Origin: Actinomycetota bacterium
Lineage (GTDB): Bacteria; Actinomycetota; Coriobacteriia; Anaerosomatales; PHET01
Length of the DNA: 64,000 nucleotides
Assembly: GCA_037445775.1 (NCBI GenBank)
Contig: JBBIJX010000003.1
Location: 3,315 to 67,314, forward strand
Reading direction: 5' to 3'
Part shown: positions 1 through 64,000 of the stretch, one piece after another
Position numbering within the stretch: the stretch's first letter is position 1
Layout: each line of letters starts with the position of its first letter
Position numbers and translations under genes: made by a program
The notes under the pieces: generated by a model
What the model was told of the DNA's origin: nothing
The model's input: the letters and a program-made list of their open reading frames with translations, nothing else
The model's database searches: none

Positions 1-584
1 GTGTTCCCGATCCCCATCTCGCCGGTGCCGACGAGGGTGTAACCGCGTTCGGCAAGCTCTCGCGCGGCCTCGACACCCACGAGCACCGCCTGTGCGCACT
101 CCTCGCGCGTCATCGCAGGGCCCGCCGCCATGTTCGCCGTGCCGGACGCGACCTTCTTCACGATGACGCCCTCGATGTGCGAGACGTCGCTCGCCACGCC
201 CACGTCGTAGACGAAGACCTCGGCGCCTGCGGACGCCGCGATCTGGTTGATGGCGGCGCCGCCCGCCGCGAAGTTCGCGACCATCTGCCACGTCACGTCC
301 TGCGGGTACGGCGACACGCCCTCGGCGACCACCCCGTGATCGCCCGCAGCGATGATGACGGCCTTGCGCTCCACGGCGGGGTGCGTCGTGCGCTGGATGC
401 GCGCCACGCGCGCGGCGATCTCCTCGAGGCGCCCCAGCGAGCGGGGCGGCTTCGTGAGCGAGTCGAGCCGCTCCCATGCGGCGGCCTCGAACGCGGCATC
501 GGTCGGCCTGACAGCCGCGATCACTTCTCCGAGCTGGGTTTCGTAGGATACGGGCGTGTCGGTCACAGGAATCCTCTCGGCCAT
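1..584 (-). CDS. cobT: Nicotinate-nucleotide--dimethylbenzimidazole phosphoribosyltransferase CobT, N-terminal part (gene runs off the left edge)
   Basis: Not in ORF track because it is edge-truncated. My own minus-strand translation from ATG 584-582 gives MAERIPVTDTPVSYETQLGEVIAAVRPTDAAFEAAAWERLDSLTKPPRSLGRLEEIAARVARIQ...IIAAGDHGVVAEGVSPYPQDVTWQMVANFAAGGAAIN. LTKPxxSLGRLE and AGDHGV are CobT hallmarks. Confidence 0.8.
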   Translation of the reverse strand, partial: MAERIPVTDTPVSYETQLGEVIAAVRPTDAAFEAAAWERLDSLTKPPRSLGRLEEIAARVARIQRTTHPAVERKAVIIAAGDHGVVAEGVSPYPQDVTWQMVANFAAGGAAINQIAASAGAEVFVYDVGVASDVSHIEGVIVKKVASGTANMAAGPAMTREECAQAVLVGVEAARELAERGYTLVGTGEMGIGN

Positions 585-680
585 CTGGGCGGAGAGTTCA
601 CATTACCGCACGCGACTCGCAAGATGCGGATCAAGTTAGTAGTGCGCGTCACGGTGATGCAGTCGATGGGAGAACAGAAC

Positions 681-1064
681 TCAGGTCGACCCCCTCTTCG
701 CCCGAAACTCGACGCCTTCCATCCCATCGAAGTGGGCGTCTTGAGTCCAGAGCGTGGCGCTGTGTGCCCGGGTGGTGGCGAGGATGATGGAGTCCGCCAT
801 CGCCAGACCAGTCTCGACCGATAGGCGTGCGGCTTCGAGCGCGAGCTCTGCGGACAAATCCACGACCTGCCCCTGAACCATGGCGCCGATGACGTCCAGC
901 GCAGTGGCCTCCCCTGCAAGCTGATGTGTGCGCTTGAAGACCTCGAACAGGGTCAGCGACGGCACGATGAGCTGCTCAGGCGATTCGATGACTTCTGCAA
1001 ACTCGGGCGCACACGCACCGTCGCCGAAGTACTCAAGCCAGGCCAGGGAGTCGACGACGTTCAC
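681..1064 (-). CDS. vapC: PIN-domain toxin VapC
   Basis: 127 aa ORF with PIN layout: N-terminal VVDS acidic residue, central LxExxK, C-terminal TxD. A 4-bp overlap with the upstream antitoxin ORF indicates a type II TA pair. Confidence 0.8.
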   Translation of the reverse strand: MNVVDSLAWLEYFGDGACAPEFAEVIESPEQLIVPSLTLFEVFKRTHQLAGEATALDVIGAMVQGQVVDLSAELALEAARLSVETGLAMADSIILATTRAHSATLWTQDAHFDGMEGVEFRAKRGST

Positions 1065-1270
1065 ACGCGGTCGCTCTCATCACGATAGGCATTCGTGTCG
1101 AGCCCACGGAGAATCCCTCGGAACTCACTGACCGGGCGAACAGGCAAGAACTCGATGCGTCCGTTGTACGCTATCGCTTGCGCCTTCTGGCCAGGAACAA
1201 GGCGGAGCTGCTCGCGAATCGACTTGGGGATCACGACCTGGTACTTGGGGGAGATGGTGACGGTTTCCAT
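1061..1270 (-). CDS. vapB: AbrB/SpoVT-type antitoxin VapB
   Basis: METVTISPKYQVVIPKSIREQLRL is a SpoVT/AbrB swapped-hairpin motif. I prefer the ATG at 1270 because AGGAGG lies just upstream; the track start at 1285 is the ATG that precedes that SD. The stop overlaps the vapC start. Confidence 0.75.
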   Translation of the reverse strand: METVTISPKYQVVIPKSIREQLRLVPGQKAQAIAYNGRIEFLPVRPVSEFRGILRGLDTNAYRDESDRV

Positions 1271-1289
1271 CGGCAGCCTCCTCATGTCA

Positions 1290-1325
1290 TACGCAAAGTC
1301 TATCGATATGTTTTGCGTATTGCAA
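1290..1325 (-). promoter_or_regulatory. Candidate vapBC promoter with overlapping operator palindrome
   Basis: Minus strand reads TTGCAA (1325-1320), 17 nt spacer, TAGACT (1302-1297). An 8-bp inverted repeat TACGCAAA (1290-1297) / TTTGCGTA (1312-1319) with central ATCGAT spans the spacer and -10. The patch is A/T-rich in a GC-rich genome. Confidence 0.45.
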
Positions 1326-1387
1326 AGCGAGGCGAGGCGCCGACCACGGTTCGGCTGGAGCGGGCTGAGTAGCCCGCGCCCTGCGCG

Positions 1388-1999
1388 TCAGTCTTCGGGC
1401 CAGTGCGCCCGCGCCGGAAGCGCCGTCAGGTCGAGCGCCCGTCCCGCCACGCACAGGTAGGCGCTGTCGGCGGCGGCCGCGAGCCGGGTGTTCGCCCGCC
1501 CCATCACGTCGCGGAAGAGCCGCGCGCTCGCCCACTGCGGCACCACGCCCTCGCCCACCTCGTTCGTGACGACGATGGTCGCGCTGCGCACGCCACAGAG
1601 CGCGCCTACCACCTCGCCCACGCGCCGCTCGACCTCGGCGACGTACGCGGCGTCGAGCGGGCCGTCCACGTCCGTGGCGGGCGCATCACCGTGCAGCTCG
1701 GTCCACACCGCCGCCATGAGCTGCGAGACGCACGTCCCCAGGCAGTCCATGAGCACCGCGTCGTCGCCCCGGAGCACCTCGAGCCACGCCGGGTCGCCAG
1801 CCGCCACTTCCACGACCGCGAAGCCGTCCGGCCGCTCCGCGCGGTGCCGCGCGATGCGTTCGGTCATCTCGGAGTCGGTCTCCTCGCCGAAGACGACTGC
1901 CGTGACGGTGTGCCCTCGCTCGGCCAGATCCGCCGCAAGCCGCGTGGCCATGCGCGACTTGCCGCTGCGCGCGCCACCGGTGAGTACCACGAGTGCCAT
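1388..1999 (-). CDS. cobU: Adenosylcobinamide kinase / adenosylcobinamide-phosphate guanylyltransferase
   Basis: MALVVLTGGARSGKSRMA P-loop at the extreme N-terminus and CobU/CobP-like length. The start overlaps the rluB stop. Confidence 0.8.
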   Translation of the reverse strand: MALVVLTGGARSGKSRMATRLAADLAERGHTVTAVVFGEETDSEMTERIARHRAERPDGFAVVEVAAGDPAWLEVLRGDDAVLMDCLGTCVSQLMAAVWTELHGDAPATDVDGPLDAAYVAEVERRVGEVVGALCGVRSATIVVTNEVGEGVVPQWASARLFRDVMGRANTRLAAAADSAYLCVAGRALDLTALPARAHWPED

Positions 2000-2808
2000 C
2001 AGGCATCTCCCTCCCCATCGCCCACGGCCTCGCGCAGCGCGTCGACCTCGGCCTCGTCGAGCTCGCGGAAGCGTCCCGCGGCGAGCTCTCCCAGCGCCAC
2101 CGGCCCGAAGCTCACGCGCTCGAGCTCGATGACCGGGTGGGCCACGGCCGAGAACATGCGCCGCACCTGGCGCTTGCGCCCCTCGGTGATGGTGATCTCC
2201 ATGAGCGAGCGCGGGCCGATGCGCTCGAGCGTGCGCACCTGCGCGGGTGCGGTGGGCCCGTCGTCGAGTTCGAGACCGCGCGCAAGCGACTTAACGTCGC
2301 AGACGTCGGGGTGGCCGTCCACGAGCGCCCGGTACGTCTTCGGCACCTTCCGGCGCGGGTGCAGGAGGCGGTGCGATAGCTCGCCGTCGGTGGTGAACAG
2401 CAGAAGGCCGGTTGTGTCGAAGTCGAGCCGCCCCACCGGGAAGAGTCCCGGATACTCGTCGACGGGTACGTAGTGCGCGACCGTCATCCGACCTTCCGGG
2501 TCCTTCATCGTCGTCATGACGCTCCGCGGCTTGTTGAGCATGAGGTAGACGGGGCGCTCGGCGATGCTCACAGCCCGCCCGTCGACCTCGACCACGTCGA
2601 CCGCGGGGTCGACCTTCGCCCCCATCTCGCGCACGACGCTGCCGTTCACGCGCACGCGCCCGGCGCTCATGAGGGTCTCGCTGCCGCGGCGCGACGCGAC
2701 ACCTGCGCGCGCGAGGAACTTCTGCAGCCGCATGGGGACCACTCGCTCGCCCGTCTTGGCTGGCGCGCGTCCTGCCTCCCGGCGGTCGCGAGCGTCGCGT
2801 TCGTCCAT
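1999..2808 (-). CDS. rluB: Pseudouridine synthase, RluB/RsuA family (S4 domain plus catalytic domain)
   Basis: MRLQKFLARAGVASRR is an S4 domain and GRLDFDTTGLLLFTTDGEL is the catalytic Asp motif. Start moved to ATG 2808, 5 nt after the scpB stop; the track start at 2892 overlaps scpB. Confidence 0.85.
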   Translation of the reverse strand: MDERDARDRREAGRAPAKTGERVVPMRLQKFLARAGVASRRGSETLMSAGRVRVNGSVVREMGAKVDPAVDVVEVDGRAVSIAERPVYLMLNKPRSVMTTMKDPEGRMTVAHYVPVDEYPGLFPVGRLDFDTTGLLLFTTDGELSHRLLHPRRKVPKTYRALVDGHPDVCDVKSLARGLELDDGPTAPAQVRTLERIGPRSLMEITITEGRKRQVRRMFSAVAHPVIELERVSFGPVALGELAAGRFRELDEAEVDALREAVGDGEGDA

Positions 2809-2812
2809 CGCC

Positions 2813-3436
2813 TCAGTCGACCTCGGCGATCTCGTCTTCGGCTGCGTCGCCATCCACAGGCGAGGGACCCTCACTCGCCCACAGCCGGTCACGGATGGCT
2901 CGTTCGGTCACGCCGTCAGGAGCGAACTCCTCCAAGGGAGGCAGCTCGTCGACGTCGCGCAGACCGAACTTCTCCAGAAACGTCCGGGTCGTCGCGTAGA
3001 GGATCGCGTTGCCCTGGTTCTTGTCGCGGCCCACCTCGCGAACGAGCCCCTTCTCGATGAGCGATGCGATTACGCCCTCGCTGTTCACTCCGCGCACCGC
3101 GTTCACACCCGCGCGCGTGACGGGCTGATGGTAGGCGATGACGGCGAGCGCCTCGAGCGCGGCCTGTGACAAGCGTCGCGTGTCCCACGAGAGCACATAG
3201 CGCTCGATCACGTCGTGGTGAGCAGGGTGCGTGTAGAGCCGCCAGCCGCCGGCGACCTCGCGCAACTGGAAGCCCCGCTCCGCCTCGCGATAGTCCTCGG
3301 AGAGCTCGGCGAGAACACTCTCGACCTCTCCGGGCGCGGCGTCGAGCACGCGGGCAAGACGCGCCGCACTCACCGGCTCGTCGCTGACGAACAGCAGCGC
3401 TTCGACCGCGCCTTTCACGAGCGAATCCGTGCTCAT
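2813..3436 (-). CDS. scpB: Segregation and condensation protein B
   Basis: VEALLFVSDEPVS...L and the winged-helix repeats are typical of ScpB. It overlaps the scpA stop by 4 bp. Confidence 0.9.
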   Translation of the reverse strand: MSTDSLVKGAVEALLFVSDEPVSAARLARVLDAAPGEVESVLAELSEDYREAERGFQLREVAGGWRLYTHPAHHDVIERYVLSWDTRRLSQAALEALAVIAYHQPVTRAGVNAVRGVNSEGVIASLIEKGLVREVGRDKNQGNAILYATTRTFLEKFGLRDVDELPPLEEFAPDGVTERAIRDRLWASEGPSPVDGDAAEDEIAEVD

Positions 3437-4215
3437 CGGTCCGGCTCCTCCTCGATCACGCCGCGCCGGGCGGCCTCAGCTTCGTCGAGATGCATGATGG
3501 TGATGTCGCCGAAGTGCACGTCCTGGACGACATCGACGAGCCCTCGCTTGTAAAGCTCCAGCACGGCGAGCAGAGAGACGACGACGATCTCGGGAGACGC
3601 GTCGGCGCCGATGAGTTCGGAGAACGTCATCACCGAGCGCCTCTCGACCTGGCGCCTCACGCTCTCCGCGTGCAACTCGAGCGGAATGGGCATGCTCGCC
3701 ACGTGTTCGGCTTCCAGCAGGAAGACTTCGCGACGGTACTCCAGGTCCGCGCAGATGAGCGTCAGCGCGTGGAGCGTGAGCCCCTCGAGGTAGTCCGGCA
3801 TGAGACCGAGGAACTGCTGCTCCAGGCCGGCCTGCCGCGGGTGCTGGCGGCCCTCGTTCTCCATGCGCTGCGCGAGTTCGGCGGCGGCGTTCTTGAACTG
3901 CTTGTAGGCGAGCAGGCGTGCGATGAGGATGTCGCGCGCCTCTCCTGGGCTCAAGTCGTCGAGCTCGTCGCCGACGTACACCTCCGGCGTGGGCAGCAGC
4001 GACGCCGCCTTGATCTCAAGCAGTGTGGCGGCGAGCAGTAAGAACTCGCTCGCCACTTCGAGGTCCAGGTCACGCATCCGGTCGATGTGCTCGAGGTATT
4101 GGTCCGTGACCTCGCTCATGTTGATCGCCGCCACGTCGAGCTTCTGGCGGCCCACAAGGTGCAGCAGCAGGTCGAAGGGACCCTCGAACACCTCGGTCTT
4201 GACGGTGTAGCCCAC
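3433..4215 (-). CDS. scpA: Segregation and condensation protein A (kleisin)
   Basis: FEGPFDLLLHLVGRQKLDVAAINMSEVTDQYLEHI is the ScpA N-terminal signature. Confidence 0.9.
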   Translation of the reverse strand: MGYTVKTEVFEGPFDLLLHLVGRQKLDVAAINMSEVTDQYLEHIDRMRDLDLEVASEFLLLAATLLEIKAASLLPTPEVYVGDELDDLSPGEARDILIARLLAYKQFKNAAAELAQRMENEGRQHPRQAGLEQQFLGLMPDYLEGLTLHALTLICADLEYRREVFLLEAEHVASMPIPLELHAESVRRQVERRSVMTFSELIGADASPEIVVVSLLAVLELYKRGLVDVVQDVHFGDITIMHLDEAEAARRGVIEEEPDR

Positions 4216-4227
4216 GGGAGCGCGCCG

Positions 4228-5313
4228 CTAACTATCTTCGGTGTCGAGGAACGACGGATGCGATTCCTCGAGCCCGCCAGCGCCTGAGTCGCAGCGTTCA
4301 ACACCCGCGGTGAGCGCGGTGCGTGGCTCGAGGCCCATGAGTTCGCGACACGTCGCCACGACCTCGCGGGCGACTGGACGCACCTTCGCCGCACCGCCCG
4401 CGAGCACGTCGCGCGCGTAGCCGGGGATCGCGGCGAGCTCGGCGCGCCGCTCGCGGAAGGGCGCTAGGTAGGCCACGAGGTCGTCAGCGAGCTTGCGCTT
4501 GTGCGCGACGCAGCCGCACTCGGCTGTTCGGCAGCAGCGGTCCCATTCGGCGATCTCGTCAGCCGGCGCGATCAGCCCGTGCACCGCGTGCAGCGGGCAG
4601 ATGCCGGGGTCACCAGGGTCGGTCTTGAGCTTGCGGGCGGGATCGGTGAGGAAGGACATGACCTTGGCGCGGATCTCGTCTTCGGAGTCGGAGATGAAGA
4701 TCGCGTTTCCGTAGCTCTTCGACATCTTGCGTCCGTCGGTGCCGGGCACCCGCGCGCCCGCCTCGGGAGTGATGGCCTGCGGTTCGACCAGGAACTCGCC
4801 GTAGGTGTTGTTGAAGCGGCGTACGATCTCGCGCGTGAGCTCGAGGTGCGGCAGCTGGTCCTCTCCCACCGGCACAGCGTCCGCGTGAACGATCGCGATG
4901 TCAGCGGCCTGGAGCGCCGGATACAGGAAGAAGCCCACGTTACCCAGGTCCTTCGTCGTGATCTGGGCGCGCTGCTCCTTGTAGCTCGGGGTACGCTCGA
5001 GCCACGGCATCGGGAGCACCATCGAGAAGAAGAGCATGAGCTCAGCGACCTCGGGCACGTCGGACTGGCGGTAGATCGTGCAGATGTCCGGATCAAGACC
5101 GGCCGCGCACCAGTCGAGCACCATCTCCTCGGTGTACTGCGCGATGCCGCTCGGGTCCGCCCAGTCGCTCGTGAGGGCGTGATAGTCCGCGAGGAAGTAG
5201 TACGCGTCGTAGGCGTGCTGCATCGCGAGCATGTTCTGCAGGTTGCCGAACCAGTGCCCCAGGTGCAGCTTGCCTGTGGGCCTATAGCCAGTCAGAGTGC
5301 GCTTCTTCGTCAC
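4228..5313 (-). CDS. trpS: Tryptophanyl-tRNA synthetase
   Basis: Class I motifs GKLHLGHW (HIGH) and KMSKS. Start set at GTG 5313 (VTKKRTLTGYRPTG), preceded by GAGGGGA. The track start at 5358 adds 15 aa. Confidence 0.9.
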   Translation of the reverse strand: MTKKRTLTGYRPTGKLHLGHWFGNLQNMLAMQHAYDAYYFLADYHALTSDWADPSGIAQYTEEMVLDWCAAGLDPDICTIYRQSDVPEVAELMLFFSMVLPMPWLERTPSYKEQRAQITTKDLGNVGFFLYPALQAADIAIVHADAVPVGEDQLPHLELTREIVRRFNNTYGEFLVEPQAITPEAGARVPGTDGRKMSKSYGNAIFISDSEDEIRAKVMSFLTDPARKLKTDPGDPGICPLHAVHGLIAPADEIAEWDRCCRTAECGCVAHKRKLADDLVAYLAPFRERRAELAAIPGYARDVLAGGAAKVRPVAREVVATCRELMGLEPRTALTAGVERCDSGAGGLEESHPSFLDTEDS

Positions 5314-5392
5314 GCGCGCTGGTCCCCTCGCTGATGTGATGGCGTCGGTGCGATGCATTGTAGCGCAGGGTCCCGCTCGCGCGGCGAGCAGC

Positions 5393-6052
5393 CTAGCCCG
5401 GCGTAAGCAGCGCGAGGAGCGGCTGAACCGTCCAGGCGAAGTACGTCCCGATGGGGTTGAGGTTCGTGAGCGCGGGGATGCCCCAGAGCAGCAACAGCAG
5501 AATACCGAACGAATACTGCTGCAGCCCGTACCAGCGATGCAGCTGGCTGTCCGACAGGAAGAGCGGGATGACGCTCGAGCCGTCCAGCGGCGGGATGGGA
5601 ATCAGGTTGAAGAACATCAGTACAAGGTTCGTCTGCGCGAGCAGGAACCCGACGAGGTAGACCCAGCTCGCAACGTTCGCCCCGACGACGCCGGACGCGA
5701 GGACGGCGCCCCACGCGAGCGCCGAGCCCACCAGCGCGAGGGCGAGGTTGGCGAGCGGACCTGCCACCCCGGTGATCAGATCGCCCATGCGGATGTCCTT
5801 GAAGTAGCGGGGGTTCACCGGCACCGGCTTCGCGTAGCCGAAGATCGCGGCGCCGCTCAACGCCAGCAGGAGCGGCAGAATGACCGTACCGAACGGGTCG
5901 ATGTGCTTGAGGGGGTTGAGAGTGACCCGGCCGGCGTTCTTCGCGGTGGGATCTCCCAGCTTGAGCGCGGCCCAGCCGTGCATGAACTCGTGGAACGCGA
6001 TCGACGGGAGAAGCAGCAGGAGCCAGATGAGCGTCTCGGGGCGAAGGTTCAC
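5393..6052 (-). CDS. Site-2 protease family (peptidase M50) membrane metalloprotease
   Basis: HEFMH zinc motif in a TM helix and NLIPIPPLDGS second motif. Polytopic and hydrophobic. Confidence 0.8.
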   Translation of the reverse strand: MNLRPETLIWLLLLLPSIAFHEFMHGWAALKLGDPTAKNAGRVTLNPLKHIDPFGTVILPLLLALSGAAIFGYAKPVPVNPRYFKDIRMGDLITGVAGPLANLALALVGSALAWGAVLASGVVGANVASWVYLVGFLLAQTNLVLMFFNLIPIPPLDGSSVIPLFLSDSQLHRWYGLQQYSFGILLLLLWGIPALTNLNPIGTYFAWTVQPLLALLTPG

Positions 6053-8682
6053 GCACGGTCCTTCCGGGCGGGGACGAGCCCGGCCTTGACGGCGAGACGA
6101 CGAAGGTTGGCGAGTTCGGCCTCGCGGCCGGCGACTCGCCCGTCCAAGCGGTCGTCGCGGGCTCGCGCAAGTATAGCCGAGAACGCCGCTCCGGGCGGGG
6201 CGCCCATCTCGATGAGGTCGCGCCCCGTGACGCTCGGCCGCACCGCCGCCACCTCGAGGGCGTAGTGCTCGACGCGTTCCCGCGCAAGGTCATCTCCCCG
6301 CGCCCAAAGGACTGCGACCGCTTCCGGCGCGAAGCCTTCGAGCATCCGCGCAAGCCTGCTGTCACGCATCCCGCGCTTGTCTGCGAGCGCGCGCTCGACG
6401 CCTGCCGCCGAGGCGATCGACAAGGCCACCTGCGCGTACGCCTTGCCGATACGCATGTGTCTGAGCCAGCGATCCACGCCGTCGCGCCGGCCTGACGTCG
6501 AAAGCGCGGCGATGAGCGCCGTGCGGCGGTCTGGCAAACGAAGCACCGACTCCTCCAGCCGCGCAACGCCAGCGAGCGCGGACTCGGCCGCCGCTATCGC
6601 GCTCGCGCTCGACCCGCCCGGCGGCAGCATCGGAGCAAGCGCACCGAGCTCGTCAACGCGCTTGAGCACCCGCACAGGCTCCGCCTCGTCGAGCAGGTCG
6701 TAGAGCTCCTCGCGCACGCGCGCGCCGGAGACCTCGTCGAGCAGGTCGAGTTCGACGGCCTGACGCGCCAGCGCCTCGCTGTGCTCGTCGAGCGCGAAGC
6801 CGTAGCGGACCTCGAAGCGCGCTGCGCGCAAGACACGTGTCGGATCTTCGACGAACGACAGCGCGTGCAGCACGCGAATCGTGCCGTCCTTGAGATCACC
6901 GAGTCCGCCGAACGGGTCTGCGATGGCGCCGAAGCATGATGCGTCTACGCAGGCCGCCATCGCGTTGATGGTGAAGTCGCGCCGCAGCAGGTCCTGCCGA
7001 AGCGTCGAGCGCTCGACGGTGGGAAGCGCCCCGGGGCGCGTGTAATACTCCGAGCGGCTGCTCGCGATGTCGATGCGGAAATCACGCGACAGCACGAGCA
7101 CCGCGGTGCCGAACCTGCGGTGAGCCGTCACGCGAGCCCCCAGCGTCGCGGCCGCCCGTTCGCCGAATGCGATGCCGTCGCCCTCGACCACCACGTCGAT
7201 GTCGAGGTTCTCGCGGCCGAGCAGCATGTCGCGCACGAACCCGCCTACAACGTGGGCTCGCACACCGCATTCCTCAGCGATCTGGCCCAGTCGGCGCAGG
7301 GTGTCGCGGACTTGAGGCGGCAGCAGCGTGTCGACCGATGCAAGAAACGCGCGACGCGCCTCCTCGTCGGAACGCTGCGGCGCACCGCCAACGTAGCTCT
7401 CGCCGTGCTGCGCGCGCAGGACATCCTTGCGCGTGATGATGCCGATCATGTGGCCGTTGTCCATGACAGGCACGCGGCCGATCCCCCGCGTACCCAGCAG
7501 CCTCTCGAGCTCGGTCAGGTCCGTGCCGCGCGCGACAGTGACCACGTCGCCGCCCATGAACCCCTTGACCGGCGCATGTCCGAGCCGGTGTCTGAGCGCC
7601 TTGTCGACGTCCTTGCGCGTGACGAGGCCCACCAGCTTGCCGGCCTCCTCCACCGGCAGTCCCCCGTGTCCCCACTTGCCCATGAGCTCCGCGGCATCGC
7701 GCATCGAGGTCTCAGGGGTCACGGTGCGCACCGGCGCACTCATGATGTCGGCGGCGGTCAGCGGTGGGTGCACTACTTGCTCCAAGGCGGTGCGCACCGC
7801 TCTGAGCGCCTCGGCGGGCGGAAGCTCCCGGAAGCCCGCGGAGGCCGCTTGGGCGTGCCCGCCGCCTCCGATGAGCGCCATCGCCGCACCCACATCGACT
7901 TCCGCCAGGCGCGACCGCGCGACGATCTGCGTCCGGTCGGGCATGCTCACCACTGCGATAGCGACCCGGTGCCCCAGATCCTCGACTACGTGGTGCGTGA
8001 GCACGCTCGCCGAGTCGACATACTCGTCGGCCAGTGCTGTGCCCACGGCGACCGGCTGCCCGTGAACGTCCCATACCTCGAGTGAACTCTCGAGCTGTTC
8101 GAGCAGCCGCTGTTGCTCAGGCTCGAGAGCGCGCGCGAGGAACTGGTTGAGCACCTCCAAGTCCGCCCCTGTCGCCATGAGCCAGGCGGCGGCGTCCGCG
8201 TCATAGGCGGTCGCCGTCGGGTAGGTGAGCGATCCGGTGTCTTCATGAATGCCCAGCAGGAAGAGGGATGCCTCGAGAGGCGTCGGCACGATGCCGCGCG
8301 CGCGCAGCTCATGGACGAGGATGCTCGTTGTCGCGCCCACGTCGGCGCTGCGGTCTTCCACGCCGGACACGTCGCCCTCTTGGGGCGGGTGGTGGTCGTA
8401 GACGATGACCTCGACGTCGGCGCGAGCTACGAGCGACCCGATCTCGCCGATCCGGCCCGCATCCCGTGTGTCGACCATGATCACGGAATCAACCTCGGAC
8501 AGATCAAGGCCGCGCAGGTCGACAAAGGGCACGAAGTCCTCGTGCAGGTTGTGGAACGCGCGCACGTTCGCGTTCTGCGTTCCTAGGAAGACACCCTTGG
8601 CGCCCTCGAAGAGCCTCGTCGCGGCGACAGTGGCCGCGTAGGCGTCGAAGTCAGGGTTTGCATGTCCAACGACGATCCGCAC
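6049..8682 (-). CDS. Multidomain DHH/DHHA1 phosphoesterase - CBS pair - class II tRNA nucleotidyltransferase (CCA-adding/poly(A) polymerase family)
   Basis: N-terminus has DFDAYAA...VYDHH (DHH) and GGGGHAQAA (DHHA1). Two CBS modules sit in the middle. C-terminus has VVGGFVRDMLLGRENLDIDVVVEGD and RRDFTINAMA, the nucleotidyltransferase head. Confidence 0.8.
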   Translation of the reverse strand: MRIVVGHANPDFDAYAATVAATRLFEGAKGVFLGTQNANVRAFHNLHEDFVPFVDLRGLDLSEVDSVIMVDTRDAGRIGEIGSLVARADVEVIVYDHHPPQEGDVSGVEDRSADVGATTSILVHELRARGIVPTPLEASLFLLGIHEDTGSLTYPTATAYDADAAAWLMATGADLEVLNQFLARALEPEQQRLLEQLESSLEVWDVHGQPVAVGTALADEYVDSASVLTHHVVEDLGHRVAIAVVSMPDRTQIVARSRLAEVDVGAAMALIGGGGHAQAASAGFRELPPAEALRAVRTALEQVVHPPLTAADIMSAPVRTVTPETSMRDAAELMGKWGHGGLPVEEAGKLVGLVTRKDVDKALRHRLGHAPVKGFMGGDVVTVARGTDLTELERLLGTRGIGRVPVMDNGHMIGIITRKDVLRAQHGESYVGGAPQRSDEEARRAFLASVDTLLPPQVRDTLRRLGQIAEECGVRAHVVGGFVRDMLLGRENLDIDVVVEGDGIAFGERAAATLGARVTAHRRFGTAVLVLSRDFRIDIASSRSEYYTRPGALPTVERSTLRQDLLRRDFTINAMAACVDASCFGAIADPFGGLGDLKDGTIRVLHALSFVEDPTRVLRAARFEVRYGFALDEHSEALARQAVELDLLDEVSGARVREELYDLLDEAEPVRVLKRVDELGALAPMLPPGGSSASAIAAAESALAGVARLEESVLRLPDRRTALIAALSTSGRRDGVDRWLRHMRIGKAYAQVALSIASAAGVERALADKRGMRDSRLARMLEGFAPEAVAVLWARGDDLARERVEHYALEVAAVRPSVTGRDLIEMGAPPGAAFSAILARARDDRLDGRVAGREAELANLRRLAVKAGLVPARKDRA

Positions 8683-8700
8683 CGGACTTCGTCTCCCAAC

Positions 8701-10011
8701 TCACAGCTCGTAGAAGAGCGGCGACGCGGGTTGCGGGTCAGCGGCGAAGCGGATCGAGGCGCGGAACCGCACCTCGGCCTCGTCCAGGCGCGCCCTCGTG
8801 GCCGCGTGCACCGTCGCGAGCAGCCCGCCCGCATCCACCCGGTCACCTGTGCGGACCGCAAGCACGACTCCCGCCCCCGGGTCGATCACGTCGTCGAGCG
8901 TCTCGCGCCCCGCCCCCGCGAGCATCGCGGCGCGTCCAACGCCCGCCGCATCGAAGCCCGCGATGAAGCCGCTCTTCTCAGCACGAACCTCCCGTGTCAT
9001 CGCCGCGCGCGGAAGCAGCGCCGGGTCGTCGATGACGGCCGGGTCGCCTCCTTGGGCCGCCACCCACGCACGCATCTTCGCGAGCGCGGCGCCGGACGCG
9101 ATGACGCCGTCGACGAGCTCACGCCCGTGCTCCTGGTCGCGTGCCGCTCCAGCCATTGCAAGCATCCGTGCCGAAGAGGTCCGCGCGACCTCGATAAGCG
9201 CCGGTGAGCCACCCTCCCCACAGAGCACGCGCACCGCCTCGGCGACCTCAAGGGCGTTGCCGACGCAACTGCCGAGCGGTTCGTTCATGTCGGTCAGCTC
9301 ACAGACGACATCGCGCCCCAAGGCGTGGCCGACGCGGGTGAGTTCACTCGCGAGGGCTCGCGCGTCTGCGATCGTGCGCATGAACGCGCCGGAGCCCACC
9401 TTGACGTCTAGGAGGATCGCACTTGCGCCACCCGCCACCTTCTTGCTGATGATCGAGCCCACGATGAGGGGGATGCTCGCCACCGTCGCGGTGACGTCGC
9501 GCAGCGCATAGAGCTTCTTGTCCGCCGGATCGATGTCGGGCGTCTGCGCGATGACGGCCAGCCCGACGTCGCGCACCTGCGCCACGAACTCCTCGGTGCT
9601 CAGCTCGACACGGAAGCCCGGTATCGCCTCAAGTTTGTCGAGCGTGCCGCCCGTATGACCGAGCCCCCGCCCGCTCATCTTGGCCACGGGCACACCGCAC
9701 GCGGCGACTATGGGCGCGATGACGAGAGTCGCCGTGTCCGCGACGCCGCCGGTGGAGTGCTTGTCCACCGTGATGCCCGGAATAGACGAAAGGTCCACGA
9801 CACGCCCCGAGCGCACCATCGCGTCAGTCAGCCACACCGTCTCATCGGCGTCGAGCCCGTTGAGGTACGCGGCCATGAGCCACGCGGCCATCTGGTAGTC
9901 GGGGATCTCGTTGCGCGCGAAACCCAGCACGAGCGCATCGATCTCTTCGGCCGTGTGCGAGCGGCCGTCGCGCTTGTGCGCGATGAGCTCCTCGACAGTG
10001 AGCGCGCTCAT
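8701..10011 (-). CDS. pdp: Pyrimidine-nucleoside (thymidine) phosphorylase
   Basis: EEIDALVLGF...IPDYQMAAWLMA...DKHSTGGVADT motifs. Start at ATG 10011 (MSALTVEEL), in an ATGA overlap with the deoB stop. Confidence 0.9.
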   Translation of the reverse strand: MSALTVEELIAHKRDGRSHTAEEIDALVLGFARNEIPDYQMAAWLMAAYLNGLDADETVWLTDAMVRSGRVVDLSSIPGITVDKHSTGGVADTATLVIAPIVAACGVPVAKMSGRGLGHTGGTLDKLEAIPGFRVELSTEEFVAQVRDVGLAVIAQTPDIDPADKKLYALRDVTATVASIPLIVGSIISKKVAGGASAILLDVKVGSGAFMRTIADARALASELTRVGHALGRDVVCELTDMNEPLGSCVGNALEVAEAVRVLCGEGGSPALIEVARTSSARMLAMAGAARDQEHGRELVDGVIASGAALAKMRAWVAAQGGDPAVIDDPALLPRAAMTREVRAEKSGFIAGFDAAGVGRAAMLAGAGRETLDDVIDPGAGVVLAVRTGDRVDAGGLLATVHAATRARLDEAEVRFRASIRFAADPQPASPLFYEL

Positions 10012-11207
10012 GTCCGGCGGACCTCGGAGAGGAAGCTCGTGCCCCGTCCGCACGCGCCGGCGAGCCCGTAGAAGTCGAGCACCGTCTCGCCGATATCTGC
10101 GAAGGTGGAGCGTTCCCCTAGGTCGACGCCGGTATCGACGCCCTTGACGTGCACGATGAGGGGCGTGTACTCGCGGCTGTGGTCCGTCGACGAGGTCGTG
10201 GGGTCACAGCCGTGGTCGGCGGTGATGATGAGCAGGTCGCCATCGCGCATGGCCTCGACAAGCTCGGGCATCCGCGCGTCGACGGCCTCTAGCCCGCGCG
10301 CATAGCCCTCGACGTCGTTGCGGTGTCCCCAGATCATGTCGAAGTCGACGAGGTTCGCGAAGACGAACCCGTTGTCCGCCGTGTCGCGCACCCGGGCGAG
10401 CAGGTTGTCGAAGCCGTGCATGTTGTTCTCCGAGTGCGGCGATTCGCAGATGCCGCGCCACGCGAAGATCTCGCCGATCTTGCCGATGCCGTAGCATCTG
10501 ACGCCCGCGTCACTCAGGCGATCGAGCGCCGTGGGCTCGAACGGCTCGATGGCGAAGTCGCGGCGCCGGTGCGTACGCTGGTAGACACCAGCGGCGTCAG
10601 GGCCGATGAAGGGGCGCGCGATGATCCTGCCCACAGCGTGCTCTCCAACGCACACCTTCGTGCGCGCGATCTCGCAAAGGCGGTAGAGCTCGTCGATAGA
10701 CACGACGTCTTCGTGCGTGGCGATCTGGAATACGCTGTCCGCGCTCGTGTAGACGATGGGTGCGCCGCTGCGTACGTGTTCGCCGCCCAGCTCCTGGATG
10801 ATGACCGTGCCGCTCGCCGGGCGGTTCCCGAGCCAGCCTAGCCCGGTCTCGCGCCTCCACGCCTCCATGACCTCAGGCGGAAAGCCCTCAGGGTAGGTGG
10901 GGAACGGACGGGACAGCTCGAGCCCCATCATCTCCCAGTGCCCCGTCGTAGTGTCCTTACCGGCACTAGCCTCGGCGTTGCGGCCCCACGACGCGACGGG
11001 GGAAGCGACCGGGGGCACACCATCGATGGGCGTCACGTTGCCGAGTCCCATCGCGCCGAGGTTGGGCATCTTGAGACCGCCCGCGGCGCGCGCGGTGTTG
11101 CCAAGCGTGTTCGCCCCCTCATCGCCGTAGAGCGCAGCATCGGGCAGCGCGCCCACGCCCACGCTGTCGAGCACGAGAACGATCGCCCGGGACTCGCGTC
11201 CGTGCAT
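10008..11207 (-). CDS. deoB: Phosphopentomutase
   Basis: IVLVLDSVGVGALPDA...GANTLGN and ITADHGCDPT motifs. Start at ATG 11207. The track N-terminal extension to 11525 is Arg-rich junk overlapping pilB. Confidence 0.9.
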   Translation of the reverse strand: MHGRESRAIVLVLDSVGVGALPDAALYGDEGANTLGNTARAAGGLKMPNLGAMGLGNVTPIDGVPPVASPVASWGRNAEASAGKDTTTGHWEMMGLELSRPFPTYPEGFPPEVMEAWRRETGLGWLGNRPASGTVIIQELGGEHVRSGAPIVYTSADSVFQIATHEDVVSIDELYRLCEIARTKVCVGEHAVGRIIARPFIGPDAAGVYQRTHRRRDFAIEPFEPTALDRLSDAGVRCYGIGKIGEIFAWRGICESPHSENNMHGFDNLLARVRDTADNGFVFANLVDFDMIWGHRNDVEGYARGLEAVDARMPELVEAMRDGDLLIITADHGCDPTTSSTDHSREYTPLIVHVKGVDTGVDLGERSTFADIGETVLDFYGLAGACGRGTSFLSEVRRT

Positions 11208-12874
11208 CAGACGACCACGCGGTTGAGCTCGTCGAGCGAAGTGACGCCGGACTTGACCTTGTCGAGCGCGTCGCGCCTTAGGGTGCGCATGCCAGCGCAG
11301 AGCGCCTCCTTGCGGAGCTCCTCGGCAGGCGCTTTGTGTATGAACATGCGCCGCAACTCGTCGCTGAACTCCATCACCTCGAACACACCAACCCGCCCGC
11401 GATAGCCGGAACCGCCGCACGCCTCGCACCCCACAGGCCCGAAGATCGTCAAGCCGGAGAGTTCGGCCTCCTCGAAACCCGCGTCGCGCAGCAACGCGCC
11501 GTCGACGTCGAGCTGCACCTTGCACCGCTCGCAGAGCCGCCGCACCAGGCGTTGGGCGACGGCGCCGATAAGCCCGGACGATACGATATAGGGCGGTATC
11601 CCCATGTCGCTCAAGCGCGTGAGCACTGAGGCCGCGTCGTTGGTGTGTATCGACGTGAGCATCAGATGCCCCGTAAGCGCGGCACGCACCGCGATCTCTG
11701 CGGTCTCGGCGTCACGGACCTCGCCCACAAGCACCACATCGGGGTCCGAGCGAAGAATCGACCGCAGCCCTGCACTGAACGTGAGGCCCGTCCTCACATT
11801 CACGGCGATCTGCGTCACGCCGTCCATCGTGTACTCGATGGGATCTTCGATGGTGATGAATTTGCGTCCGAGATCCTGCATCTCACTGAGGATCGCGTAG
11901 AGCGTCGTTGACTTGCCCGAGCCAGTGGGGCCGGAGATGAAGAGAGCGCCGTATGGCTTGCGGAGCATCACTCGGAGCGTCGCGAGAGCCTCCTCGCCGA
12001 GTCCGATGTCGGCGAGAGGTCTGAACGCCGCCTCCTTATCCAGGACACGCAACGTGATCGACTCGCCTGACGGTGTTGGGAGCGTCGCGACTCGAAGGTC
12101 GAGGATCTTGTTCCCAACGCGTACGGCGATCCGGCCGTCTTGCGGCCGACGCCGGTCCGAGATGTCCAGGTCCGCCATGACCTTCAACCGCGACAACGTC
12201 TCAGCTCTCGCACTACGGGGGAGCATCGCCGCTTCCCGCAGCACTCCGTCAACTCGATAACGTATGCGCACGCCGCCGTCGACCGGCTCGAAGTGGATGT
12301 CGCTTGCGTTCTCGAGCACGGCCTCGCGGACGATCTGATTGACCATGCGAACTACAGCCGCGCTCGCCTCCTCATCGCCACCCTGCTCCTCCTCGGGCTC
12401 GGGCTCCTCTCCCATGACCGCTAGCTGCTGGAGCGCATCTGCGCCCGCCACGTACTTCTCGACCGCGTAGCGGACTTGACTCGCGGCGGCGACAACCGGC
12501 TCCACGCGCATCCCCGTGAGCATCTCCGTCTCATCGATCGCCTCGATGTCGAGCGGATCAGCCATCGCGAGCGTGAGCGTCTCCCCGTCGATGCGGACGG
12601 GGATGATCGAGCGCCGCCGGGCCATCCGCAGAGGCAGCAGTACCGTTGCGGCGCGGTCGATGGGATACGCGGCGAGATTGACGTGCTCGTAGCCCTTCTG
12701 TTCGGCAAGGACGCGGGCAATCTGGTCCTCAGTCAGCACGAGATCGCGAACGAGCACCTCCCCGAGCTTCAGATGGGTCTCGGCCTGCCGCAGCAGAGCC
12801 GCGTCGAGCTGCTCGGGTGTGAGAAGGCCGGCCCGGACTAGGAGATCACCGAGCCGGTCGGTCGAGTATGCCAT
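11207..12874 (-). CDS. GspE/PilB-family type II/IV secretion ATPase with N-terminal MshEN-type domain
   Basis: Walker A GPTGSGKSTTLYA, Asp/His boxes, C-terminal tetracysteine CERC...CEACGGSG, and N-terminal RLGDLLVRAGLLTPEQLDAALLRQ. SD GGGGAGGGG upstream of the ATG. Confidence 0.85.
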   Translation of the reverse strand: MAYSTDRLGDLLVRAGLLTPEQLDAALLRQAETHLKLGEVLVRDLVLTEDQIARVLAEQKGYEHVNLAAYPIDRAATVLLPLRMARRRSIIPVRIDGETLTLAMADPLDIEAIDETEMLTGMRVEPVVAAASQVRYAVEKYVAGADALQQLAVMGEEPEPEEEQGGDEEASAAVVRMVNQIVREAVLENASDIHFEPVDGGVRIRYRVDGVLREAAMLPRSARAETLSRLKVMADLDISDRRRPQDGRIAVRVGNKILDLRVATLPTPSGESITLRVLDKEAAFRPLADIGLGEEALATLRVMLRKPYGALFISGPTGSGKSTTLYAILSEMQDLGRKFITIEDPIEYTMDGVTQIAVNVRTGLTFSAGLRSILRSDPDVVLVGEVRDAETAEIAVRAALTGHLMLTSIHTNDAASVLTRLSDMGIPPYIVSSGLIGAVAQRLVRRLCERCKVQLDVDGALLRDAGFEEAELSGLTIFGPVGCEACGGSGYRGRVGVFEVMEFSDELRRMFIHKAPAEELRKEALCAGMRTLRRDALDKVKSGVTSLDELNRVVV

Positions 12875-12919
12875 GTGCCCCTCCCCGCGAAGGCTTGAGC
12901 TGACGCGATGTTGCAGAGC

Positions 12920-13204
12920 CTATTCCCGAGAACGCACCATCGAGAGCATCCACTCCGCGAGAACGAGCACACCGATGGTGAGGGCGATATCGACGTTGAA
13001 CACCCCGCCGTACGGCGTCTTGATGGGTTCGACACCGAACGGAACCTTCAGCCATGCTGTGAGCGCGATGACCGCCTCGCCCCAGCCCTGGGCGGCGAGC
13101 GTGCCAAAGAACTGAACGACGAGGCTCGCCGTGAGCCCGATGGCCAGGACGATGAGGATGTCCATGAGCACCGTCAGGACGGTGCGCAGGGGTTTGGATG
13201 TCAC
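12920..13204 (-). CDS. Small integral membrane protein (2-3 TM), weakly YggT-like
   Basis: 94 aa hydrophobic ORF. GTG start preceded by CGGAGG. Codon third-position GC is consistent with coding. The family assignment is only a loose resemblance. Confidence 0.5.
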   Translation of the reverse strand: MTSKPLRTVLTVLMDILIVLAIGLTASLVVQFFGTLAAQGWGEAVIALTAWLKVPFGVEPIKTPYGGVFNVDIALTIGVLVLAEWMLSMVRSRE

Positions 13205-13291
13205 AGGTGGCCTCCGGGAGACAAGGGTCGATGCGTCGATGCGATTATCGACGCCCGAGCCTGTGCGCGCCAGACACCTTGCGCGGCGGCG

Positions 13292-13543
13292 CTATCGGAG
13301 GGCGTCGGAGGCGATACGAGATATGACCTTGTCGGCGAGGTCGTGGCTGTCGATGGGCGCCGTGAGGAGCCGTGTGCACGCCTCGAGAACGCGCTCGGCA
13401 CGTACATCGGGGGCGCTGTGGACCGCCTCGCAGGCCTGCTCGAGAACCTCCGCCGAGACGTCAGCGTGGTGTCCCGAATCCAGACCGTGCTTCTCACGCA
13501 GCTCCTGCATCGCCAGCCTCGCCTGTTCCTCTGAAAGCATCAT
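13292..13543 (-). CDS. Hypothetical small acidic helical protein
   Basis: 83 aa ORF with coding-like third-position GC. No obvious SD and no recognised motif. Confidence 0.4.
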   Translation of the reverse strand: MMLSEEQARLAMQELREKHGLDSGHHADVSAEVLEQACEAVHSAPDVRAERVLEACTRLLTAPIDSHDLADKVISRIASDALR

Positions 13544-13654
13544 GCCGAAGCTATCGGGGCTCGCGCGCGCTACCTTGATGGGTGATCGTCGAATCGCGCA
13601 AGATGCACGTGACCGCGGTCACACCACGGTGCGCGGACAGCGAGAAACGTCCGG

Positions 13655-13691
13655 GAAAAGGGGGAGCCCCAAGGCCGGCACCTTGAGGCTC
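13655..13691 (-). terminator. Candidate intrinsic terminator of the nuo operon
   Basis: Minus strand, ~120 nt after the nuoN stop: GAGCCTCAAGG-TGCCGG-CCTTGGGGCTC (11-bp stem with one G-U pair) followed by CCCCTTTTCC. Confidence 0.45.
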
Positions 13692-13808
13692 AGGGGTAAG
13701 GGGTTGCATTCGCATGCAACTTGCGTCGCAGCGTATCACGCCGCTCACGCACGCACAAGTACCGTTCACCGATTCACGTGCAGGACATCACCGCAGCACA
13801 GGACCGTC

Positions 13809-15371
13809 CTACCTGGTGATAGAGAAGCCCTCGATGACGCGCGTGAGTCCCGTCACGAGCGGCAGGAGTCCGAGTCCGAGCAGCACTGCGGCGAGAGCGA
13901 TCACCCCGGCCTCAGCGGCCCCGCCTCCTGGGGGATGCGGCCTTCCCTCAGGGTTCTGTGAACCCGGGCCGCCGTTCTCTGCGGAGGCGTCACTTGGATA
14001 CGAGGATGGCGACACGGGCTCCGGCCCCTTCTCAAGGAAGAGCGACCTGATAACCGAGCCATAGTAGGCGATCGATACGACCGACGCGGCCACGCCTACG
14101 GCCACGAGAGCCGCGTACCCCGCGGATTGCGATACGAGCCCCCGCTCGGCCGTGGACACTGAGAGCGCGACCGAGGCGCCGAACGCTTGGAACTTGCCCC
14201 AGAAACCGCCGAATGGCGGCAGACCCGCGAGCGAGCACAGCGCACCGGTCACGGCGAGACCGAGCAAGGGCCGCCGTCGCCCGAGACCAGCGAGCCCGGC
14301 AACGGAGCCGTCCCACGCAGGGTGCAGCCGCTCGAACGCGGCGGCCGCACCGAAGACGCAGACCGAGGCAATCGCATACATCGCGAGGTGGAACGATGCT
14401 GCCGACACGCTCAGAGCCGCAACCGCGATGAGCGCGTAGCCCGCCTGCGCGACACCCGCATACCCGAGCATCCGCCTGTACGAGCGCTGCGGGAGGGCGA
14501 CAAGCGAGCCAACGGCCACTGACACAAGCGCGAATGCACCGATCACCACGAGCGCATCGCCTGCAAGTGAGCCTGCCTCGAAGACGCCAGTCTCAGGCGA
14601 GACTAGAGCGAGCACGAACGAGCCGAACGCGACGCCCACCGCGAGCTTCGCCGGACCCGCAAGCACGCCGGCTGCGGCCGGTTCGGCGTGCTCGTAGGCG
14701 TCGGGCGCCCACGAGTGCAGCGGCGCGGCACCGAACTTGAACGCCAGCGCGACGACGATGAGAACCACGGGCACGAGCGCCGGCAACGCGGATCCCGCAC
14801 TTCCGGCGAACGCGAGTGGCACCGAGAGGTCAAGACGGCCGCTGGACGTTCCTGCGAGAATCGAGAGGCCCATGACGAAGACGCCTGTGGCCACGGCGCC
14901 CTGCACGAAGTACTTCATCGCCGCTTCACGGGCGCCGCCGCCCGAGCCGAGGGCGACCAGCGCGTATGCGCACACAGCGACCGTCTCGAGGGCTAGCAGC
15001 AGGAAGAGGATGTCGGCCGCGCTCATCGCGAGGACCGAGCCGACCGCGATCAACGCGACCAGCACCACGCCCTGGCCCGACTCCGCGAATCGCGACCCCC
15101 GGGCGCTGGCCAGCGCCACAGCACACAGCAGCATCACCACACCGGCTACTGGCGAGTACCCGCGCCCCACGTGCAGCACGTCGTACACGACGGCGTGATC
15201 GAAGCTCCACCCGCCCACCAGCGCGACGAGCCCGCCGGCCGCGAGCAGGGCCGATGCCGCCAGGACTCCGGTCTCGCCGGAGCGGGTGGTGAAAGCGTCG
15301 GCTGCGAGCGCGGCGACGGCGCCAACAAGCGCAGGCCCGATGGTCAGCCACAGTAAAGCCTCCGCGGTCAT
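13809..15371 (-). CDS. nuoN: NADH-quinone oxidoreductase subunit N
   Basis: Polytopic antiporter-like subunit, last gene of the operon. Start sits 1 nt after the nuoM stop. Confidence 0.88.
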   Translation of the reverse strand: MTAEALLWLTIGPALVGAVAALAADAFTTRSGETGVLAASALLAAGGLVALVGGWSFDHAVVYDVLHVGRGYSPVAGVVMLLCAVALASARGSRFAESGQGVVLVALIAVGSVLAMSAADILFLLLALETVAVCAYALVALGSGGGAREAAMKYFVQGAVATGVFVMGLSILAGTSSGRLDLSVPLAFAGSAGSALPALVPVVLIVVALAFKFGAAPLHSWAPDAYEHAEPAAAGVLAGPAKLAVGVAFGSFVLALVSPETGVFEAGSLAGDALVVIGAFALVSVAVGSLVALPQRSYRRMLGYAGVAQAGYALIAVAALSVSAASFHLAMYAIASVCVFGAAAAFERLHPAWDGSVAGLAGLGRRRPLLGLAVTGALCSLAGLPPFGGFWGKFQAFGASVALSVSTAERGLVSQSAGYAALVAVGVAASVVSIAYYGSVIRSLFLEKGPEPVSPSSYPSDASAENGGPGSQNPEGRPHPPGGGAAEAGVIALAAVLLGLGLLPLVTGLTRVIEGFSITR

Positions 15372-15372
15372 G

Positions 15373-16833
15373 TCACCGCCCCCCGCCGGTCACGTACGCG
15401 ATGGAGTTGAGGAACGGTTCAAGCGCCACGGTGATGAGGAACGGGGCGACGCCGAGCACCGCGATGCAGACGGCGAAAACCGCCGCAGTCACACGCTCGC
15501 GCAACCCGAGATCACTCACGTCGCTGATCTCCCCTGACGGCCCCTGGACGATGGCGCGCACACCCCTTAGGTTGTACGCCGCGACGAGCACGATGCCCGC
15601 ACCCAGTACTAGCGACCACCAGCCCCAGGCGCGATACGTCTCGATGAACGTCGCGAACTCGCCAGGGAACCCGGATAGCCCGGGCAGTCCCGCAGAGGCG
15701 AGCGAGGCGAACACGAACGCAACAGACCAGATGCGTGCGATGGACCCGAGCCCGCCGAACCGGGAGATCTCCCGCGTATGCGCACGTTCGTAGAGCGCGC
15801 CCACAAGGAAGAAGAGCAGACCTGCGACGAGTCCGTGGCTCACCATAGTAAGGACCGCAGCGCTCAGAGACACGCGTGTCGCGAGTCCAACCGCGACTGC
15901 TGCGAATCCCATGTGGGCTACGGACGAGTACGCAACGAGCCGCTTGAGGTCGGTCTGCACGAACGCACATGCGGCGCCCCAGACTACGCCCACAATGCCG
16001 AGAGCGACGAGTACCGGGCCCGAGCCGGCGAGCGCATCCGGAGCGAAGGGCAGCACGATGCGGATGAGTCCGTAGCCGCCCATCTTCAGCAGCACGCCCG
16101 CCAAGACGATCGATCCTGCAGTAGGCGCCTCTGTGTGGGCGTCGGGTAGCCACGTGTGCACCGGCACGACCGGCAACTTCACGAGCATGCCTGAGGCGAG
16201 CAGCCAGAACAGCAGCGCACCGGCGCCGGGCACCCCGCCGGCAGCGGTGATCACAGCGATCGACGACGAACCGGCGCCCACGAGCACGGCGATGACGCCT
16301 ACCAGCAGCACAGCGCCGCCGGCGAACGTGAAGACGAGGAACTTCGCCGCCGCTGCGCGCGCGTTGCGCGAACCCCATCCGCCGATGAGCAGGTACATGG
16401 GCACGAGCACGGACTCCCAAGCTATGTAGAACAACACGATGTTGTCGGCGAGGAACACACATGCCAGCGCCGCTTGAACCACCAGGAGCAGCGCGACGTG
16501 CGCGCCGCTTCGTCGCGTGACGCTCCACGACGCGGACAGCGCGGCGAGGCCCGTGAGTGCGGTCAGCGCGACGAACGGCAATGCGAGCCCATCGATCGCG
16601 AGCAGACCCGCGGCGGCGCCAGCGCCTCGTCGGCCGGACTCCGCTAGCTCGGCGGAGACCTCGCCGGTGAGCAGGACAGCGACGGCGGCAACCTGCGCGA
16701 GCACGGCGCCAAGCCCGACGAGCCTAGGCCGCCCGCCGCCGCCACGCTCAGCGAACCACGCGATGGGCGCGGCGAGGAGCGGGACGAGGATCAGCGCCCA
16801 GAGCGCTGCGACGGTGACCGCGTTCGCCTCCAT
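15373..16833 (-). CDS. nuoM: NADH-quinone oxidoreductase subunit M
   Basis: Antiporter-like subunit with the WLPDAHTEAPTAGS motif. Start set at ATG 16833 (MEANAVTV), just after the nuoL stop; ATG 16854 is an alternative. The track start at 17028 overlaps nuoL. Confidence 0.88.
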   Translation of the reverse strand: MEANAVTVAALWALILVPLLAAPIAWFAERGGGGRPRLVGLGAVLAQVAAVAVLLTGEVSAELAESGRRGAGAAAGLLAIDGLALPFVALTALTGLAALSASWSVTRRSGAHVALLLVVQAALACVFLADNIVLFYIAWESVLVPMYLLIGGWGSRNARAAAAKFLVFTFAGGAVLLVGVIAVLVGAGSSSIAVITAAGGVPGAGALLFWLLASGMLVKLPVVPVHTWLPDAHTEAPTAGSIVLAGVLLKMGGYGLIRIVLPFAPDALAGSGPVLVALGIVGVVWGAACAFVQTDLKRLVAYSSVAHMGFAAVAVGLATRVSLSAAVLTMVSHGLVAGLLFFLVGALYERAHTREISRFGGLGSIARIWSVAFVFASLASAGLPGLSGFPGEFATFIETYRAWGWWSLVLGAGIVLVAAYNLRGVRAIVQGPSGEISDVSDLGLRERVTAAVFAVCIAVLGVAPFLITVALEPFLNSIAYVTGGGR

Positions 16834-16838
16834 CGCGC

Positions 16839-18704
16839 TCACCGTCCCATCCATGAGATCGCCGCAAGCGCGAGTGCTGCTACCGCGACGATCGTGGCGG
16901 CGTAAGCCTGCGCGTCGCCGGAGTGGAGCCGGCTCAGGCCACGGCCTGCGAGGCTTGCGCCGAGCGCGAGCAGGACCGTGAAGCCGTCTACGATGAGGCG
17001 GTCGCCCGCCGCCCACAGCCCGCGGCACACCGCGACCGCCGGACGGACCACAGCCCGGTCGACGAGCGCATCGTAGTGGTACGCGGCGGCCAGCGTATCA
17101 CCGACCGTACCCAGCCGCCTCCGTGTCGCCGCATCGCCGACCGGGCCACGCGACGCCGTCCACCCGGCAACGCCGCCGATGACCGCAAGCGCGAGCGCAG
17201 CAGCAGAGATCGGCACCGACAGCGGCTCGGCATGCACGGCGAGCACCTCTACGACCGCCCCGTGAACGAGACCAAGCACAGCTGCCGGGAACGCGAGCAC
17301 GACGAGCGGCACCCACATCGTGGCCGACGCCTCGTGCGCGTGGGCGTCGCTGTTCGGCGTACCGAAGAACACGAGACGCGTGACGCGTGCGGCGTAGAAC
17401 GCCGTCACGGCGCTAGCAACAAAGAGTGCGCTACCCGCCACCGGACTCGCATGCCAGACCGACTCGAGCACCGCGTCCTTGCTGAAGAAGCCGGAAAGAG
17501 GCGCGATCCCCGCGAGCGCAAGTGCACCGATGAGCCACGTGCCGAACGTGACCGGCATGACCCGGCGCAACCCGCCCATCTCGTGGACGTCCTGCGTGCC
17601 GACGCTGTGGATCACGCTGCCGGAGCCCAGGAAGAGCATCGCCTTGAAGGCCGCGTGGGTCATGAGGTGGAAGAACGCCGCCCCCCACGCGCCCACACCC
17701 AGAGCGGCGAACATGAAGCCGAGCTGCGAGATAGTCGAGTAGGCGAGGACCTTCTTGATGTCGCGTTGGATCGCCGCGACGAGGGCAGCGCCGAGGGCCG
17801 AGATCACACCTGCCGTGAGCAGAAGCATCTGTGCGTGCGGGGCCGCGTCGAATACCGGCCACAGACGCGCGGTCAGGTAGACGCCGGCCGCGACCATCGT
17901 CGCAGCGTGAATGAGCGCCGAGACCGGCGTCGGCCCCTCCATGGCGTCAGGAAGCCACGCGTGGAGCGGGAACTGCGCGGACTTGCCTATCGCCCCGATG
18001 GCGAGACAGATCGCGGCCGCGCCTACCACGCCGGCGGGCATCGTGTCGACGAAGTCGAGCACGAGCGAAGATACGTCGGTACCGGCCTGCGTGACGAGGA
18101 TCGCGATACCTGCCAAGAGTCCCACGTCGCCAACGCGCGTGGTGAGGAACGCCTTCGTCGCGGCGGCCGCGGCTGATGGCTTGGAGAACCAGAACCCGAT
18201 GAGTAGGTACGAGCACGCGCCCACGAGTTCCCACCCGATGAAGAGCGTAGTCAGAGTGGCTGCGATGACGACGAGGTTCATCGACCCGACGAACAGAGAG
18301 ATCACCGCGAAGTAGCGTGCCCATCCCGGATCGCCATGCAGGTAGCCGATCGAGAAGACGACCACGCACGCCGCAACGACGCCCACGACCAGGAGCATGA
18401 GCGCGGCCAGAGAGTCGACCGCGGTCGAGATGCGCAAGAACCAGTCCTCACCCACCACAAACCACAGTCTCTGAGGCGACGCGGCGGCGGCCGCGCTCGT
18501 TCCGAGCGCAGGATCGAAGGGGTCGCCTGCCGCAGCGATCGCCTGCAGGGAGGCGAGCCCATACGCCACCGTCCCGAGCGGCCCCATGAGCGCGAGCAAC
18601 GGCGCTGCGAGACGCGCCCGCTTCCCCACGAGCGCGATGACAAGGGCGAGAATGCCCGGCACCACGGCGAGGTAGAGAGGGTCGATGCGCAGAAGCCCGC
18701 TCAT
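16839..18704 (-). CDS. nuoL: NADH-quinone oxidoreductase subunit L
   Basis: 621 aa antiporter-like subunit with the WLPDAMEGPTPVSALIHAATMV motif and a C-terminal lateral-helix extension. Confidence 0.9.
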   Translation of the reverse strand: MSGLLRIDPLYLAVVPGILALVIALVGKRARLAAPLLALMGPLGTVAYGLASLQAIAAAGDPFDPALGTSAAAAASPQRLWFVVGEDWFLRISTAVDSLAALMLLVVGVVAACVVVFSIGYLHGDPGWARYFAVISLFVGSMNLVVIAATLTTLFIGWELVGACSYLLIGFWFSKPSAAAAATKAFLTTRVGDVGLLAGIAILVTQAGTDVSSLVLDFVDTMPAGVVGAAAICLAIGAIGKSAQFPLHAWLPDAMEGPTPVSALIHAATMVAAGVYLTARLWPVFDAAPHAQMLLLTAGVISALGAALVAAIQRDIKKVLAYSTISQLGFMFAALGVGAWGAAFFHLMTHAAFKAMLFLGSGSVIHSVGTQDVHEMGGLRRVMPVTFGTWLIGALALAGIAPLSGFFSKDAVLESVWHASPVAGSALFVASAVTAFYAARVTRLVFFGTPNSDAHAHEASATMWVPLVVLAFPAAVLGLVHGAVVEVLAVHAEPLSVPISAAALALAVIGGVAGWTASRGPVGDAATRRRLGTVGDTLAAAYHYDALVDRAVVRPAVAVCRGLWAAGDRLIVDGFTVLLALGASLAGRGLSRLHSGDAQAYAATIVAVAALALAAISWMGR

Positions 18705-18994
18705 CCGCGCACCTGCCGCAACTCGTCGATGCGCGTGGTACGCGCGGTACGGGCGATCGCCACCACAAGCGCCAGGCCGACCGCCGCCCCTGCGGCGGCG
18801 AGCACGATCAGGAGCAACGCGACGGCCTCGACCCTGCTACTGCCGCCCGCCGCCGCTCCGAGGCTCACGAGCAGCAGCAGCGGCGCCGCGATCATCACCT
18901 CGATGCTGGCAAGCACCGCGACGAGGTCGCGCCGCACGAGCACGCCGTAGAGGCCGATGGCGAACAGGGCACCGCTCACCGCGAGTGCGCTCAT
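18701..18994 (-). CDS. nuoK: NADH-quinone oxidoreductase subunit K
   Basis: 97 aa, 3 TM, GLYGVLVRRDLVAVLASIEVM is typical NuoK. 4-bp overlaps on both sides. Confidence 0.9.
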   Translation of the reverse strand: MSALAVSGALFAIGLYGVLVRRDLVAVLASIEVMIAAPLLLLVSLGAAAGGSSRVEAVALLLIVLAAAGAAVGLALVVAIARTARTTRIDELRQVRG

Positions 18995-19476
18995 TCGGCA
19001 TCACCCCGGCTTACCGCCACGACGGCGACGAGTGCCGCGAGCAGAAGCAGCCCAGCGAGTTCGAAGTGCGGCAGCAGGTCTGAGAGCAGCACGCGGCCCA
19101 GCGACGGACCGCCAGCCGCCGACGAATCCGCAGTCACTACGAAGGGCCGGAGCAGCATCACGATCAGGGCCCCCACACCGGCCGCCGATACGAGCGCGAC
19201 CGGGTCGTGACGGGACTGGAGCGACGGCGCGCCGGGAACCTCGCGGTGCACGAGCATGATCGCGAAGAGCATGAGTACGAGGACGCCGCCCACGTAGACG
19301 AAGATCTCGGCGAGGGCGAGAAAACCGAAGCCGAACAGCGCGAAGAAGCCGGCGAGGGCGAGTAGGAACGCGCCGAGACCGAACGCCATGCGCAGCATCT
19401 CTCGCGCCAATACCACCGCGAGCGCACCGGCTACCGCAAGCGCGGAGAGTGACCAGAACAGCACCTGCTCGCTCAC
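18991..19476 (-). CDS. nuoJ: NADH-quinone oxidoreductase subunit J
   Basis: 161 aa hydrophobic protein at the correct operon position, with FVYVGGVLVLMLF. Confidence 0.85.
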   Translation of the reverse strand: MSEQVLFWSLSALAVAGALAVVLAREMLRMAFGLGAFLLALAGFFALFGFGFLALAEIFVYVGGVLVLMLFAIMLVHREVPGAPSLQSRHDPVALVSAAGVGALIVMLLRPFVVTADSSAAGGPSLGRVLLSDLLPHFELAGLLLLAALVAVVAVSRGDAE

Positions 19477-21482
19477 GCCGGACCACCCCCTGTGCGCGTG
19501 GGAGCATCGGCGCCCGTCGCACGCGTCCCGGTCCCGGCGCGCACCATCTCGTGCATGCCGAGAACGGTCAGGTCGCGACGGTAGAAGCTGAGTTCGTACT
19601 GGCCGGTGTGACGCAGCGCGTCAGTGGGGCACTGTTCGGCACACAGGCCGCAGAAGCAGCACTTGGAGAGGTCGAGTTCGTAGCGGGTCACCCGGCGCGC
19701 GCCTGGGTCGTCGATGCGCTCAACCTGGATCGCGTAGTCCGGACAGGCGTGTGCGCAGAACGTGCAACCCACGCACACGCCTGACGAGCACCTCAGACAG
19801 CGAGCGGCCTCGGCGAGCCCCTCCAGGTGCGTGAAGCCCAGCTCGACCGCGCGAAAGTCGCGCGCCCGCTCAGTGCCGTTCGCCAAGGGCATGTGCACGC
19901 GGCGGCGCGACGCCTCGACTCCCGCGAGCGCGGCCCGGGCGTACGACGGGTAGATCGGGACAGGGCGGTACGTGCGGTCCAGCGCGAGGTCCTCGCCATC
20001 GAGGTAGCGCAGGATCGAGATCGCCGCCTCGTGACCGCTAGCGATCGACGCTATGGCCGACCCGGGGCCAGTGACCACTTCACCGCACGCGAACACGCCG
20101 CGCACCTGCGTCGTCATGAGCGCACCGTCCACCGGCAGCATCCCGCGGTCTGTAAGAAGCAGGTCACTGCCGGATACGACGCCGTCGAGCGCGGGCTCCT
20201 GGCCGATGGCGAAGATCACCACGTCGGCGGCCAGGTCTGTGAACTCCTCAGCGAATACCGGAGCGAACCTTCCTTGAGCGTCGAAGACGGAGAGGCAGCT
20301 CTGCAGGCGCATGCCTGCCACGCGGCCGTCCTTCACGAGTACTTCCTTCGGGCCGTAGGAGCAGATCGCGACGACCCCCTCGTCGAGCGCCTCATCGATC
20401 TCCCACGGGTGAGCCGGCAGTTCATCCATCGACTCGAGAGAGGATAGCCTCACCTCGGCGGCACCACAGCGCAGCGCAACGCGGGCGCAGTCCACTGCAA
20501 CGTTGCCGCCACCGATAACGAGCACACTCCTGCCCCTGACGCCGCAATCGGCCTTGCCGTTGCCGGCCTTGAGGAAGTCGAGCGCGCCCCGCACCCCGTC
20601 CGCGTCCGCGCCCGGGATGGGCAGCATCCGGCTCAGCTGCAGCCCCACCGCGATGAGGACTGCGTCGTACTCGCCGATGAGGTGGTCGATGGGCACGTCG
20701 CGCCCGATCTCGACGCCGGCGAACAGGCGCATCCCCATCGCACGCAGGTCGCTGATCTCTGTGTGAAGCACGTCGCGCGGCAGGCGGTACGCGGGGACGC
20801 CGGAGTAGAGCGCGCCACCGGGAACCGCCTCCTTCTCATAGACGTGAACCTCGAAACCGGCCTGCATGAGGTCGAACGCGGCAGCGAGTCCGCTCGGACC
20901 CGATCCGATGATGGCCACCCGCTCTTCGCGGGTGAGCGGCAGCGGCTTGACACGCTCCATGCGATGGGCCGAATAACGCTCGTAGGCAACACGGTGCAAC
21001 GGCCTGATCGCGATCGGTTCGTCGAAGTACTGGCGCTTGCACGCGCTCTCGCAGGGGTGGTGACAGATGCGCCCTAGGACTCCCGGCATGACGTTTCGGG
21101 CGCGCACCAGTTCGTACGCTTCGGCGGCCTTGTCGTCGGCAAGCAGGTACGACTGGCCACGGGCGTCTACGTTCGCCGGGCAGTTGCCCACGCACGGCGG
21201 CAGCTCACCGGACTGGTGCAGCGCGTCGATGTGGCTGTTGTAGGAGACAGCCTCGCGCTCGATGAGCGGGACATCGTCGCGGCCCAGGACCCCGGTCAGA
21301 CGCAACGCTCCACGCCAGCGTGGCGACAGCGTGACCCGTTCGGCGGGATAGCGCAGTGTGTCCGGGCGCTTCGTCGCACGACGGGCGGTGATCCCAAGCC
21401 CGGTCGCCACGCTCAGCCAGCGCTCGGCGAAGCCCTTGATACCGGGTGAGAAATCGTCGGTCACGCTCACCGCGAGCGGCAT
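19473..21482 (-). CDS. nuoI: Chimeric NuoI: NuoI N-terminal segment + GltD-like NAD(P)H/FAD/[4Fe-4S] oxidoreductase module + NuoI 2x[4Fe-4S] ferredoxin core
   Basis: Start at ATG 21482, 47 nt after the nuoH stop; the track ORF extends to 22001 over nuoH. Motifs: KRPDTLRYPAERVTLSPRWRGALRL; CVGNCPANVD...GRICHHPCESACKR; VAIIGSGPSGLAAAFDL; VLVIGGGNVAVDCA; GVFACGEVVTG; CVGCTFCAHACP; CCFCGLCAEQCP. Confidence 0.8.
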   Translation of the reverse strand: MPLAVSVTDDFSPGIKGFAERWLSVATGLGITARRATKRPDTLRYPAERVTLSPRWRGALRLTGVLGRDDVPLIEREAVSYNSHIDALHQSGELPPCVGNCPANVDARGQSYLLADDKAAEAYELVRARNVMPGVLGRICHHPCESACKRQYFDEPIAIRPLHRVAYERYSAHRMERVKPLPLTREERVAIIGSGPSGLAAAFDLMQAGFEVHVYEKEAVPGGALYSGVPAYRLPRDVLHTEISDLRAMGMRLFAGVEIGRDVPIDHLIGEYDAVLIAVGLQLSRMLPIPGADADGVRGALDFLKAGNGKADCGVRGRSVLVIGGGNVAVDCARVALRCGAAEVRLSSLESMDELPAHPWEIDEALDEGVVAICSYGPKEVLVKDGRVAGMRLQSCLSVFDAQGRFAPVFAEEFTDLAADVVIFAIGQEPALDGVVSGSDLLLTDRGMLPVDGALMTTQVRGVFACGEVVTGPGSAIASIASGHEAAISILRYLDGEDLALDRTYRPVPIYPSYARAALAGVEASRRRVHMPLANGTERARDFRAVELGFTHLEGLAEAARCLRCSSGVCVGCTFCAHACPDYAIQVERIDDPGARRVTRYELDLSKCCFCGLCAEQCPTDALRHTGQYELSFYRRDLTVLGMHEMVRAGTGTRATGADAPTRTGGGPA

Positions 21483-21529
21483 GCTGATGGGCGTGCGGTC
21501 GGGCGCTCCGTCCTGATCGCGTCTGCGTG

Positions 21530-22489
21530 TCAGAGCCACGGCAGCACCGCCCCCACGATCACGAGCTGCAGCAAAGCCATGGGTGTGAGCACCTTCCACG
21601 CGAACCCCATGAGCTGGTCCGGCCGCATGCGAGGAAACGTCCACTTCGCCCAGATCATCGCCATCGTGATCACGACCGTGAGCCCCACGAACACAACGCC
21701 CCCGGCGATGCCGGGCAACCCGAGGCCTCCGCCCAGAAACGTCGCCGCCCCGAAGAGCGACGCTGCGACGATGCCCCCGTATTCGGCCATCATGAAGATC
21801 GCCCACCGAATGCCGGAGTACTCCGCGAAGTAGCCCGCCACGAGCTCGGACTCCGCCTCGGGCAGGTCGAACGGGCCGCGGTTGAGCTCCGCGATCGACG
21901 AGATCACGTAGACGGCGAAACCGATCGCGAGCAGCGGGATCCACCACAGCCGCCACTCCTCGCGGATCGTGACCGTGGACAGCGAGCCCGCGAGCAGACA
22001 CAGCGCAAGCACCGAGAGCGTCCGCGGGACCTCATAGGAGACCATCTGCGCCGCAGCACGCACGCCGCCGATCGACGCATAGGAGCTCTTGCTCGACCAC
22101 CCTGCGGCGACGATGCCAAGCACGCTCAGGCCCGGCACGGCGAGAAAGAACAGGGCACCGGTCTCGATGTCGAAAGGCGCCCACCCCGATCCGAATGGGA
22201 TGACGACGAGGGCCGAAGCGCACGGGACGAAGACGAGGTACGGCATGGCGCGGAAGAAGCGTGCATCCGCGTTCGCCGGTGTGATGTCCTCCTTGAGCAC
22301 GAGCTTCACGGTGTCGGCGAGCGTCTGCAACAACCCGAAGGGACCGGCCTGCTGCGGGCCGAAGCGCATCTGCACCCGGCCAGCGATCTTGCGCTCACCC
22401 CACACGCCTATGAGCGCGGCGATGGCGACGAGCAGCGAAGCCCCCAGGCCTGCCAAGGCGCCGTGCGCAAGCGGCGTGAGCCCGCTCAC
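21530..22489 (-). CDS. nuoH: NADH-quinone oxidoreductase subunit H
   Basis: GERKIAGRVQMRFGPQQAGPFGLLQTLADTVKL signature. GTG start at 22489 forms a GTGA overlap with the nuoD stop. The track start at 22798 lies inside nuoD. Confidence 0.9.
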   Translation of the reverse strand: MSGLTPLAHGALAGLGASLLVAIAALIGVWGERKIAGRVQMRFGPQQAGPFGLLQTLADTVKLVLKEDITPANADARFFRAMPYLVFVPCASALVVIPFGSGWAPFDIETGALFFLAVPGLSVLGIVAAGWSSKSSYASIGGVRAAAQMVSYEVPRTLSVLALCLLAGSLSTVTIREEWRLWWIPLLAIGFAVYVISSIAELNRGPFDLPEAESELVAGYFAEYSGIRWAIFMMAEYGGIVAASLFGAATFLGGGLGLPGIAGGVVFVGLTVVITMAMIWAKWTFPRMRPDQLMGFAWKVLTPMALLQLVIVGAVLPWL

Positions 22490-23631
22490 CTGTCGACCTC
22501 GCCGAAGACGGGGTCGAGCGAGCCGAGCACGACCACGAGATCGGAGAGTGTGTGCCCCTCGCACAGCAGAGGCAGCAGCGCGAGATTGCAGAAGGCAGGG
22601 CTGCGCACGTGCATCCGATACGGACGCGGCGACCCGTCGCTCACGAGGTAGACTCCGAGTGACCCGCGCGCGGACTCGATGTGGTCGTATGCCTCGCCCG
22701 GCTCGGGCGCGATGAGACGCGGCAAGCCGTCGGTCCGAAATGCGCCGGCGTGCATCTGCGTGATGGCCTGCTCGATGATGCGGCAGCTCTCGAAACACTC
22801 GTAGAGCTTCACGCGCCCGCGGTCATAGGCGTCACCGTTATCCCCGACCACTACGTCGAAGTCCATGCGCGGGTAGACCGAGTACGGGTCGTTCTTACGA
22901 AGGTCCCACTTCATGCCGCTTGCGCGCGCGACCGGACCCGACGCCCCCCAAGACGCCGCCTCCTCGGCCGACAGGACTCCGATGCCCTTGAGCCGCCCCC
23001 GCGCGATCGTGTTGCCGAAGAAGAGCCGGTCCATCTCGTCGAGGGCCGGCCGCGCCGCCTTGGTGAACGCGAGAACGTCGCCGGTCCACCCTTTCGGCGC
23101 GTCGTACGCCACACCGCCGGGCCTGACGTAGTTGTAGGTCAGCCGCGCCCCGCACAACTCCTCGAACAGCTCGACGATGCGCTCACGCAGGTCGAACGCG
23201 TAGACAAAGAAGGTGAACGCGCCTGTGTCGGCCGCCGATGCTCCGATGCCCATCATGTGGCTCGCGATGCGCTGCAGTTCGCAAACGATGACGCGCAGGT
23301 ACTCGGCGCGCTCGGGAACCGGAATGTTCGCCAAGCGCTCGACCGCGCGGCAGTACGCCCAGTTCGCGTACATGCTACCCACATAGTCGAGACGGTCGGT
23401 CAACGGAACTATCTGCAGGTATGTGCGATTCTCGGCCATCTTCTCGATGCCGCGGTGCAAGTAGCCGATTACCGGCACGGCCTTGACGACCACGTCACCG
23501 TCCAGGTGCACGATCACGCGTCCCACGCCGTGCGTCGACGGGTGTGAGGGGCCGACGTTGACTACGAGCTCCTCGACGGGACGGCCGTCGACAGCCACTG
23601 CGGGGGTCCTCGACTCGATCTCGACGCTCAT
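22486..23631 (-). CDS. nuoD: NADH-quinone oxidoreductase subunit D
   Basis: NVGPSHPSTHGV..., YLHRGIEKMAENRTY, and C-terminal LGSLDPVFGEVDR. It lacks hydrogenase NiFe cysteine motifs. Confidence 0.92.
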   Translation of the reverse strand: MSVEIESRTPAVAVDGRPVEELVVNVGPSHPSTHGVGRVIVHLDGDVVVKAVPVIGYLHRGIEKMAENRTYLQIVPLTDRLDYVGSMYANWAYCRAVERLANIPVPERAEYLRVIVCELQRIASHMMGIGASAADTGAFTFFVYAFDLRERIVELFEELCGARLTYNYVRPGGVAYDAPKGWTGDVLAFTKAARPALDEMDRLFFGNTIARGRLKGIGVLSAEEAASWGASGPVARASGMKWDLRKNDPYSVYPRMDFDVVVGDNGDAYDRGRVKLYECFESCRIIEQAITQMHAGAFRTDGLPRLIAPEPGEAYDHIESARGSLGVYLVSDGSPRPYRMHVRSPAFCNLALLPLLCEGHTLSDLVVVLGSLDPVFGEVDR

Positions 23632-23646
23632 CCGCCCTTCACCTCC

Positions 23647-24117
23647 CTAGATGTAGTCCGGGCGCCTGATCAGCCGCGGTGACGAGTAGTCCTTACGCAG
23701 AGGATGGCCCTCGAAGTCGTCGGGTAGCAGGATGCGCCGCAGGTCCGGGTGACCTTCGAACACGATGCCGAACAAGTCGTAGACCTCGCGCTCCTGCCAG
23801 AGCGCCGCTGGCCACAGCGGCACGAGGCTGTCGATGCGGGCTTCGTCGCGTCCCACGCGGCACTTGACGAAGAGCTTCGTCGAGAGAGAGCGCGAACCGA
23901 CGCGATAGACCACGACGAACTCGTCGACTCGGTCCACCGCGGTCACCATTCCGAGGCGGTCGAAACCGGCATCGCGGAGCTCGCGCATCGTAGTCAGCAG
24001 GTCGCCAGCGTCGATGTTGATGACGGCGTCGCCGAACTCAAGTGAAACCGCGAGACTGAAGTTCGGATTGCGTTCCGCGATGCGTTCGAGCAGTTCGTCA
24101 ACCTCGCGTTGTCTCAC
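23647..24117 (-). CDS. nuoC: NADH-quinone oxidoreductase subunit C
   Basis: 156 aa with WPAALWQEREVYDLFGIVFEGHPDLRRILLPDDFEGHPLRKDY. Confidence 0.88.
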   Translation of the reverse strand: MRQREVDELLERIAERNPNFSLAVSLEFGDAVINIDAGDLLTTMRELRDAGFDRLGMVTAVDRVDEFVVVYRVGSRSLSTKLFVKCRVGRDEARIDSLVPLWPAALWQEREVYDLFGIVFEGHPDLRRILLPDDFEGHPLRKDYSSPRLIRRPDYI

Positions 24118-24665
24118 GCTCCGTCACCGCCCTCGCGCGGGAGCAGAGTGGCGCGCTCACGACGCTTGCCCGGAGCGATCGACTCTGTCTTGACGAGCTC
24201 GCGCAGCTGGACGATCCCGTCTTGGAGCGACTCAGGCCGCGGCGGGCAACCGGCGATGTAGACGTCTACCGGCAGGAACTCGTCGGCGCCGCGCACGACC
24301 GAGTACGTGTCGTAGTAGAAGATGCCGCCCGAGATCGTGCAATTCCCCATCGCGACAACCCATTTCGGGTCGGGCATCTGGTCGTAGAGCCGCTGGACCG
24401 CCGGCTTCATCTTCTCGGTGATCGTGCCCGCGAGGATCATCACGTCGGTGTGCCTGGGGTCGGGACGCGGGAACGTCCCGAGCCTGTCGAAGTCGAACTT
24501 CGAGAACGACGCGGCTATGAGCTCCATCGCGCAACACGCCGTTCCCATGGGAAACGCCCACAGCGACTGACCCCGCGACCAGTTCACGAGCGCGTCGAGG
24601 CTCGTGAGGATGACGCCGCCGGGGCCCGAGTCGAGCGCGGCGCCGATGCGGTCTACGACCGCCAT
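24114..24665 (-). CDS. nuoB: NADH-quinone oxidoreductase subunit B
   Basis: GTACCAMEL...MGNCTISGG...CPPRP are the N2 cluster ligands. Confidence 0.9.
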   Translation of the reverse strand: MAVVDRIGAALDSGPGGVILTSLDALVNWSRGQSLWAFPMGTACCAMELIAASFSKFDFDRLGTFPRPDPRHTDVMILAGTITEKMKPAVQRLYDQMPDPKWVVAMGNCTISGGIFYYDTYSVVRGADEFLPVDVYIAGCPPRPESLQDGIVQLRELVKTESIAPGKRRERATLLPREGGDGA

Positions 24666-25021
24666 TCAAGCGCCCCTTTTCGCCATGCGTACGCGAGGCC
24701 GAGCCCGAGCAGCGCGACGAAGGCGCCCACCGCCACGAGCGCGAACGCGCTGCCGCGCAACTCGGATGCGACGGCGAACAGAAGGATCGCCTCAGCATCG
24801 AAGATCACGAAGAGCATGGCGACCGTCGAGAATCGCATGTGCTGGAGCGACCATGGCGCACCGGCCTGCTCGAGTCCGCACTCGAAGGGTGTCAGCTTCT
24901 CAGGATACGGCCTGTGGGGCGCAAGCAGGCGGTTCGCGATGAAAACGACGCCGATGAAGCCCGCCGCGGCAGCGACCATCCCCACCACGAACAGCAGTCC
25001 CTGCGTCACCGCTCCCGACAT
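24653..25021 (-). CDS. nuoA: NADH-quinone oxidoreductase subunit A
   Basis: Start at ATG 25021 (MSGAVTQGLLFVV...EKLTPFECG), preceded by GGGGAGG. The track start at 25162 runs into the promoter region. Confidence 0.85.
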   Translation of the reverse strand: MSGAVTQGLLFVVGMVAAAAGFIGVVFIANRLLAPHRPYPEKLTPFECGLEQAGAPWSLQHMRFSTVAMLFVIFDAEAILLFAVASELRGSAFALVAVGAFVALLGLGLAYAWRKGALEWRS

Positions 25022-25108
25022 CGCGCCTCCCCGCGGCCGCCTTTCGACCGCCAAAGTCCAGAAGGCGGATCGAACGCGCACGACGCATCGCCAGGACGCG
25101 TCTGCGCA

Positions 25109-25148
25109 AGTGTAGAGAACACCAACTCTTTTGTAAATATTGTTACAA
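25109..25148 (-). promoter_or_regulatory. Candidate nuo promoter with overlapping 18-bp palindrome (Rex-operator-like)
   Basis: Minus strand reads TTTACA (25137-25132), 17 nt spacer, TACACT (25114-25109). TTGTAAATATTGTTACAA at 25131-25148 has perfect TTGTAA/TTACAA arms. This is the only strongly A/T-rich patch between the ABC-F stop and nuoA. Confidence 0.45.
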
Positions 25149-25189
25149 TCTCGCGCGCACATCCGTCACGAACAGCGAAGATGGTGCTG

Positions 25190-27202
25190 TCAATCAGGTG
25201 TGTCGCGCGGGCCAACACTCTCCTCCTCCAGGCGCGCAATCTCCTCCGAAAGCTCTAGCCAAGCGCTTTCGAGACCCGGCAGGCGCCCCTTCAGGTCAGC
25301 GTACTCCCTCATCGCTTCGTCAAACCGGGCGCGATCCGCGTAGAGCTCAGGGGTCGCCATAAGCTCGACGAGCTCATCATGCCGGCTCTGGAAGCGAGTC
25401 AGCTCTTTCTCGACGCCCTCCAACCGCTCCTTGCGTTCACGGGTAGAGCGATACAGGGTGTTTCGAGCCTCGGCCTCAGCGCGCTTCTGCCCCTTCGTCT
25501 TGGGACCTTGGACTGTCTCATCCGAGGGGACCCTGCGGCCGTCGCTGACGACCGGGGCGCTCGGGGCTTCACTCCCCGCGCTCGCGGCGTCTTCCCGTTC
25601 TGCGCGCTTCCACAGATAGTAGTCGTAGTCTCCATCGAACACCGTGACACGGCCGTCAACGACCTCGATGATCTTGTTCGCCACGGCCCGGATGAGATGC
25701 CTGTCATGCGTAATGAGCGCGATCGTTCCCTCGAACCGGTCGAGCGCCTGTTCGAGGACATCGCTCGATGCGATGTCGAGGTGGTTGGTCGGCTCGTCGA
25801 GGCAGAGGAACGGCGCCGGCTTCACGAGCATCTTGGCGAGTGCCAGCCGCCCCTTCTCGCCGCCTGACAACACGCGCACCTGCTTCATGACGTCATCACC
25901 CTCGAATAGGAACGCGCCGAGGAGGCCGCGCACCTCGTTCTGCGTCCAGCCGGGTGCGATCGCGTCGACTTCGGCGAACACGGTGTTGGAGAGCCCGAGC
26001 GTCTGGAGTTGGTGTTGCGCGAAGTACGTCGTCTCGACATGGGCGCCCAGCTCGCGCGTCCCCGCGTCGAGCGGCGATTCGCCCGCTAGCATCCTGAGCA
26101 GGGTGGACTTGCCCGCACCGTTTGGCCCTACCAGGGCCACCTTATCCCCCCGATACAGGTTCAGGTCGAGCCCGTCGTAGACGACCAGCTCACCGTAGGC
26201 CTTGCGCGCGTTGGCAAGCGAGATGACGAGCTCACCCGTTCGCCGAGGCTGAGGGAAGCGGAACTTGACCCGCTTGCGACCCTCGGGCACCTCCACGAGC
26301 TCGGACTTGATCTTCTCGATGCGTTTGACGCGGTCCTGGGCGGCGACCGCCTTCGTGTTCTTGTAGCGAAAGCGGTCGACGAACGCCTGCATGTGAGCGA
26401 TCTCCTTGAGCTGCGCTTCGCGCTGCTTCGCGAGGCGTTCGAGGGTCAGCTCGCGCTGCTGTTCATAGGCCACGTAGTCACCCACGTAGACGGTCACCCG
26501 CTTGTTCTCGATCTCAGCAACCCTGCTCACGAGCCCGTTGATGAATGCGCGATCGTGGCTGACCATGACGATTGCGCCCTCGTAGGAGCGCAGGAACTCC
26601 TCGAGCCACGTGACGCTCTCGAGATCGAGATGGTTCGTGGGCTCGTCGAGCAGGAGGACGTCGGGCCGCGTGAGCAGAAGCTTCGCGAGAGCGAGCCTCA
26701 TCAGCCACCCGCCTGAGAACTCCGAGCCGTCACGCGCTAGATCAGCCTCGCGGAAACCGAGCCCGCCCAGCACTGCGCGCGCTTCGGCTTCGACCGTGTA
26801 GCCGCCCAGGTGTTCGAAGCGCTCCTGCAGGCGCCCGTATTCTGCGAGCAGGCGCTCCTGCTCTTCTCCCGAAGACGAGGAGATTTCGCCTGCGAGCAGG
26901 CGCAGCCGATGTTCGAGCGAGGTCACGTGTTCGGCTGCGGACAGCGCTTCATCGAGCACGGTGCGTCCGGCCATTTCGATGGCCTCCTGCTCGAGGTAGC
27001 CGACGACAGCGTCTCGAGCGAAGCTCACGCACCCTTCGTCAGCGTCCTGCTTGCCGGCGATGATCTCGAGAAGCGTGGTCTTCCCTGCGCCATTGGGTCC
27101 GACGAGGGCGACACGGTCTCGGACGCCAACGCGCAGCGAAGCGTTCGCGAACAGAACGCGCGATCCGAAGGTCTTGGTCACGTTGTCTACGGCGATGATC
27201 AC
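25190..27202 (-). CDS. ABC-F family ATPase (two ABC cassettes, no TMD; Uup/YheS-like with C-terminal coiled coil)
   Basis: Two Walker A sites ([22 protein letters not shown]), two LSGG signatures ([13 protein letters not shown]), a linker between them, and a charged C-terminal helix. Confidence 0.9.
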
Positions 27203-27273
27203 AGCGCTTCAGTCTATCAACACACCGCGTGGAACTGGCGCGAGCGGACCCGGGCGGTACACGAGCCGAGGAG

Positions 27274-28005
27274 CTAGTCGAGCGGCCGCGCGATGTGAAG
27301 GTAGAGTGCCTCTCCGTCGGGGTCCGTGAGGCCGAGCGGGTAGACGGAGACATGCAATCCGCCGGCGCCTTCCGAGACGCGCTCCTCTACCGGAGAGCCG
27401 GATGCCACTGCGGCGGTCAAGGGGCAGTTGTGGGGCGCATGCCCACTTGCGTGCATCATGGTCGCGCAGACCACGCCCGCGTCATCCATCCCGGCACCCG
27501 TCCGGCGCCAGAACGCCTCGTTTCCCAAGATCACGTTGTGATTGCGGTCGAGCACCATCGCGGGATATGGCAGGCCGTCCAGGAGTGATTGGGCGTCTAT
27601 CGAGAGTGTGCCGTCCGGGCTGGCGGATCGCTCGAGAAGGGTGTCGAGGATCTCGCGCATGCGTCCGGGGTCGAACGGCTTGACGATGAAGTCGTCGACG
27701 CCGGCGCTCTTCGCCTCGCGTTCCACGTAGGGATCGCGCTCGGTGCTGATCATGACAACAGGAGTGCGCGACCACTCGTCCATCCTGCGTAGGCGCCGGA
27801 CGAACTCTATGCCGTCGAGCCCCGGCATGTAATAGTCCGTGAGAATCGCACCGTACCGGTTGGTGAGCATGAGCTCGAGTGCCTCGAACGCATCCTTCGC
27901 CTCATCGACCTCGTAGAGACCCATGCTCGTCAGAGTGACGGCTGCAAGCCGTCGCAGAACCGCGGAATCGTCGACAAGCAGTACTCTCGTTTTCTGGCCA
28001 GCCAT
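27274..28005 (-). CDS. Orphan response regulator: receiver domain + PAS-like sensor domain, no DNA-binding output
   Basis: VLLVDDS...LTDYYMPGLDG...KP are the REC residues. C-terminal PAS-like fold with VVCATMMHASGHAPHNCPL. SD GGGGAG upstream. Confidence 0.8.
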   Translation of the reverse strand: MAGQKTRVLLVDDSAVLRRLAAVTLTSMGLYEVDEAKDAFEALELMLTNRYGAILTDYYMPGLDGIEFVRRLRRMDEWSRTPVVMISTERDPYVEREAKSAGVDDFIVKPFDPGRMREILDTLLERSASPDGTLSIDAQSLLDGLPYPAMVLDRNHNVILGNEAFWRRTGAGMDDAGVVCATMMHASGHAPHNCPLTAAVASGSPVEERVSEGAGGLHVSVYPLGLTDPDGEALYLHIARPLD

Positions 28006-28153
28006 CCGGCACTCCCCGACTGATGAATCCCCTCATCTTCATACATGATTCCCGCATGAAGCGCCAGCGCAACAGGGCGAGTATCCTGCGCGCAGAATAC
28101 GGGGGACAGCACGCGCGAAGCCCCGACAGGTTCGCCGAGGCTTCGGTGGATGC

Positions 28154-28228
28154 TGGTGGGCGATACTGGATTTGAACCAGTGACTTCCACCGTGTGAAGG
28201 TGGCACTCTCCCGCTGAGTTAATCGCCC
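28154..28228 (-). tRNA. tRNA-Val (anticodon CAC), CCA encoded
   Basis: Hand-folded cloverleaf: acceptor GGGCGAT/ATCGCCC, anticodon stem CCACC/GGTGG, loop TTCACAC, T-loop TTCAAAT, 3' ACCA. Confidence 0.9.
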
Positions 28229-28261
28229 TCATGACGCCGCCCTGAGCGGCGAGAACACAGT

Positions 28262-29239
28262 CTAGCGGTAGCCGTTCGGGCGGGCAAGGTGCCAGCGCCA
28301 CGCGTCGCCAACCATCTCTTCGAGAGACGGGCGGGCGGGCGACCACCCCAACTCCGCTCGAGCGCGCTCCGACGAGGCGACGAGCATCGCGGGATCTCCC
28401 TCGCGCCGGGGCCCGAACTCGATCATCACGGACAGGCCGGTGACACGAGAGCATGCCTGCACGACTTCAAGGTTCGTGAAGCCCTCACCGTTGCCCAGGT
28501 TGTAGACGCCGCCCGTGCCACCTGCTCCGAGTCGCTCGAGCCCCAAAGCATGCGCGTCGGCGAGGTCACGGACGTGGATGTAGTCACGAACGCACGTCCC
28601 GTCGCGCGTCGGGTAGTCCGCCCCGAAGACCTCGAAACGGTCCTGCCCGTCACGCATCGCGGTGAGAATTCGCGGGACGATGTGCGTCTCCGGCTTGTGA
28701 GCCTCGCCGATCGAGCCGTCAGGCCACGCGCCGGCGACGTTGAAGTAGCGAAAGCGGACCGCCCGGATTCCCCGCACGGCGTACTGCTCGATGCTTCGCT
28801 CGAACTCCAGCTTGCTCGCGCCGTACGCGTTGACGGGCTGCGTCGGGTCACTCTCGACGATCGGCACCCGCTCAGGCTCGCCATAGACTGCGGCCGTCGA
28901 GGAGAAGACGAGCGCTCCAACGCCTGTCTCGACCATCGCGTCGAGCAGCGCGAGCGGCCCGACGGCGTTCGCCTGCCGGTAGCGCTCCGGTTCGCGCTCC
29001 GACTCGGCGACATCGATGAGCCCCGCCAGGTGCATGACGGCGTCACAGCCCTCGAGTGCGCCAAGCACGGCCTCACTGTCTGAGACGGATCCCTCGACGA
29101 ATCGCGCACGTTCGTCGACCGCGCCGCGCCAGCCGCGCTCGAGCGTATCGAGCACGACGCAGTCGTGACCCCGCTCGATGAGCAGACGCGCAGTGATCGA
29201 TCCGATGTAGCCGGCACCACCGGTCACAAGCACGCGCAT
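28262..29239 (-). CDS. galE: UDP-glucose 4-epimerase
   Basis: MRVLVTGGAGYIGS start (ATG 29239, SD GGAAGGAG), and the YGASK catalytic motif. The track start at 29314 overlaps wecB. Confidence 0.9.
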   Translation of the reverse strand: MRVLVTGGAGYIGSITARLLIERGHDCVVLDTLERGWRGAVDERARFVEGSVSDSEAVLGALEGCDAVMHLAGLIDVAESEREPERYRQANAVGPLALLDAMVETGVGALVFSSTAAVYGEPERVPIVESDPTQPVNAYGASKLEFERSIEQYAVRGIRAVRFRYFNVAGAWPDGSIGEAHKPETHIVPRILTAMRDGQDRFEVFGADYPTRDGTCVRDYIHVRDLADAHALGLERLGAGGTGGVYNLGNGEGFTNLEVVQACSRVTGLSVMIEFGPRREGDPAMLVASSERARAELGWSPARPSLEEMVGDAWRWHLARPNGYR

Positions 29240-29270
29240 GCCGCTCCTTCCGCGGGGTTGACGACGCGCA

Positions 29271-30359
29271 TCAGCGCAGAGGCATGATACCCCGCTTGAG
29301 GGCGCGTACCACACGGTCAGACACTGCGCGGTCCCAGCGCTGCGGCACGGTCCACGTGGAAGGGCGCTCCATCACACGTCTGATCGCAGCCGCGAGTGCA
29401 CGGCCGGAGGCTGGGACCACGCGGTTCGCCCCGCACTCAATGGTGGCCGCCTGCTCGGTGCAGCGCCGCACCGTCAGGCACGGTGTGCCAATGGTGCACG
29501 CCTCGATCTGCACGCCGCTCGAATCGGTTACGACGACCGCGGCGTCCCGCTGGAGCGCGAGCATGCGGTGATAGCTCACCGGCTCGATCGCATCCACGTT
29601 ATGTGGCAGCCTCGTTCCCTCTCGGGCAAGCGCTGCCTTGAGATCGGCCGAGTCAGGTGCGACGACAGGAAGCTTGCACCGCTCGAGTCCCGATACGATG
29701 CCTGCGAGGCGACCTGAGTCGTGCAGGTTCTCCGGTCGATGAACGCTGGCGAGCACGAACCCCCTCCTAGGTACCTCGAACTCAGCGGCAGCGTCGATCG
29801 CAGCCACCTCATCCATCGCGCGACTCACGGACTCGGCCATCGTGCTGCCTACGAAGTGGATGCGCTCCGGATCGATCCCCTCGTCCTCAAGATTCTCGAG
29901 GGCCTCGACCGTGGGCGTCAGGTGCATCGACGCCACCCGCGACACGACCACGCGATTCATCTCGTCCGGAAGACTCAAGTCGCCGCACCGCAACCCGGCA
30001 TCCAGATGCACTACTGGTATGCCGAACCTCGCCGACGTCACGGCCGCTGCGAGCGCCACGCCGGTGTCACCCACCACGAGCGTCGCGTCCGCCCGTTCGG
30101 ACTGGAAGAGCCGTTCGAACGCGAGCATCGGCTCCCCGGCCTGATCCGTGGGCACGCCACCCGCCTGGAGGAACCAGCGCGGTTTGACGATGTCGAGACC
30201 GAAGAAGGAGACGACACCGCCGCGACTCTGCGCGCGCTCCTCGGCACGCGAACTGACGAGCGCGACATCGTACGAGATGCCGGCGCGCGCGAACTCAGGA
30301 AGTACGGGGCCGATCCTGAGCATGTGGGGACGGGCTCCGAGGGCCACGATCAGGTGCAC
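29271..30359 (-). CDS. UDP-N-acetylglucosamine 2-epimerase-like (WecB/MnaA family, divergent)
   Basis: LGARPHMLRIGPV N-terminus, HRPENL, and DSSGVQIEA...G.P are family motifs. Confidence 0.7.
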   Translation of the reverse strand: MHLIVALGARPHMLRIGPVLPEFARAGISYDVALVSSRAEERAQSRGGVVSFFGLDIVKPRWFLQAGGVPTDQAGEPMLAFERLFQSERADATLVVGDTGVALAAAVTSARFGIPVVHLDAGLRCGDLSLPDEMNRVVVSRVASMHLTPTVEALENLEDEGIDPERIHFVGSTMAESVSRAMDEVAAIDAAAEFEVPRRGFVLASVHRPENLHDSGRLAGIVSGLERCKLPVVAPDSADLKAALAREGTRLPHNVDAIEPVSYHRMLALQRDAAVVVTDSSGVQIEACTIGTPCLTVRRCTEQAATIECGANRVVPASGRALAAAIRRVMERPSTWTVPQRWDRAVSDRVVRALKRGIMPLR

Positions 30360-30404
30360 GCGAACACTCCCGTTCGGCAGAAGGTGAGAAGAGGGCCCCT
30401 TCCT

Positions 30405-31559
30405 CTATCGCTCCTTCAGATACGCCATCACTCCCTCTGCTATACCCGTTGCGACCTTGTCCTGATAGTGCGGACTAGCGAGAAGCCGATCCTCCACAGG
30501 ATTCGACAAGAATCCGCATTCAACGAGGATGGCGGGGACCTTCGACCAGTTGAAGCCGGTCAGATCGCCTCGCGCCTTCGCGCCCCGATCGAGAGCGCCG
30601 GTCGAGCGCACCACCGAGCGCTGGACTTGGGATGCCGCACGCTTTGAAGGCGCGTGCGTCTTCTCCGTCCACCGGTTCTTCGCCGGATAGAGCGTCGAGA
30701 TCCCAGCAACGGTCTCGTCGGGGTTACCGTCACCGTGGATTCGCACGAAGAGATCGGCACCTGCCTTGGTGGCGATTCGGGCCCGCTCGCGGTTGCTGAG
30801 ACGCACGTCGTTCGTCGTGCGCGTCATGACCACCTTGACCCCCCGTGACTCGAGAAGGGCCTTGAGGTTCATCGAGATCTGCAGCGCGATCTCGTACTCG
30901 GGAATGGTGGTCTTGACCCCTGTCGTACCACTGGTGACGCTGGGCTTGGTCTTCTTCGACCCAGGACCCAGCGGTTCGGGTGTCGCATCTCCACGCTGCT
31001 GATGCCCGGGGTCGATGCAAACTACCCATCCGCCGCCTTGCCGCTTCTCAGGACTGCGCTTCGCGCTTGCCTTCTTCGGCTCCAGAGTGACGGCTACAGA
31101 GGCTTCGGGTCCGACGAGTGTCCCGGCCGCGGGCTCCTGCGACGAGATGCGGAGCGACCCATCAGGCTCTGTGGACGCACCCGCAGCGCGCTGCGCCATG
31201 AGGGAGAGACGCACCGCGTCGAGCACGACTCTTGCACTGTCCAGCGACATGCCCACGACATCGGGCACCTCCACCGTCAAGGACGCGTGCTCGCGAACGT
31301 CCACGAGTGTGTCCGTCACGGCCCTCGTGGAGTCAGTTGCACCGGCGGTGACGCCGTACAGCGCACCGCCTGCGCCCTCACTGGCTGGCGCTGAAGCGGC
31401 GACAACCGCGGTGACGGGCACAGATGACGCGGGGTCGGTGCCTGAGCCGGATGCCGCCGGTGAGTCTCCGGGAGAGCGCAGCGCGCCCACGGCGACAGCA
31501 ACAGACACGAGTAGCGCAGCCACGGCGACCGACACGACCCAAGGACTCGCCCACGACAT
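30405..31559 (-). CDS. Membrane-anchored N-acetylmuramoyl-L-alanine amidase (Amidase_3) with a PASTA-like domain
   Basis: Start at ATG 31559 with an N-terminal TM helix. VEVPDVVGMSLDSARVVLDAVRLSL...SSQEPAAGTLVGPEASVAVTLE is PASTA-like. CIDPGH...DLFVRIHGDG...ILVECGFLSN is Amidase_3. The track start at 31652 overlaps tRNA-Met. Confidence 0.85.
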   Translation of the reverse strand: MSWASPWVVSVAVAALLVSVAVAVGALRSPGDSPAASGSGTDPASSVPVTAVVAASAPASEGAGGALYGVTAGATDSTRAVTDTLVDVREHASLTVEVPDVVGMSLDSARVVLDAVRLSLMAQRAAGASTEPDGSLRISSQEPAAGTLVGPEASVAVTLEPKKASAKRSPEKRQGGGWVVCIDPGHQQRGDATPEPLGPGSKKTKPSVTSGTTGVKTTIPEYEIALQISMNLKALLESRGVKVVMTRTTNDVRLSNRERARIATKAGADLFVRIHGDGNPDETVAGISTLYPAKNRWTEKTHAPSKRAASQVQRSVVRSTGALDRGAKARGDLTGFNWSKVPAILVECGFLSNPVEDRLLASPHYQDKVATGIAEGVMAYLKER

Positions 31560-31622
31560 TCCGGGGGCGCGGCGGGCACCGGCAGCGCGATTGTGTGTGT
31601 CTCGTTGCACGATGGTCCTTCC

Positions 31623-31697
31623 TGGTGGGCCCGGCAGGATTCGAACCTGCAACCAAGGGATTATGAGTCCCCTGCTCCACCATTGAGCTACGGGCCC
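31623..31697 (-). tRNA. tRNA-Met (anticodon CAT; elongator-type, could be tRNA-Ile2 if lysidinylated), CCA encoded
   Basis: Hand-folded cloverleaf: acceptor GGGCCCG/CGGGCCC with a paired 1:72, anticodon loop CTCATAA, T-loop TTCGAAT. Confidence 0.88.
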
Positions 31698-31835
31698 CCT
31701 CAGGGATACCGCACGATTCTAGCGCAACCGTCGCGAATCACACGGGGTCTCGGCAAGGTGGACGTCTCGGGATCATCGCTACACCACTTGAAATGTCGCC
31801 TTGACTGGAGCCTCAACCGACACGCCTGAGCGCGG

Positions 31836-31864
31836 TTGCAAACCGCGCGTGGCGTGCCTATACT
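31836..31864 (+). promoter_or_regulatory. Candidate promoter of tRNA-Asn
   Basis: TTGCAA (31836-31841), 17 nt spacer, TATACT (31859-31864), about 29 nt upstream of the tRNA 5' end. The -35 lies inside the palindrome GCGCGGTTGCAAACCGCGC. Confidence 0.4.
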
Positions 31865-31892
31865 TCGGACTCGCGCCGCACAGCGGCCCCGT

Positions 31893-31968
<76 letters not shown>

Positions 31969-31976
31969 CAACACCT

Positions 31977-32002
31977 CGAAGGCCCCGATTCCGGGGCCTT
32001 CG
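31977..32002. terminator. Perfect GC-rich hairpin between convergent tRNA-Asn and rpoD (bidirectional terminator candidate)
   Basis: CGAAGGCCCCG-ATTC-CGGGGCCTTCG, an 11-bp perfect stem. It lies 9 nt after the tRNA-Asn 3' end and 28 nt after the rpoD stop. Confidence 0.55.
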
Positions 32003-32029
32003 TCAACTTCGTGATGCGGTTCGGAGGGG

Positions 32030-33844
32030 TTACTCCAGATAGTCACGCAGCCTGCTGGACCGGCTCGGATGCCGCAGCTTGCACAGCGTCTTCGATTCTA
32101 TCTGGCGGATGCGCTCACGCGTCACGCCGAACTCGCGACCGACCTCCTCGAGCGTGCGTGGATGGCCATCGACGAGACCGAACCTGAGCTCGATCACCTT
32201 GCGCTCGCGCTCAGACAGACCGTCGAGCACCCTCCCTAGCTGTTCCTGCAGCATCGAGAAGCTCGCCGCATCCGGCGGAACGACCGCCTCTCCGTCCTCG
32301 ATGAAGTCACCGAGCTGGCTGTCCTCTTCCTCGCCGATAGGCGTCTCCAGGCTGACCGGTTCCTGGCTGATCTTCAGGATCTCGCGCACGCGATGCGCCG
32401 CTCGCTCGATCTCGCCATCCATCTCACGAATGCACGCCTCGGGGCGCGCACGGAACCAGCCCTCGCTCTCCTCAGACACGTAGATATCCGGCTCGGCGCC
32501 CTGAGCGCGCTGCCTGAGCGCGGCGATGGTGTCTTCAGCCTTCGGCTCGCGCTCGAGCTCCTTCACGAGCTTCTTGTTGACTGCGACGCGCACCTTGACG
32601 AGCCGGTCGAGCTCCCGCGTGATCGCAGCGATGTCGTCAGTCACCCCGTCGACCGGGTCCGGAGTCAATGAGTGCCTGATCCAGTAGACGGCCCGCATAT
32701 CCTCGGAGACGAGCTCCATCTTGACCGCGATCTCCTCAGGGAACGGCTCGCGGCCGAGCTCCTGCAGCAACTGACGCTGGATGCGGATGAGCTTGTTGAT
32801 GGTCTCGACCATGTGCACCGGAATGCGGATCGTCCGGGCCTGATCCGCGATGGCACGCGTGATCGCCTGACGGATCCACCAGGTGGCGTACGTCGAGAAC
32901 TTGAAACCCTTCACGTAGTCGAACTTCTCGACCGCACGTATCAGACCGAGGTTGCCTTCCTGGATGAGGTCGAGGAAGAGCATGCCACGGCCTACGTAGC
33001 GCTTCGCGATGGACACGACGAGTCTCAGATTCGCCTCAACCAGCTGTTGCTTGGCGTCTATGCCAACCTGCTCGATGCGGCGAAGCCGTCGCTGCTCGGC
33101 GCGATCGAGTTCATAGCCCTTGTCCGCGGCGTCCTCAAGACGAGCCGCGGCCTCAAGGCCCGCCTCGATCTTCATTGCGTAGTCCACCTCTTGGGCCGCC
33201 GTGAGGAGCGGCACCTTGCCGATCTCCTTCAAGTACATCCTGACCGGGTCGCCGGTGAGAGGTGCGACGGCCGCCGCATCTGACGCGCGCTTCTTGGGCT
33301 TCTTCTTGCCCTTGGGAGCGACAGGTTTCGGCAGCTCGGCCTCGGCCGCCACCACATCCGCGATCTCGCTGTCTTCCTCATCCAAATCGTCGCGCGTGCT
33401 GGGCACGTCGGTCTCGACCTCCGCCACGACGTCAGCGACCGCGTCAGGGTCCAGCACGTGTGAGGGGTCCTCAACGATCTCGATACCGCTCACCTTGAAC
33501 TGGGCGTAGATCCTGTCGAACTGCTCATCCTCGAGTCCCGCGTCCACAAGTGCCTGTTGGACGTCGTCGTCGGTGATGCTGCCGTGGTCGGCGCCCTTCC
33601 TGAAGATCGCCTGCACCTGCGGCAGCAAGAACTCCGGATCAGACGGAAGCGCGGGCGTCACCGCACCCGTGCGCTCAGCCGGTGCAGCCTTCTTCGGCGC
33701 AGGAGTGCGCGCGGCCTTCACTGGCGCCGCCTTCACTGGCGCCGCCTTCACCTGCGCCGTCTTCGGCGGTGCGGATTTGGCGGCTTTGTCCGCCTCTGGC
33801 GAACTCTTCTTCCTGGATGCGCCCGATCTTGGGTTCGTTGCCAC
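32030..33844 (-). CDS. rpoD: Primary RNA polymerase sigma factor (sigma-70/SigA family) with Lys/Ala/Pro-rich N-terminus and an insertion in region 3
   Basis: Regions 1.2 ([11 protein letters not shown]), 2 ([41 protein letters not shown]), 3 ([14 protein letters not shown]) and 4 ([30 protein letters not shown]). Sits directly downstream of dnaG. Confidence 0.92.
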
Positions 33845-33872
33845 GCTTCTCCTTGTGCTCTGCGTCAGGGTG

Positions 33873-35723
33873 CTAGCGGAGCGGACTGCGCCGCACAGCG
33901 TCGAGTTCGCGCTGCAGCTCCGCTACATCCTTCAGTATCTCGTCAGATAACGTTCTGTCCTTGACTGCTGCCGGCGATTTCAGCCGCGCCCTCCCGACGG
34001 CTATTCGCCGCTCGATGTCGAACTCCTTGAGCCTCATCACGCAGCCACTTACGAGTTCGCCCGCTACTTCTTCCCCTTGTGCGGTCAATGTCGCACCAGA
34101 CAGCACGCGACCGGCGCCGGGGACCTTCTCCTCCATCCTGCCCACAAGAGTCGCGGCGCGCTCGCCTGCAGGTGCGCCGGCGATCACCTCGACCATTGCC
34201 CGGTAGGAAGGGTCGGACAAGACGGTCTCAGCAAGCAACTCCTGTGCCCGGGGGCGCAGCGCGGGCCACTCAAGCAGTAGCGCGATGAGGTCTCTCGCGG
34301 TCTTGAGCTCGATGCTCATCGGATCGACAAGACCGCCGCCTGCCGCGGATGCCCCGGCAGCGTCACCCGACGGAACGGCGAGGTCGTCTGCCCGTTCGGG
34401 GCCCGGCGGCCGTGCCTTCGCGCGCGAAATCGCGTGCTTCACCGTCGCGTAGTCGGCAAACAGGCGGTCGGCGATGTGGTTCGCGTAGTCGTCCGCGAGC
34501 AACGACTCCTTGATGGGAGCCAGTACCGCGGCCGCGTCAGCGAGCGCTCGCGCACGTTCCTCCGGGCGCTCGAGGTCCCAGCGCGCGAGACGGCGGTCTA
34601 TCGCGAACTCAAGGAGCGGCTGTGCGCTGTGTACGACGTCTTGGATGGCGGCCGGCCCGCGCGTCGCGACCGCGTCTGCGGGATCGGCACCTTCGGGGAG
34701 CACGGCCACGAGAAGCTCGACGCGGGCGCTCCCGGCCTCGGGGGTCACGGACCGGTCGACGAACTCGACCGCCCTTTCCGCCGCGCGCATACCCGCCTCA
34801 TCGCCGTCGAACACGTAGACGATCCGTCGCGCGAAGCGGCCGAGCAGCCTCACATGCTGCTGGGTGAGTGCGGTGCCGAGCGTAGCCACCACATTGTTGA
34901 TCCCCGCCTCGTGCAGCGCGATGACGTCGGTGTAGCCCTCGACCACGAGCGCCGTCCCGCTCGCCGTGATGGGGCCTTTCGCGCGGTCGATGGCGTAGAG
35001 GTTCGCGGACTTGCGGAAAACCGGAGTGTCGTTGGTGTTGAGGTACTTCGGTTCGCCGGAACCCACCACGCGTCCGCCGAAGCCGACCACGCGGCCTTGG
35101 ACGTCGCGGATGGGGAACATGATGCGTTCGTAGAACCGGTCCTTCATCTGCCCGGAGTCGCTCCGGAGCGCGACGTTGGCGCCCACCATCTCGTCGTGCG
35201 TGAACCCCGCCTTCGTAAGATGGGCGCAGAGCGCGCCTCGCCCCGGCGCGTATCCGAGGTCCCAGGAGTTCGCGACCGCCGTGCCGAAGCCACGCCCGGC
35301 GAGGTAGTCCCGCGCGCGACCGGCTCCCGCGTCACGTGAGCCGGTCAACGTGCGATGGAAGAATGCGGCGCTCTCAGCTAGGGCAGCGTACAGCCGTTCC
35401 TTGGTGCCTCGCGGCACGCCTCCCTCACTCTCATGCAGTTCGATGTGCGCACGATCGGCGAGCAGCCGAACCGCATCGGGGAAGTCGAGGCTCTCGGAGC
35501 GCATCAGGAAGCCGAACGCGTCGCCGCCCGCACCGCATCCGAAGCAGTGCCAGAGCTGCGTCGCGGGGTCGATCTTGAAGCTCGGCGTCTTCTCTCCGTG
35601 GAACGGGCAGTTCCCCCAGAATAGACGCCCCTTCTGCCGCAGAACGACGCGCTCGGAGACTAGGGCCACGAGGTCAGTGGCGTCGCGTACGCGCGCGATG
35701 TCCTCATCCGTTATTCGACCCAC
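33873..35723 (-). CDS. dnaG: DNA primase
   Basis: [15 protein letters not shown]...[11 protein letters not shown] zinc ribbon and the TOPRIM region [16 protein letters not shown] start preceded by GGGAGGAGG. Confidence 0.92.
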
Positions 35724-35762
35724 ATGACCTCCTCCCGTGGATACCTACCCGCTGAGACACCT

Positions 35763-35795
35763 GTGCTCCCGAGGGCGCTTCGCCCCCGGGAGCAC
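35763..35795 (-). terminator. Hairpin downstream of hppA (terminator candidate, no clear U-tract)
   Basis: GTGCTCCCG...CGGGAGCAC outer stem with GGGCG/CGCCC inner stem, about 40 nt after the hppA stop. Confidence 0.35.
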
Positions 35796-35833
35796 CGGGT
35801 CACAACGACGCTATGAGCCGATGGTGCTAAGTA

Positions 35834-38002
35834 CTAGCCGCCGTGAACCTTGAGGAACAGCGGCGCGAACACGAGCGACACGACCGTCATGAGCTTGATG
35901 AGGATGTTCATCGCTGGACCCGAGGTGTCCTTGAACGGGTCGCCGACAGTATCACCAACCACTGCGGCCTTGTGCGCCTCGGAACCCTTGCCGCCGAACT
36001 TGCCGCTTTCGATGTACTTCTTGGCGTTGTCCCACGCACCTCCCGCGTTCGCCATCATGATCGCGAGCAGGAAGCCGGAGACGACGGCGCCCGCGAGGAA
36101 CCCGCCCAGGATCTCGAGGTTCACCACGCCGAGCGTGATAGGAACCAGCACGGCGAGCACGCCGGGAACCACCATCTCCTTCAGAGCGCCCTTTGTGGCG
36201 ATGTCCACACACGCGGCGTAGTCGGCGCGCGCGCCTTCCTCACCCGCGAGCAGGCCCGGGATCTCCTTGAACTGGCGACGTACCTCACCAATCATGGCGA
36301 ACGCGGCACGACCCACGGCGTTCATCGTGAGCGCACCGAACAGGTACGGAAGCATCGCGCCGATGAACAGGCCTACGACGATGTAGGGATTCTCAAGCGA
36401 CAGGTTCAACTTGATCCCGCCGGCCGCAATGGTAGTACGGAACGCCGTGAACAGCGCGAGCGCCGTCAGGCCGGCCGAGCCGATCGCGAAGCCCTTGGCG
36501 ATCGCGGCCGTGGTGTTGCCCACCGAATCAAGGCCGTCGGTGATCTTGCGGATACCTGGGTCCATGTGCGCCATCTCTGCGATGCCGCCGGCGTTGTCGG
36601 CCACGGGACCGTATGCGTCGACGCCCACCGTGATTGCCGTGATCGACAACATGCCGAGCGCGGCTAGCGCGATACCGTAGATGCCCGAAGTGTCCGACCA
36701 GGGCACCGCGAGGTTACCCATCGTATACGCGCCCCAGATGCCGACCCCCACGACGAGGATCGGACCCACCGTCGAGATCATCCCGACACCGAGGCCGGAG
36801 ATGATGTTCGTCGCAGGACCGGTCTGACTGGCGTCGGCGATGCCCTTGACTGGCTTGAAATGGTCCGAGCAGTAGTATTCGGTGAGCTGGCCGATCGCGA
36901 TACCAGCCACAAGACCGATCACGACGGAGCCGAAGTACCACATACGGCTCATGTCACCCACCGAGTCGCCCCACCACCAGAAGAGCGCGGCCATCGCGCC
37001 GACCTCGAGAACAGCCGCGACGTAGGTCCCGGTGTTTAGCGCGGTGTGCAGGTTGGAGCCTTCCTTCGCACGGACCGCGAACAGGCCGATGATCGACATG
37101 AGGATACCGGCGGCCGCGATCAGTAGCGGCATGGTGATACCGAAGCTGAGGTCCATCGGAGCGACTGAGACGATGTCCTGCAGCACGAAGACGGTCTCGT
37201 CGATACTGAGCGCCTGAAGCCGCTCGATGGTGAGCCCGCCCCACAGCGCGAGAGCCAGCACGATGGGAGCGAGCATCGAGCCCACGTAGCTCTCGAAGAG
37301 GTCCGCGCCCATGCCCGCGACGTCGCCTACGTTGTCGCCCACGTTGTCGGCGATGACCGCCGGGTTACGCGGATCGTCCTCGGGGATGCCCGCCTCAACC
37401 TTGCCCACGAGGTCCGCGCCAACGTCGGCGGCCTTGGTGTAGATGCCGCCGCCGACACGTGCGAACAACGCGATCGAACTCGCGCCAAGTGCGAAACCGT
37501 TGACGATCGCCTGGTCGGCGATCGGGTTGTCACCGGTGATGATGAAGACGATCGCCCAGATCGAAAGGCCGAAAAGGCCGAACGAGGCCACGGTGAGGCC
37601 CATCGTCAGACCCGAACGGAACGCGACGTTGAGCGCGCTCGCTACGCCTACGGTGGCAGCCTGCGCGGTCCGCGCGTTGGCACGGGTCGCGACGAACATG
37701 CCCACAAAGCCGGCGGTCGCAGACAGGAGACCTCCCGTCAGGAACGCGACGCCCGTAAGCAGGCCCTCGGTCGTTGAGGTGCCCGTGAACGTGAGCAGTG
37801 CGAACACGACGATGGCGAAGATGATCAGCACACGCCACTCCGCCTTGAGGAACGCCATGGCGCCCTCCTGCGTGGCCTTCGAGATGTCTTGCATCTTCTG
37901 GTTGCCGGGGTCCTGCTTGAGGACCCATCTGCCCAGAAACGCGGCGACAACGAGGCCGACGGCCGCGCACATCGGCGCGAGCCAGGCTACTGCCCCAGTC
38001 AT
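35834..38002 (-). CDS. hppA: Membrane-integral ion-translocating pyrophosphatase, K+-dependent subfamily signature
   Basis: [40 protein letters not shown], and [16 protein letters not shown] (Ala rather than Lys at the K+-dependence position). Start at ATG 38002. Confidence 0.92.
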
Positions 38003-38129
38003 GCACACTCTCCCTTCGTAAGAACACGACGATCCAGTGCCGCAGACGTGCGGCACTCGGACACTTGCGGATGAGAGACCCCCTCGTGCGGACTCTCGGC
38101 GCATAAGTATCGCACAGGAAACATGCCTG

Positions 38130-39164
38130 TCATACCAACCACTTCTTGGGTATGAAGAGGCGTTCGAACTCCCTGATCGCGTAGCGGTCGGTCATGCCGG
38201 CGACGTAGTCTACGACCCGCTGGACGAGTTCGTCCGCCGAGTCCGGCCTGTGCTCCTCCGGCAGCTGCTCTGGACTCTCGAGGTAGTGCTCGAAGAGCAT
38301 CTGGACGACACGGGCGGCGCGCGGCTCCTCGCTCTTCGCCCGGCGCGACAGATACACGTTGTCGAACAGGAACGTCCGCAACCCCATCATCGCCTCCCAC
38401 ACCGCGGGCGACATCCTGATCCGGTCTCCCTTCGACGAAGTGTCGATGAGGTCGGTCACCATCGTCGTGATGCGTGCGGCGTGGTGGATGCCGAGCACTA
38501 CGATGGGCTCTGGCGGCAGGTCCGCCTCTTCGAGCACGCCCGCCCGGATCGCGTCGTCGATGTCGTGGTTCACGTAGGCGACGCGGTCACACACGCGCAC
38601 GATCTGTCCCTCGAGGGTCGCGGGCACGTGCCCGCCGGTGTGGCCCAAGATGCCGTCACGGACCTCCCAGGTCAGGTTGAGCCCCTTGCCGTCGTACTCC
38701 AGACGCTCGACGATCCGCAGCGACTGGCGGTTGTGCTCGTAAGAGGCGGGTGCGCCGGGATGGCGGGGGCCCACCTCCCTGAGCACCTCATCGAGCGCCT
38801 GTTCGCCGGTGTGGCCAAAGGGCGTATGCCCGAGGTCATGGCCGAGCGCGATTGCTTCGGTGAGGTCCTCGTTCAATCCGAGCGCACGAGCAACGGAGCG
38901 CGAGATCTGCGCGACCTCGAGCGTATGCGTGAGACGGGTGCGGTAGTGGTCGCCCTCCGGGGCGAGGAAGACCTGCGTCTTGTGCGAGAGCCGCCGGAAC
39001 GCCTTGCAGTGGATGATGCGGTCGCGGTCGCGCTGGAAGCCAGTCCGGTAGGGATCGTGAGCTACCGAGCGTTCGCGGCCGCGGGACGCATCGGCGAACG
39101 CCGCCCGCTCCGACAGCGTCCGGTGCTCGGCCGCCTCGATATCTTCACGCCTCCGTACGCTCAC
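38130..39164 (-). CDS. dgt: dGTPase-like HD-domain triphosphohydrolase
   Basis: FQRDRDRIIHCKAFRRLSHKTQVF, HYRTRLTHTLEVAQISR and LGHDLGHTPFGH. GTG start at 39164 forms a GTGA overlap with the upstream small ORF. The track start at 39524 is in the wrong context. Confidence 0.85.
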   Translation of the reverse strand: MSVRRREDIEAAEHRTLSERAAFADASRGRERSVAHDPYRTGFQRDRDRIIHCKAFRRLSHKTQVFLAPEGDHYRTRLTHTLEVAQISRSVARALGLNEDLTEAIALGHDLGHTPFGHTGEQALDEVLREVGPRHPGAPASYEHNRQSLRIVERLEYDGKGLNLTWEVRDGILGHTGGHVPATLEGQIVRVCDRVAYVNHDIDDAIRAGVLEEADLPPEPIVVLGIHHAARITTMVTDLIDTSSKGDRIRMSPAVWEAMMGLRTFLFDNVYLSRRAKSEEPRAARVVQMLFEHYLESPEQLPEEHRPDSADELVQRVVDYVAGMTDRYAIREFERLFIPKKWLV

Positions 39165-39502
39165 AGACGACCCCACGACCACATGAGCCCGGCGGCGACC
39201 AGAGCGCCGAGAACGCCGCCCAGAAGCCACGGCCGTGAGATGCGCAACGTGCGGCTGATCCACGTGCCGAGCGCCGTCGGGACGATTGCCAGCTGGGCGC
39301 ACGCGAGGGCGCTGCCGGCGATCGTCGTCAGCGCGCGTGTGAGCGGTTCGGGAGGCGGTGACACGATCGCGTCCACTGCCATATACAATGCGAGCGCGAG
39401 ACCCATCGCCCCGAGCCAGTCCTGCCAGAACTGATGCTCGGTGCGCGAACGGCCCTGGATGATCGGCGAACCGGCCTGCTGCCAGAGCTTCGTCCCTCGC
39501 AC
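39161..39502 (-). CDS. Hypothetical small membrane protein, translationally coupled to dgt
   Basis: Frame of track ORF 39161..39595. GTG 39502 is preceded by GAGGGGAGG. Two to three hydrophobic helices (AMGLALALYMAVDAIV, LLGGVLGALVAAGLMW). Confidence 0.5.
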   Translation of the reverse strand: MRGTKLWQQAGSPIIQGRSRTEHQFWQDWLGAMGLALALYMAVDAIVSPPPEPLTRALTTIAGSALACAQLAIVPTALGTWISRTLRISRPWLLGGVLGALVAAGLMWSWGRL

Positions 39503-39523
39503 GCACGCCTCCCCTCGCACGCA

Positions 39524-39551
39524 CAAGACCCGGTCAGTTGACCGGGTCTTG
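39524..39551 (-). terminator. Perfect hairpin just after ppdK stop
   Basis: CAAGACCCGGTC-AGTT-GACCGGGTCTTG, a 12-bp stem 10 nt downstream of the ppdK stop. The trailing sequence TGCGTG is only weakly U-rich. Confidence 0.45.
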
Positions 39552-39560
39552 GATCGAGCG

Positions 39561-42287
39561 CTAGCGGTTGTCCGATCCCGCGCCCTGCCGGGCAAGCGCG
39601 GCCTGCGCAGCCGCGAGCCGCGCGAGCGGTACGCGGTACGGCGAGCAGCTCACGTAGTCGAGCCCGATGTCGTAGAACGTGTGTACTGATTCCGGATCGC
39701 CGCCGTGCTCCCCGCAAACGCCGAGTTTGATGCCGGAGTTGACGCTGCGGCCCTTCTCGCATCCCATCCGCACGAGCGCGGCGACGCCCTCGTCGATGGT
39801 CTCGAACGGGTTGCGTGACAGCACCTTGCGCTCGAGGTACCGCGGCAGGAACTTGCTCTCGATGTCATCGCGGCTGAAACCGAACGTCGTCTGCGTGAGG
39901 TCGTTCGTTCCGAAGCTGAAGAACTCCGCCACCTGCCCGATCTCATCTGCCGTGACCGCTGCGCGAGGCAGCTCGATCATCGTACCGATCGCGATATCGA
40001 CGGTGTTGCCACACTCGGCGGCCACGTCGGCGATGACCTTCTCGCACTCGGCGCGCAGTATGTCGAGTTCCGCCTTGACGCTGACGAGCGGAATCATGAC
40101 CTCGGGGCGCGGATCCTTGCCACGGGCCTTGAGCTGGCACGCCGCCATCGTGATCGCCCGCACCTGCATCGCGTAGAGCTCGGGGAACATGATGCCCAGA
40201 CGGCAGCCGCGCAGGCCTAGCATCGGGTTCATCTCGACCATCGAGTCGATCTGCGCGAGCAGCCTGCGCTTCGCGACGAGGGTCTCGGGCGCCGCGCCGG
40301 CGGCCTCCGCACGTACGATCTCCACCTCGAGCTCGCGAGGCGAGTCAAGGAACTCGTGCAACGGCGGGTCGAGCAGGCGCACCGTGACCGGCAGCCCGTC
40401 CATCGCCTCGAAGATGCCAAGGAAGTCGCCTACCTGGGCCTCGAGAAGCTCGCCGAGCGCCAGCTCGCGCGCGCCGTCGCCTTCCTCGGCGAGAATGAAG
40501 CGCTGCAATATGTCCTTGCGCTCGCCTAGGAACATGTGTTCCGTGCGGCACAGACCGATGCCGGCAGCCCCGAACTTCCGGCCCAGAGCCGCGTCGTCGG
40601 GCGTGTCCGCGTTCGCCCGGACTCCCGTGGTCCGGTATTCGTCGGCCCACGAGAGGATCGTGTCGAAGTCGCCGGTCACCTCGGGCTGGACGAGCGGCAC
40701 GGCACCGAGGACCAAGCTGCCTGTCGTGCCGTCGATTGAGATGATGTCGCCCTCACGCAGCACCACGTCGCTGCCCGCGATCGTCGCTTCCCGCGCTTCC
40801 GCGTTGATCTTGAGCTTCTCGACGCCGCAGACGCACGGCTTGCCCATGCCGCGCGCGACGACCGCTGCGTGGCTGGTCTTGCCGCCGTGACTCGTCAGGA
40901 TGCCCTGCGCCGCGTCCATCCCCGGCAGGTCGTCGGGGTTCGTCTCCCAGCGCACGAGGATGGCTCTTCGGCCGGCGGCCTTGGCGGCCACGGCGTCGGC
41001 GCTTGAGAAGACGACCTCGCCCACCGCGGCACCCGGACTCGCGTTCAGACCCGTCGCCACGACCTCGAACGTCGCCGACAGGTCGAACTGCGGGTGCAGC
41101 AGCTGGTCGAGCTGCGCGGGGTCGACGCGCTGTACGGCCTCTTCGCGGGTGATGAGGCCTTCCGACACCATGTCGATCGCGATCTTGAGCGCGGCGCGCG
41201 CCGTGCGCTTGCCCACCCGGGTCTGCAGCATCCAAAGCCTACCCTGCTCGATCGTGAACTCGATGTCACACATGTCGCGGTACTCACGCTCGAGCTTCGC
41301 GAAAACGTCGTCGAGCTCGGCACCGGCCGCCTCGAGGCCCGGCACCTTCTTCAGGTCCGAAATGGGCTCAGTAAGCCGGATGCCGGCGACGACGTCCTCG
41401 CCCTGCGCATTCGTCAAGAAGTCGCCGTAGTACTCGTCCGTGCCGTCCGCCGGGTTGCGCGTGAAGCCCACACCGGTGGCCGATGTCTCGCCCTTGTTGC
41501 CGAACACCATCGCCTGAACGTTGACGGCGGTGCCCAGATCGTCCGCTATCCGCTCCATCTTGCGGTAGTAGACGGCTCGCTCGTTCATCCAACTCCTGAA
41601 GACCGCCTCGATGGCAAGACGCAGCTGGACCGACACGTCCTGTGGGAAGGTGACGTGACCGTCCACGGCGAGCTCGGGGTAGTCAGAAGCCGACACGTGC
41701 CGGGCGACGATGCCCTTGAAGACACCCACAAGCTCCTTCATGTCGGCGGCCGACAGGTCCGTGTCGTTCGCGGCGCCGCGCTCGTGCTTCATCTTCGTGA
41801 TGGCGTTCTCGAACAGGTCGCCTTCCGCGTCGAGCACGACCTTCGAGAACATCTGGATGAACCGGCGGTAGCTGTCCCATGCGAAGCGCTCGTTGCCGGT
41901 CTGTGCGATGAGGCCCTCAACGGAGCGGTCCGTGAGACCCAGGTTGAGCACCGTGTCCATCATGCCAGGCATCGAGAAGGGTGAGCCGGAGCGCACCGAC
42001 ACAAGTAGCGGGTCGCCCTCATCGCCCAGTCGCTTGCCCATCTTGGATTCGAGCCCCGCGACATGCTCGGTGATTTCGGCAGCGAGCCCTTCCGGAAACA
42101 CCGGCGGAGTCGCATTGTAGTACTCCATGCATGCCTGGCAGGTGATCGTGAAGCCGGGCGGGACCGGGAGTCCCATGTTCGCCATCTCCGCGAGATTCGC
42201 GCCCTTGCCGCCTAGGACGAACTTCATCGCTTTGTTGCCCTCAGTGGCTCCACCGCCGAAGGCGTACACGCGCTTGGTATCGGACAC
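39561..42287 (-). CDS. ppdK: Pyruvate, phosphate dikinase
   Basis: 908 aa with GGKGANLAEM, a central phosphohistidine domain (TSHAAVVARGMG) and a C-terminal PEP-utilising TIM barrel (GLCRTEHMF). Confidence 0.95.
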   Translation of the reverse strand: MSDTKRVYAFGGGATEGNKAMKFVLGGKGANLAEMANMGLPVPPGFTITCQACMEYYNATPPVFPEGLAAEITEHVAGLESKMGKRLGDEGDPLLVSVRSGSPFSMPGMMDTVLNLGLTDRSVEGLIAQTGNERFAWDSYRRFIQMFSKVVLDAEGDLFENAITKMKHERGAANDTDLSAADMKELVGVFKGIVARHVSASDYPELAVDGHVTFPQDVSVQLRLAIEAVFRSWMNERAVYYRKMERIADDLGTAVNVQAMVFGNKGETSATGVGFTRNPADGTDEYYGDFLTNAQGEDVVAGIRLTEPISDLKKVPGLEAAGAELDDVFAKLEREYRDMCDIEFTIEQGRLWMLQTRVGKRTARAALKIAIDMVSEGLITREEAVQRVDPAQLDQLLHPQFDLSATFEVVATGLNASPGAAVGEVVFSSADAVAAKAAGRRAILVRWETNPDDLPGMDAAQGILTSHGGKTSHAAVVARGMGKPCVCGVEKLKINAEAREATIAGSDVVLREGDIISIDGTTGSLVLGAVPLVQPEVTGDFDTILSWADEYRTTGVRANADTPDDAALGRKFGAAGIGLCRTEHMFLGERKDILQRFILAEEGDGARELALGELLEAQVGDFLGIFEAMDGLPVTVRLLDPPLHEFLDSPRELEVEIVRAEAAGAAPETLVAKRRLLAQIDSMVEMNPMLGLRGCRLGIMFPELYAMQVRAITMAACQLKARGKDPRPEVMIPLVSVKAELDILRAECEKVIADVAAECGNTVDIAIGTMIELPRAAVTADEIGQVAEFFSFGTNDLTQTTFGFSRDDIESKFLPRYLERKVLSRNPFETIDEGVAALVRMGCEKGRSVNSGIKLGVCGEHGGDPESVHTFYDIGLDYVSCSPYRVPLARLAAAQAALARQGAGSDNR

Positions 42288-42369
42288 CTTGGATCTCCCT
42301 CATGTCTACCGGGGGCCAGCGTGCAACGCATTCTACCGCAGAGACAGTCATGCGCACGCGCGCGCGATG

Positions 42370-43185
42370 TCAATCCTGCGTCTCGAGTCCTCCCTGAATG
42401 TGCCGGATTATCTCCTGAGCGGCCTCTTCGACCGCGCGGTTGTCCGTGTGCACGACGAGACAGCCAAGGCGCCGCATGAACGCCCGAGCATCCTCGAGCT
42501 CTCGCTCGACGGCCTCGCGATCCGCATATCCCGGTACCGTTGTGCCGATCTCCCGCATGCGCCCGCGCCGGATCTCGAGCAGGACGCCCACCGACGTCAC
42601 GAGGCCGAACAGCTTCCGGCGGTCGACTTCGAACAGTTCGCGCGGTGGCGTCGTGCCCGGCGCGAGCGGCACGTTGGCCACACGCCACCCCTTGAACGCA
42701 AGGTACATGGCGAGCGGGGTCTTGCTCGTGCGCGACACACCCACCAGCACGATGTCGGCATCGAGCAGGCCCTCAGCGTTGCGCCCATCGTCGTGCTTGA
42801 CGGCGAACTCCATCGCCTCGATACGATCGAAGTAGTCCGCATCGGTGCGCCTGATGGCACCCGCCTCGCCGGCGGGATCGAGCCCGGTGATCGACTGTAA
42901 CAGCGCGACGGAGGGACCGAGCAGGTCCACGCCGTTCACCCCGTCGCGGCACAGCGTCTCCATCTCGCGGCGTAGTCCGATGTCGACGAGCGTGTAGAAG
43001 AAGATGCAGTGTCTTCCGCAGTGCGCGGTCACAACGGCTCTGAGTTGGTCAACGTCCTCGATCTTGACGAGCCGCTCGATACGGAACGCGCCGTCGTCGA
43101 ATTGCGCGGCGGCAGCACGTGCCACCATTTCGCCGGTCTCGCCTAGCGAATCCGAGACGACGTGGATAGCGACGGGGACGGCCAA
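42370..43185 (-). CDS. Pyruvate phosphate dikinase regulatory protein (bifunctional kinase/pyrophosphorylase, DUF299)
   Basis: VLVGVSRTSKTPLAMYLAFKGWRVANVPL P-loop signature. Immediately upstream of ppdK. Confidence 0.9.
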   Translation of the reverse strand: MAVPVAIHVVSDSLGETGEMVARAAAAQFDDGAFRIERLVKIEDVDQLRAVVTAHCGRHCIFFYTLVDIGLRREMETLCRDGVNGVDLLGPSVALLQSITGLDPAGEAGAIRRTDADYFDRIEAMEFAVKHDDGRNAEGLLDADIVLVGVSRTSKTPLAMYLAFKGWRVANVPLAPGTTPPRELFEVDRRKLFGLVTSVGVLLEIRRGRMREIGTTVPGYADREAVERELEDARAFMRRLGCLVVHTDNRAVEEAAQEIIRHIQGGLETQD

Positions 43186-43186
43186 G

Positions 43187-45259
43187 CTACCCTGCCAGGC
43201 GGCCGAAGTCAGCGAACGAGGCGAACGAGGCGACGAAGCGGTTCAGCAGCCGCAGCCGGTTCTCGCGAAGCGCTACGTCCTCGTCCATGACGAGGACCGC
43301 GTCGAAGAAGGCGTCTATGGGACCCCTCAGCGCGGCGAGCGACTCCAGAAGCGCGGAGTAGGCGCGCTGCTCCATGAGCTGGGCTGCGACCAACTCCGCC
43401 TCGTCGAGCGCATCAGCGAGCGCCGACTCTTCGCCGCCCATGATCGAGCGGTCCGCCAAGACGCCGAGCTCTGGACGAGAGAGGTTCTTCGCCCGCGCGT
43501 AGGCGACGGAGAGGTCCTCCATGTCATCACGCGCACCCCGGAACGCTGTGAGTGCCTCGCAGCGCGCGAGCGCGTCACCAGGATCGTCGGCGACCACGGC
43601 AAGCACCGCGCCGACCGTGTCGTAGGCGTGCCCGCGATCGCGCAGGATCGTCTCGAAGCGCCCCACGAAGAACTCCTTGACCGAGCGGCCCACATCCTCG
43701 ACGTCAAACGCCGCGGCCTCAGAGAGGCCCGACAGCGCAGCGGAGATGAGCGCGTCCAGCGTCACCGGCGTACCCGCGAGCCCCATCTGCAGGATACCGA
43801 TGGCGCTCCGCCGCAGCGCGAACGGGTCCGAGGTTCCCTTCGGCGCGAGCCCCGCCGCGAAGATGCCGCAGATCGTGTCGGCCCTGTCGGCGATTGAGAC
43901 AAGTCTCCCCGCGAGCGTCGATGGCAGGTCGTCTCCGGCGAAGCGCGGCCGGTAGTGTTCCTCTATGGCGGTCGCAACGCCGGCCTCCTCACCGGAGGCG
44001 AGCGCGAAGTGGCGCCCCATCGTGCCTTGCAGGTCCGTGAACTCCACGACGCAGTTCGTGACCAGGTCGGCCTTCGCGAGATGAGCCGCGCGGAGCGCGA
44101 ACGCGGTCTGATCCGCCGGAGCGTCCACCATCTCGGCGAGCAATCCGGTCAGGCGCTCAACGCGTGCGGCCTTGTCGGCGAGCGTGCCGAGCCGCACCTG
44201 GAAGACAACGCTCGATAGCTTGGCAAGCCACCGCTCGAGCGGCACCTTGAGGTCCTCTTCCCAGAAGAATGCCGCATCAGCGAGGCGCGCGCGGATAACA
44301 CGCTCGTGACCGCGTACGATCCGCTCGGTCTGCCCTGGCGCGCCGTTGTGCACCACGATGAATCGGTTGTCGAGCGAGCCGTCGGCGCGCTCCAAAGCGA
44401 AGTAGCGCTGGTGACTTGACATGGCGTGGACGAGCATCTCGCGGGGTACGCTCAAGAACTCCTCGTCAAAGGTGCCCACAGCCGCGGTGGGCCACTCGAC
44501 GAGGTTCACGACCTCGGCGAAGGTGGACCGGTCCACGACCGCACCGCCGCCGTACTCAGACGCCGCCTCTGCTATCCCTTCCCGAATCACCTTGGCCCGG
44601 GTCTCGTGGTCGACCAGGACGTTCGCCCGTTCGAGCAACTCTGGGTAGTCCGCCGCCAACGGGATCACAACCGGCCCAGGCGACAGCAGACGATGCCCGT
44701 ACGTCACATTGCCCGCCACGAGCCCGGCGAACTCAACGGGGATGACCTCGTCGCCGAACACGCAGAGCAACCACCGCACCGGTCGAGGGAAGCGCGCCGT
44801 TCCCGAGCCCCAGCGCTGCGACTTCGCCCACTCGAGGCTCTCGGCGAGGCGCGCGAGCAGGGCCGGGAGCACCTCTGTCGCCGGCACACCGCTCGTGTGC
44901 ACGGTCGCGAAGACGTACTCGCCGCCGCCCTCCTCGCGAACCGTGAGGGAATCGACGTCGACGCCCTTGCCGCGCGCGAACCCGATAGCGGCCTGCGTGG
45001 GAGCGCCGTCCGCGTCGAACGCGACCTTCGCAGCAGGGCCTTTCGCCTCGGTCACGGCGTCGCCTTGGCGTTCGGCGAGCGAGTGTATCAGCACGGCGAT
45101 GCGCCTCGGCGACGCGAGTACCGCAGTGCCGTTGTAGGTGAGCCGCGCGTCATCCAGCGCTTTGGGGATCTCGACCTGCAGCTGCTCGATCGCCGCGTAG
45201 ACCGCGCTCGAAGGAAGTTCTTCGGTGCCGATCTCGAAGACGAGGTCGCGTACGCTCAC
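43187..45259 (-). CDS. glyS: Glycyl-tRNA synthetase beta subunit
   Basis: 690 aa with the [10 protein letters not shown]-terminal motif. Overlaps the glyQ stop. Confidence 0.92.
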
Positions 45260-46179
45260 GATGCCTCACCCCCTTCCGGAGAGGCCGCATCTTCTTCGGC
45301 CTCGCCCTCTAAGGGCGTGACAAGCTCGAGGTAGGCGGCGCAGCACGCTTTGGCGAGGGCGCGCACGCGCAGGATGTAACCCTGCCGTTCGGTCACGCTG
45401 ATAGCGCCTCGCGCGTCGAGCAGGTTGAACGCGTGCGAACACTTGAGCACGTAGTCGTATGCTGGGAGCACATAGCCCGCCTCAAGGGTGCGCTGGCACT
45501 CCGCCTCGTACGTGCCGAACAGCTGGAGGAGCATTTCGACGTCGGCGACCTCGAAGTTGTACGCGGAGTACTGCTGCTCGTTGCGGAGGAAGACATCGCC
45601 GTAGGTGAAGGTCACGCCGTCGTCGCCTTCGGCCCAGACGAGATCGTAAACGCTGTCGACCCCTTGGATGTACATGGCGAGGCGCTCAAGTCCGTAGGTG
45701 ATCTCCGCGGGCACAGGCCGACACTCGAAGCCTCCCACCTGCTGGAAGTAGGTGAACTGGGTTACCTCCATGCCGTTCAGCCACACCTCCCAGCCCAAGC
45801 CCCACGCGCCCAATGTCGGCGACTCCCAGTCGTCCTCGACGAGGCGCACGTCGTGTTCTGACGGCTCGATGCCGATGGCTCTGAGCGAGTCGAAGTACTG
45901 CTCGAGTACGTCGTCTGGGCTCGGCTTGAGAATGACTTGGTACTGGTAGTAGTGCTGAAGCCGGTTCGGGTTCTCGCCGTAGCGTCCGTCCGTGGGGCGG
46001 CGCGACGGCTGCACGTAAGCGGTGCGCCACGCTTCAGGGCCAAGCGAGCGAAGCGTGGTCGCGGGGTGGAACGTACCGGCGCCGACCTCTGTGTCGTATG
46101 GCTGCACCACCACACAACCCTTGTCGGCCCAGTAGCGCGACAGCGCCAGGATCATGTCCTGGAACGTGAGCGTAGCCAT
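45256..46179 (-). CDS. glyQ: Glycyl-tRNA synthetase alpha subunit
   Basis: [35 protein letters not shown]. Start at ATG 46179, preceded by GAGGAG. Confidence 0.93.
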
Positions 46180-46288
46180 CGTGCGAAATCTCCTCAGGAA
46201 ACGGACCCGTGCCCCTGTCACGGGTGTCGAAACATCTTACATGACGAACGCCCGCCACAAGCGTCGCGCGGCAAGGAGCACTTCTGAC

Positions 46289-47038
46289 TCAGCCGAGCTG
46301 CGCAGCATAGTAGTCGAGCGCCTTGACGCGCGCTGACAGATGATAGGCGATGAAACTCCGCATCAGCGCGAAACAGTCGCTCACCGCGGCGTCGGGTGGC
46401 GGCGAAGCGGAAACACTTGCCATCGTCGTGTTCAGAAGAGCGGACAACCACGCCCGGGTCTCGTTGGGCATCGCGAGCGTGGCCGTGTCGAGCGAGCCGC
46501 ACTCGAGGCAGACCGCTCCTCCATGCACGAGCGAGAACGCTCCGCCCTCGACTGATTCCCTGGCACACAGCGCACACGCTTCGAGTTCAGGCCGATAGCC
46601 GTGCATCGCCATGGCCTTGACGAGAAAGGCCGTGACTAGCGCCGGCAGCGACGCCGGAGGCGCGCTCTCCATCGCGCTGAGCGTAGTCGCGCCCAGGGCG
46701 AAAAGCCGCGGCTCGACCTGGCCTTCGAGCGAGATGCGGTCGAGCAGCCCGGCCACGACCGCAGCGGCGGCAGAGCGGTCGAGGTCCTCACGCAGTCCTG
46801 CGTGGGTCGTGGCCGTGCGAACCTCGGTGACCACCTCGAGTGAGGCGCCTGTGTGGAGCAGAAGATCGACTACGGCGAACGGCTCGAGACGTCCGCCGAA
46901 ACGCGAACCTGGCTTGCGAAGACCCTTCGCCACCGCGCGCACTTGGCTGCCGTCTTGGGCGAGTAGCGTGAGGATCGTGTCCGTCTCACCCAGCTTGGTC
47001 TTGCGCAGGACGAGCGCGGTCAACGGATATGGCGGCAT
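46289..47038 (-). CDS. recO: DNA repair protein RecO
   Basis: LVLRKTKLGETDTILTLL OB-fold N-terminus and the Zn finger CALC...CLECG. Start at ATG 47038. The track N-terminal 98 aa are Arg/Pro-rich junk overlapping deoC. Confidence 0.85.
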   Translation of the reverse strand: MPPYPLTALVLRKTKLGETDTILTLLAQDGSQVRAVAKGLRKPGSRFGGRLEPFAVVDLLLHTGASLEVVTEVRTATTHAGLREDLDRSAAAAVVAGLLDRISLEGQVEPRLFALGATTLSAMESAPPASLPALVTAFLVKAMAMHGYRPELEACALCARESVEGGAFSLVHGGAVCLECGSLDTATLAMPNETRAWLSALLNTTMASVSASPPPDAAVSDCFALMRSFIAYHLSARVKALDYYAAQLG

Positions 47039-47069
47039 CCTGGAGCGTCCGAACCCGTGCCCGCAGCGC

Positions 47070-47762
47070 CTACAGGCCCCGCGCCTGCGCCTGCGCGAGG
47101 ATCTCCAGGCCGGCGGAGGTACCGATGCGGTTCGCACCGGCCGACAACATCGCAAGCGCAGCATCGAGGTCTCGGATGCCCCCGGCCGCTTTGACGCCCA
47201 CCTCGGTCCCCACCGCCATGCGCATGAGCTCGACGTCACGCTCGCTCGCGCCGCGCGGACCGAACCCGGTCGACGTCTTGACGAAGGCGGCGCCGGCCTC
47301 GGCGGCGATCTCACTGGCGCGCGAGACTCCATCTTCGGTCAGGCGTCCCGTTTCAAGAATGACCTTCACGAGGCCCGAACCCTCGCTCGCCTCCGACACC
47401 GCGGTGACGACCGCCGCGATGTCATCACGTACGAACGCTTCCTCACCCTCGAGGAACGCAGCGACGTTCATGACCATGTCCACCTCGGCGCATCCGAGCT
47501 CGACAAGATGCACAGCCTCTTCTGCCTTGGTTTCGGTGAGCGCATAGCCGAATGGGAAGCCCGCCACCGAACAGACCGCAGTGACCGTCCCCGCCGTGTG
47601 CTGCGTGGCGAGCGGCACGAGGAACGGCGAGACACACAGCGTGGCAAAGCCTCTGTCACGCGCCTCCTCCATCCACGCCACCGCTTCACCCATGCCGGCC
47701 GTCGGCTTGAGCATCGTCTGGTCGATCGTCGTTGCCAGCGTCGAAATGTCGACAGGGCTCAT
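47070..47762 (-). CDS. deoC: Deoxyribose-phosphate aldolase
   Basis: TIDQTMLKP, VDMVMN, KVILET and FVKTSTGFG (Schiff-base Lys). Confidence 0.9.
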   Translation of the reverse strand: MSPVDISTLATTIDQTMLKPTAGMGEAVAWMEEARDRGFATLCVSPFLVPLATQHTAGTVTAVCSVAGFPFGYALTETKAEEAVHLVELGCAEVDMVMNVAAFLEGEEAFVRDDIAAVVTAVSEASEGSGLVKVILETGRLTEDGVSRASEIAAEAGAAFVKTSTGFGPRGASERDVELMRMAVGTEVGVKAAGGIRDLDAALAMLSAGANRIGTSAGLEILAQAQARGL

Positions 47763-48700
47763 AGCCCCTCCCCGTAGCCGAACCGCCGGATCTGCGACGC
47801 ATCCCGGCGCCAGTCCTTCCTGACTTTGACCGTGAGCTCGAGATAGACCTTCGTACCCAGCAAGCGCTCAAGATCGAGACGCGCCTCGCTACCGACGCGC
47901 TTGATGAGCTCACCGCCCTTCCCGATGATGATGCCCTTCTGCGAATCGCGCTCAACGTAGATGACCGCCCAGATGCGGGTCAGATCCTTTCCCCGAACCT
48001 CTTCGAGCTCCTCGACTTGAACCCCCACTGCGTGAGGCACCTCGTCGCGTGTCAGACGCAGGATCTTCTCTCGAACGAACTCGGCGATCATCACCCGGAG
48101 TGGCTGATCGGTGGGCATGTCGCGCGGGAACCAGCGCGGCCCTTCGGGCAGATGGCGAACCACGGCCTCGTAGAAGCCCTCGACGTTGAACCCCTCGACG
48201 GCCGAGAGCACGACGGTGTCGTCAAAGTCCGCGAGCGCTCCGGCATCCCTGATCTGGGATTCGACCTGTTCTGCGGTGGCGATGTCGGCCTTGGTGATCA
48301 CGAGTATCCGGTGGCGGACGCCGCGTGCCTTCGCAACGTGCTCCGCCACCCAGCGATCCCCACCGCCGACGAGCTTCGTGGCATCGACCAGCAGCGCCAC
48401 CACATCGACGTCCTCGAGGGCCTTCAGCGCGGAGCGGTTCAGCTCCTCGCCCAGTGCGTCGTGCGGCTTGTGAAGCCCGGGCGTGTCGACGAGGACGACT
48501 TGGGCGTCGTCGCGGTCGAGCACCGCGCGCAAGCGGTGGCGCGTAGTCTGCGGCGTGTCGCTCGTGATCGCGACCTTCGCGCCGACGAGCGCGTTGACGA
48601 GCGTGGACTTGCCGGCGTTCGGCCTGCCCACGAGCGCGACGAAGCCCGAGCGAAGCCCGCCAGACCCGGAGTCCGTGGCAACGCCGCGAGGTTCGGCCAC
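47759..48700 (-). CDS. era: GTPase Era
   Basis: GRPNAGKSTL, DTPG and TKAD G-motifs, plus a C-terminal KH domain. Confidence 0.92.
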   Translation of the reverse strand: MAEPRGVATDSGSGGLRSGFVALVGRPNAGKSTLVNALVGAKVAITSDTPQTTRHRLRAVLDRDDAQVVLVDTPGLHKPHDALGEELNRSALKALEDVDVVALLVDATKLVGGGDRWVAEHVAKARGVRHRILVITKADIATAEQVESQIRDAGALADFDDTVVLSAVEGFNVEGFYEAVVRHLPEGPRWFPRDMPTDQPLRVMIAEFVREKILRLTRDEVPHAVGVQVEELEEVRGKDLTRIWAVIYVERDSQKGIIIGKGGELIKRVGSEARLDLERLLGTKVYLELTVKVRKDWRRDASQIRRFGYGEGL

Positions 48701-48701
48701 C

Positions 48702-49124
48702 CTACTTCGTCTCGTCCTGGTCGAGGAACCCGCGCTGGAACGACTCGGGCAGCAGCTCGTCGAGGGTCATGACCATGACATCGTCGCGCTGCCCGCCCAT
48801 GATCACCCGCATCTCGGGGTTGAACTCCGCGAGCACCTGTCGGCAGCAACCGCACGGCACGCAGGGCGCGGCCGAGTCGCCCACGATCGCAACCGCCGTG
48901 ATGTTGCGGAATCCCGCCGAGACCGCGCGGGCGACGGCGGCCTGTTCGGCGCAGATTGTCGAAGCGTACGCGGCGTTCTCGATGTTGCAGCCTTGAAAAG
49001 TCTCGCCCTCTTCCGTGTGGACCGCCGCGCCCACCCGATACATCGAGTACGGCGCATAGGCACGCTCCTGAGCCTCACGTGCGAATGCGAGCAGTACGAG
49101 GTCAGGCTGGGTCAGGTTATGCAT
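48702..49124 (-). CDS. cdd: Cytidine deaminase
   Basis: CAEQAA and PCVPCGCCRQ zinc motifs. I prefer ATG 49124 (MHNLTQ). Confidence 0.88.
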   Translation of the reverse strand: MHNLTQPDLVLLAFAREAQERAYAPYSMYRVGAAVHTEEGETFQGCNIENAAYASTICAEQAAVARAVSAGFRNITAVAIVGDSAAPCVPCGCCRQVLAEFNPEMRVIMGGQRDDVMVMTLDELLPESFQRGFLDQDETK

Positions 49125-50367
49125 CGTGCGCTCCTTTGTCCTCGCGCGGCGCCGACTCAACGAGCAGCTGCCGGATGCGGGTCCCCTCCAACTCCGTCAC
49201 CACCAAGCGCAGCCCTTCGAACTCCACTGACTCGTTGAGCTCCGGGATGCGTCCCGCAGCCTGGGTGAACAACCCGCCTACCGAGTCCGCGTCCGTATCA
49301 AGGTCGGTTCCGAAGGCCTCGTTGAGGTCATCCACTGGCAACCGCGCGTCGACCCGGAAGCGGCCTCGGCCCAGGTCCTCGATGAGCGCCTCCTCGCGGT
49401 CGTACTCGTCAGCGATGTCACCTACGATCTCCTCGAGCAGGTCTTCGAGGGTCACCAGCCCTGACGTGCCGCCGTACTCGTCGGCCACGATCGCGATGTG
49501 GGTGCGCGTGCGCATCTCGCGCAAGAGCTCCTCGACCGGCTTTGTCTCTGGCACGAAGTACGGCTCTCTGACGAGCGCGGCCAATGATACGTCCTCGCTG
49601 TTGTGCAACGCGGCGAGCAGGTCCTTCGCAAACAGCACGCCGCAGATGTCGTCGATCGTGTCGCTGTAGACGGGCACACGCGACACGCCAGTCGTGGAGA
49701 TGAGATTGACCGCGTCGGCGACGCTCGCGGTGTCCTGGAGCGCATGCATGTCGGTACGCGGCACCATGACCTCGCGCACGACCTTGTCGGCGAAGTCGCT
49801 GACCGCTTCGAGCAGCGCCTCCTCGGCCCCTTCGCGTTCGGACTCAGTATCCGAGTCCAACGTGCCGCGCCACTCCGGCGTCACCGCCCAAGGCGAGAAG
49901 GGACGCTCGGCGCCTGTGAGAGAGATCGCCCACTTCCACGGTCCCACGAGGACCCGCGCGACCGGGTAGATGACGCCGATCAATCCGTGGGTGAACGGCG
50001 CGGAGTCGAGCGCGACGCGCTCCGGATTGGTCACCGCCAGCGTACGCGGCAGCGCCTGCGTCACCGAGTAGCAGACGAGCACGCTCACAGCGCCGGTAAC
50101 CACCGCCGTGGCCCATCCCACCTCGAGACCCGCGAGCACCCCGGTGAATCCGGCAGCGGCATACGCAAGCGCCGCCACGAGCTCGCGAACCGCACGCAAC
50201 CGGTGACGGTCGTCAGCTAGCATGTCGAGCGCACGCCCGCCGCGCCGATCCGCCTCGGCAAGACGGTGGATGCGTCCAGGAGCGAGCATGAGGACGGCAG
50301 TCTCCGAGGCGGCAAGCAGCGTCGAGACTACCGCGAGGATGATGGCGATGATGAGTGCGATGACCAC
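49117..50367 (-). CDS. CNNM/TlyC/CorC-family protein (DUF21 - CBS pair - CorC_HlyC)
   Basis: N-terminal 4-TM DUF21, a CBS pair (VREVMVPRTDM...), and a C-terminal transporter-associated domain. Confidence 0.85.
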   Translation of the reverse strand: MVIALIIAIILAVVSTLLAASETAVLMLAPGRIHRLAEADRRGGRALDMLADDRHRLRAVRELVAALAYAAAGFTGVLAGLEVGWATAVVTGAVSVLVCYSVTQALPRTLAVTNPERVALDSAPFTHGLIGVIYPVARVLVGPWKWAISLTGAERPFSPWAVTPEWRGTLDSDTESEREGAEEALLEAVSDFADKVVREVMVPRTDMHALQDTASVADAVNLISTTGVSRVPVYSDTIDDICGVLFAKDLLAALHNSEDVSLAALVREPYFVPETKPVEELLREMRTRTHIAIVADEYGGTSGLVTLEDLLEEIVGDIADEYDREEALIEDLGRGRFRVDARLPVDDLNEAFGTDLDTDADSVGGLFTQAAGRIPELNESVEFEGLRLVVTELEGTRIRQLLVESAPREDKGAHDA

Positions 50368-50412
50368 GACTGCGAGAACGCCTCCCTGTGTCCGGCTACG
50401 CCGTATGAACGC

Positions 50413-51147
50413 CTATCCGAAGAATACCTGAAAGACGACGGTGGTCAGCAGGACGCCGAGCACTGCGCCAAGAGCACTCTGCCAGACGGTGTGGATCTCG
50501 GCCTCGATGCGGCTCTGGACTACGAGGAACGCGACGAACAACGCGAGCGCGAGCGCGGCGGCGCTCTCCGTGACGAACCCGATGATCGCGGCGGCGGAGA
50601 ACGCGAGAGCCGCGTGCCCGCTAGGCCACCCGCCGGAAAGCCACGTTCCTTCCCGGGTGGCCGCCTTGAGGACGAGTACCGCCAGAACCACCACCCCGAG
50701 GGTGATGACGGTGAGATCCGGTGTGGCGAAGCGCACGATGTCGAGACCGTGCTGCAACACGTCGCGGACGCGGTCGAAAAGCACGAGGTAGGCGACGAAC
50801 AACGCGTTGACGGCCGCGACGAGCACCGCTGCAGCCGCGACGTCCTTCGCGGTCTTGGCGAGCGGGTCGTAGCGATCAACCGAGATGTCGACCGCCGCCT
50901 CGACAGCTGTGTTGATGAGTTCAGTCACGAGCACGAGCACGATCGCGAAAAGCACTGCCACAAGTTCGCTGCGCGTGACCCCGATGAGCAGGCTGCCAAT
51001 GGCGACGGACAACGCGATGGCGACATGGACGCGCATGTTGCGCTGCGTGCGCAGTGTGTAGACGATTCCTTGGATCGCATAGTTGAAGCTCCACAGGATG
51101 GAGCCGCGGCTCGGCGGTCGCACGGAGCTCAGAACGCCGCCGACCAT
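50413..51147 (-). CDS. dgkA: Fusion: prokaryotic diacylglycerol/undecaprenol kinase (DgkA) + PAP2-like phosphatase half
   Basis: The N-terminal half (FNYAIQGIVYTLRTQRNMRVH...ELINTAVEAAVD) is DgkA. The C-terminal half carries PSGH and SRIEAEIH, PAP2 motifs C2 and C3. Start uncertain: ATG 51147 or GTG 51123. Confidence 0.75.
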   Translation of the reverse strand: MVGGVLSSVRPPSRGSILWSFNYAIQGIVYTLRTQRNMRVHVAIALSVAIGSLLIGVTRSELVAVLFAIVLVLVTELINTAVEAAVDISVDRYDPLAKTAKDVAAAAVLVAAVNALFVAYLVLFDRVRDVLQHGLDIVRFATPDLTVITLGVVVLAVLVLKAATREGTWLSGGWPSGHAALAFSAAAIIGFVTESAAALALALFVAFLVVQSRIEAEIHTVWQSALGAVLGVLLTTVVFQVFFG

Positions 51148-51578
51148 GCCTCGAGCAACGAGCGTTCGCGAAGTTGCATCGCGGCGGCGGCCTCGTCCTC
51201 TTCGTGGTCGTAGCCGAGCAAGTGCAAGACCCCGTGGACGAGCAGCAAGTTCAACTCCTCCTCGACCGTGTGGCCGTACTCCTCGGCCTGGCGCTCGGCT
51301 ACCTCAGGCGCAAGGACGACGTCACCGAGCGTCACGGGCTCGCCGGGCTCGACGACCGCACACGGGTCGTCACACGGGAACGACAACACGTCGGTGGGTC
51401 CTTCCTTCTCGCGGAAGCGTCCGTTGAGTTCGACCATCTCGTCGAGCTCTACTATGGCGATGGACAGCTCGACCGCCACAGGCGCCTCCTCGCGCTCGAG
51501 CACGAACACCGCGAGGCGCTCGAAGGCCACGAGATCGAGGGGCTCAGGTTCGCGATGGCTGACGACGCTGATCTGCAT
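51129..51578 (-). CDS. ybeY: rRNA maturation endoribonuclease YbeY
   Basis: HGVLHLLGYDH zinc motif. Start at ATG 51578, preceded by GAAGGAGGG. Confidence 0.9.
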   Translation of the reverse strand: MQISVVSHREPEPLDLVAFERLAVFVLEREEAPVAVELSIAIVELDEMVELNGRFREKEGPTDVLSFPCDDPCAVVEPGEPVTLGDVVLAPEVAERQAEEYGHTVEEELNLLLVHGVLHLLGYDHEEDEAAAAMQLRERSLLEAWSAAF

Positions 51579-52581
51579 GACCCTCCTTCGCCTGAGTTCC
51601 CAGATGCCGCGGATACTCGCATCGTGCATGGAGCATACCCACGAGCATGCGCGTGAACATCGTGATGACGTGGTTGAGCTGCTCAGGCGAGAGGTCAGTG
51701 AGTTCAAGCTGACGGTCGTCGATCTTGTCCTCGATGACACCGCGCACGACAAGCGCGATCTCGTCGGCGTCAGGGTTCGTCAGCGCGCGCACCGCGGCCT
51801 CACTCGCATCGGCGAGCATGACCAACGCTGCCTCACGGGTCGTGGGGTGGCCGCCATGGTAGCGGAAGTCGCTCTCCACGACGCCCGGTTCGCTCGCTTG
51901 GGCCTTGTGGTAGAAGTAGCGGATAAGCGAGGTTCCGTGGTGCTCACGGATAACATCTATGACCGGTTGCGGCAGCTCGTACTCCTCGGCTAGTTCAAGC
52001 CCGTCGGTCACGTGCGCGGTGATGATCAGCGCCGAGTAGGACGGCCGCTCGAGGTCGTGGGGGTTCACATCCTCGGCGAGATTCTCGAAGAAGTAGCACG
52101 GCCGCTTGATCTTGCCGATGTCGTGGTAGTAAGCACCCACACGGGCGAGCAGCGGGTCGGCGCCAACCGCCTCCGCAGCGCACTCTGCGAGGCTCGCCGT
52201 CGCCAGCGAGTGCGCGTACGTTCCCGGCGCTTCGGTCATCAGCCGCTTCAGGAGCGGGTGCACCGGGCTCGCCGCTTCGATGAGCCGCACATCGGCTCGG
52301 CGGATGAGGAAGCGTCGCGCCACCGGAACCGCCACGATACCGAGCGCGGCCGCCACGAAGGCCCCGAGACCGCCCCAGAGCGCCGCCTGCGAGGCCTCAG
52401 CGGTAGAGGAGTCCGCGAGCCTGTCGCCCACGTACGCGACCGCCGCGCCGATGAGCGAAGCCGCCACGACAGCCGCGAACGCCACGAGCAGGAAGATGCG
52501 ACGGGTCTTCGGGCGCATCGCAAGTGCGTGCGACGTGAGACGAGGCACGCGCGGTGGGCGAAGCATCTCAGCCGGAGCCAT
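51544..52581 (-). CDS. Membrane-anchored HD/HDIG phosphohydrolase, PgpH (YqfF)-like but short
   Basis: HSLATASLAECAA...YYHDIGKIKRPCYFFEN...REHHG is an HD-superfamily domain as in 7TMR-HD proteins. Only ~3 N-terminal TM helices. Start uncertain (52581, 52566 or 52518). Confidence 0.78.
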   Translation of the reverse strand: MAPAEMLRPPRVPRLTSHALAMRPKTRRIFLLVAFAAVVAASLIGAAVAYVGDRLADSSTAEASQAALWGGLGAFVAAALGIVAVPVARRFLIRRADVRLIEAASPVHPLLKRLMTEAPGTYAHSLATASLAECAAEAVGADPLLARVGAYYHDIGKIKRPCYFFENLAEDVNPHDLERPSYSALIITAHVTDGLELAEEYELPQPVIDVIREHHGTSLIRYFYHKAQASEPGVVESDFRYHGGHPTTREAALVMLADASEAAVRALTNPDADEIALVVRGVIEDKIDDRQLELTDLSPEQLNHVITMFTRMLVGMLHARCEYPRHLGTQAKEGHADQRRQPSRT

Positions 52582-53560
52582 CTGCCTGCGCCGCCTTGGC
52601 CTCTTCGTGTTGCTGGTACGCGGTGACGATGCGCTGAACGAGCTTGTGGCGGACGACGTCCTTGCCCGTGAGTTCGATGAAGGAGATGTCGGCTACGCCG
52701 TCGAGGATGCCGCGGACCTCACGAAGCCCAGAGATGCCTCGCGGCAGGTCGATCTGGGTGATGTCGCCGGTCACGACGATCCTCGAGCCGAACCCCAGAC
52801 GGGTGAGGAACATCTTCATCTGTTCGGCGGTGGTGTTCTGTGCCTCGTCGAGGATGACGAAGCTGTCGTTGAGCGTACGCCCGCGCATGTAGGCGAGCGG
52901 CGCGATCTCGATGACGCCGCGCTCGAGCATCGTCGAGGACTTCTCGGCGTCCATCATGTCGAAGAGCGCGTCGTAGAGCGGGCGCAGGTACGGGTCGACC
53001 TTCTCGGTCAGCGTGCCCGGCAGGAATCCGAGTGACTCACCCGCCTCCACCGCCGGCCGCGTCAGTATGAGCCGGCCGACCTCCTTGCGCTTGAGCGATT
53101 CGACCGCCATCGCCATCGCGAGGTACGTCTTGCCGGTTCCTGCCGGGCCGATGCCGAACGTGACGGTGTTCGACCGGATCGCATCGACGTATCGCTTCTG
53201 GCCTGCGGTCTTGGGCCGGATCGCTTTTCCCTTATGCGTGAGGATCACGTCGCCGTGAAGCGCCGTCGGCGTGCACTCCCCCTGGGTCATCAGGTCGATG
53301 GAACGCTCGACGTGGTCGGAGGTGAGCTGCTCGCCGCGCTCCACGAGTCCGATCATCTCGCTGAAGAGTGCCGAGACGGTGTCGTCGTCGGGCCCGCCGC
53401 CAGAGATCGTGATCTCGTTACCGCGTACCGCGATGTCGGAGCCGAATCGGTCTTCGATGACCCTGAGCAGTCCGTCCCCGTACCCAAGGATGCGGGTCAT
53501 CTCCACCTCGGGCGGGACGATTAGGCGAATCTTGGTCGATTCCACGATGAGCGAGCACAC
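52568..53560 (-). CDS. phoH: PhoH-like ATPase
   Basis: GPAGTGKTYLAMAMAV Walker A and DEAQN. First gene of the conserved phoH-ybeY cluster. Confidence 0.9.
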   Translation of the reverse strand: MCSLIVESTKIRLIVPPEVEMTRILGYGDGLLRVIEDRFGSDIAVRGNEITISGGGPDDDTVSALFSEMIGLVERGEQLTSDHVERSIDLMTQGECTPTALHGDVILTHKGKAIRPKTAGQKRYVDAIRSNTVTFGIGPAGTGKTYLAMAMAVESLKRKEVGRLILTRPAVEAGESLGFLPGTLTEKVDPYLRPLYDALFDMMDAEKSSTMLERGVIEIAPLAYMRGRTLNDSFVILDEAQNTTAEQMKMFLTRLGFGSRIVVTGDITQIDLPRGISGLREVRGILDGVADISFIELTGKDVVRHKLVQRIVTAYQQHEEAKAAQADGSG

Positions 53561-53584
53561 CTCGGTTCGCGCTGTCGGATATCC

Positions 53585-53630
53585 GGACGGAGATGATTAT
53601 ACCGCCGAAGTGGGCGTGTGCGCTCCGTCC
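53585..53630 (-). promoter_or_regulatory. Candidate phoH-operon promoter (-10 TATAAT) bracketed by an 8-bp inverted repeat
   Basis: Minus-strand TATAAT at 53601-53596, about 36 nt upstream of the phoH start. GGACGGAG (53585-53592) and CTCCGTCC (53623-53630) flank it. No convincing -35. Confidence 0.3.
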
Positions 53631-53730
53631 GTCATTGGGCGGCACCCGGCGCGCACGCCACGCACGCCACGCAGCAGACTTCTGCTCGAGCGACCGCGCA
53701 GCATGCGTCCGGCCGGTCAACGCAGGGCGT

Positions 53731-54621
53731 CTACTCGGCGACAGCAGGAAACGGGCTCTGTCGACGTGAGAGCACGCCCTCAACCCCGAACAGCGCGAGC
53801 GCTGCCCACACGAGGCCGAATCCGAAGAGCGTGTGTGCCGTGATCGTCTCGCGATAGACGAAGACACCCAGGCAGAACTGCAGTGTGGGCGCGATGTACT
53901 GCAACACTCCGATCAAGGTGAGCGGTATGCGCCTGGCCGCCGAGGCGAACAGAAGCAGCGGCACCGTAGTGACCACGCCGGCACCCACGAGCAGGAGGTT
54001 TGTGGAAGCGTAGCTGTGAAGGAACGCCCCGCCGCCACGCGCCTCGGCAGCGGCGAGCACTCCCAGAGCCGGCACGAGCAGGATCCCAGTCTCGAGTGCG
54101 AGCCCATGCACGGACCCGAGCGGAGCGAACTTCTTCACGAGTCCGTAGAGCGCGAACGTGACCGCAAGCGTCAGCGCTATCCACGGAAGGCGGCCGTAGT
54201 CGAAGGTCAGGTACACGACACCGGTGCCCGCGAGACCGACCGCCACCCACTGCCACGCACGCAGCCGCTCGCGCAGGAGAGCCACCCCGAAGACGATGCT
54301 GATGAGCGGGTTGATGAAGTAGCCCAGACTCGTCTCGACGATGTGACCGGCGTTGACGGCCCACACGTACGTCAACCAGTTCACGCCCACTAGCACCGCG
54401 GCCAGGGCGTAGACGCCAAGCACACGCGGAGCCCGCGCATTCGCGAAGAAGGCCCTCCACTCCCGCCAGATCGCGACGATGAGGGCGAGAAGCACGAACG
54501 ACCAGATGATGCGGTGGGAGATGAGCTGCAGGGCCGGTACGCCTTCGAGGATCTTCCAGTAGATGGGAAGCAGCCCCCAGACGATATAGGCGCCGACGGC
54601 GTACCAGACGCCGCGACTCAT
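53731..54621 (-). CDS. rarD: EamA/RarD-family transporter
   Basis: Start at ATG 54621 (MSRGVWYAVGAYIVWGLLPIYWK). Ten hydrophobic segments. Confidence 0.82.
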   Translation of the reverse strand: MSRGVWYAVGAYIVWGLLPIYWKILEGVPALQLISHRIIWSFVLLALIVAIWREWRAFFANARAPRVLGVYALAAVLVGVNWLTYVWAVNAGHIVETSLGYFINPLISIVFGVALLRERLRAWQWVAVGLAGTGVVYLTFDYGRLPWIALTLAVTFALYGLVKKFAPLGSVHGLALETGILLVPALGVLAAAEARGGGAFLHSYASTNLLLVGAGVVTTVPLLLFASAARRIPLTLIGVLQYIAPTLQFCLGVFVYRETITAHTLFGFGLVWAALALFGVEGVLSRRQSPFPAVAE

Positions 54622-54781
54622 GTGGTGCCGCCTGGCGCCGTCTGGGCAGGGTAGTGGTTCGTCGTCTGGTTCTTCACGAACGGAGGATAGCCGAACCGCG
54701 TCGCGACCGATATCTACGCACCCGGCTTGATCTCGCACGCGATGAGCCGCGCGAGCGAACCCCGCCGCAGTCAGAACCCGG

Positions 54782-56059
54782 CTACCGGCAGTCGACTACC
54801 ATCTCCCGGGTGAGTTCGACCGTCACGAGTTCGCCCACGCTCGCGCCCGCAGCCGGCGCCCGCACGCGCAGGTACTCTCGAGTGGTCCCTTCGGCGACCC
54901 CATCCTCTACGCGCTCCACGAGCACTTCGACCGTCTGCCCGAGACGAGACTCGATGAAGCGTCCTCTGAGCGTCGCATCGAGTTCGCGCAAGTCGGCGGC
55001 CCGCCGGGCCTTCACGCTTGCGGGAAGTTGATCCGGCATAGCCGCTGCGGGTGTGCCCTCGCGGCGTGAGTAGCGGAAGACGTGCAGCCTGCTGAAGCCG
55101 ATCTCCTCGCAGAACGCCATCGTCGCACGGTGATCCTCCTCGGTCTCGCCGGGAAAACCACAGATGATGTCAGTCGTGTAGGTCATACCGGTCGCGATAG
55201 AACGCAGTCCGCACATGATCGTCCGGTACTGCTCTGCGGTGTATGTCCTGCCCATTGCCGCGAGAACCCGGTCAGAGCCGCTCTGCAAGGGGACGTGGAA
55301 GTGCCGCACGATCTTGGGCGTGTACGACGTAGCCTGGAGGAAGTAGCAGAGACCCTCGAGTTCGAGACTCGACACGCGGATGCGCTCGATCGCCGTGCGA
55401 CCCGCTATCTCCGCGGCAAGCCACGCAAGCTTGGGGAACTCCGGGTCGTGGTACTTGGCCGCGTTGACTCCGGTCAGCACGACTTCTCGCACGCCCGCAT
55501 TCGCCAGCGCTCGCACCTCGTCGACGACATCCACTGCGGGCCGTGACCGAGGTACCCCGCGGGCGTAGGGCACAACGCAGTACGTGCAGAACGAGTCGCA
55601 GCCGTCCTGGACCTTCACCGGGACGCGGGTGCGAAACCCCGCTCCACCGCGGGTGACGGGCGTGGGCGCGGGCGACGCCGTGACGTTCGCTGGTTCGCGC
55701 ACCCTGAGAGTCTCGATGACCTTCGCCGCGACCGTCTCCTTGTCCGGTTCGACGACAACACGATCGCCGAGCGCCTCGAGCGAAGCACCATCCAGCGCGG
55801 CAAGACACCCGGTGACCACCACGACAGGCTTCCCCGGCGCTTTCAGAGCCTGCCGCACCGCCTTGCGCGCCTTCGCGTCGGCCTCCGCTGTCACGGTGCA
55901 AGTGTTGACTACTACGACGTCGGCACTGTCCGCTTCGACGACGCGCACCCCACGGCCCAAGAGCTCGGCGGCGATTCCGTCACTCTCGACGCGGTTAACC
56001 TTGCAGCCGAGTGTTGTGACCGCGACGGTGAGCCCGAAGCGCAGTGTTGCGTTCGTCAC
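54782..56059 (-). CDS. mtaB: Radical-SAM methylthiotransferase, MtaB-like
   Basis: TLGCKVNRVES (UPF0004 domain), CDSFCTYCVVP (radical SAM), and a C-terminal TRAM domain. GTGA overlap with the rsmE stop. Confidence 0.88.
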   Translation of the reverse strand: MTNATLRFGLTVAVTTLGCKVNRVESDGIAAELLGRGVRVVEADSADVVVVNTCTVTAEADAKARKAVRQALKAPGKPVVVVTGCLAALDGASLEALGDRVVVEPDKETVAAKVIETLRVREPANVTASPAPTPVTRGGAGFRTRVPVKVQDGCDSFCTYCVVPYARGVPRSRPAVDVVDEVRALANAGVREVVLTGVNAAKYHDPEFPKLAWLAAEIAGRTAIERIRVSSLELEGLCYFLQATSYTPKIVRHFHVPLQSGSDRVLAAMGRTYTAEQYRTIMCGLRSIATGMTYTTDIICGFPGETEEDHRATMAFCEEIGFSRLHVFRYSRREGTPAAAMPDQLPASVKARRAADLRELDATLRGRFIESRLGQTVEVLVERVEDGVAEGTTREYLRVRAPAAGASVGELVTVELTREMVVDCR

Positions 56060-56841
56060 GAGCGCCCCAGCCCACCGAGTTCATGGATGACGAGCGCGAG
56101 CCCGACCAGCGCCGCGGTCTCGGCGCGCAGCAAGAAGCGCCCGAGACCCGCAACTCGTGCACCGGCCTCGACGAGCCCGTCGACCTCTTCGGCGGTGAGC
56201 CCGCCTTCCGGGCCAACCACGAGAGCGACCTGCACCACTCCGTCAGGCCCCGCAGCCTCGACGCCGGCCAGCGCATCGGAGATGCCCCCGGCTTCTGCCC
56301 CGGCCTCCTCCCACAAGACGATAACCCCATCAAGCGGGGCCAGGTGCGCAGGCAGATCGCCCGGAACCACCGGGTCGTGGACGAACGGCACGCGGTCACG
56401 ATGCGCCTGCTCGGCGGCGGACTTGGCGATGCGGCGCCAGCGCTCCCCTCGTTCTCGCCGCTTGGCATCATCAAGCTTGACTATGGTGCGGCTGAAGAGA
56501 ACCGGAACGACCTCTGTGACCCCGATCTCCACGGCGTGACGCACCGTGTCGTCCATCTTGTCGCCCTTGGTCACGCCCGCGACAAGTACCACGGCCATCC
56601 CAGGTCTAGGTGCATCAGGCAGTCGCTCGCCCACGTAAGCCGACACGCCACCGGAGTGCGCCGCCTCGACCTTCACGACCCAGACCCCACCTGCGGGCTC
56701 CACGCATTCGAGCTCCTCGCCCGCGCGCAAGCGAAGGACGCGCACCGCGTGGCGCACGTCATCATCGGTCAGCGGGAGGGTCACGGCACTGCCACCCGGC
56801 TTCGGCAGCGGCGCGGCGAGGAAGAACCGCGGGCGCGACAT
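56056..56841 (-). CDS. rsmE: 16S rRNA (uracil1498-N3)-methyltransferase
   Basis: RVLRLRAGEE N-terminal PUA-like region and GPEGGLTAEEV SPOUT motif. Confidence 0.85.
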   Translation of the reverse strand: MSRPRFFLAAPLPKPGGSAVTLPLTDDDVRHAVRVLRLRAGEELECVEPAGGVWVVKVEAAHSGGVSAYVGERLPDAPRPGMAVVLVAGVTKGDKMDDTVRHAVEIGVTEVVPVLFSRTIVKLDDAKRRERGERWRRIAKSAAEQAHRDRVPFVHDPVVPGDLPAHLAPLDGVIVLWEEAGAEAGGISDALAGVEAAGPDGVVQVALVVGPEGGLTAEEVDGLVEAGARVAGLGRFLLRAETAALVGLALVIHELGGLGRS

Positions 56842-56846
56842 CGCCT

Positions 56847-58001
56847 CTACCCCATCAGCCAGTGCTTGAGCTTCTCGAGCGGGCCTTGTTCGTGCCGCGT
56901 CGCATCGCCGAGCTCCTCGGAGAGCTCACGGAGGAGTTCCTTCTGGCGCTTCGAGAGCTTCTTGGGGATCTCGACGCCCACATGCACGATCAGATCGCCG
57001 CGGCCTGCGTTTCGCGTGCGAGGCATGCCGCGGCCCTTCACGCGAATCGTGTCTCCGTGCTGCGAGCCCGCCGGTATCGCCACCTCGTTGTCTTCGAGGA
57101 TGCCGCACGCGGTGATCTCGGCGCCGAGCGCCGCCTGCGTGAACGAGATGGTCGCCTTGCAGTGCAGGTCGTCGCCCTCGCGATGAAGGTACTCGTGGGG
57201 CGCGACGCGCACGGTGATGATGAGATCGCCGGCCTGCGCGCCGCGGATGCCCGCCTCGCCAAGAGCGCGCAACCGGATCTGCTGGCCGTCGTGGATGCCC
57301 GCGGGAACGGTGACGTTGACGTGCTGACGGTCGGGCACGCGCCCGGAGCCTTCGCACTCCTCACAAGGGTTCTCCACGACGCGACCGGTCGCGCCGCAAC
57401 GCTGACAGGGTGTCGACGTCTGCATCACGCCCAGAAACGTCCGGTGCTCTGTCATGCGCTGCCCTGTGCCTCGGCAGTCCGGGCAGGTCACGACGTTGCC
57501 TCCGCCCGTAGCCCCCGAGCCGCTGCAGGCATCGCATGTGGTGAGGCGGTTGACGGCGATCTCGCGCTCGACGCCGGTCGCGGCCTCCTCGAGGGTCACA
57601 GTGAGCTGCATCGCCATGTCGCGACCCTCACGCCGAACACCGCGAGCCGCACCCGCGACACCGCCGAAGAAGGCGGAGAAGATGTCGCCCATGCCGAAGC
57701 CGCCGCCACCGAACAGGTCGTTCAGATCCACATACCCGCCGTATGCGCCACCGCCCGGACCGGCGCCACCGCGTCCCACAGTGCCGAAGCGGTCGTACTG
57801 CTCCTTCTTCTGGTGATCGGACAGCACGTCGTAGGCCTCATTGACCTCCTTGAAGCGCTCCTCCGCGTCCGGCGCCTTGTTCACGTCCGGATGGTACTCC
57901 CGGGCTTTGCGCCGGAACGCCTTCTTGATCTCCTCGTGTGAGGCGTCGCGCGCCACGCCGAGCACCTCGTAGTAGTCCCTCGTCCCAGCTGGCACGGTCA
58001 C
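56847..58001 (-). CDS. dnaJ: Chaperone DnaJ
   Basis: J-domain YHPD, a G/F region, and four CxxCxGxG zinc repeats. Confidence 0.93.
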
Positions 58002-59071
58002 GCTCCTCGCATGGCTTCAGAGAGCTCCCGGGCGACCGCACGAACGGCCCCCATCGCTCGTTGGTAGTCCATTCGTGTGGGCCCTACGACGCCCACGAGT
58101 CCCTGTGACGAGTCGCCCGCCGAGTACGCCGAGGCGACGATCGACACGTTGCCGAGTTCGCTGCGCTGGTTCTCATGTCCTATGCGCACCGTGACATCGC
58201 GCGACGATAGCGCAACTGAGAGCGCCTCGAGCACCGCGATACCATCCTCGAGGAACTCGATCAGAGGGCGCACGCGGTCCGCATCGTGGAACTCGGGATG
58301 CGCGAGCAATGCGGGCACGCCTCCGTGATGGAGCCGGTCTCGGTCGGCCTCTGAGAGCGCGTCGAGAATCTCGTCGAGCACGCGCGCCATGAGCGCGGTG
58401 TCGATGGCGGCTCCCCTGCCGCTCGCCCTCGCCGCGCCGACGAGCGCCGATCCACTCCCGCGCGTGTCGAGGGCTGCGCGCAAGGGGCGGATCTCGTCCG
58501 CACGCTTGCCCACGACCGCGGCGTTGAGCGCGCGCTCCATACGTGCGAGCGCCTCGGGCGCAGCCTCTTCGTCGAGCTCGATGGCCCGGTTCACGACCTG
58601 CCCCGACTCGGTGATCAGTACGAACAACGCGCGGCGCGGTGCGAGCGACAGCAGGTCGATACGCTTGACGCGCGAGATGCGCACCGATGGAGCGATCGTG
58701 AGCGCAAGGCAGTCAGTCAGGCGCGTCAACGCGACCGATGTCTCGCGCATGAGCTCGTCGACCTCAGCGGCATGGGCGAGTCGCGCGGTTGGATCAACGC
58801 ATTCGCCGGCGTCATCGGCGCTCTGTGCACGCGCGAGCAGGTCGTCGACGAAGCTGCGGTACCCGCTGTCGGTGGGAACCCGGCCCGCGGAGACGTGCGG
58901 CTGGATGACGTAGCCGGTCTCCTCGAGGATGGAGAGCTCTGTCCGCACCGTGGCGGGGCTGCACCCGAGTTCATAGCGCTCGACGAGCGTACGGCTCCCC
59001 ACCGGGGTCGCGGACGCGACGTACTCCTCGATGAGCGCTTGCAGGACGCGCCGACGGCGTTCGTTGAGCAT
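57998..59071 (-). CDS. hrcA: Heat-inducible transcription repressor HrcA
   Basis: [29 protein letters not shown] winged-helix N-terminus. CIRCE element upstream. SD GAGGAGG. Confidence 0.92.
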
Positions 59072-59112
59072 CTGTGGCGCGACCTCCTCGCTCCTGCCTC
59101 GGACACGGAATC

Positions 59113-59137
59113 TGGCACTCGATTATAGCGAGTGCCA
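59113..59137. promoter_or_regulatory. CIRCE operator (HrcA binding site) overlapping a -10 hexamer
   Basis: TGGCACTC-N9-GAGTGCCA (consensus TTAGCACTC-N9-GAGTGCTAA), 42 nt upstream of the hrcA start. On the minus strand the 9-nt spacer reads GCTATAATC and contains TATAAT (59127-59122). Confidence 0.75.
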
Positions 59138-59207
59138 AGCACCGCACGGAAGAGCGCTCGACGTCCGTTCTGCGGTCTGCGGTCGTTCTGCGGTCCGGCT
59201 GGTGCGC

Positions 59208-60395
59208 TTACTCGCCCGTCCAGATCCGCGTGAAGATCTCGTTGCCCAGTAGCCATCCCCGCTCGGTGGAACGCCAGCGCTGCTGTTCGCCATCGCTCAA
59301 GCGCTCGACCAAACCCTCGCGCTCAAGGCTCGCAAGTGCACCGCGCGCTCCCGCTGCTTGTGCAAGCTCGTCGGTGATACCGCGGCTGAGGCGCAGCCCC
59401 AGCATCGCGTCCTCGCGTGCGACGGCGTCCGCCGGAAGCGTCTCCAACTCCACCGGGCGTTGCACGCCACTGAGATGGAACGAGGCGACATCCGTATGCA
59501 TGGTGAAGCGCACCCGCGCCGCATCTGCGGGGAGATGCCACGCGGGCGGGGCATCGGCGGCGGGCAGCATGCTCGCCGCGGTCGGTCCTATGCCGAGGTA
59601 GGCGCCCCCGCTCCAGTAACGCACATTGTGGCGGCACTCCTCCCCCGGCCTCGCATAGCTCGCGACCTCGTAGCGCTCGTAGCCGGCGGCGCGCAGCGCC
59701 GCCGCGGCGTACGTCATCTGGTCAGCCGCGACATCGGGATCGGGATCAGGCTGTTCGTCCGCCTCCATGAGTGCGAAGAGAGGCGTGTCCGGCTCGACGC
59801 TCAGGGGATACACGCTCACGTGGCCCGCGCCGACCTCGATCGCGTCGTGCACCGTCCACTCCCACGACCCGGGTGTCTGCACAGGTATGCCGCACATCAG
59901 GTCGAGTGAGAGCCGCAGCCCCGCGTCGCGTACGAGCGCGGCGGTACGCAGCGCGTCACTGGCGGTGTGGCGTCTGCCGAGCCACGCCAGAACGTCGTCA
60001 TCAAGGCTCTGGACCCCGAGCGAGATGCGGTTCACGCCCGCCCCAACGAGCGCATCCACGAGCGTCTCGTCAAGCGCGTCCGGATTCGCCTCGATCGCGA
60101 CCCTGACGTCCTCGCCGCCACCACATCGTGCGATGACATCCCGGACGAGGTCTGGGAGCGCGCTGCCAAGCAGCGTCGGGGTGCCGCCACCCACATACAC
60201 CGTGGGCACATGCCTAAGCAGCCCGCACTCGCGCCAGCCGTCGAGCTCGCGCATCACGGCCTCATGGTAGGCGGCGAAGAGGTACTGCGCCTCGGCGCTC
60301 TGCGGGTCGCACGCGACGGACGCGAAGTCACAGTACGCGCACTTCGACGCGCAGAAGGGCACGTGGATGTAGAGCGACACGCCCTGGGCACTCAC
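59208..60395 (-). CDS. hemW: Radical-SAM heme chaperone HemW (HemN-like)
   Basis: LYIHVPFCASKCAYCDF and GGGTPT. Confidence 0.88.
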   Translation of the reverse strand: MSAQGVSLYIHVPFCASKCAYCDFASVACDPQSAEAQYLFAAYHEAVMRELDGWRECGLLRHVPTVYVGGGTPTLLGSALPDLVRDVIARCGGGEDVRVAIEANPDALDETLVDALVGAGVNRISLGVQSLDDDVLAWLGRRHTASDALRTAALVRDAGLRLSLDLMCGIPVQTPGSWEWTVHDAIEVGAGHVSVYPLSVEPDTPLFALMEADEQPDPDPDVAADQMTYAAAALRAAGYERYEVASYARPGEECRHNVRYWSGGAYLGIGPTAASMLPAADAPPAWHLPADAARVRFTMHTDVASFHLSGVQRPVELETLPADAVAREDAMLGLRLSRGITDELAQAAGARGALASLEREGLVERLSDGEQQRWRSTERGWLLGNEIFTRIWTGE

Positions 60396-61384
60396 GACAG
60401 ACCCTCGAGGTAGGCGCGGTACTCGACGAGGATCGCGTCGAGCTCCTCAGGCGTCGTCGTCGAGTTCACGCGTTCGCGGCAGTGGCTCGCGCCGGGCATG
60501 CCGTGCACGTACCACGCGACGTGCTTTCGCATGCGGGCGACCGCGTGCGAGCCCATGAAGTCGACCAGCGCGGCCGCATGTTCGCGGGCCATGTCGATGC
60601 GCTCGAACCAGGTGGGCGGCGCGAGCGTCCTGCCAATGTCGATGAGCGCGCGGGCCTGGGCGAATATCCACGGGTTGCCCTGCGCGCCACGGGCGATCAT
60701 CACGGCGTCGCAGCCGGTCTCTTCAAGCATCCGCCTCGCGTCAGCTGCGCTCATGACGTCGCCCGACCCCATCACCGGCACACTGACCGCGGCCTTCACG
60801 CGCGAAATCGCGCCCCAATCGGCCGCACCTTGGTAATACTGCGCGCGTGTTCGACCGTGGATGGCGAGCGCCGACGCTCCTGCGTCTTCCATACGGCGCG
60901 CGAACTCCACGGCGGTGTCCTCTCCTTCGGCGAAACCCTTGCGGAACTTCACCGTGACCGGCACCGGCGCGACTGCGCGCACGCACGCCTCGACGATGAG
61001 CGCGGCGCGCGCCGGATCGCGCATGAGGCCGGCGCCCTCGCCCTTGTTCGCGACCTTGGGCACAGGACAGCCCATGTTGATGTCGACGAGGGCGACGTTG
61101 TCCCCGTATCGCTCAACGATCACGCGCGCCTGTTCGGCAAGGAGGAAACCATCCCCGCCGAAGAGCTGCACGCCGTAGGGGACCTCGCTCTCGTCGAAAG
61201 AGAGCAGCTTGGCGGCCGTGCGCGACTCAGGGTGGTGGTGCAACCCGGCGGCACTCACCATCTCCGTGTATGTGAGACCGGCGCCGAGGCGTTTGCAGAT
61301 CGCGCGAAAGGGCGCCTCAGTCACCCCGGCCATGGGCGCGAGGACGACGTTGTTCGCGGAGAGTATGTCTGCGACAGGGTTCAC
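60392..61384 (-). CDS. dus: tRNA-dihydrouridine synthase
   Basis: LAPMAGVTEAPFR, the VDINMGCP catalytic Cys, and HGRT. Confidence 0.88.
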   Translation of the reverse strand: MNPVADILSANNVVLAPMAGVTEAPFRAICKRLGAGLTYTEMVSAAGLHHHPESRTAAKLLSFDESEVPYGVQLFGGDGFLLAEQARVIVERYGDNVALVDINMGCPVPKVANKGEGAGLMRDPARAALIVEACVRAVAPVPVTVKFRKGFAEGEDTAVEFARRMEDAGASALAIHGRTRAQYYQGAADWGAISRVKAAVSVPVMGSGDVMSAADARRMLEETGCDAVMIARGAQGNPWIFAQARALIDIGRTLAPPTWFERIDMAREHAAALVDFMGSHAVARMRKHVAWYVHGMPGASHCRERVNSTTTPEELDAILVEYRAYLEGLS

Positions 61385-61408
61385 AAGTCCGAATCGCGCA
61401 GTCGCGGG

Positions 61409-63214
<1,806 letters not shown>

Positions 63215-63220
63215 AGCGGT

Positions 63221-63283
63221 ACAGTCTAGCAAGGTGCGTGCGAGCGAGCGAGTAGCGACGCTCGGAACCGTGTGCTAGACTGT
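63221..63283. promoter_or_regulatory. Divergent lepA / rpsT promoter region with mirrored -10 cores
   Basis: The 11-mer TGCTAGACTGT occurs on the plus strand at 63273-63283 and on the minus strand at 63231-63221. Each contains an extended -10-like TGnTAGACT. Confidence 0.35.
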
Positions 63284-63344
63284 CGCGGTTCGTCGACACC
63301 CCACTGTCACGGGCACCAACCGAACCGTCTTGGAGGACACGTAC

Positions 63345-63611
63345 GTGGCGAATATCAAGAGCCAGAAGAAGCGCATCCTTACGAACGAGAAGGCGCGCAT
63401 GCGCAACAAGGCCGTCAAGTCCGGCGTGAAGACCGCGATCAAGAAGGTCCACACCGCCGTCGATGCCGGTGACGCCGCAGCCGCCCTCGCGGCTGCCCTT
63501 GAGGCGTCAACGCTGCTGGACAAGGCGGCGAGCAAGGGCGTCATCCACAAGCGCCAAGCCGCGAACCGCAAGTCCGGCATCATGAAGGCCGCGAACAGCG
63601 TCGCGAAGTAG
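63345..63611 (+). CDS. rpsT: 30S ribosomal protein S20
   Basis: [25 protein letters not shown] 63345 is preceded by GGAGGA; the track TTG 63330 is part of that SD. Confidence 0.9.
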
Positions 63612-63671
63612 CCCGCTTGGCCAGGCAGGGTCTCGTCGCACCGCTGGCGGCGCAGACGCCGGCAGAGCAGC

Positions 63672-64000
63672 TCAGGCCGCGCCGCACGCCTCGATGATCC
63701 AGCGTTCGAGAACGAGCCGGGGGTCCCGGCCCGTTTTCATGTGGGCCTCGGCCTCGGCCGCCTGCTGCAGCAGTCTTACGAGCTCTCCCCGCTCGAAGCC
63801 GCGCGCCTGCCGCGGCAGCCGCTTGACCTGCCAGTCCGGACGGCCGAGCTCGCGAGCGACGTCGAGCGCTTCGCCGTGACCGCGCTCGTCAAGCGAGCGC
63901 GCTGTGATGAGATCGCGTAGCATGCGCACCGCCATCGCGTGCAGCGCATACTCCGACGTACCATCGTCGATGAGCTGGCCGGCGACCAATAGCGCCCGAC
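63672..64000 (-). CDS. holA: DNA polymerase III delta subunit, C-terminal part (gene runs off the right edge)
   Basis: The C-terminal helical domain ends ...GRDPRLVLERWIIEAC. Its position opposite rpsT matches conserved holA/rpsT synteny. Confidence 0.7.
   Translation of the reverse strand, partial: RALLVAGQLIDDGTSEYALHAMAVRMLRDLITARSLDERGHGEALDVARELGRPDWQVKRLPRQARGFERGELVRLLQQAAEAEAHMKTGRDPRLVLERWIIEACGAA

Follow-up and report, generated by a model that had tools for sequence, protein, structure and literature searches.

The window, by which we mean the whole 64,000-nucleotide (64-kb) stretch of DNA that was analysed, carries on its minus strand an 11-gene nuo operon in which every subunit has NCBIfam and Pfam matches and in which the gene at the nuoI position is a chimera. 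The operon and its upstream region comprise the following features.

25131-25148 (-): 18-bp palindrome TTGTAACAATATTTACAA, spanning the -35 hexamer and lying about 110 nt before the nuoA ATG
25109..25148 (-): candidate nuo promoter TTTACA-17-TACACT, the sole promoter-like site in 24900-25300
13809..25021 (-): nuoA-B-C-D-H-I*-J-K-L-M-N operon
24653-25021 (-): nuoA
24114-24665 (-): nuoB
23647-24117 (-): nuoC
22486-23631 (-): nuoD
21530-22489 (-): nuoH
19473-21539 (-): NuoI-GltD chimeric gene, 688 aa from GTG 21539 or 669 aa from ATG 21482
18991-19476 (-): nuoJ
18701-18994 (-): nuoK
16839-18704 (-): nuoL
15373-16842 (-): nuoM
13809-15371 (-): nuoN

Most of the gene junctions are stop/start codon overlaps (GTGA or ATGA). 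The fusion gene, flanked by nuoA, B, C, D and H on one side and by nuoJ, K, L, M and N on the other, overlaps the nuoJ GTG start with its TGA stop as GTGA and is preceded by the nuoH stop at 21530-21532. The pattern TTGT-N10-ACAA has a single site in the window (0.13 expected), which is the nuo promoter palindrome, and this palindrome was found again upstream of nuoA in six of seven Coriobacteriia-clade loci. A search of the 64-kb window with probes from related loci turned up nothing like NuoE, NuoF, or NuoG; the remaining genome lay outside this search. The remainder of the window consists of housekeeping genes, and an H+-pyrophosphatase is also encoded there.

The ORF at 19473-21482 is uninterrupted on the minus strand whereas the plus-strand frame is full of stops, and from ATG 21482 it encodes the 669 aa whose numbering is used for residues here. 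An earlier note, made without database searches, had described one uninterrupted 669-codon ORF at the nuoI position of an operon lacking nuoE/F/G, with a stop that overlaps the nuoJ start, and all of this held. What needs correcting is the strand, which is minus, and the start, which had been placed 47 nt after nuoH. The true start is likely to be GTG 21539 (688 aa, with a 10-nt overlap with nuoH) rather than ATG 21482, because the peptide PDRTPxS[V/M] upstream of this ATG is conserved among homologues and because the syntenic gene called in OW818687.1 (locus L087) likewise overlaps nuoH by 10 nt. As for the other subunits, NuoD matched the 49-kDa subunit with an E value of 1e-101 compared to 2e-66 for MBS, the N2 ligand cysteines are kept in NuoB, and the quinone-site His and Tyr are kept in NuoD, which by sequence marks the remaining subunits as those of a true complex I of the quinone type.

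NuoI is split by a circularly permuted insert

The chimeric protein is made up of the following parts.

21285..21482 (-): NuoI N-terminal segment, residues 1-66, an amphipathic helix and then the NuoI signature
21309-21359 (-): NuoI signature T42-x2-Y45-P46...R57-G58, with T42, Y45, P46, R57 and G58 invariant in alignment A1
19788..21284 (-): 499-residue insert, residues 67-565, a circularly permuted GltD/NfnB-type cassette by excision and re-permutation tests
20970..21200 (-): Fer4_20 domain (PF14691), residues 95-171, profile positions 30-109 only, entered at 30
19992..20921 (-): FAD and NAD(P)H dinucleotide-binding domains (Pyr_redox_2), residues 188-497
20889-20906 (-): FAD motif GSGPSG, residues 193-198, invariant
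20490-20513 (-): NAD(P)H motif GGGNVAVD, residues 324-331, invariant
20430-20444 (-): SSLES, residues 347-351, after the second Rossmann strand, including Glu350
19788..19880 (-): permuted 'N-terminal' piece RDFRAVELGFTHLEGLAEAARCLRC, residues 535-565, containing C562 and C565
19533..19787 (-): NuoI 2x[4Fe-4S] core, residues 566-650, matching NDUFS8, Nqo9 and NuoI in solved structures
19740-19775 (-): core motif 1, C570/C573/C576/C580-P, cysteines invariant
19626-19661 (-): core motif 2, C608/C611/C614/C618-P, cysteines invariant

The core matched the solved structures with an E value of about 1e-17 alone and 3e-24 when joined to the N-terminal segment. When residues 67-565 were deleted in silico and the remainder was compared with NDUFS8 and TIGR01971, the excised protein aligned without gaps to NDUFS8 residues 26-148, its N-terminal segment pairing with residues 26-70 within this one continuous alignment, and the score was 88.8 bits compared to 67 for the C-terminal part alone. 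The excised protein also reached the TIGR01971 cutoff (113.3 versus 113.05), whereas the native protein matched this model in two stretches and scored 89.6, which is below it. This shows that NuoI is split by the insert and that excision restores a continuous, threshold-passing NuoI. The window protein has in common with canonical NuoI/Nqo9/NDUFS8 (TYKY) of the 14-subunit complex I the amphipathic N-terminal helix, the YPxE...RFRG segment, the two CxxCxxCxxxCP motifs (N6a and N6b), the NuoI-specific C-terminal tail, and the nuoH-nuoJ gene position, but where canonical NuoI has a loop of roughly 15 residues before the first cluster motif it adds 499 residues, and its operon is without NuoE/F/G partners.

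Pfam gave Fer4_20 at 59 bits (cutoff 25.8), Pyr_redox_2 at 99 bits (cutoff 26.1), and Fer4_7, and NCBIfam gave GltD-type models besides the NuoI model TIGR01971. The best NCBIfam match, NF009410 (PRK12771), scored 438.5 bits over residues 87-624, below the family cutoff of 516, and the fusion protein falls under all the GltD and gltA curated cutoffs. In the AF2 monomer model (pLDDT 80.6, pTM 0.78) helix 552-562 was predicted with a pLDDT of about 88 and the NuoI signature region, residues 38-56, with low confidence; the top Foldseek matches of this model were NfnA of NfnABC, StnC, NfnL, GltD, and DPD. Pfam, NCBIfam, PDB sequence matches, and Foldseek thus all agree on a GltD/NfnB-like insert, and from the sequence and the predicted fold we infer that it is a GltD/NfnB-type module with sites for FAD and NAD(P)H and presumably two [4Fe-4S] clusters. 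It has in common with NfnB/NfnL, GltD (the glutamate synthase small subunit), and the N-terminal region of DPD the Fer4_20 domain and two dinucleotide-binding domains and, as predicted, FAD and two [4Fe-4S] clusters, one of them with a non-Cys ligand.

NfnB, GltD, and DPD are collinear with a CxxC at the N-terminus, whereas in the window protein the first approximately 45 residues (NfnB numbering) come only after the end of the flavin domains. Residues about 528-574, which include the 535-565 piece, matched residues 5-52 of T. maritima NfnB, and the re-permuted sequence gave a single alignment over NfnB 5-462 of 269 bits compared to 241 for the native order. The insert is therefore circularly permuted, its 'N-terminal' helix and CxxC (RCLRC, 561-565) coming after the flavin domains, and this CxxC ends four residues before the first N6a cysteine. 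In the same re-permutation test StnC and NfnA broke into two pieces, and therefore they have the same order as the window protein. Owing to the permutation both chain ends of the cassette would meet at the distal [4Fe-4S] cluster, which would let the cassette loop out from NuoI after its N-terminal segment and before its first N6a cysteine.

The earlier claim of a NuoI interrupted by a GltD-like module of about 500 aa thus held, and the profiles expected in it (TIGR01971 in two stretches, Fer4_20, Pyr_redox_2, and GltD-type models) were found. All of the motifs quoted earlier are present, namely YPAERV...RWRGALRL at residues 45-62, PPCVGNCP at 95, CHHPCESAC at 140, VAIIGSGPSG at 189, VLVIGGGNVAVD at 320, RLSSLES at 345, GVFACGEVV at 462, and in the NuoI core CVGCTFCAHACP at 570 and CCFCGLCAEQCP at 608. 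The 'two-cluster Cys region' was, however, incomplete: the Fer4_20 domain carries only five cysteines, C97, C101, C140, C144, and C148, along with His163 (nt 20994-20996), and because the module is circularly permuted C562 and C565 lie about 460 residues downstream.

Conservation of the fusion and of the cofactor ligands

More than 150 homologues from Coriobacteriia, to which the closest relatives belong, and from other Actinomycetota keep the fusion, and the related loci are syntenic with that in the window. One architecture is shared by all 124 proteins that were retrieved with the window protein, 120 of which are 67-100% identical to it; these proteins, and further families down to 34% identity, derive from independent NCBI, JGI, ENA, and Logan assemblies, including contigs of 1.4-2.5 Mb. 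The fusion gene is at the nuoI position directly after nuoH at 13 of 13 loci, and before nuoJ where the contig reaches. E/F/G-like genes are absent from 12 of these 13 loci; in one related operon, L086, genes of NuoE-like and NuoG/GltD/molybdopterin type lie immediately upstream. The NuoI-containing form was restricted to nuo operons (13/13 loci examined), whereas the free cassette had nuo neighbours at none of 73 loci. These free NF009410 forms, annotated 'NAD(P)-binding protein', have the same order of permuted cassette plus dicluster but have neither the N-terminal segment of NuoI nor a C-terminus of NuoI type. The cassette itself is very common, with 23,312 representative matches, and is often fused to MvhD, HdrA-like, or molybdopterin domains. 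In a Chloroflexota family the cassette is inserted at a different NuoI site, a second and differently spliced version, and in NCBIfam PRK13984 a NuoI-like dicluster is followed by a non-permuted GltD, so a simple tandem form exists as well.

It could be argued that the chimera is an artefact of assembly, frameshift, or gene calling in which nuoI fragments and a GltD-like gene were joined. Beyond the unusual ORF length nothing favours this, whereas the 124 proteins and families down to 34% identity share order and junctions across independent assemblies, which speaks strongly against the misassembly considered earlier, and the junction residues C562, C565, and C570 are themselves invariant. An artefact is all but excluded.

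Across 16 sequences with identities as low as 34%, none of the 15 predicted cluster cysteines varies, the eight of the NuoI core and C562 and C565 included, and both dinucleotide motifs and the NuoI signatures are likewise invariant. Residue 163, which aligns with the Glu of NfnB and with Lys170 of StnC, is occupied among type A proteins by His in 130 cases and by Lys in 30. It is likely, by inference, that His163 is one ligand of the proximal cluster, which is a further correction to the cysteine-only reading. L349-E350 stand in place of the Arg-Arg 2'-phosphate site of NADPH-type NfnB/GltD proteins, and many family members have this NADPH-type signature. Because of this Leu-Glu the donor in the Coriobacteriia clade is probably NADH, an inference that rests on a general Rossmann-fold rule and for which there is no characterised NADH-specific homologue. 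The earlier reading of RLSSLES as lacking an Arg-rich 2'-phosphate site held, and the choice of nucleotide that it left undecided now favours NADH.

Proposed electron input and alternative readings

The best sequence and fold matches were StnC of the StnABC transhydrogenase (8oh5) and NfnA of Bfu-type NfnABC (9bov, 9n5u), in which, as in the window protein, a [4Fe-4S] ferredoxin-like domain comes after a permuted GltD-like cassette; this establishes homology with characterised input modules. The StnC cassette has been shown experimentally to be a non-bifurcating, linear NADPH to FAD to 2x[4Fe-4S] input into a longer Fe-S chain, in the order FAD, C7, C6, C5, and onward. The host of the cassette in StnC/NfnA is a soluble scaffold resembling NuoG/HydA, and the electrons go to a bifurcating HydBC-like module; in the window the host is NuoI, a subunit of a membrane complex, and the expected acceptors are N6a, N6b, N2, and quinone. 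StnC has Lys as its proximal ligand where the window protein has His, and StnC/NfnA use NADPH whereas the signature of the window clade is NADH-type.

The gene product is likely to be NuoI of a quinone-reducing, complex I-like enzyme with 11 subunits, and to carry a complete NAD(P)H-dehydrogenase cassette that would replace NuoEFG as the input, a function that is untested. Hydride from NAD(P)H would pass to FAD, and electrons would move to the proximal [4Fe-4S] cluster (C101, C140, C144, His163), the distal one (C97, C148, C562, C565), N6a (C570, C573, C576, C618), N6b (C580, C608, C611, C614), N2 in NuoB, and finally quinone at the NuoD/NuoH site, with NuoL/M/N pumping protons. The cluster ligands, the inter-cluster distances, the direction of flow, and assembly into the complex are all inferred. 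The most likely function is a self-contained NAD(P)H:quinone oxidoreductase; its activity is untested and there are no biochemical data for any member. This supports, as an inference, the earlier suggestion of a pyridine-nucleotide-oxidising flavoprotein within NuoI that feeds N6a/N6b and replaces the N-module.

The same wire could run in reverse, proton-motive force driving quinol-to-NAD(P)+ reduction and so providing NAD(P)H to anaerobes in which H2 or formate is the reductant for quinone. In favour of this, complex I is reversible, and Parvivirga hydrogeniphila, which belongs to the same class and has been cultured, takes its name from hydrogen use and reportedly lacks complexes II and III. 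The Arg-Arg of many members would suit biosynthetic NADPH supply, and the H+-pyrophosphatase could add to the proton-motive force. Against it, the window clade bears the NADH-type signature, nothing in the sequence sets the direction, and transfer from menaquinol to NAD+ is strongly uphill, so we regard it as unlikely.

Less likely still is a 'bifurcating complex I', in which an NfnB-like bifurcating or confurcating flavin couples NAD(P)H, ferredoxin, and quinone. In its favour are the homology of the cassette to NfnB/NfnL, which have a bifurcating FAD, and the presence of the conserved YRLP Arg that has been implicated in NfnB; however, StnC has this Arg too, and its topologically identical cassette does not bifurcate. 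The proximal ligand is His or Lys, as in StnC, and not the Glu of NfnB, there is only one Fe-S exit path, and no [2Fe-2S] or NfnS/NfnA-like partner occurs in the 13 operons.

It is also very unlikely that a separate NuoEFG or ferredoxin is the main donor and that the insert has an accessory or regulatory redox role. Only the window was searched, so nuoEFG or a canonical nuoI elsewhere is not excluded, ferredoxin has been proposed for complex I of cultured Anaerosomatales of the same class, and L086 has its upstream genes. On the other side, the insert fills the loop beside N6a where NuoG or ferredoxin must deliver electrons, the invariance of all its cofactor ligands across deep divergence argues for a catalytic role, nearly all related operons are without E/F/G-like genes, and two cultured Anaerosomatales (class Coriobacteriia) are both reported to lack NuoEFG genome-wide (PMC9686372).

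The preferred reading, electron input through the cassette, places the enzyme among 11-subunit complex I-like enzymes with other donors, namely cyanobacterial NDH-1 (ferredoxin), Fpo (the FAD/Fe-S protein FpoF), and Nuo11 of Desulfitobacterium, Dehalococcoides, and Anaerosomatales, with which it has in common a nuoABCDHIJKLMN core without the N-module and a quinone-type NuoD. Functionally FpoF comes closest, as a single flavo-Fe-S protein for electron input, but the module in the window is unrelated to FpoF and NuoF and lies covalently within NuoI. In Mbx-like operons of Thermotoga and some proteobacteria it has been reported that 'NuoI is substituted by a gltD-related flavoprotein', with NAD(P)+ reduction as the proposed function (Degli Esposti 2015, PMC4758237). 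These also associate a GltD-type NAD(P)(H) module with the NuoI-equivalent position of a complex I relative, but they have a Mrp-type membrane arm and hydrogenase-like NuoD homologues whereas the window operon is of the true Nuo type. The earlier note knew of no described complex I with this architecture, and apart from this related mention no description of an NAD(P)H cassette built into NuoI was found for Nuo-type complexes in the literature searched. The identity of the donor is a recognised open question for the 11-subunit enzymes. If the proposed role is true, the insert suggests an electron source for a "headless" complex I without NADH-input subunits, and since the input module is covalently part of NuoI, the donor could be read from the gene.

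The fusion gene within a quinone-type nuo operon

The fusion, in which NuoI carries an inserted cassette of the GltD/NfnB type (FAD, NAD(P)H and 2x[4Fe-4S]), is encoded by a gene at 19473-21539 on the minus strand. The earlier note, made from the sequence without database searches, had reported an ORF at 19473-21482, and this held as one open frame, but on the minus strand; a plus-strand reading is ruled out as that frame is full of stop codons. From the ATG at 21482 the product is 669 aa, and residue numbers refer to this version. The true start is likely to be the GTG at 21539, giving 688 aa and a 10-nt overlap with nuoH, because the upstream-encoded peptide PDRTPxS[V/M] is kept in homologues and because the same overlap with nuoH is seen for the syntenic gene of a MAG chromosome of 2.5 Mb. 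The motifs quoted in the note were all present in the order it gave, and its placement of the gene at the nuoI position also held, the gene lying after nuoH (stop 21530-21532) with its TGA overlapping the GTG start of nuoJ (GTGA). The neighbours were each recognized by NCBIfam or Pfam as nuoA, nuoB, nuoC, nuoD and nuoH upstream and nuoJ, nuoK, nuoL, nuoM and nuoN downstream, and ATGA or GTGA overlaps typical of a translationally coupled operon were found at most nuo junctions. The claim that the operon has no nuoE, nuoF or nuoG held as well, with nuoABCDHIJKLMN all present; none of the three missing genes was found in the operon or elsewhere within the 64-kb window. The window has a G+C content of 66.8%, and its closest relatives are labelled Coriobacteriia MAGs; outside the operon it consists of housekeeping genes (lepA, dnaJ, hrcA, era, recO, glyQS, PPDK, H+-pyrophosphatase, dnaG, rpoD, an ABC-F ATPase, trpS and scpAB). 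All annotated genes across the window (1-64000) are on the minus strand, among them those for the membrane H+-pyrophosphatase (35834-38104, minus strand) and for PPDK with its regulator (39561-43185, minus strand).

The remainder of the complex is, by sequence, a quinone-type complex I. NuoD matched complex I 49-kDa subunits with an E value of 1e-101 compared to 2e-66 for MBS, 1e-56 for MBH and 3e-41 for FHL, and it has GPSHPSTHG and DRLDYV, the His and Tyr of which are Q-site residues, and NuoB has the CC...C...CP set for N2.

Upstream of nuoA the following features were found.

25109-25148, minus strand: promoter-like site TTTACA-17-TACACT, the only such site upstream of nuoA
25131-25148, minus strand: 18-bp palindrome TTGTAACAATATTTACAA, covering the -35 hexamer of the promoter-like site
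about 25025-25075, minus strand: inverted repeat CCGCCTT...AAGGCGG in the nuoA 5' leader

The palindrome is intergenic, between the end of the ABC-F gene at 25190 and the nuoA ATG at 25021. It is the sole TTGT-N10-ACAA site in the 64-kb window, where 0.13 were expected, and it recurs upstream of nuoA in six of seven related loci (L001, L002, L004, L005, L006 and L087, the syntenic locus OW818687.1). The palindrome resembles Rex or CRP/FNR-type operators; no regulator of the TTGTAACAAnnTTTACAA site upstream of nuoA was identified. The inverted repeat, which could possibly form a leader hairpin, lies within the ~110-nt leader that runs from the promoter-like site to GGGGAGG, the Shine-Dalgarno sequence of nuoA.

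NuoI is split by a circularly permuted GltD/NfnB-type cassette

The earlier note had described a NuoI interrupted by a GltD-like module of ~500 aa and had expected GltD/Pyr_redox_2 profiles in the middle and NuoI at both ends. When this check was run it held, as Pfam matched Fer4_20 (PF14691, 59.1 bits against a threshold of 25.8) to residues 95-171, Pyr_redox_2 (PF07992, 99 bits against 26.1) to residues 188-483 and the dicluster domain to residues 570-622, and the NuoI profile TIGR01971 matched the native protein in two stretches with 89.6 bits, which is under its curated cutoff of 113.05. When residues 67-565 were deleted in silico, leaving 170 aa, the excised construct matched TIGR01971 in one stretch, over profile positions 1-114 of 121, with 113.3 bits, which is just above the cutoff. 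The same construct aligned to residues 26-148 of mammalian NDUFS8 without interruption except for a gap of one residue where the two parts join, and the score was 88.8 bits (E 3e-24) compared to 67 bits for the C-terminal half alone. Since both matches run in a single stretch after excision, the protein is NuoI with a 499-residue insert, and these residues lie after RFRGxxxL, in the short loop that precedes the first cluster cysteine. The interruption claimed in the note is thus upheld by the excision test and the profile matches. The N6a/N6b motifs, C570/573/576/580-P581 and C608/611/614/618-P619, are present and are invariant in 16 sequences, and both CxxCxxCxxxCP motifs align to NDUFS8, Nqo9 and NuoI. 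Invariant also are T42, Y45, P46, R57 and G58 of the NuoI N-terminal segment, which lies 499 residues from the core and becomes contiguous with the cluster domain only upon excision. Beside the first Cys of the second NuoI motif there is an extra cysteine, C609 (window 19656-19658), giving KCCFCGLC compared to the canonical KCIFCGLC; members of the Coriobacteriia clade keep C609, and distant ones do not.

The cassette is a circularly permuted GltD/NfnB-type module. Its FAD motif GSGPSG (193-198) and NAD(P)H motif GGGNVAVD (324-331) are invariant. The two-cluster Cys region of the earlier note held only in part, as just five cysteines (97, 101, 140, 144 and 148) are found there, and Fer4_20 is matched only from profile position 30 onwards, the start of the domain being absent. 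This missing start, a helix plus CxxC whose canonical form is 'dF.EV.lGyt..A..EA.RCLxC', was found at residues 535-565 (RDFRAVELGFTHLEGLAEAARCLRC), after the flavin domains and ending four residues before C570, and its counterpart in an alignment with T. maritima NfnB is residues 5-52 (E 1.7e-7). When residues 520-565 were placed ahead of residues 95-500 with a linker of two residues, the resulting re-permuted construct matched NfnB 5-462 in one stretch with 269 bits compared to 241 bits for the native order. The collinear order of GltD, NfnB and DPD (N-terminal helix, C-x2-C-x4-C-x3-CP, flavin domains) is not met; the order that is met is Fer4_20 from position 30 to its end, the flavin domains, the helix-CxxC and then a [4Fe-4S] ferredoxin-like domain. 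A simple insertion of canonical GltD is ruled out by the five cysteines, by the point at which Fer4_20 is entered and by the location of its missing part. The native scores for gltA TIGR01316, GltD TIGR01317 and TIGR01318 were 264, 193 and 198 bits against cutoffs of 471.75, 447.7 and 482.95, respectively, and upon re-permutation they were 279, 208 and 217 bits, all below cutoff; NF009410 (PRK12771), the family of permuted cassette-plus-dicluster proteins, scored 438.5 bits, below its cutoff of 516.

The best solved relatives by sequence were NfnA of Caldicellulosiruptor NfnABC (9bov_A) and StnC (8oh5_C, 96-624), followed by NfnB/NfnL, GltD and DPD, and an AF2 model (pLDDT 80.6, pTM 0.78) searched with Foldseek gave the same ranking. 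The window protein aligns collinearly with StnC 96-624 and 9bov_A 96-624, and against the re-permuted construct both StnC and NfnA split in two pieces (101-500 and 527-567); both therefore have the permuted order of the window protein. Circular permutation is not mentioned in the Csac NfnABC structure paper, as judged by a word search, nor in the sections of the StnC paper that were examined. The permutation puts both chain ends of the cassette at the distal cluster, and this is how a different Fe-S protein is able to accommodate the cassette as a loop; it also accounts for the portability of a cassette that is plugged into unrelated Fe-S scaffolds, NuoG-like in Stn/NfnABC and NuoI here.

No description of a NuoI-GltD/NfnB fusion in a Nuo-type complex was found in the literature searched, from which most subscription journals are missing. 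The earlier note, which was not aware of a described complex I of this architecture, therefore held within that literature, and an earlier description is not ruled out. Nearest to it is only a remark by Degli Esposti (2015) on Mbx-like operons with a GltD-type subunit. Mbx-like complexes are Mrp-type and non-quinone, whereas the membrane subunits of the operon studied here are NuoA, H, J, K, L, M and N and its NuoD is of the complex I type, with no Mrp/Mbx arm and no hydrogenase-like NuoD; membership of the Mbx type is ruled out by NuoD and the membrane subunits. The profile NF010590 (PRK13984), matched with the in-silico constructs, differs in that a NuoI-like dicluster occupies positions 22-114 and the GltD part, which is collinear and not permuted, comes after it at 157-609. 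It is a third, tandem joining of the two modules and might be the Mbx-like flavoprotein of the literature. All of the component families are known, and what is apparently undescribed is their combination, the permuted-loop topology in NuoI and the implied replacement of the N-module (NuoEFG).

Conservation, genomic context and a second splice site

All 124 of the proteins retrieved with the window protein have the same architecture, and the 120 listed are 67-100% identical to it. Their annotations are only 'FAD-dependent oxidoreductase' or 'glutamate synthase beta subunit-like'. That the fusion is a product of misassembly or of a frameshift is all but excluded, as the architecture is conserved in every one of these relatives and in distant families. 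A search of 1.84 billion representatives gave 23,312 cassette relatives, and among the top 150 the NuoI N-terminal segment was included in about a dozen 50%-identity clusters; most of the remaining relatives either were free proteins of cassette plus dicluster or had the cassette fused to MvhD, HdrA-like or molybdopterin domains. The earlier note had asked whether the insertion is conserved in relatives and occurs with EFG-less nuo operons. It is conserved, and in 13 of 13 loci with a protein containing the NuoI N-terminal segment the fusion gene took the place of nuoI, immediately behind nuoH, and was followed by nuoJ wherever the contig reaches far enough. The free cassette had nuo neighbours in none of 73 loci. 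A generic cassette-motif scan of contigs, which is no species census, gave at least 7 fusion loci in a total of at least 80.

The proteins in which the cassette lies between the NuoI N-terminal segment and the first cluster motif are called type A, and their named carriers are Coriobacteriia and other Actinomycetota plus one Firmicutes MAG. In type B the same permuted cassette lies between the first and second NuoI CxxCxxCxxxCP motifs, and the gene likewise stands in for nuoI within a nuoABCDH-I*-JK... operon (locus L084, 10001-11902, protein P0237). Type B has at least 69 members (P0275-P0393), labelled Chloroflexota, Dehalococcoidales or Dehalococcoidia. That one host protein has been spliced at two points speaks for selection favouring such an arrangement.

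Some of these loci have further genes of note. A complete, divergent rnf operon (rnfC, D, G, E, A, B and apbE; L084 207-6225) adjoins the type B nuo operon. Directly upstream of nuoA in an NADPH-type type A operon (L086 72-4944) are a gene for a NuoE-like 2Fe-2S thioredoxin-fold protein and a second gene encoding 1389 aa, with a NuoG-like N-terminus, a GltD cassette and a molybdopterin/formate-dehydrogenase-like part; as this protein carries another GltD cassette, there are two at that locus. Distant NADPH-type operons (L085 13196-21522; L009 about 8100-15400) have five antiporter-like (Proton_antipo_M) subunits instead of three and also encode a 107-aa protein without a Pfam hit.

Predicted cofactors and electron path

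In DPD the ligands of nFeS1 are Cys79/82/87/140 and those of nFeS2 are Cys91/130/136 and Gln156. The cassette ligands were mapped with this assignment and those of N6a/N6b follow the Nqo9 pattern, all being inferred from homology.

Predicted iron-sulfur cluster ligands of the fusion protein
Distal cassette cluster: C562, C565, C97, C148; predicted from homology
Proximal cassette cluster: C101, C140, C144, His163; predicted from homology
N6a: C570, C573, C576, C618; predicted, Nqo9 pattern
N6b: C580, C608, C611, C614; predicted, Nqo9 pattern

In an alignment of 16 fusion proteins with identities as low as 34%, the 15 predicted ligand cysteines, both dinucleotide motifs and the NuoI N-terminal signature are all invariant. 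At the position of residue 163, NfnB has its Glu ligand and StnC has Lys170; among type A proteins the residue is His in 130 and Lys in 30. A Glu ligand at position -4 of PPC was ruled out, that position not being conserved. With regard to the nucleotide, the window protein has S348-L349-E350-S351 where NfnB has YRRT and the NADPH-type members have Y-R-R-S/T, and it thus lacks the NADPH 2'-phosphate site, a Tyr-Arg-Arg-Ser/Thr stretch that follows the second Rossmann beta-strand. A regex count of type A gave 'LE' in 102 and 'RR' in 32, and type B, mostly 'RR', mostly has the NADPH-type YRR signature and the Lys ligand. When the second Rossmann strand is followed by an acidic residue, the nucleotide is generally NAD(H). 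Because such a residue is present, the donor is predicted to be NADH for the window clade, with NADPH predicted for other clades; this rests on sequence alone, and the choice left open in the earlier note is thereby narrowed to NADH for this clade (Leu-Glu) as an inference only.

The best-supported reading, and a likely one, is that the cassette replaces NuoEFG in a path from NAD(P)H to quinone. NAD(P)H would reduce the FAD in the cassette, electrons would then pass from FAD to the proximal and the distal cassette cluster and on to N6a, N6b, N2 and quinone, and the cassette would stand in for NuoEFG as the input. N6a normally takes electrons from NuoG, and the four-residue spacing of C565 and C570 places the distal cluster beside N6a in sequence. 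In StnC it has been shown by cryo-EM and mutagenesis that a topologically identical cassette, whose FAD is non-bifurcating, passes electrons linearly from NADPH/FAD through two clusters to the host scaffold (PMC10482914). The N-module replacement proposed in the earlier note thus held in substance with its anatomy refined, and the function is inferred and not shown. The direction of flow cannot be read from sequence, and a reverse reduction of NAD(P)+ over the same wire, driven by proton-motive force, is unlikely but not excluded. A bolder reading is a 'bifurcating complex I', in which the flavin would bifurcate or confurcate among NAD(P)H, ferredoxin and quinone in a proton-pumping scaffold. 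In its favour the inserted flavin module is NfnB-like and an unlinked partner could still dock; however, only one Fe-S exit path is encoded, an NfnS-like partner is absent from 13 operons, and the proximal cluster has a His/Lys ligand, resembling non-bifurcating StnC and not NfnB with its Glu, which makes this reading very unlikely. It is also improbable, though not excluded for this genome, that an unlinked NuoEFG still serves the complex. Against this, NuoEFG was reported absent in two cultured Anaerosomatales of the class Coriobacteriia (PMC9686372), but it is not established that they have the fusion. That paper proposes ferredoxin as the complex I donor and does not mention a NuoI fusion, and its supplement has no NuoI annotation, so the fusion could not be linked to the cultured strains.

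What donates electrons to the many N-module-less, 11-subunit complex I enzymes of anaerobes is a question that dates back to 2011 or earlier; it was called open in that year and again in 2024. With the replacement reading, the donor module is encoded in the NuoI gene itself, which makes the question directly testable in the lineages concerned, namely Coriobacteriia and other Actinomycetota (type A) and Dehalococcoidia and other Chloroflexota (type B). Because the fusion genes carry generic annotations, neither NuoI nor the link to NAD(P)H shows up in metabolic reconstructions. The family would offer structural and engineering work a minimal 11-subunit complex I with an inferred NADH- or NADPH-dependent activity. 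More broadly, complex I may accept another input, a FAD-based GltD/NfnB module that is unrelated to the FMN protein NuoF and is wired into N6a, a wiring that was seemingly reached at two different splice points.

Follow-up and report, generated by a model that had tools for sequence, protein, structure and literature searches.

An inherited insertion in domain 3 of a primary sigma factor from uncultured Coriobacteriia-like bacteria, with an apparent origin in tandem duplication of adjoining helices

Sigma domain 3 recognises the extended −10 element, lies against the beta flap and continues into the sigma finger, and few parts of the transcription machinery of bacteria are as constant in length. 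Lineage-specific additions are found elsewhere in primary sigma factors: the sigma-70 non-conserved region (NCR), which lies between regions 1.2 and 2.1 in proteobacterial and some other factors, is lineage-specific, fast-evolving, acidic and largely helical. Lineage insertions at fixed sites also occur in the RNA polymerase (RNAP) subunits, where SI1 and SI2 of beta and SI3 of beta′ fold as peripheral domains (PMC4496699).

The insertion analysed here, about 100 residues within sigma-3, is a rare exception to the constant length of this domain. Like the NCR, it has a surface position in a highly conserved primary sigma factor, is absent from many bacteria, and is lineage-specific, fast-evolving, acidic and, by prediction, largely helical. 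Unlike the NCR, which belongs to sigma-2, it lies between helices 2 and 3 of sigma-3, is a recognisable duplicate of adjoining sigma helices, and occurs only in a few lineages of uncultured Coriobacteriia-like bacteria. With the lineage-specific insertions of beta and beta′ it shares a fixed site in a conserved RNAP subunit and a distribution characteristic of its lineage, but those insertions are in catalytic subunits and have other folds, whereas this one is in sigma. Relative to the canonical three-helix sigma-3 (PDB 1KU2), helices 1-3 and region 3.2 are kept, and five extra helices are predicted.

The window, the whole 64-kb stretch of DNA that was analysed, comes from an uncultured Coriobacteriia-like bacterium and contains the primary (group 1) sigma factor gene, rpoD/sigA, at positions 32030..33844 on the minus strand. 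The open reading frame encodes 604 aa from the first GTG; NCBI gene calls for the same gene start further in, giving proteins of 568 or 543 aa. The Pfam profiles Sigma70_r1_1, r1_2, r2, r3 and r4 all matched above their cut-offs, placing the product in the sigma-70 family, and no second ORF of this family was found in the 64-kb window. TIGR02393 (RpoD_Cterm) scored 373.8 bits, above its trusted cut-off of 354, in a match that the insert divides in two. Immediately upstream of rpoD is the dnaG primase gene (33873..35723, minus strand; Pfam Zn_ribbon_DnaG, DNAG_N, Toprim and DnaB_bind), and the dnaG-rpoD order is common to all insert-bearing relatives. The adjacent dnaG gene and the TIGR02393 match bear out the assignment as a primary sigma factor that was made in a preliminary description of this DNA, from the sequence alone.

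The Pfam profile Sigma70_r3 also matched in two stretches, the second of which (aa 484-526) begins at profile position 35 of 78. The insert thus interrupts the Sigma70_r3 profile between positions ~34 and 35, and its site is equivalent to M489/P490 of E. coli sigma-70, in the turn that joins sigma-3 helices 2 and 3. When the protein was aligned with 16 relatives, ten of these had a 3-residue turn (TAE, SAE or TAD) after 'KMEM', and the window protein and the six other relatives had 100-122 residues at that turn. The preliminary description had reported an insertion of ~100 aa between helices 2 and 3 that replaced a 3-residue turn, and the split profile match and the alignment agree with it on both counts. 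The 106-aa segment quoted there is aa 379-484, exactly positions 32393-32710 of the window on the minus strand; it is missing from most homologues and hence is not a widely conserved part of sigma factors. Its last three residues, AAH (aa 482-484; 32393..32401, minus strand), are probably the original TAE-type turn between helices 2 and 3, as judged from the alignments, in which the equivalent residues at the end of the insert are AAQ, SGQ or AAE (the last in the lineage designated P0042). The true insertion would therefore be ~103 aa long and lie right after 'KMEL'. Helices 1-3 of the canonical domain, like region 3.2, are intact and hardly vary, and the part that follows the insert, helix 3 and region 3.2 (32255..32392, minus strand; Pfam and alignment), is invariant among relatives with and without it.

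The first part of the insert resembles the sequence that directly precedes it, and hhalign, pairwise local alignment and HMMER searches against PDB sigma factors all place the likeness in one register. By these methods the source unit is aa 314-378 (32711..32905, minus strand), which comprises the end of the region 2.4 helix, the linker, sigma-3 helix 1 (region 3.0) and helix 2 (first helix of region 3.1), and its diverged tandem copy is aa 379-443 (32516..32710, minus strand). When a profile of the inserts was compared with insert-less sigma factors by hhalign, insert positions 7-65 aligned with aa ~320-378 with a probability of 90% and an E-value of 1.6e-6. Pairwise, six of the seven inserts gave their best local alignment to aa 319/321-377/400 of the host protein in this same register, with z-scores of 2.3-6.8 and a core overlap of ~320-378. 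The alignments of P0003 and P0006 were ungapped and the other four, including that of the window, contained small gaps; the signal was modest for the window's own insert (z 3.4) and weak for P0006 (z 2.3), and local alignment of the P0042 insert with its host protein gave no pairwise signal. Searched against PDB sequences with HMMER, the insert profile matched almost solely primary sigma factors, with insert positions 7-60/66 on regions 2.4-3.1a (for example residues 431-487 of E. coli sigma-70; best E-value 0.003). Conversely, positions 313-364 of a profile of insert-less sigma factors weakly matched a second time inside the insert. At the nucleotide level, a 20-nt stretch of the copy, over the ELEREP/ELGREP codons, matches the source unit at 90%, and the predicted order of elements is the same in both: helix, linker, long helix, EREP turn, short helix. 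These alignments show that the head of the insert is an in-frame tandem duplication of the preceding ~60-65 codons, placed directly after the original. The 26-residue stretch earlier described as coiled-coil-looking is a diverged copy of the first sigma-3 helix and no new coiled coil. A duplication origin had not been part of that earlier reading of the insert.

The duplicated unit accounts for ~65 of the ~103 inserted residues, and the remainder is a tail of 38-40 residues. In the window protein the tail is aa 444-481 (32402..32515, minus strand). It is the most conserved part of the insert across all seven lineages, with the motif Y..W[FY].A.P..A. Aligned with the host protein or with the head of the insert, it scored no better than shuffled sequences (z 1.3 at most). 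The WF.A.P likeness raised the idea that the tail is a second partial copy of region 2.4, which these scores (z 1.3 or less) do not support, and comparison of the tail with the gene's other reading frames and opposite strand likewise gave no signal (z −0.9 to 2.1).

Structure prediction had been proposed as a check in the preliminary description, and AlphaFold2 returned a confident five-helix module. In the full-length model pLDDT was 86-98 over the insert and 86-97 over the copy, and the isolated module (aa 341-497) gave a pLDDT of 86.7 and a pTM of 0.80; the insert part of these models rests on seven sequences. The predicted helices of the copy are 381-393, corresponding to region 2.4, 405-430, corresponding to helix 1, and 436-447, corresponding to helix 2. 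Two more are predicted in the tail, at 458-466 and 468-484, the latter running into sigma-3 helix 3 as a continuous helix of residues 468-494. As the last helix of the insert is predicted to be continuous with canonical helix 3, sigma-3 and the insert should act as one rigid body. Fold matches of the module in the PDB were to sigma factors only and were weak (Foldseek E ~0.01, TM ~0.24), as the insert site is empty in every solved sigma factor.

An insert at this site was present in seven of the 120 closest homologues. The spacing between the HMVETINK and LETPIG motifs was determined in all primary sigma genes among the retrieved loci, and was 44 residues in 179 genes and 45 in one; the only exceptions to this fixed spacing were the insert clade, with 141-163 residues, and one unrelated Firmicute metagenome-assembled genome (MAG), with 103. 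The six other lineages carry 100-122 aa at the same site, which answers a question raised in the preliminary description, and the judgement made there that the insertion is unusual stands: the spacing is 44-45 in 180 other sigma genes, and no description of a sigma-3 insertion of this kind was found in the literature searched. The insert of P0042 is homologous to the six others (z 3.3-9.2 over the six pairs, five of them at 6.5-9.2). On trees of both the sigma core and DnaG the distribution of the insert is patchy, and a single gain followed by vertical descent does not explain it. MAGs with the insert include GCA_964403355.1, GCA_015665585.1 and GCA_947085035.1, and GCA_029265315.1 and GCA_034370385.1 are sisters that lack it; P0042 and P0053 form a closely related pair. 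A scan for recombination tracts around the P0042 insert found synonymous-site identity to be flat and near saturation.

The Firmicute exception (L001; contig CAYJDS010000002.1, labelled 'uncultured Staphylococcaceae') is, like the insert-bearing proteins, a dnaG-linked primary sigma factor with an in-frame tandem duplication in domain 3. It is an independent event, in a low-GC MAG of a different phylum. Its unit of ~59-60 aa consists of helices 1, 2 and 3 and the start of region 3.2, with neither a region 2.4 piece nor an extra tail, and its copies are much less diverged (z 11.7). In-frame tandem duplication of the factor's own helices was the route to a longer sigma-3 both here and in an unrelated Firmicute.

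The insert evolves considerably faster than the protein around it. Mean pairwise identity was 40% in the insert against 91-97% in the core. For the insert, dN/dS was 0.12 between P0003 and P0005 and 0.32-0.45 between the window and each of these two, compared with 0.02-0.07 for the core; the value of ~0.9 between the window and P0042 comes from a poor alignment with saturated sites. The fast divergence and high dN/dS indicate that most insert positions are weakly constrained, and that the insert is under weaker purifying selection than the core. Certain W, Y, A, P and E positions are nevertheless invariant across the inserts, and every one of the seven is acidic, with a net charge between −5 and −9. 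The adjoining sigma-3 helix 2 reads 'AV.M[ED][LI]' in all seven insert-bearing proteins versus 'G[EDA].M[ED][MI]' in 112 of 112 insert-less relatives, which suggests that helix 2 packs against the insert. As a general DNA signature of insert-bearing genes, however, 'EEIAV.M' was rejected: primary sigma factors from other phyla often have this motif, the insert was present in no more than 2 of the 103 sigma matches, and the motif is diagnostic among close relatives only.

Such rapid change could mean that the insert is a functionless, tolerated remnant, a harmless in-frame duplication in a surface turn that persists since its precise removal is difficult. An identity of 40% beside a core above 90%, and a dN/dS several-fold higher than that of the core, would fit this reading, as would the close relatives that manage without an insert and the unrelated Firmicute MAG that also tolerates a duplication in sigma-3. 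It sits poorly, however, with a reading frame still uninterrupted over 100-122 codons in seven lineages despite saturation at synonymous sites (dS > 1), and with the dN/dS of 0.12 in the closest pair. The conserved aromatic and proline core, the uniformly acidic charge, the confidently predicted fold and the linked substitutions in helix 2 also argue against it, and we regard a functionless remnant as unlikely.

The interpretation that we favour, and hold to be probable, is that of a real, inherited, duplication-derived insertion in sigma-3 that forms a predicted five-helix subdomain and is likely to be a surface accessory domain. It arose by in-frame duplication of ~65 codons, from the last part of the region 2.4 helix through the 2.4-3.0 linker to sigma-3 helices 1 and 2, and the copy is followed by the tail of ~40 residues. 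Copy and tail together would form the acidic five-helix subdomain, leaving canonical helices 1-3 and region 3.2 intact. The accessory domain might have a role comparable to that of the sigma-70 NCR. From the topology, it could plausibly project toward the extended −10 and beta-flap side; from the spacer, extended −10 and beta-flap side of sigma-3 it could modulate promoter-complex formation or escape, and lineage-specific factors could also dock on it. Should the module contact DNA, the flap or a partner, the primary sigma factor of this uncultured group of actinobacteria would have a new surface for regulation. A folded, selected module of ~100 residues at the helix 2-helix 3 turn would mean that sigma-3 can accrete new structure, and would provide a concrete example of the birth of lineage-specific RNAP insertions. 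Sister lineages with and without the insert constitute a natural experiment for promoter usage.

A bolder version of the accessory domain is that the insert and the N-terminal extension of helix 3 form a second helical bundle that resembles sigma-3 and stacks on the canonical bundle, giving a 'double sigma-3' that alters engagement of the promoter or flap and is exchanged between lineages as a co-adapted cassette. If so, the holoenzyme would differ in how it engages the spacer of the promoter, its extended −10 region or the beta flap, and in these Coriobacteriia-like lineages either the core promoters would be built differently or sigma would have a partner protein dedicated to it. The three linked substitutions in helix 2 and the patchy distribution would then reflect homologous recombination of a sigma-3 cassette within an essential gene. 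We consider this speculative, and its chances as rather low.

The duplicated region 2.4 and 3.0 helices might instead act as a second DNA-reading element, recognising an extra feature of the spacer upstream of the extended −10 element. The copy does derive from helices that read the −12 and extended −10 positions; an aromatic pair and an R are kept in six of seven lineages (YW.RH, compared with WWIRQ), and three-helix topology would put the attachment point on the half of sigma-3 that is nearer to the DNA. In the copy, however, hhalign places A and R opposite H344 and E347, the residues equivalent to those that read the extended −10 element, and the module is acidic, with a net charge of −5 to −9. 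As the readers have been lost and the net charge is negative, the copy most likely does not read DNA. Further, P0042 entirely lacks the YW.RH helix, and one sigma-2 helix would presumably be unable to rebuild a −10 pocket. A DNA-reading role accordingly seems to us improbable.

Even less can be said for a foreign element, be it an intein, a mobile domain or a module that entered rpoD by horizontal transfer. The compact size of the insert and its sharp presence or absence among relatives are the features that might suggest one. The first residue of the insert is V (P in P0042), and its last three are AAH, AAQ, SGQ, CGQ, MGQ or AAE, with R next; neither junction has a Cys, Ser or Thr, and His-Asn is absent. 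No significant match to Hint or any other Pfam domain was obtained within it at E-values up to 10. The junctions and the missing Hint match agree with the earlier statement that it is not an intein. An exhaustive HMMER search of 1.84 billion representative proteins returned no match to the insert profile, which is evidence that other families contain no homologues; these representatives are clustered at 50%, and the search is blind to insert-bearing sigma factors because their clusters are represented by insert-less ones. Codon usage in the insert is native to the gene (GC3 of 0.84 in insert and core alike, with no difference in GC by codon position), and the segment is homologous to the host's own adjoining sequence. 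These results effectively rule out an intein or mobile element, and we give a foreign origin of any kind very little credence.

An assembly or gene-calling artefact (collapsed repeat, chimera or frameshift read-through), for which the only point is that the source genomes are metagenome-assembled, is rejected with near certainty: proteins on four separate NCBI contigs (four assemblies of the species) carry the identical insert, independent NCBI, ENA, JGI and Logan assemblies from different projects and assemblers contain homologous ones, and the reading frame is uninterrupted between invariant flanks. The segment is a genuine, inherited, lineage-specific insertion. One consequence for automated annotation is that it splits the Pfam and NCBIfam matches and lowers the scores of full-length RpoD equivalog models, which for the 604-aa sigma factor fell below their cut-offs, as expected from the insert together with a divergent N-terminus.

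The window carries a single sigma-70 family open reading frame, rpoD (32030..33844, minus strand, 604 aa), in which Pfam regions 1.1, 1.2, 2, 3 and 4 are all matched. The Sigma70_r3 match is split in two, the second piece beginning from residue 484 at profile position 35 of 78, and the TIGR02393 (RpoD_Cterm) match, with 373.8 bits against a cut-off of 354, also falls into two stretches. The gene follows dnaG (33873..35723), and its neighbourhood is a housekeeping one, in the order glycyl-tRNA synthetase beta, pyruvate phosphate dikinase, HD phosphohydrolase, H+-pyrophosphatase, dnaG, rpoD, tRNA-Asn and tRNA-Met, PASTA-amidase and sugar epimerases. The domain matches and the adjoining dnaG support the earlier assignment as a primary sigma factor. 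The closest named relatives are Coriobacteriia MAGs and Anaerosoma tenue.

The insert site was examined by aligning the window protein with 16 homologues. In ten of these, KMEM is separated from a further ten-residue stretch by a turn of three residues (TAE, SAE or TAD), whereas the window protein and the six others (P0002-P0006 and P0042, sigma factors of relatives) have 100-122 residues at the same position. The alignment and the split Sigma70_r3 match thus support the preliminary description, which had placed an insertion of about 100 residues in region 3 and asked whether relatives share it at the same site. The segment quoted there matches 32393..32710 (minus strand, aa 379-484) exactly, and its last three residues (AAH; AAE in P0042) probably represent the TAE turn that was there before the insertion. 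An identical insert occurs in proteins on four separate NCBI contigs, and homologous inserts were found in NCBI, ENA, JGI and Logan assemblies, in each case with dnaG directly upstream; a metagenome scan gave two further insert-bearing loci (L164 and L190). The distance from HMVETINK to LETPIG was counted in every primary-sigma gene among the fetched loci. It was 44 residues in 179 genes and 45 in one (180 sampled), and the sole exceptions among the genes sampled were the insert clade (141-163) and an unrelated locus, L001 (103). A full-text literature search found no account of a sigma factor with an insertion in region 3. The insert is therefore confirmed as real and rare.

An intein, already discounted in the preliminary description, was rejected because the insert has neither Cys/Ser/Thr junctions nor a domain match, and a foreign domain was rejected because GC by codon position is equal in the insert and the rest of the gene (GC3 0.84). 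The coiled-coil-looking stretch noticed earlier is present, and it resembles the sigma factor's own adjacent sequence, 15 residues of the one pairing with 15 of the other. In a profile-profile comparison of the seven aligned inserts with fifteen insert-less sigma factors, insert positions 7-65 fell on a 57-residue segment of the latter (probability 90%, E 1.6e-6). Each insert was also compared with its insert-less host by Smith-Waterman alignment, with z from shuffling. Six of the seven aligned in one register with host residues 319/321-377/400 (core overlap ~320-378, z 2.3-6.8), two of them, P0003 and P0006, without gaps. When PDB sequences were searched with the insert profile using HMMER, the matches were almost exclusively primary sigma factors, and insert positions 7-60/66 always lay on region 2.4-3.1a, for example at 431-487 of E. 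coli sigma-70 and 347-402 of M. tuberculosis SigA (best E 0.003). These three independent tests agree in pointing to an origin within sigma itself. Weaker support comes from the insert-less sigma profile, which re-matches its own positions 313-364 within the insert, and from a 20-nt stretch of 90% identity over the ELEREP/ELGREP codons.

The source (aa 314-378) is followed by the copy (aa 379-443) without a gap. Because the copy begins immediately after the source, the event was an in-frame tandem duplication of ~65 codons. In this numbering the insertion falls at the equivalent of M489/P490 of E. coli sigma-70. The sequence comparisons thus show that about two thirds of the insert is a tandem copy of the helices of region 2.4-3.0-3.1a. 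The remaining tail of ~38-40 residues is the best conserved part in the seven lineages, where Y, W/F, A, P and E vary little or not at all; no similarity of the tail to the host protein, the insert head or other frames of the gene was detectable.

A full-length AlphaFold2 model (m2ad644a1bc4e), built on a 120-sequence alignment, gave pLDDT 86-98 over aa 351-490. Canonical sigma-3 helices 1 and 2 are predicted at 343-363 and 369-375, followed by helices at 381-393, 405-430, 436-447, 458-466 and 468-494, the final insert helix running on into canonical helix 3. The same elements were predicted when the module alone (aa 341-497) was modelled from only the seven insert-bearing sequences (mean pLDDT 86.7, pTM 0.80). 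The order of elements in the copy (helix, linker, long helix, EREP turn, short helix) is that of the source (2.4 helix, linker, helix 1, GREP turn, helix 2). The insert is predicted to be a rigid five-helix extension of sigma-3, and the high pTM suggests that the two form one rigid body. In the full-length model, aa 271-340 (regions 2.1-2.4, the most conserved part) have pLDDT 45-68, compared with 86-98 for the insert. This is probably a quirk of prediction without core RNAP or templates, and the low values make the model unfit for sigma-2/sigma-3 geometry.

Mean pairwise identity among the seven proteins is 40% in the insert and 91-97% in the core. Between P0003 and P0005, dN/dS is 0.12 for the insert and ~0.02 for the core; between the window and either of these it is 0.32-0.45 and 0.02-0.07 respectively, with synonymous sites close to saturated. 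The insert is therefore under purifying selection, though of a relaxed kind. Every insert is acidic (net charge -5 to -9, pI 4.8-5.2). The residues of the copy that correspond to the extended -10 readers of helix 1 (H344 and E347 in the window protein) are A and R. Six lineages retain a YW.RH motif that derives from WWIRQ, but P0042 does not. Canonical helix 2 (aa 369-378, window 32711..32740) reads AV.M[ED][LI] in all seven insert-bearing proteins, as against G[EDA].M[ED][MI] in 112 of 112 insert-less relatives, which suggests that helix 2 contributes to an interface with the insert. Because primary sigma factors of other phyla commonly have the AV motif too, it has no general diagnostic value.

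Homology between the P0042 insert and the six others is clear (z 3.3-9.2) and points to a single origin. However, the insert-bearing lineages are not monophyletic, either in a neighbour-joining tree of the sigma core or in a tree of the adjacent DnaG. In both trees P0042 is sister to the insert-less P0053 and P0055 (DnaG identity 80%), and the window lineage groups with the insert-less P0011 and P0028. The inserts diverge in step with DnaG: the window and P0003 share 64% identity in DnaG and 40% in the insert, and the window and P0042 60% and 21% (DnaG identity between P0003 and P0005 is 72%). This distribution is compatible with an old insert that has been lost several times. If instead homologous recombination had replaced a sigma-3 cassette, in either direction, the perfect linkage between the insert and the helix-2 substitutions would be easier to account for; synonymous-site identity, scanned at sites that are saturated, revealed no recombination tract around the insert. 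The data fit repeated loss and cassette exchange alike.

In its working the insert would most resemble the sigma-70 non-conserved region or the insertions that mark particular lineages in beta and beta', all of them domains that fold separately, lie at the periphery and are restricted to certain lineages (PMC4496699). It differs in site from the sigma-70 non-conserved region and is not a member of it. The insert is a lineage-specific RNAP-subunit insertion of a known kind, at a site that we did not find described in the literature searched, and with a traceable origin by duplication. The nearest analogue found is L001 (CAYJDS010000002.1, 4769..6244, plus strand), a dnaG-linked primary sigma factor of 491 aa from a low-GC Firmicute MAG labelled 'uncultured Staphylococcaceae', in which the entire sigma-3 domain has been independently duplicated in tandem. 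Its two units, HMVETINK...ETPINEE (59 aa) and LVDKVKK...ESPIGEE (60 aa), are in frame and align with score 80 and z 11.7. Sigma-3 is evidently able to absorb copies of its own helices. The insert described here is rare, clean and evolutionarily informative, and is confined to uncultured lineages.

What the dnaG-linked primary sigma factor carries is an inherited, acidic insertion under purifying selection, and we consider the structural and evolutionary account of it, which supports and extends the earlier interpretation, to be very probable. Attached at the turn before helix 3, the insert would lie on the sigma-3 face turned towards the spacer and extended -10 DNA, neighbouring the beta flap, and probably does not read DNA but serves as an accessory domain at the surface. 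The actinobacterial activator PafBC is known to use a pocket between sigma-3 and the beta flap (PMC8635444), which makes it plausible that the insert modulates promoter complexes or docks a partner; any specific role can be put forward only tentatively.

The start codon of the sigma gene is ambiguous: the protein has 604 aa when read from the first GTG, but 568 and 543 aa as called in databases. Its N-terminal ~60 residues (33700..33844) are rich in Lys, Ala and Pro, with short repeats (one stretch of 14 residues), and have AlphaFold pLDDT below 50. Between rpoD and the PASTA-amidase gene lie tRNA-Asn (31893..31968, plus strand) and tRNA-Met (31623..31697, minus strand). The longest PASTA and Amidase_3 reading frame (30405..31652, minus strand, 415 aa, TTG start) overlaps tRNA-Met; as the database call has only 401 aa, translation probably starts further downstream. 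Directly downstream of the insert-bearing P0005 rpoD (locus L083, GCA_947085035.1, 8106..10402), a phage-type integrase and an rve-family transposase replace the otherwise conserved PASTA-amidase neighbour, indicating a mobile-element insertion beside the tRNA region.
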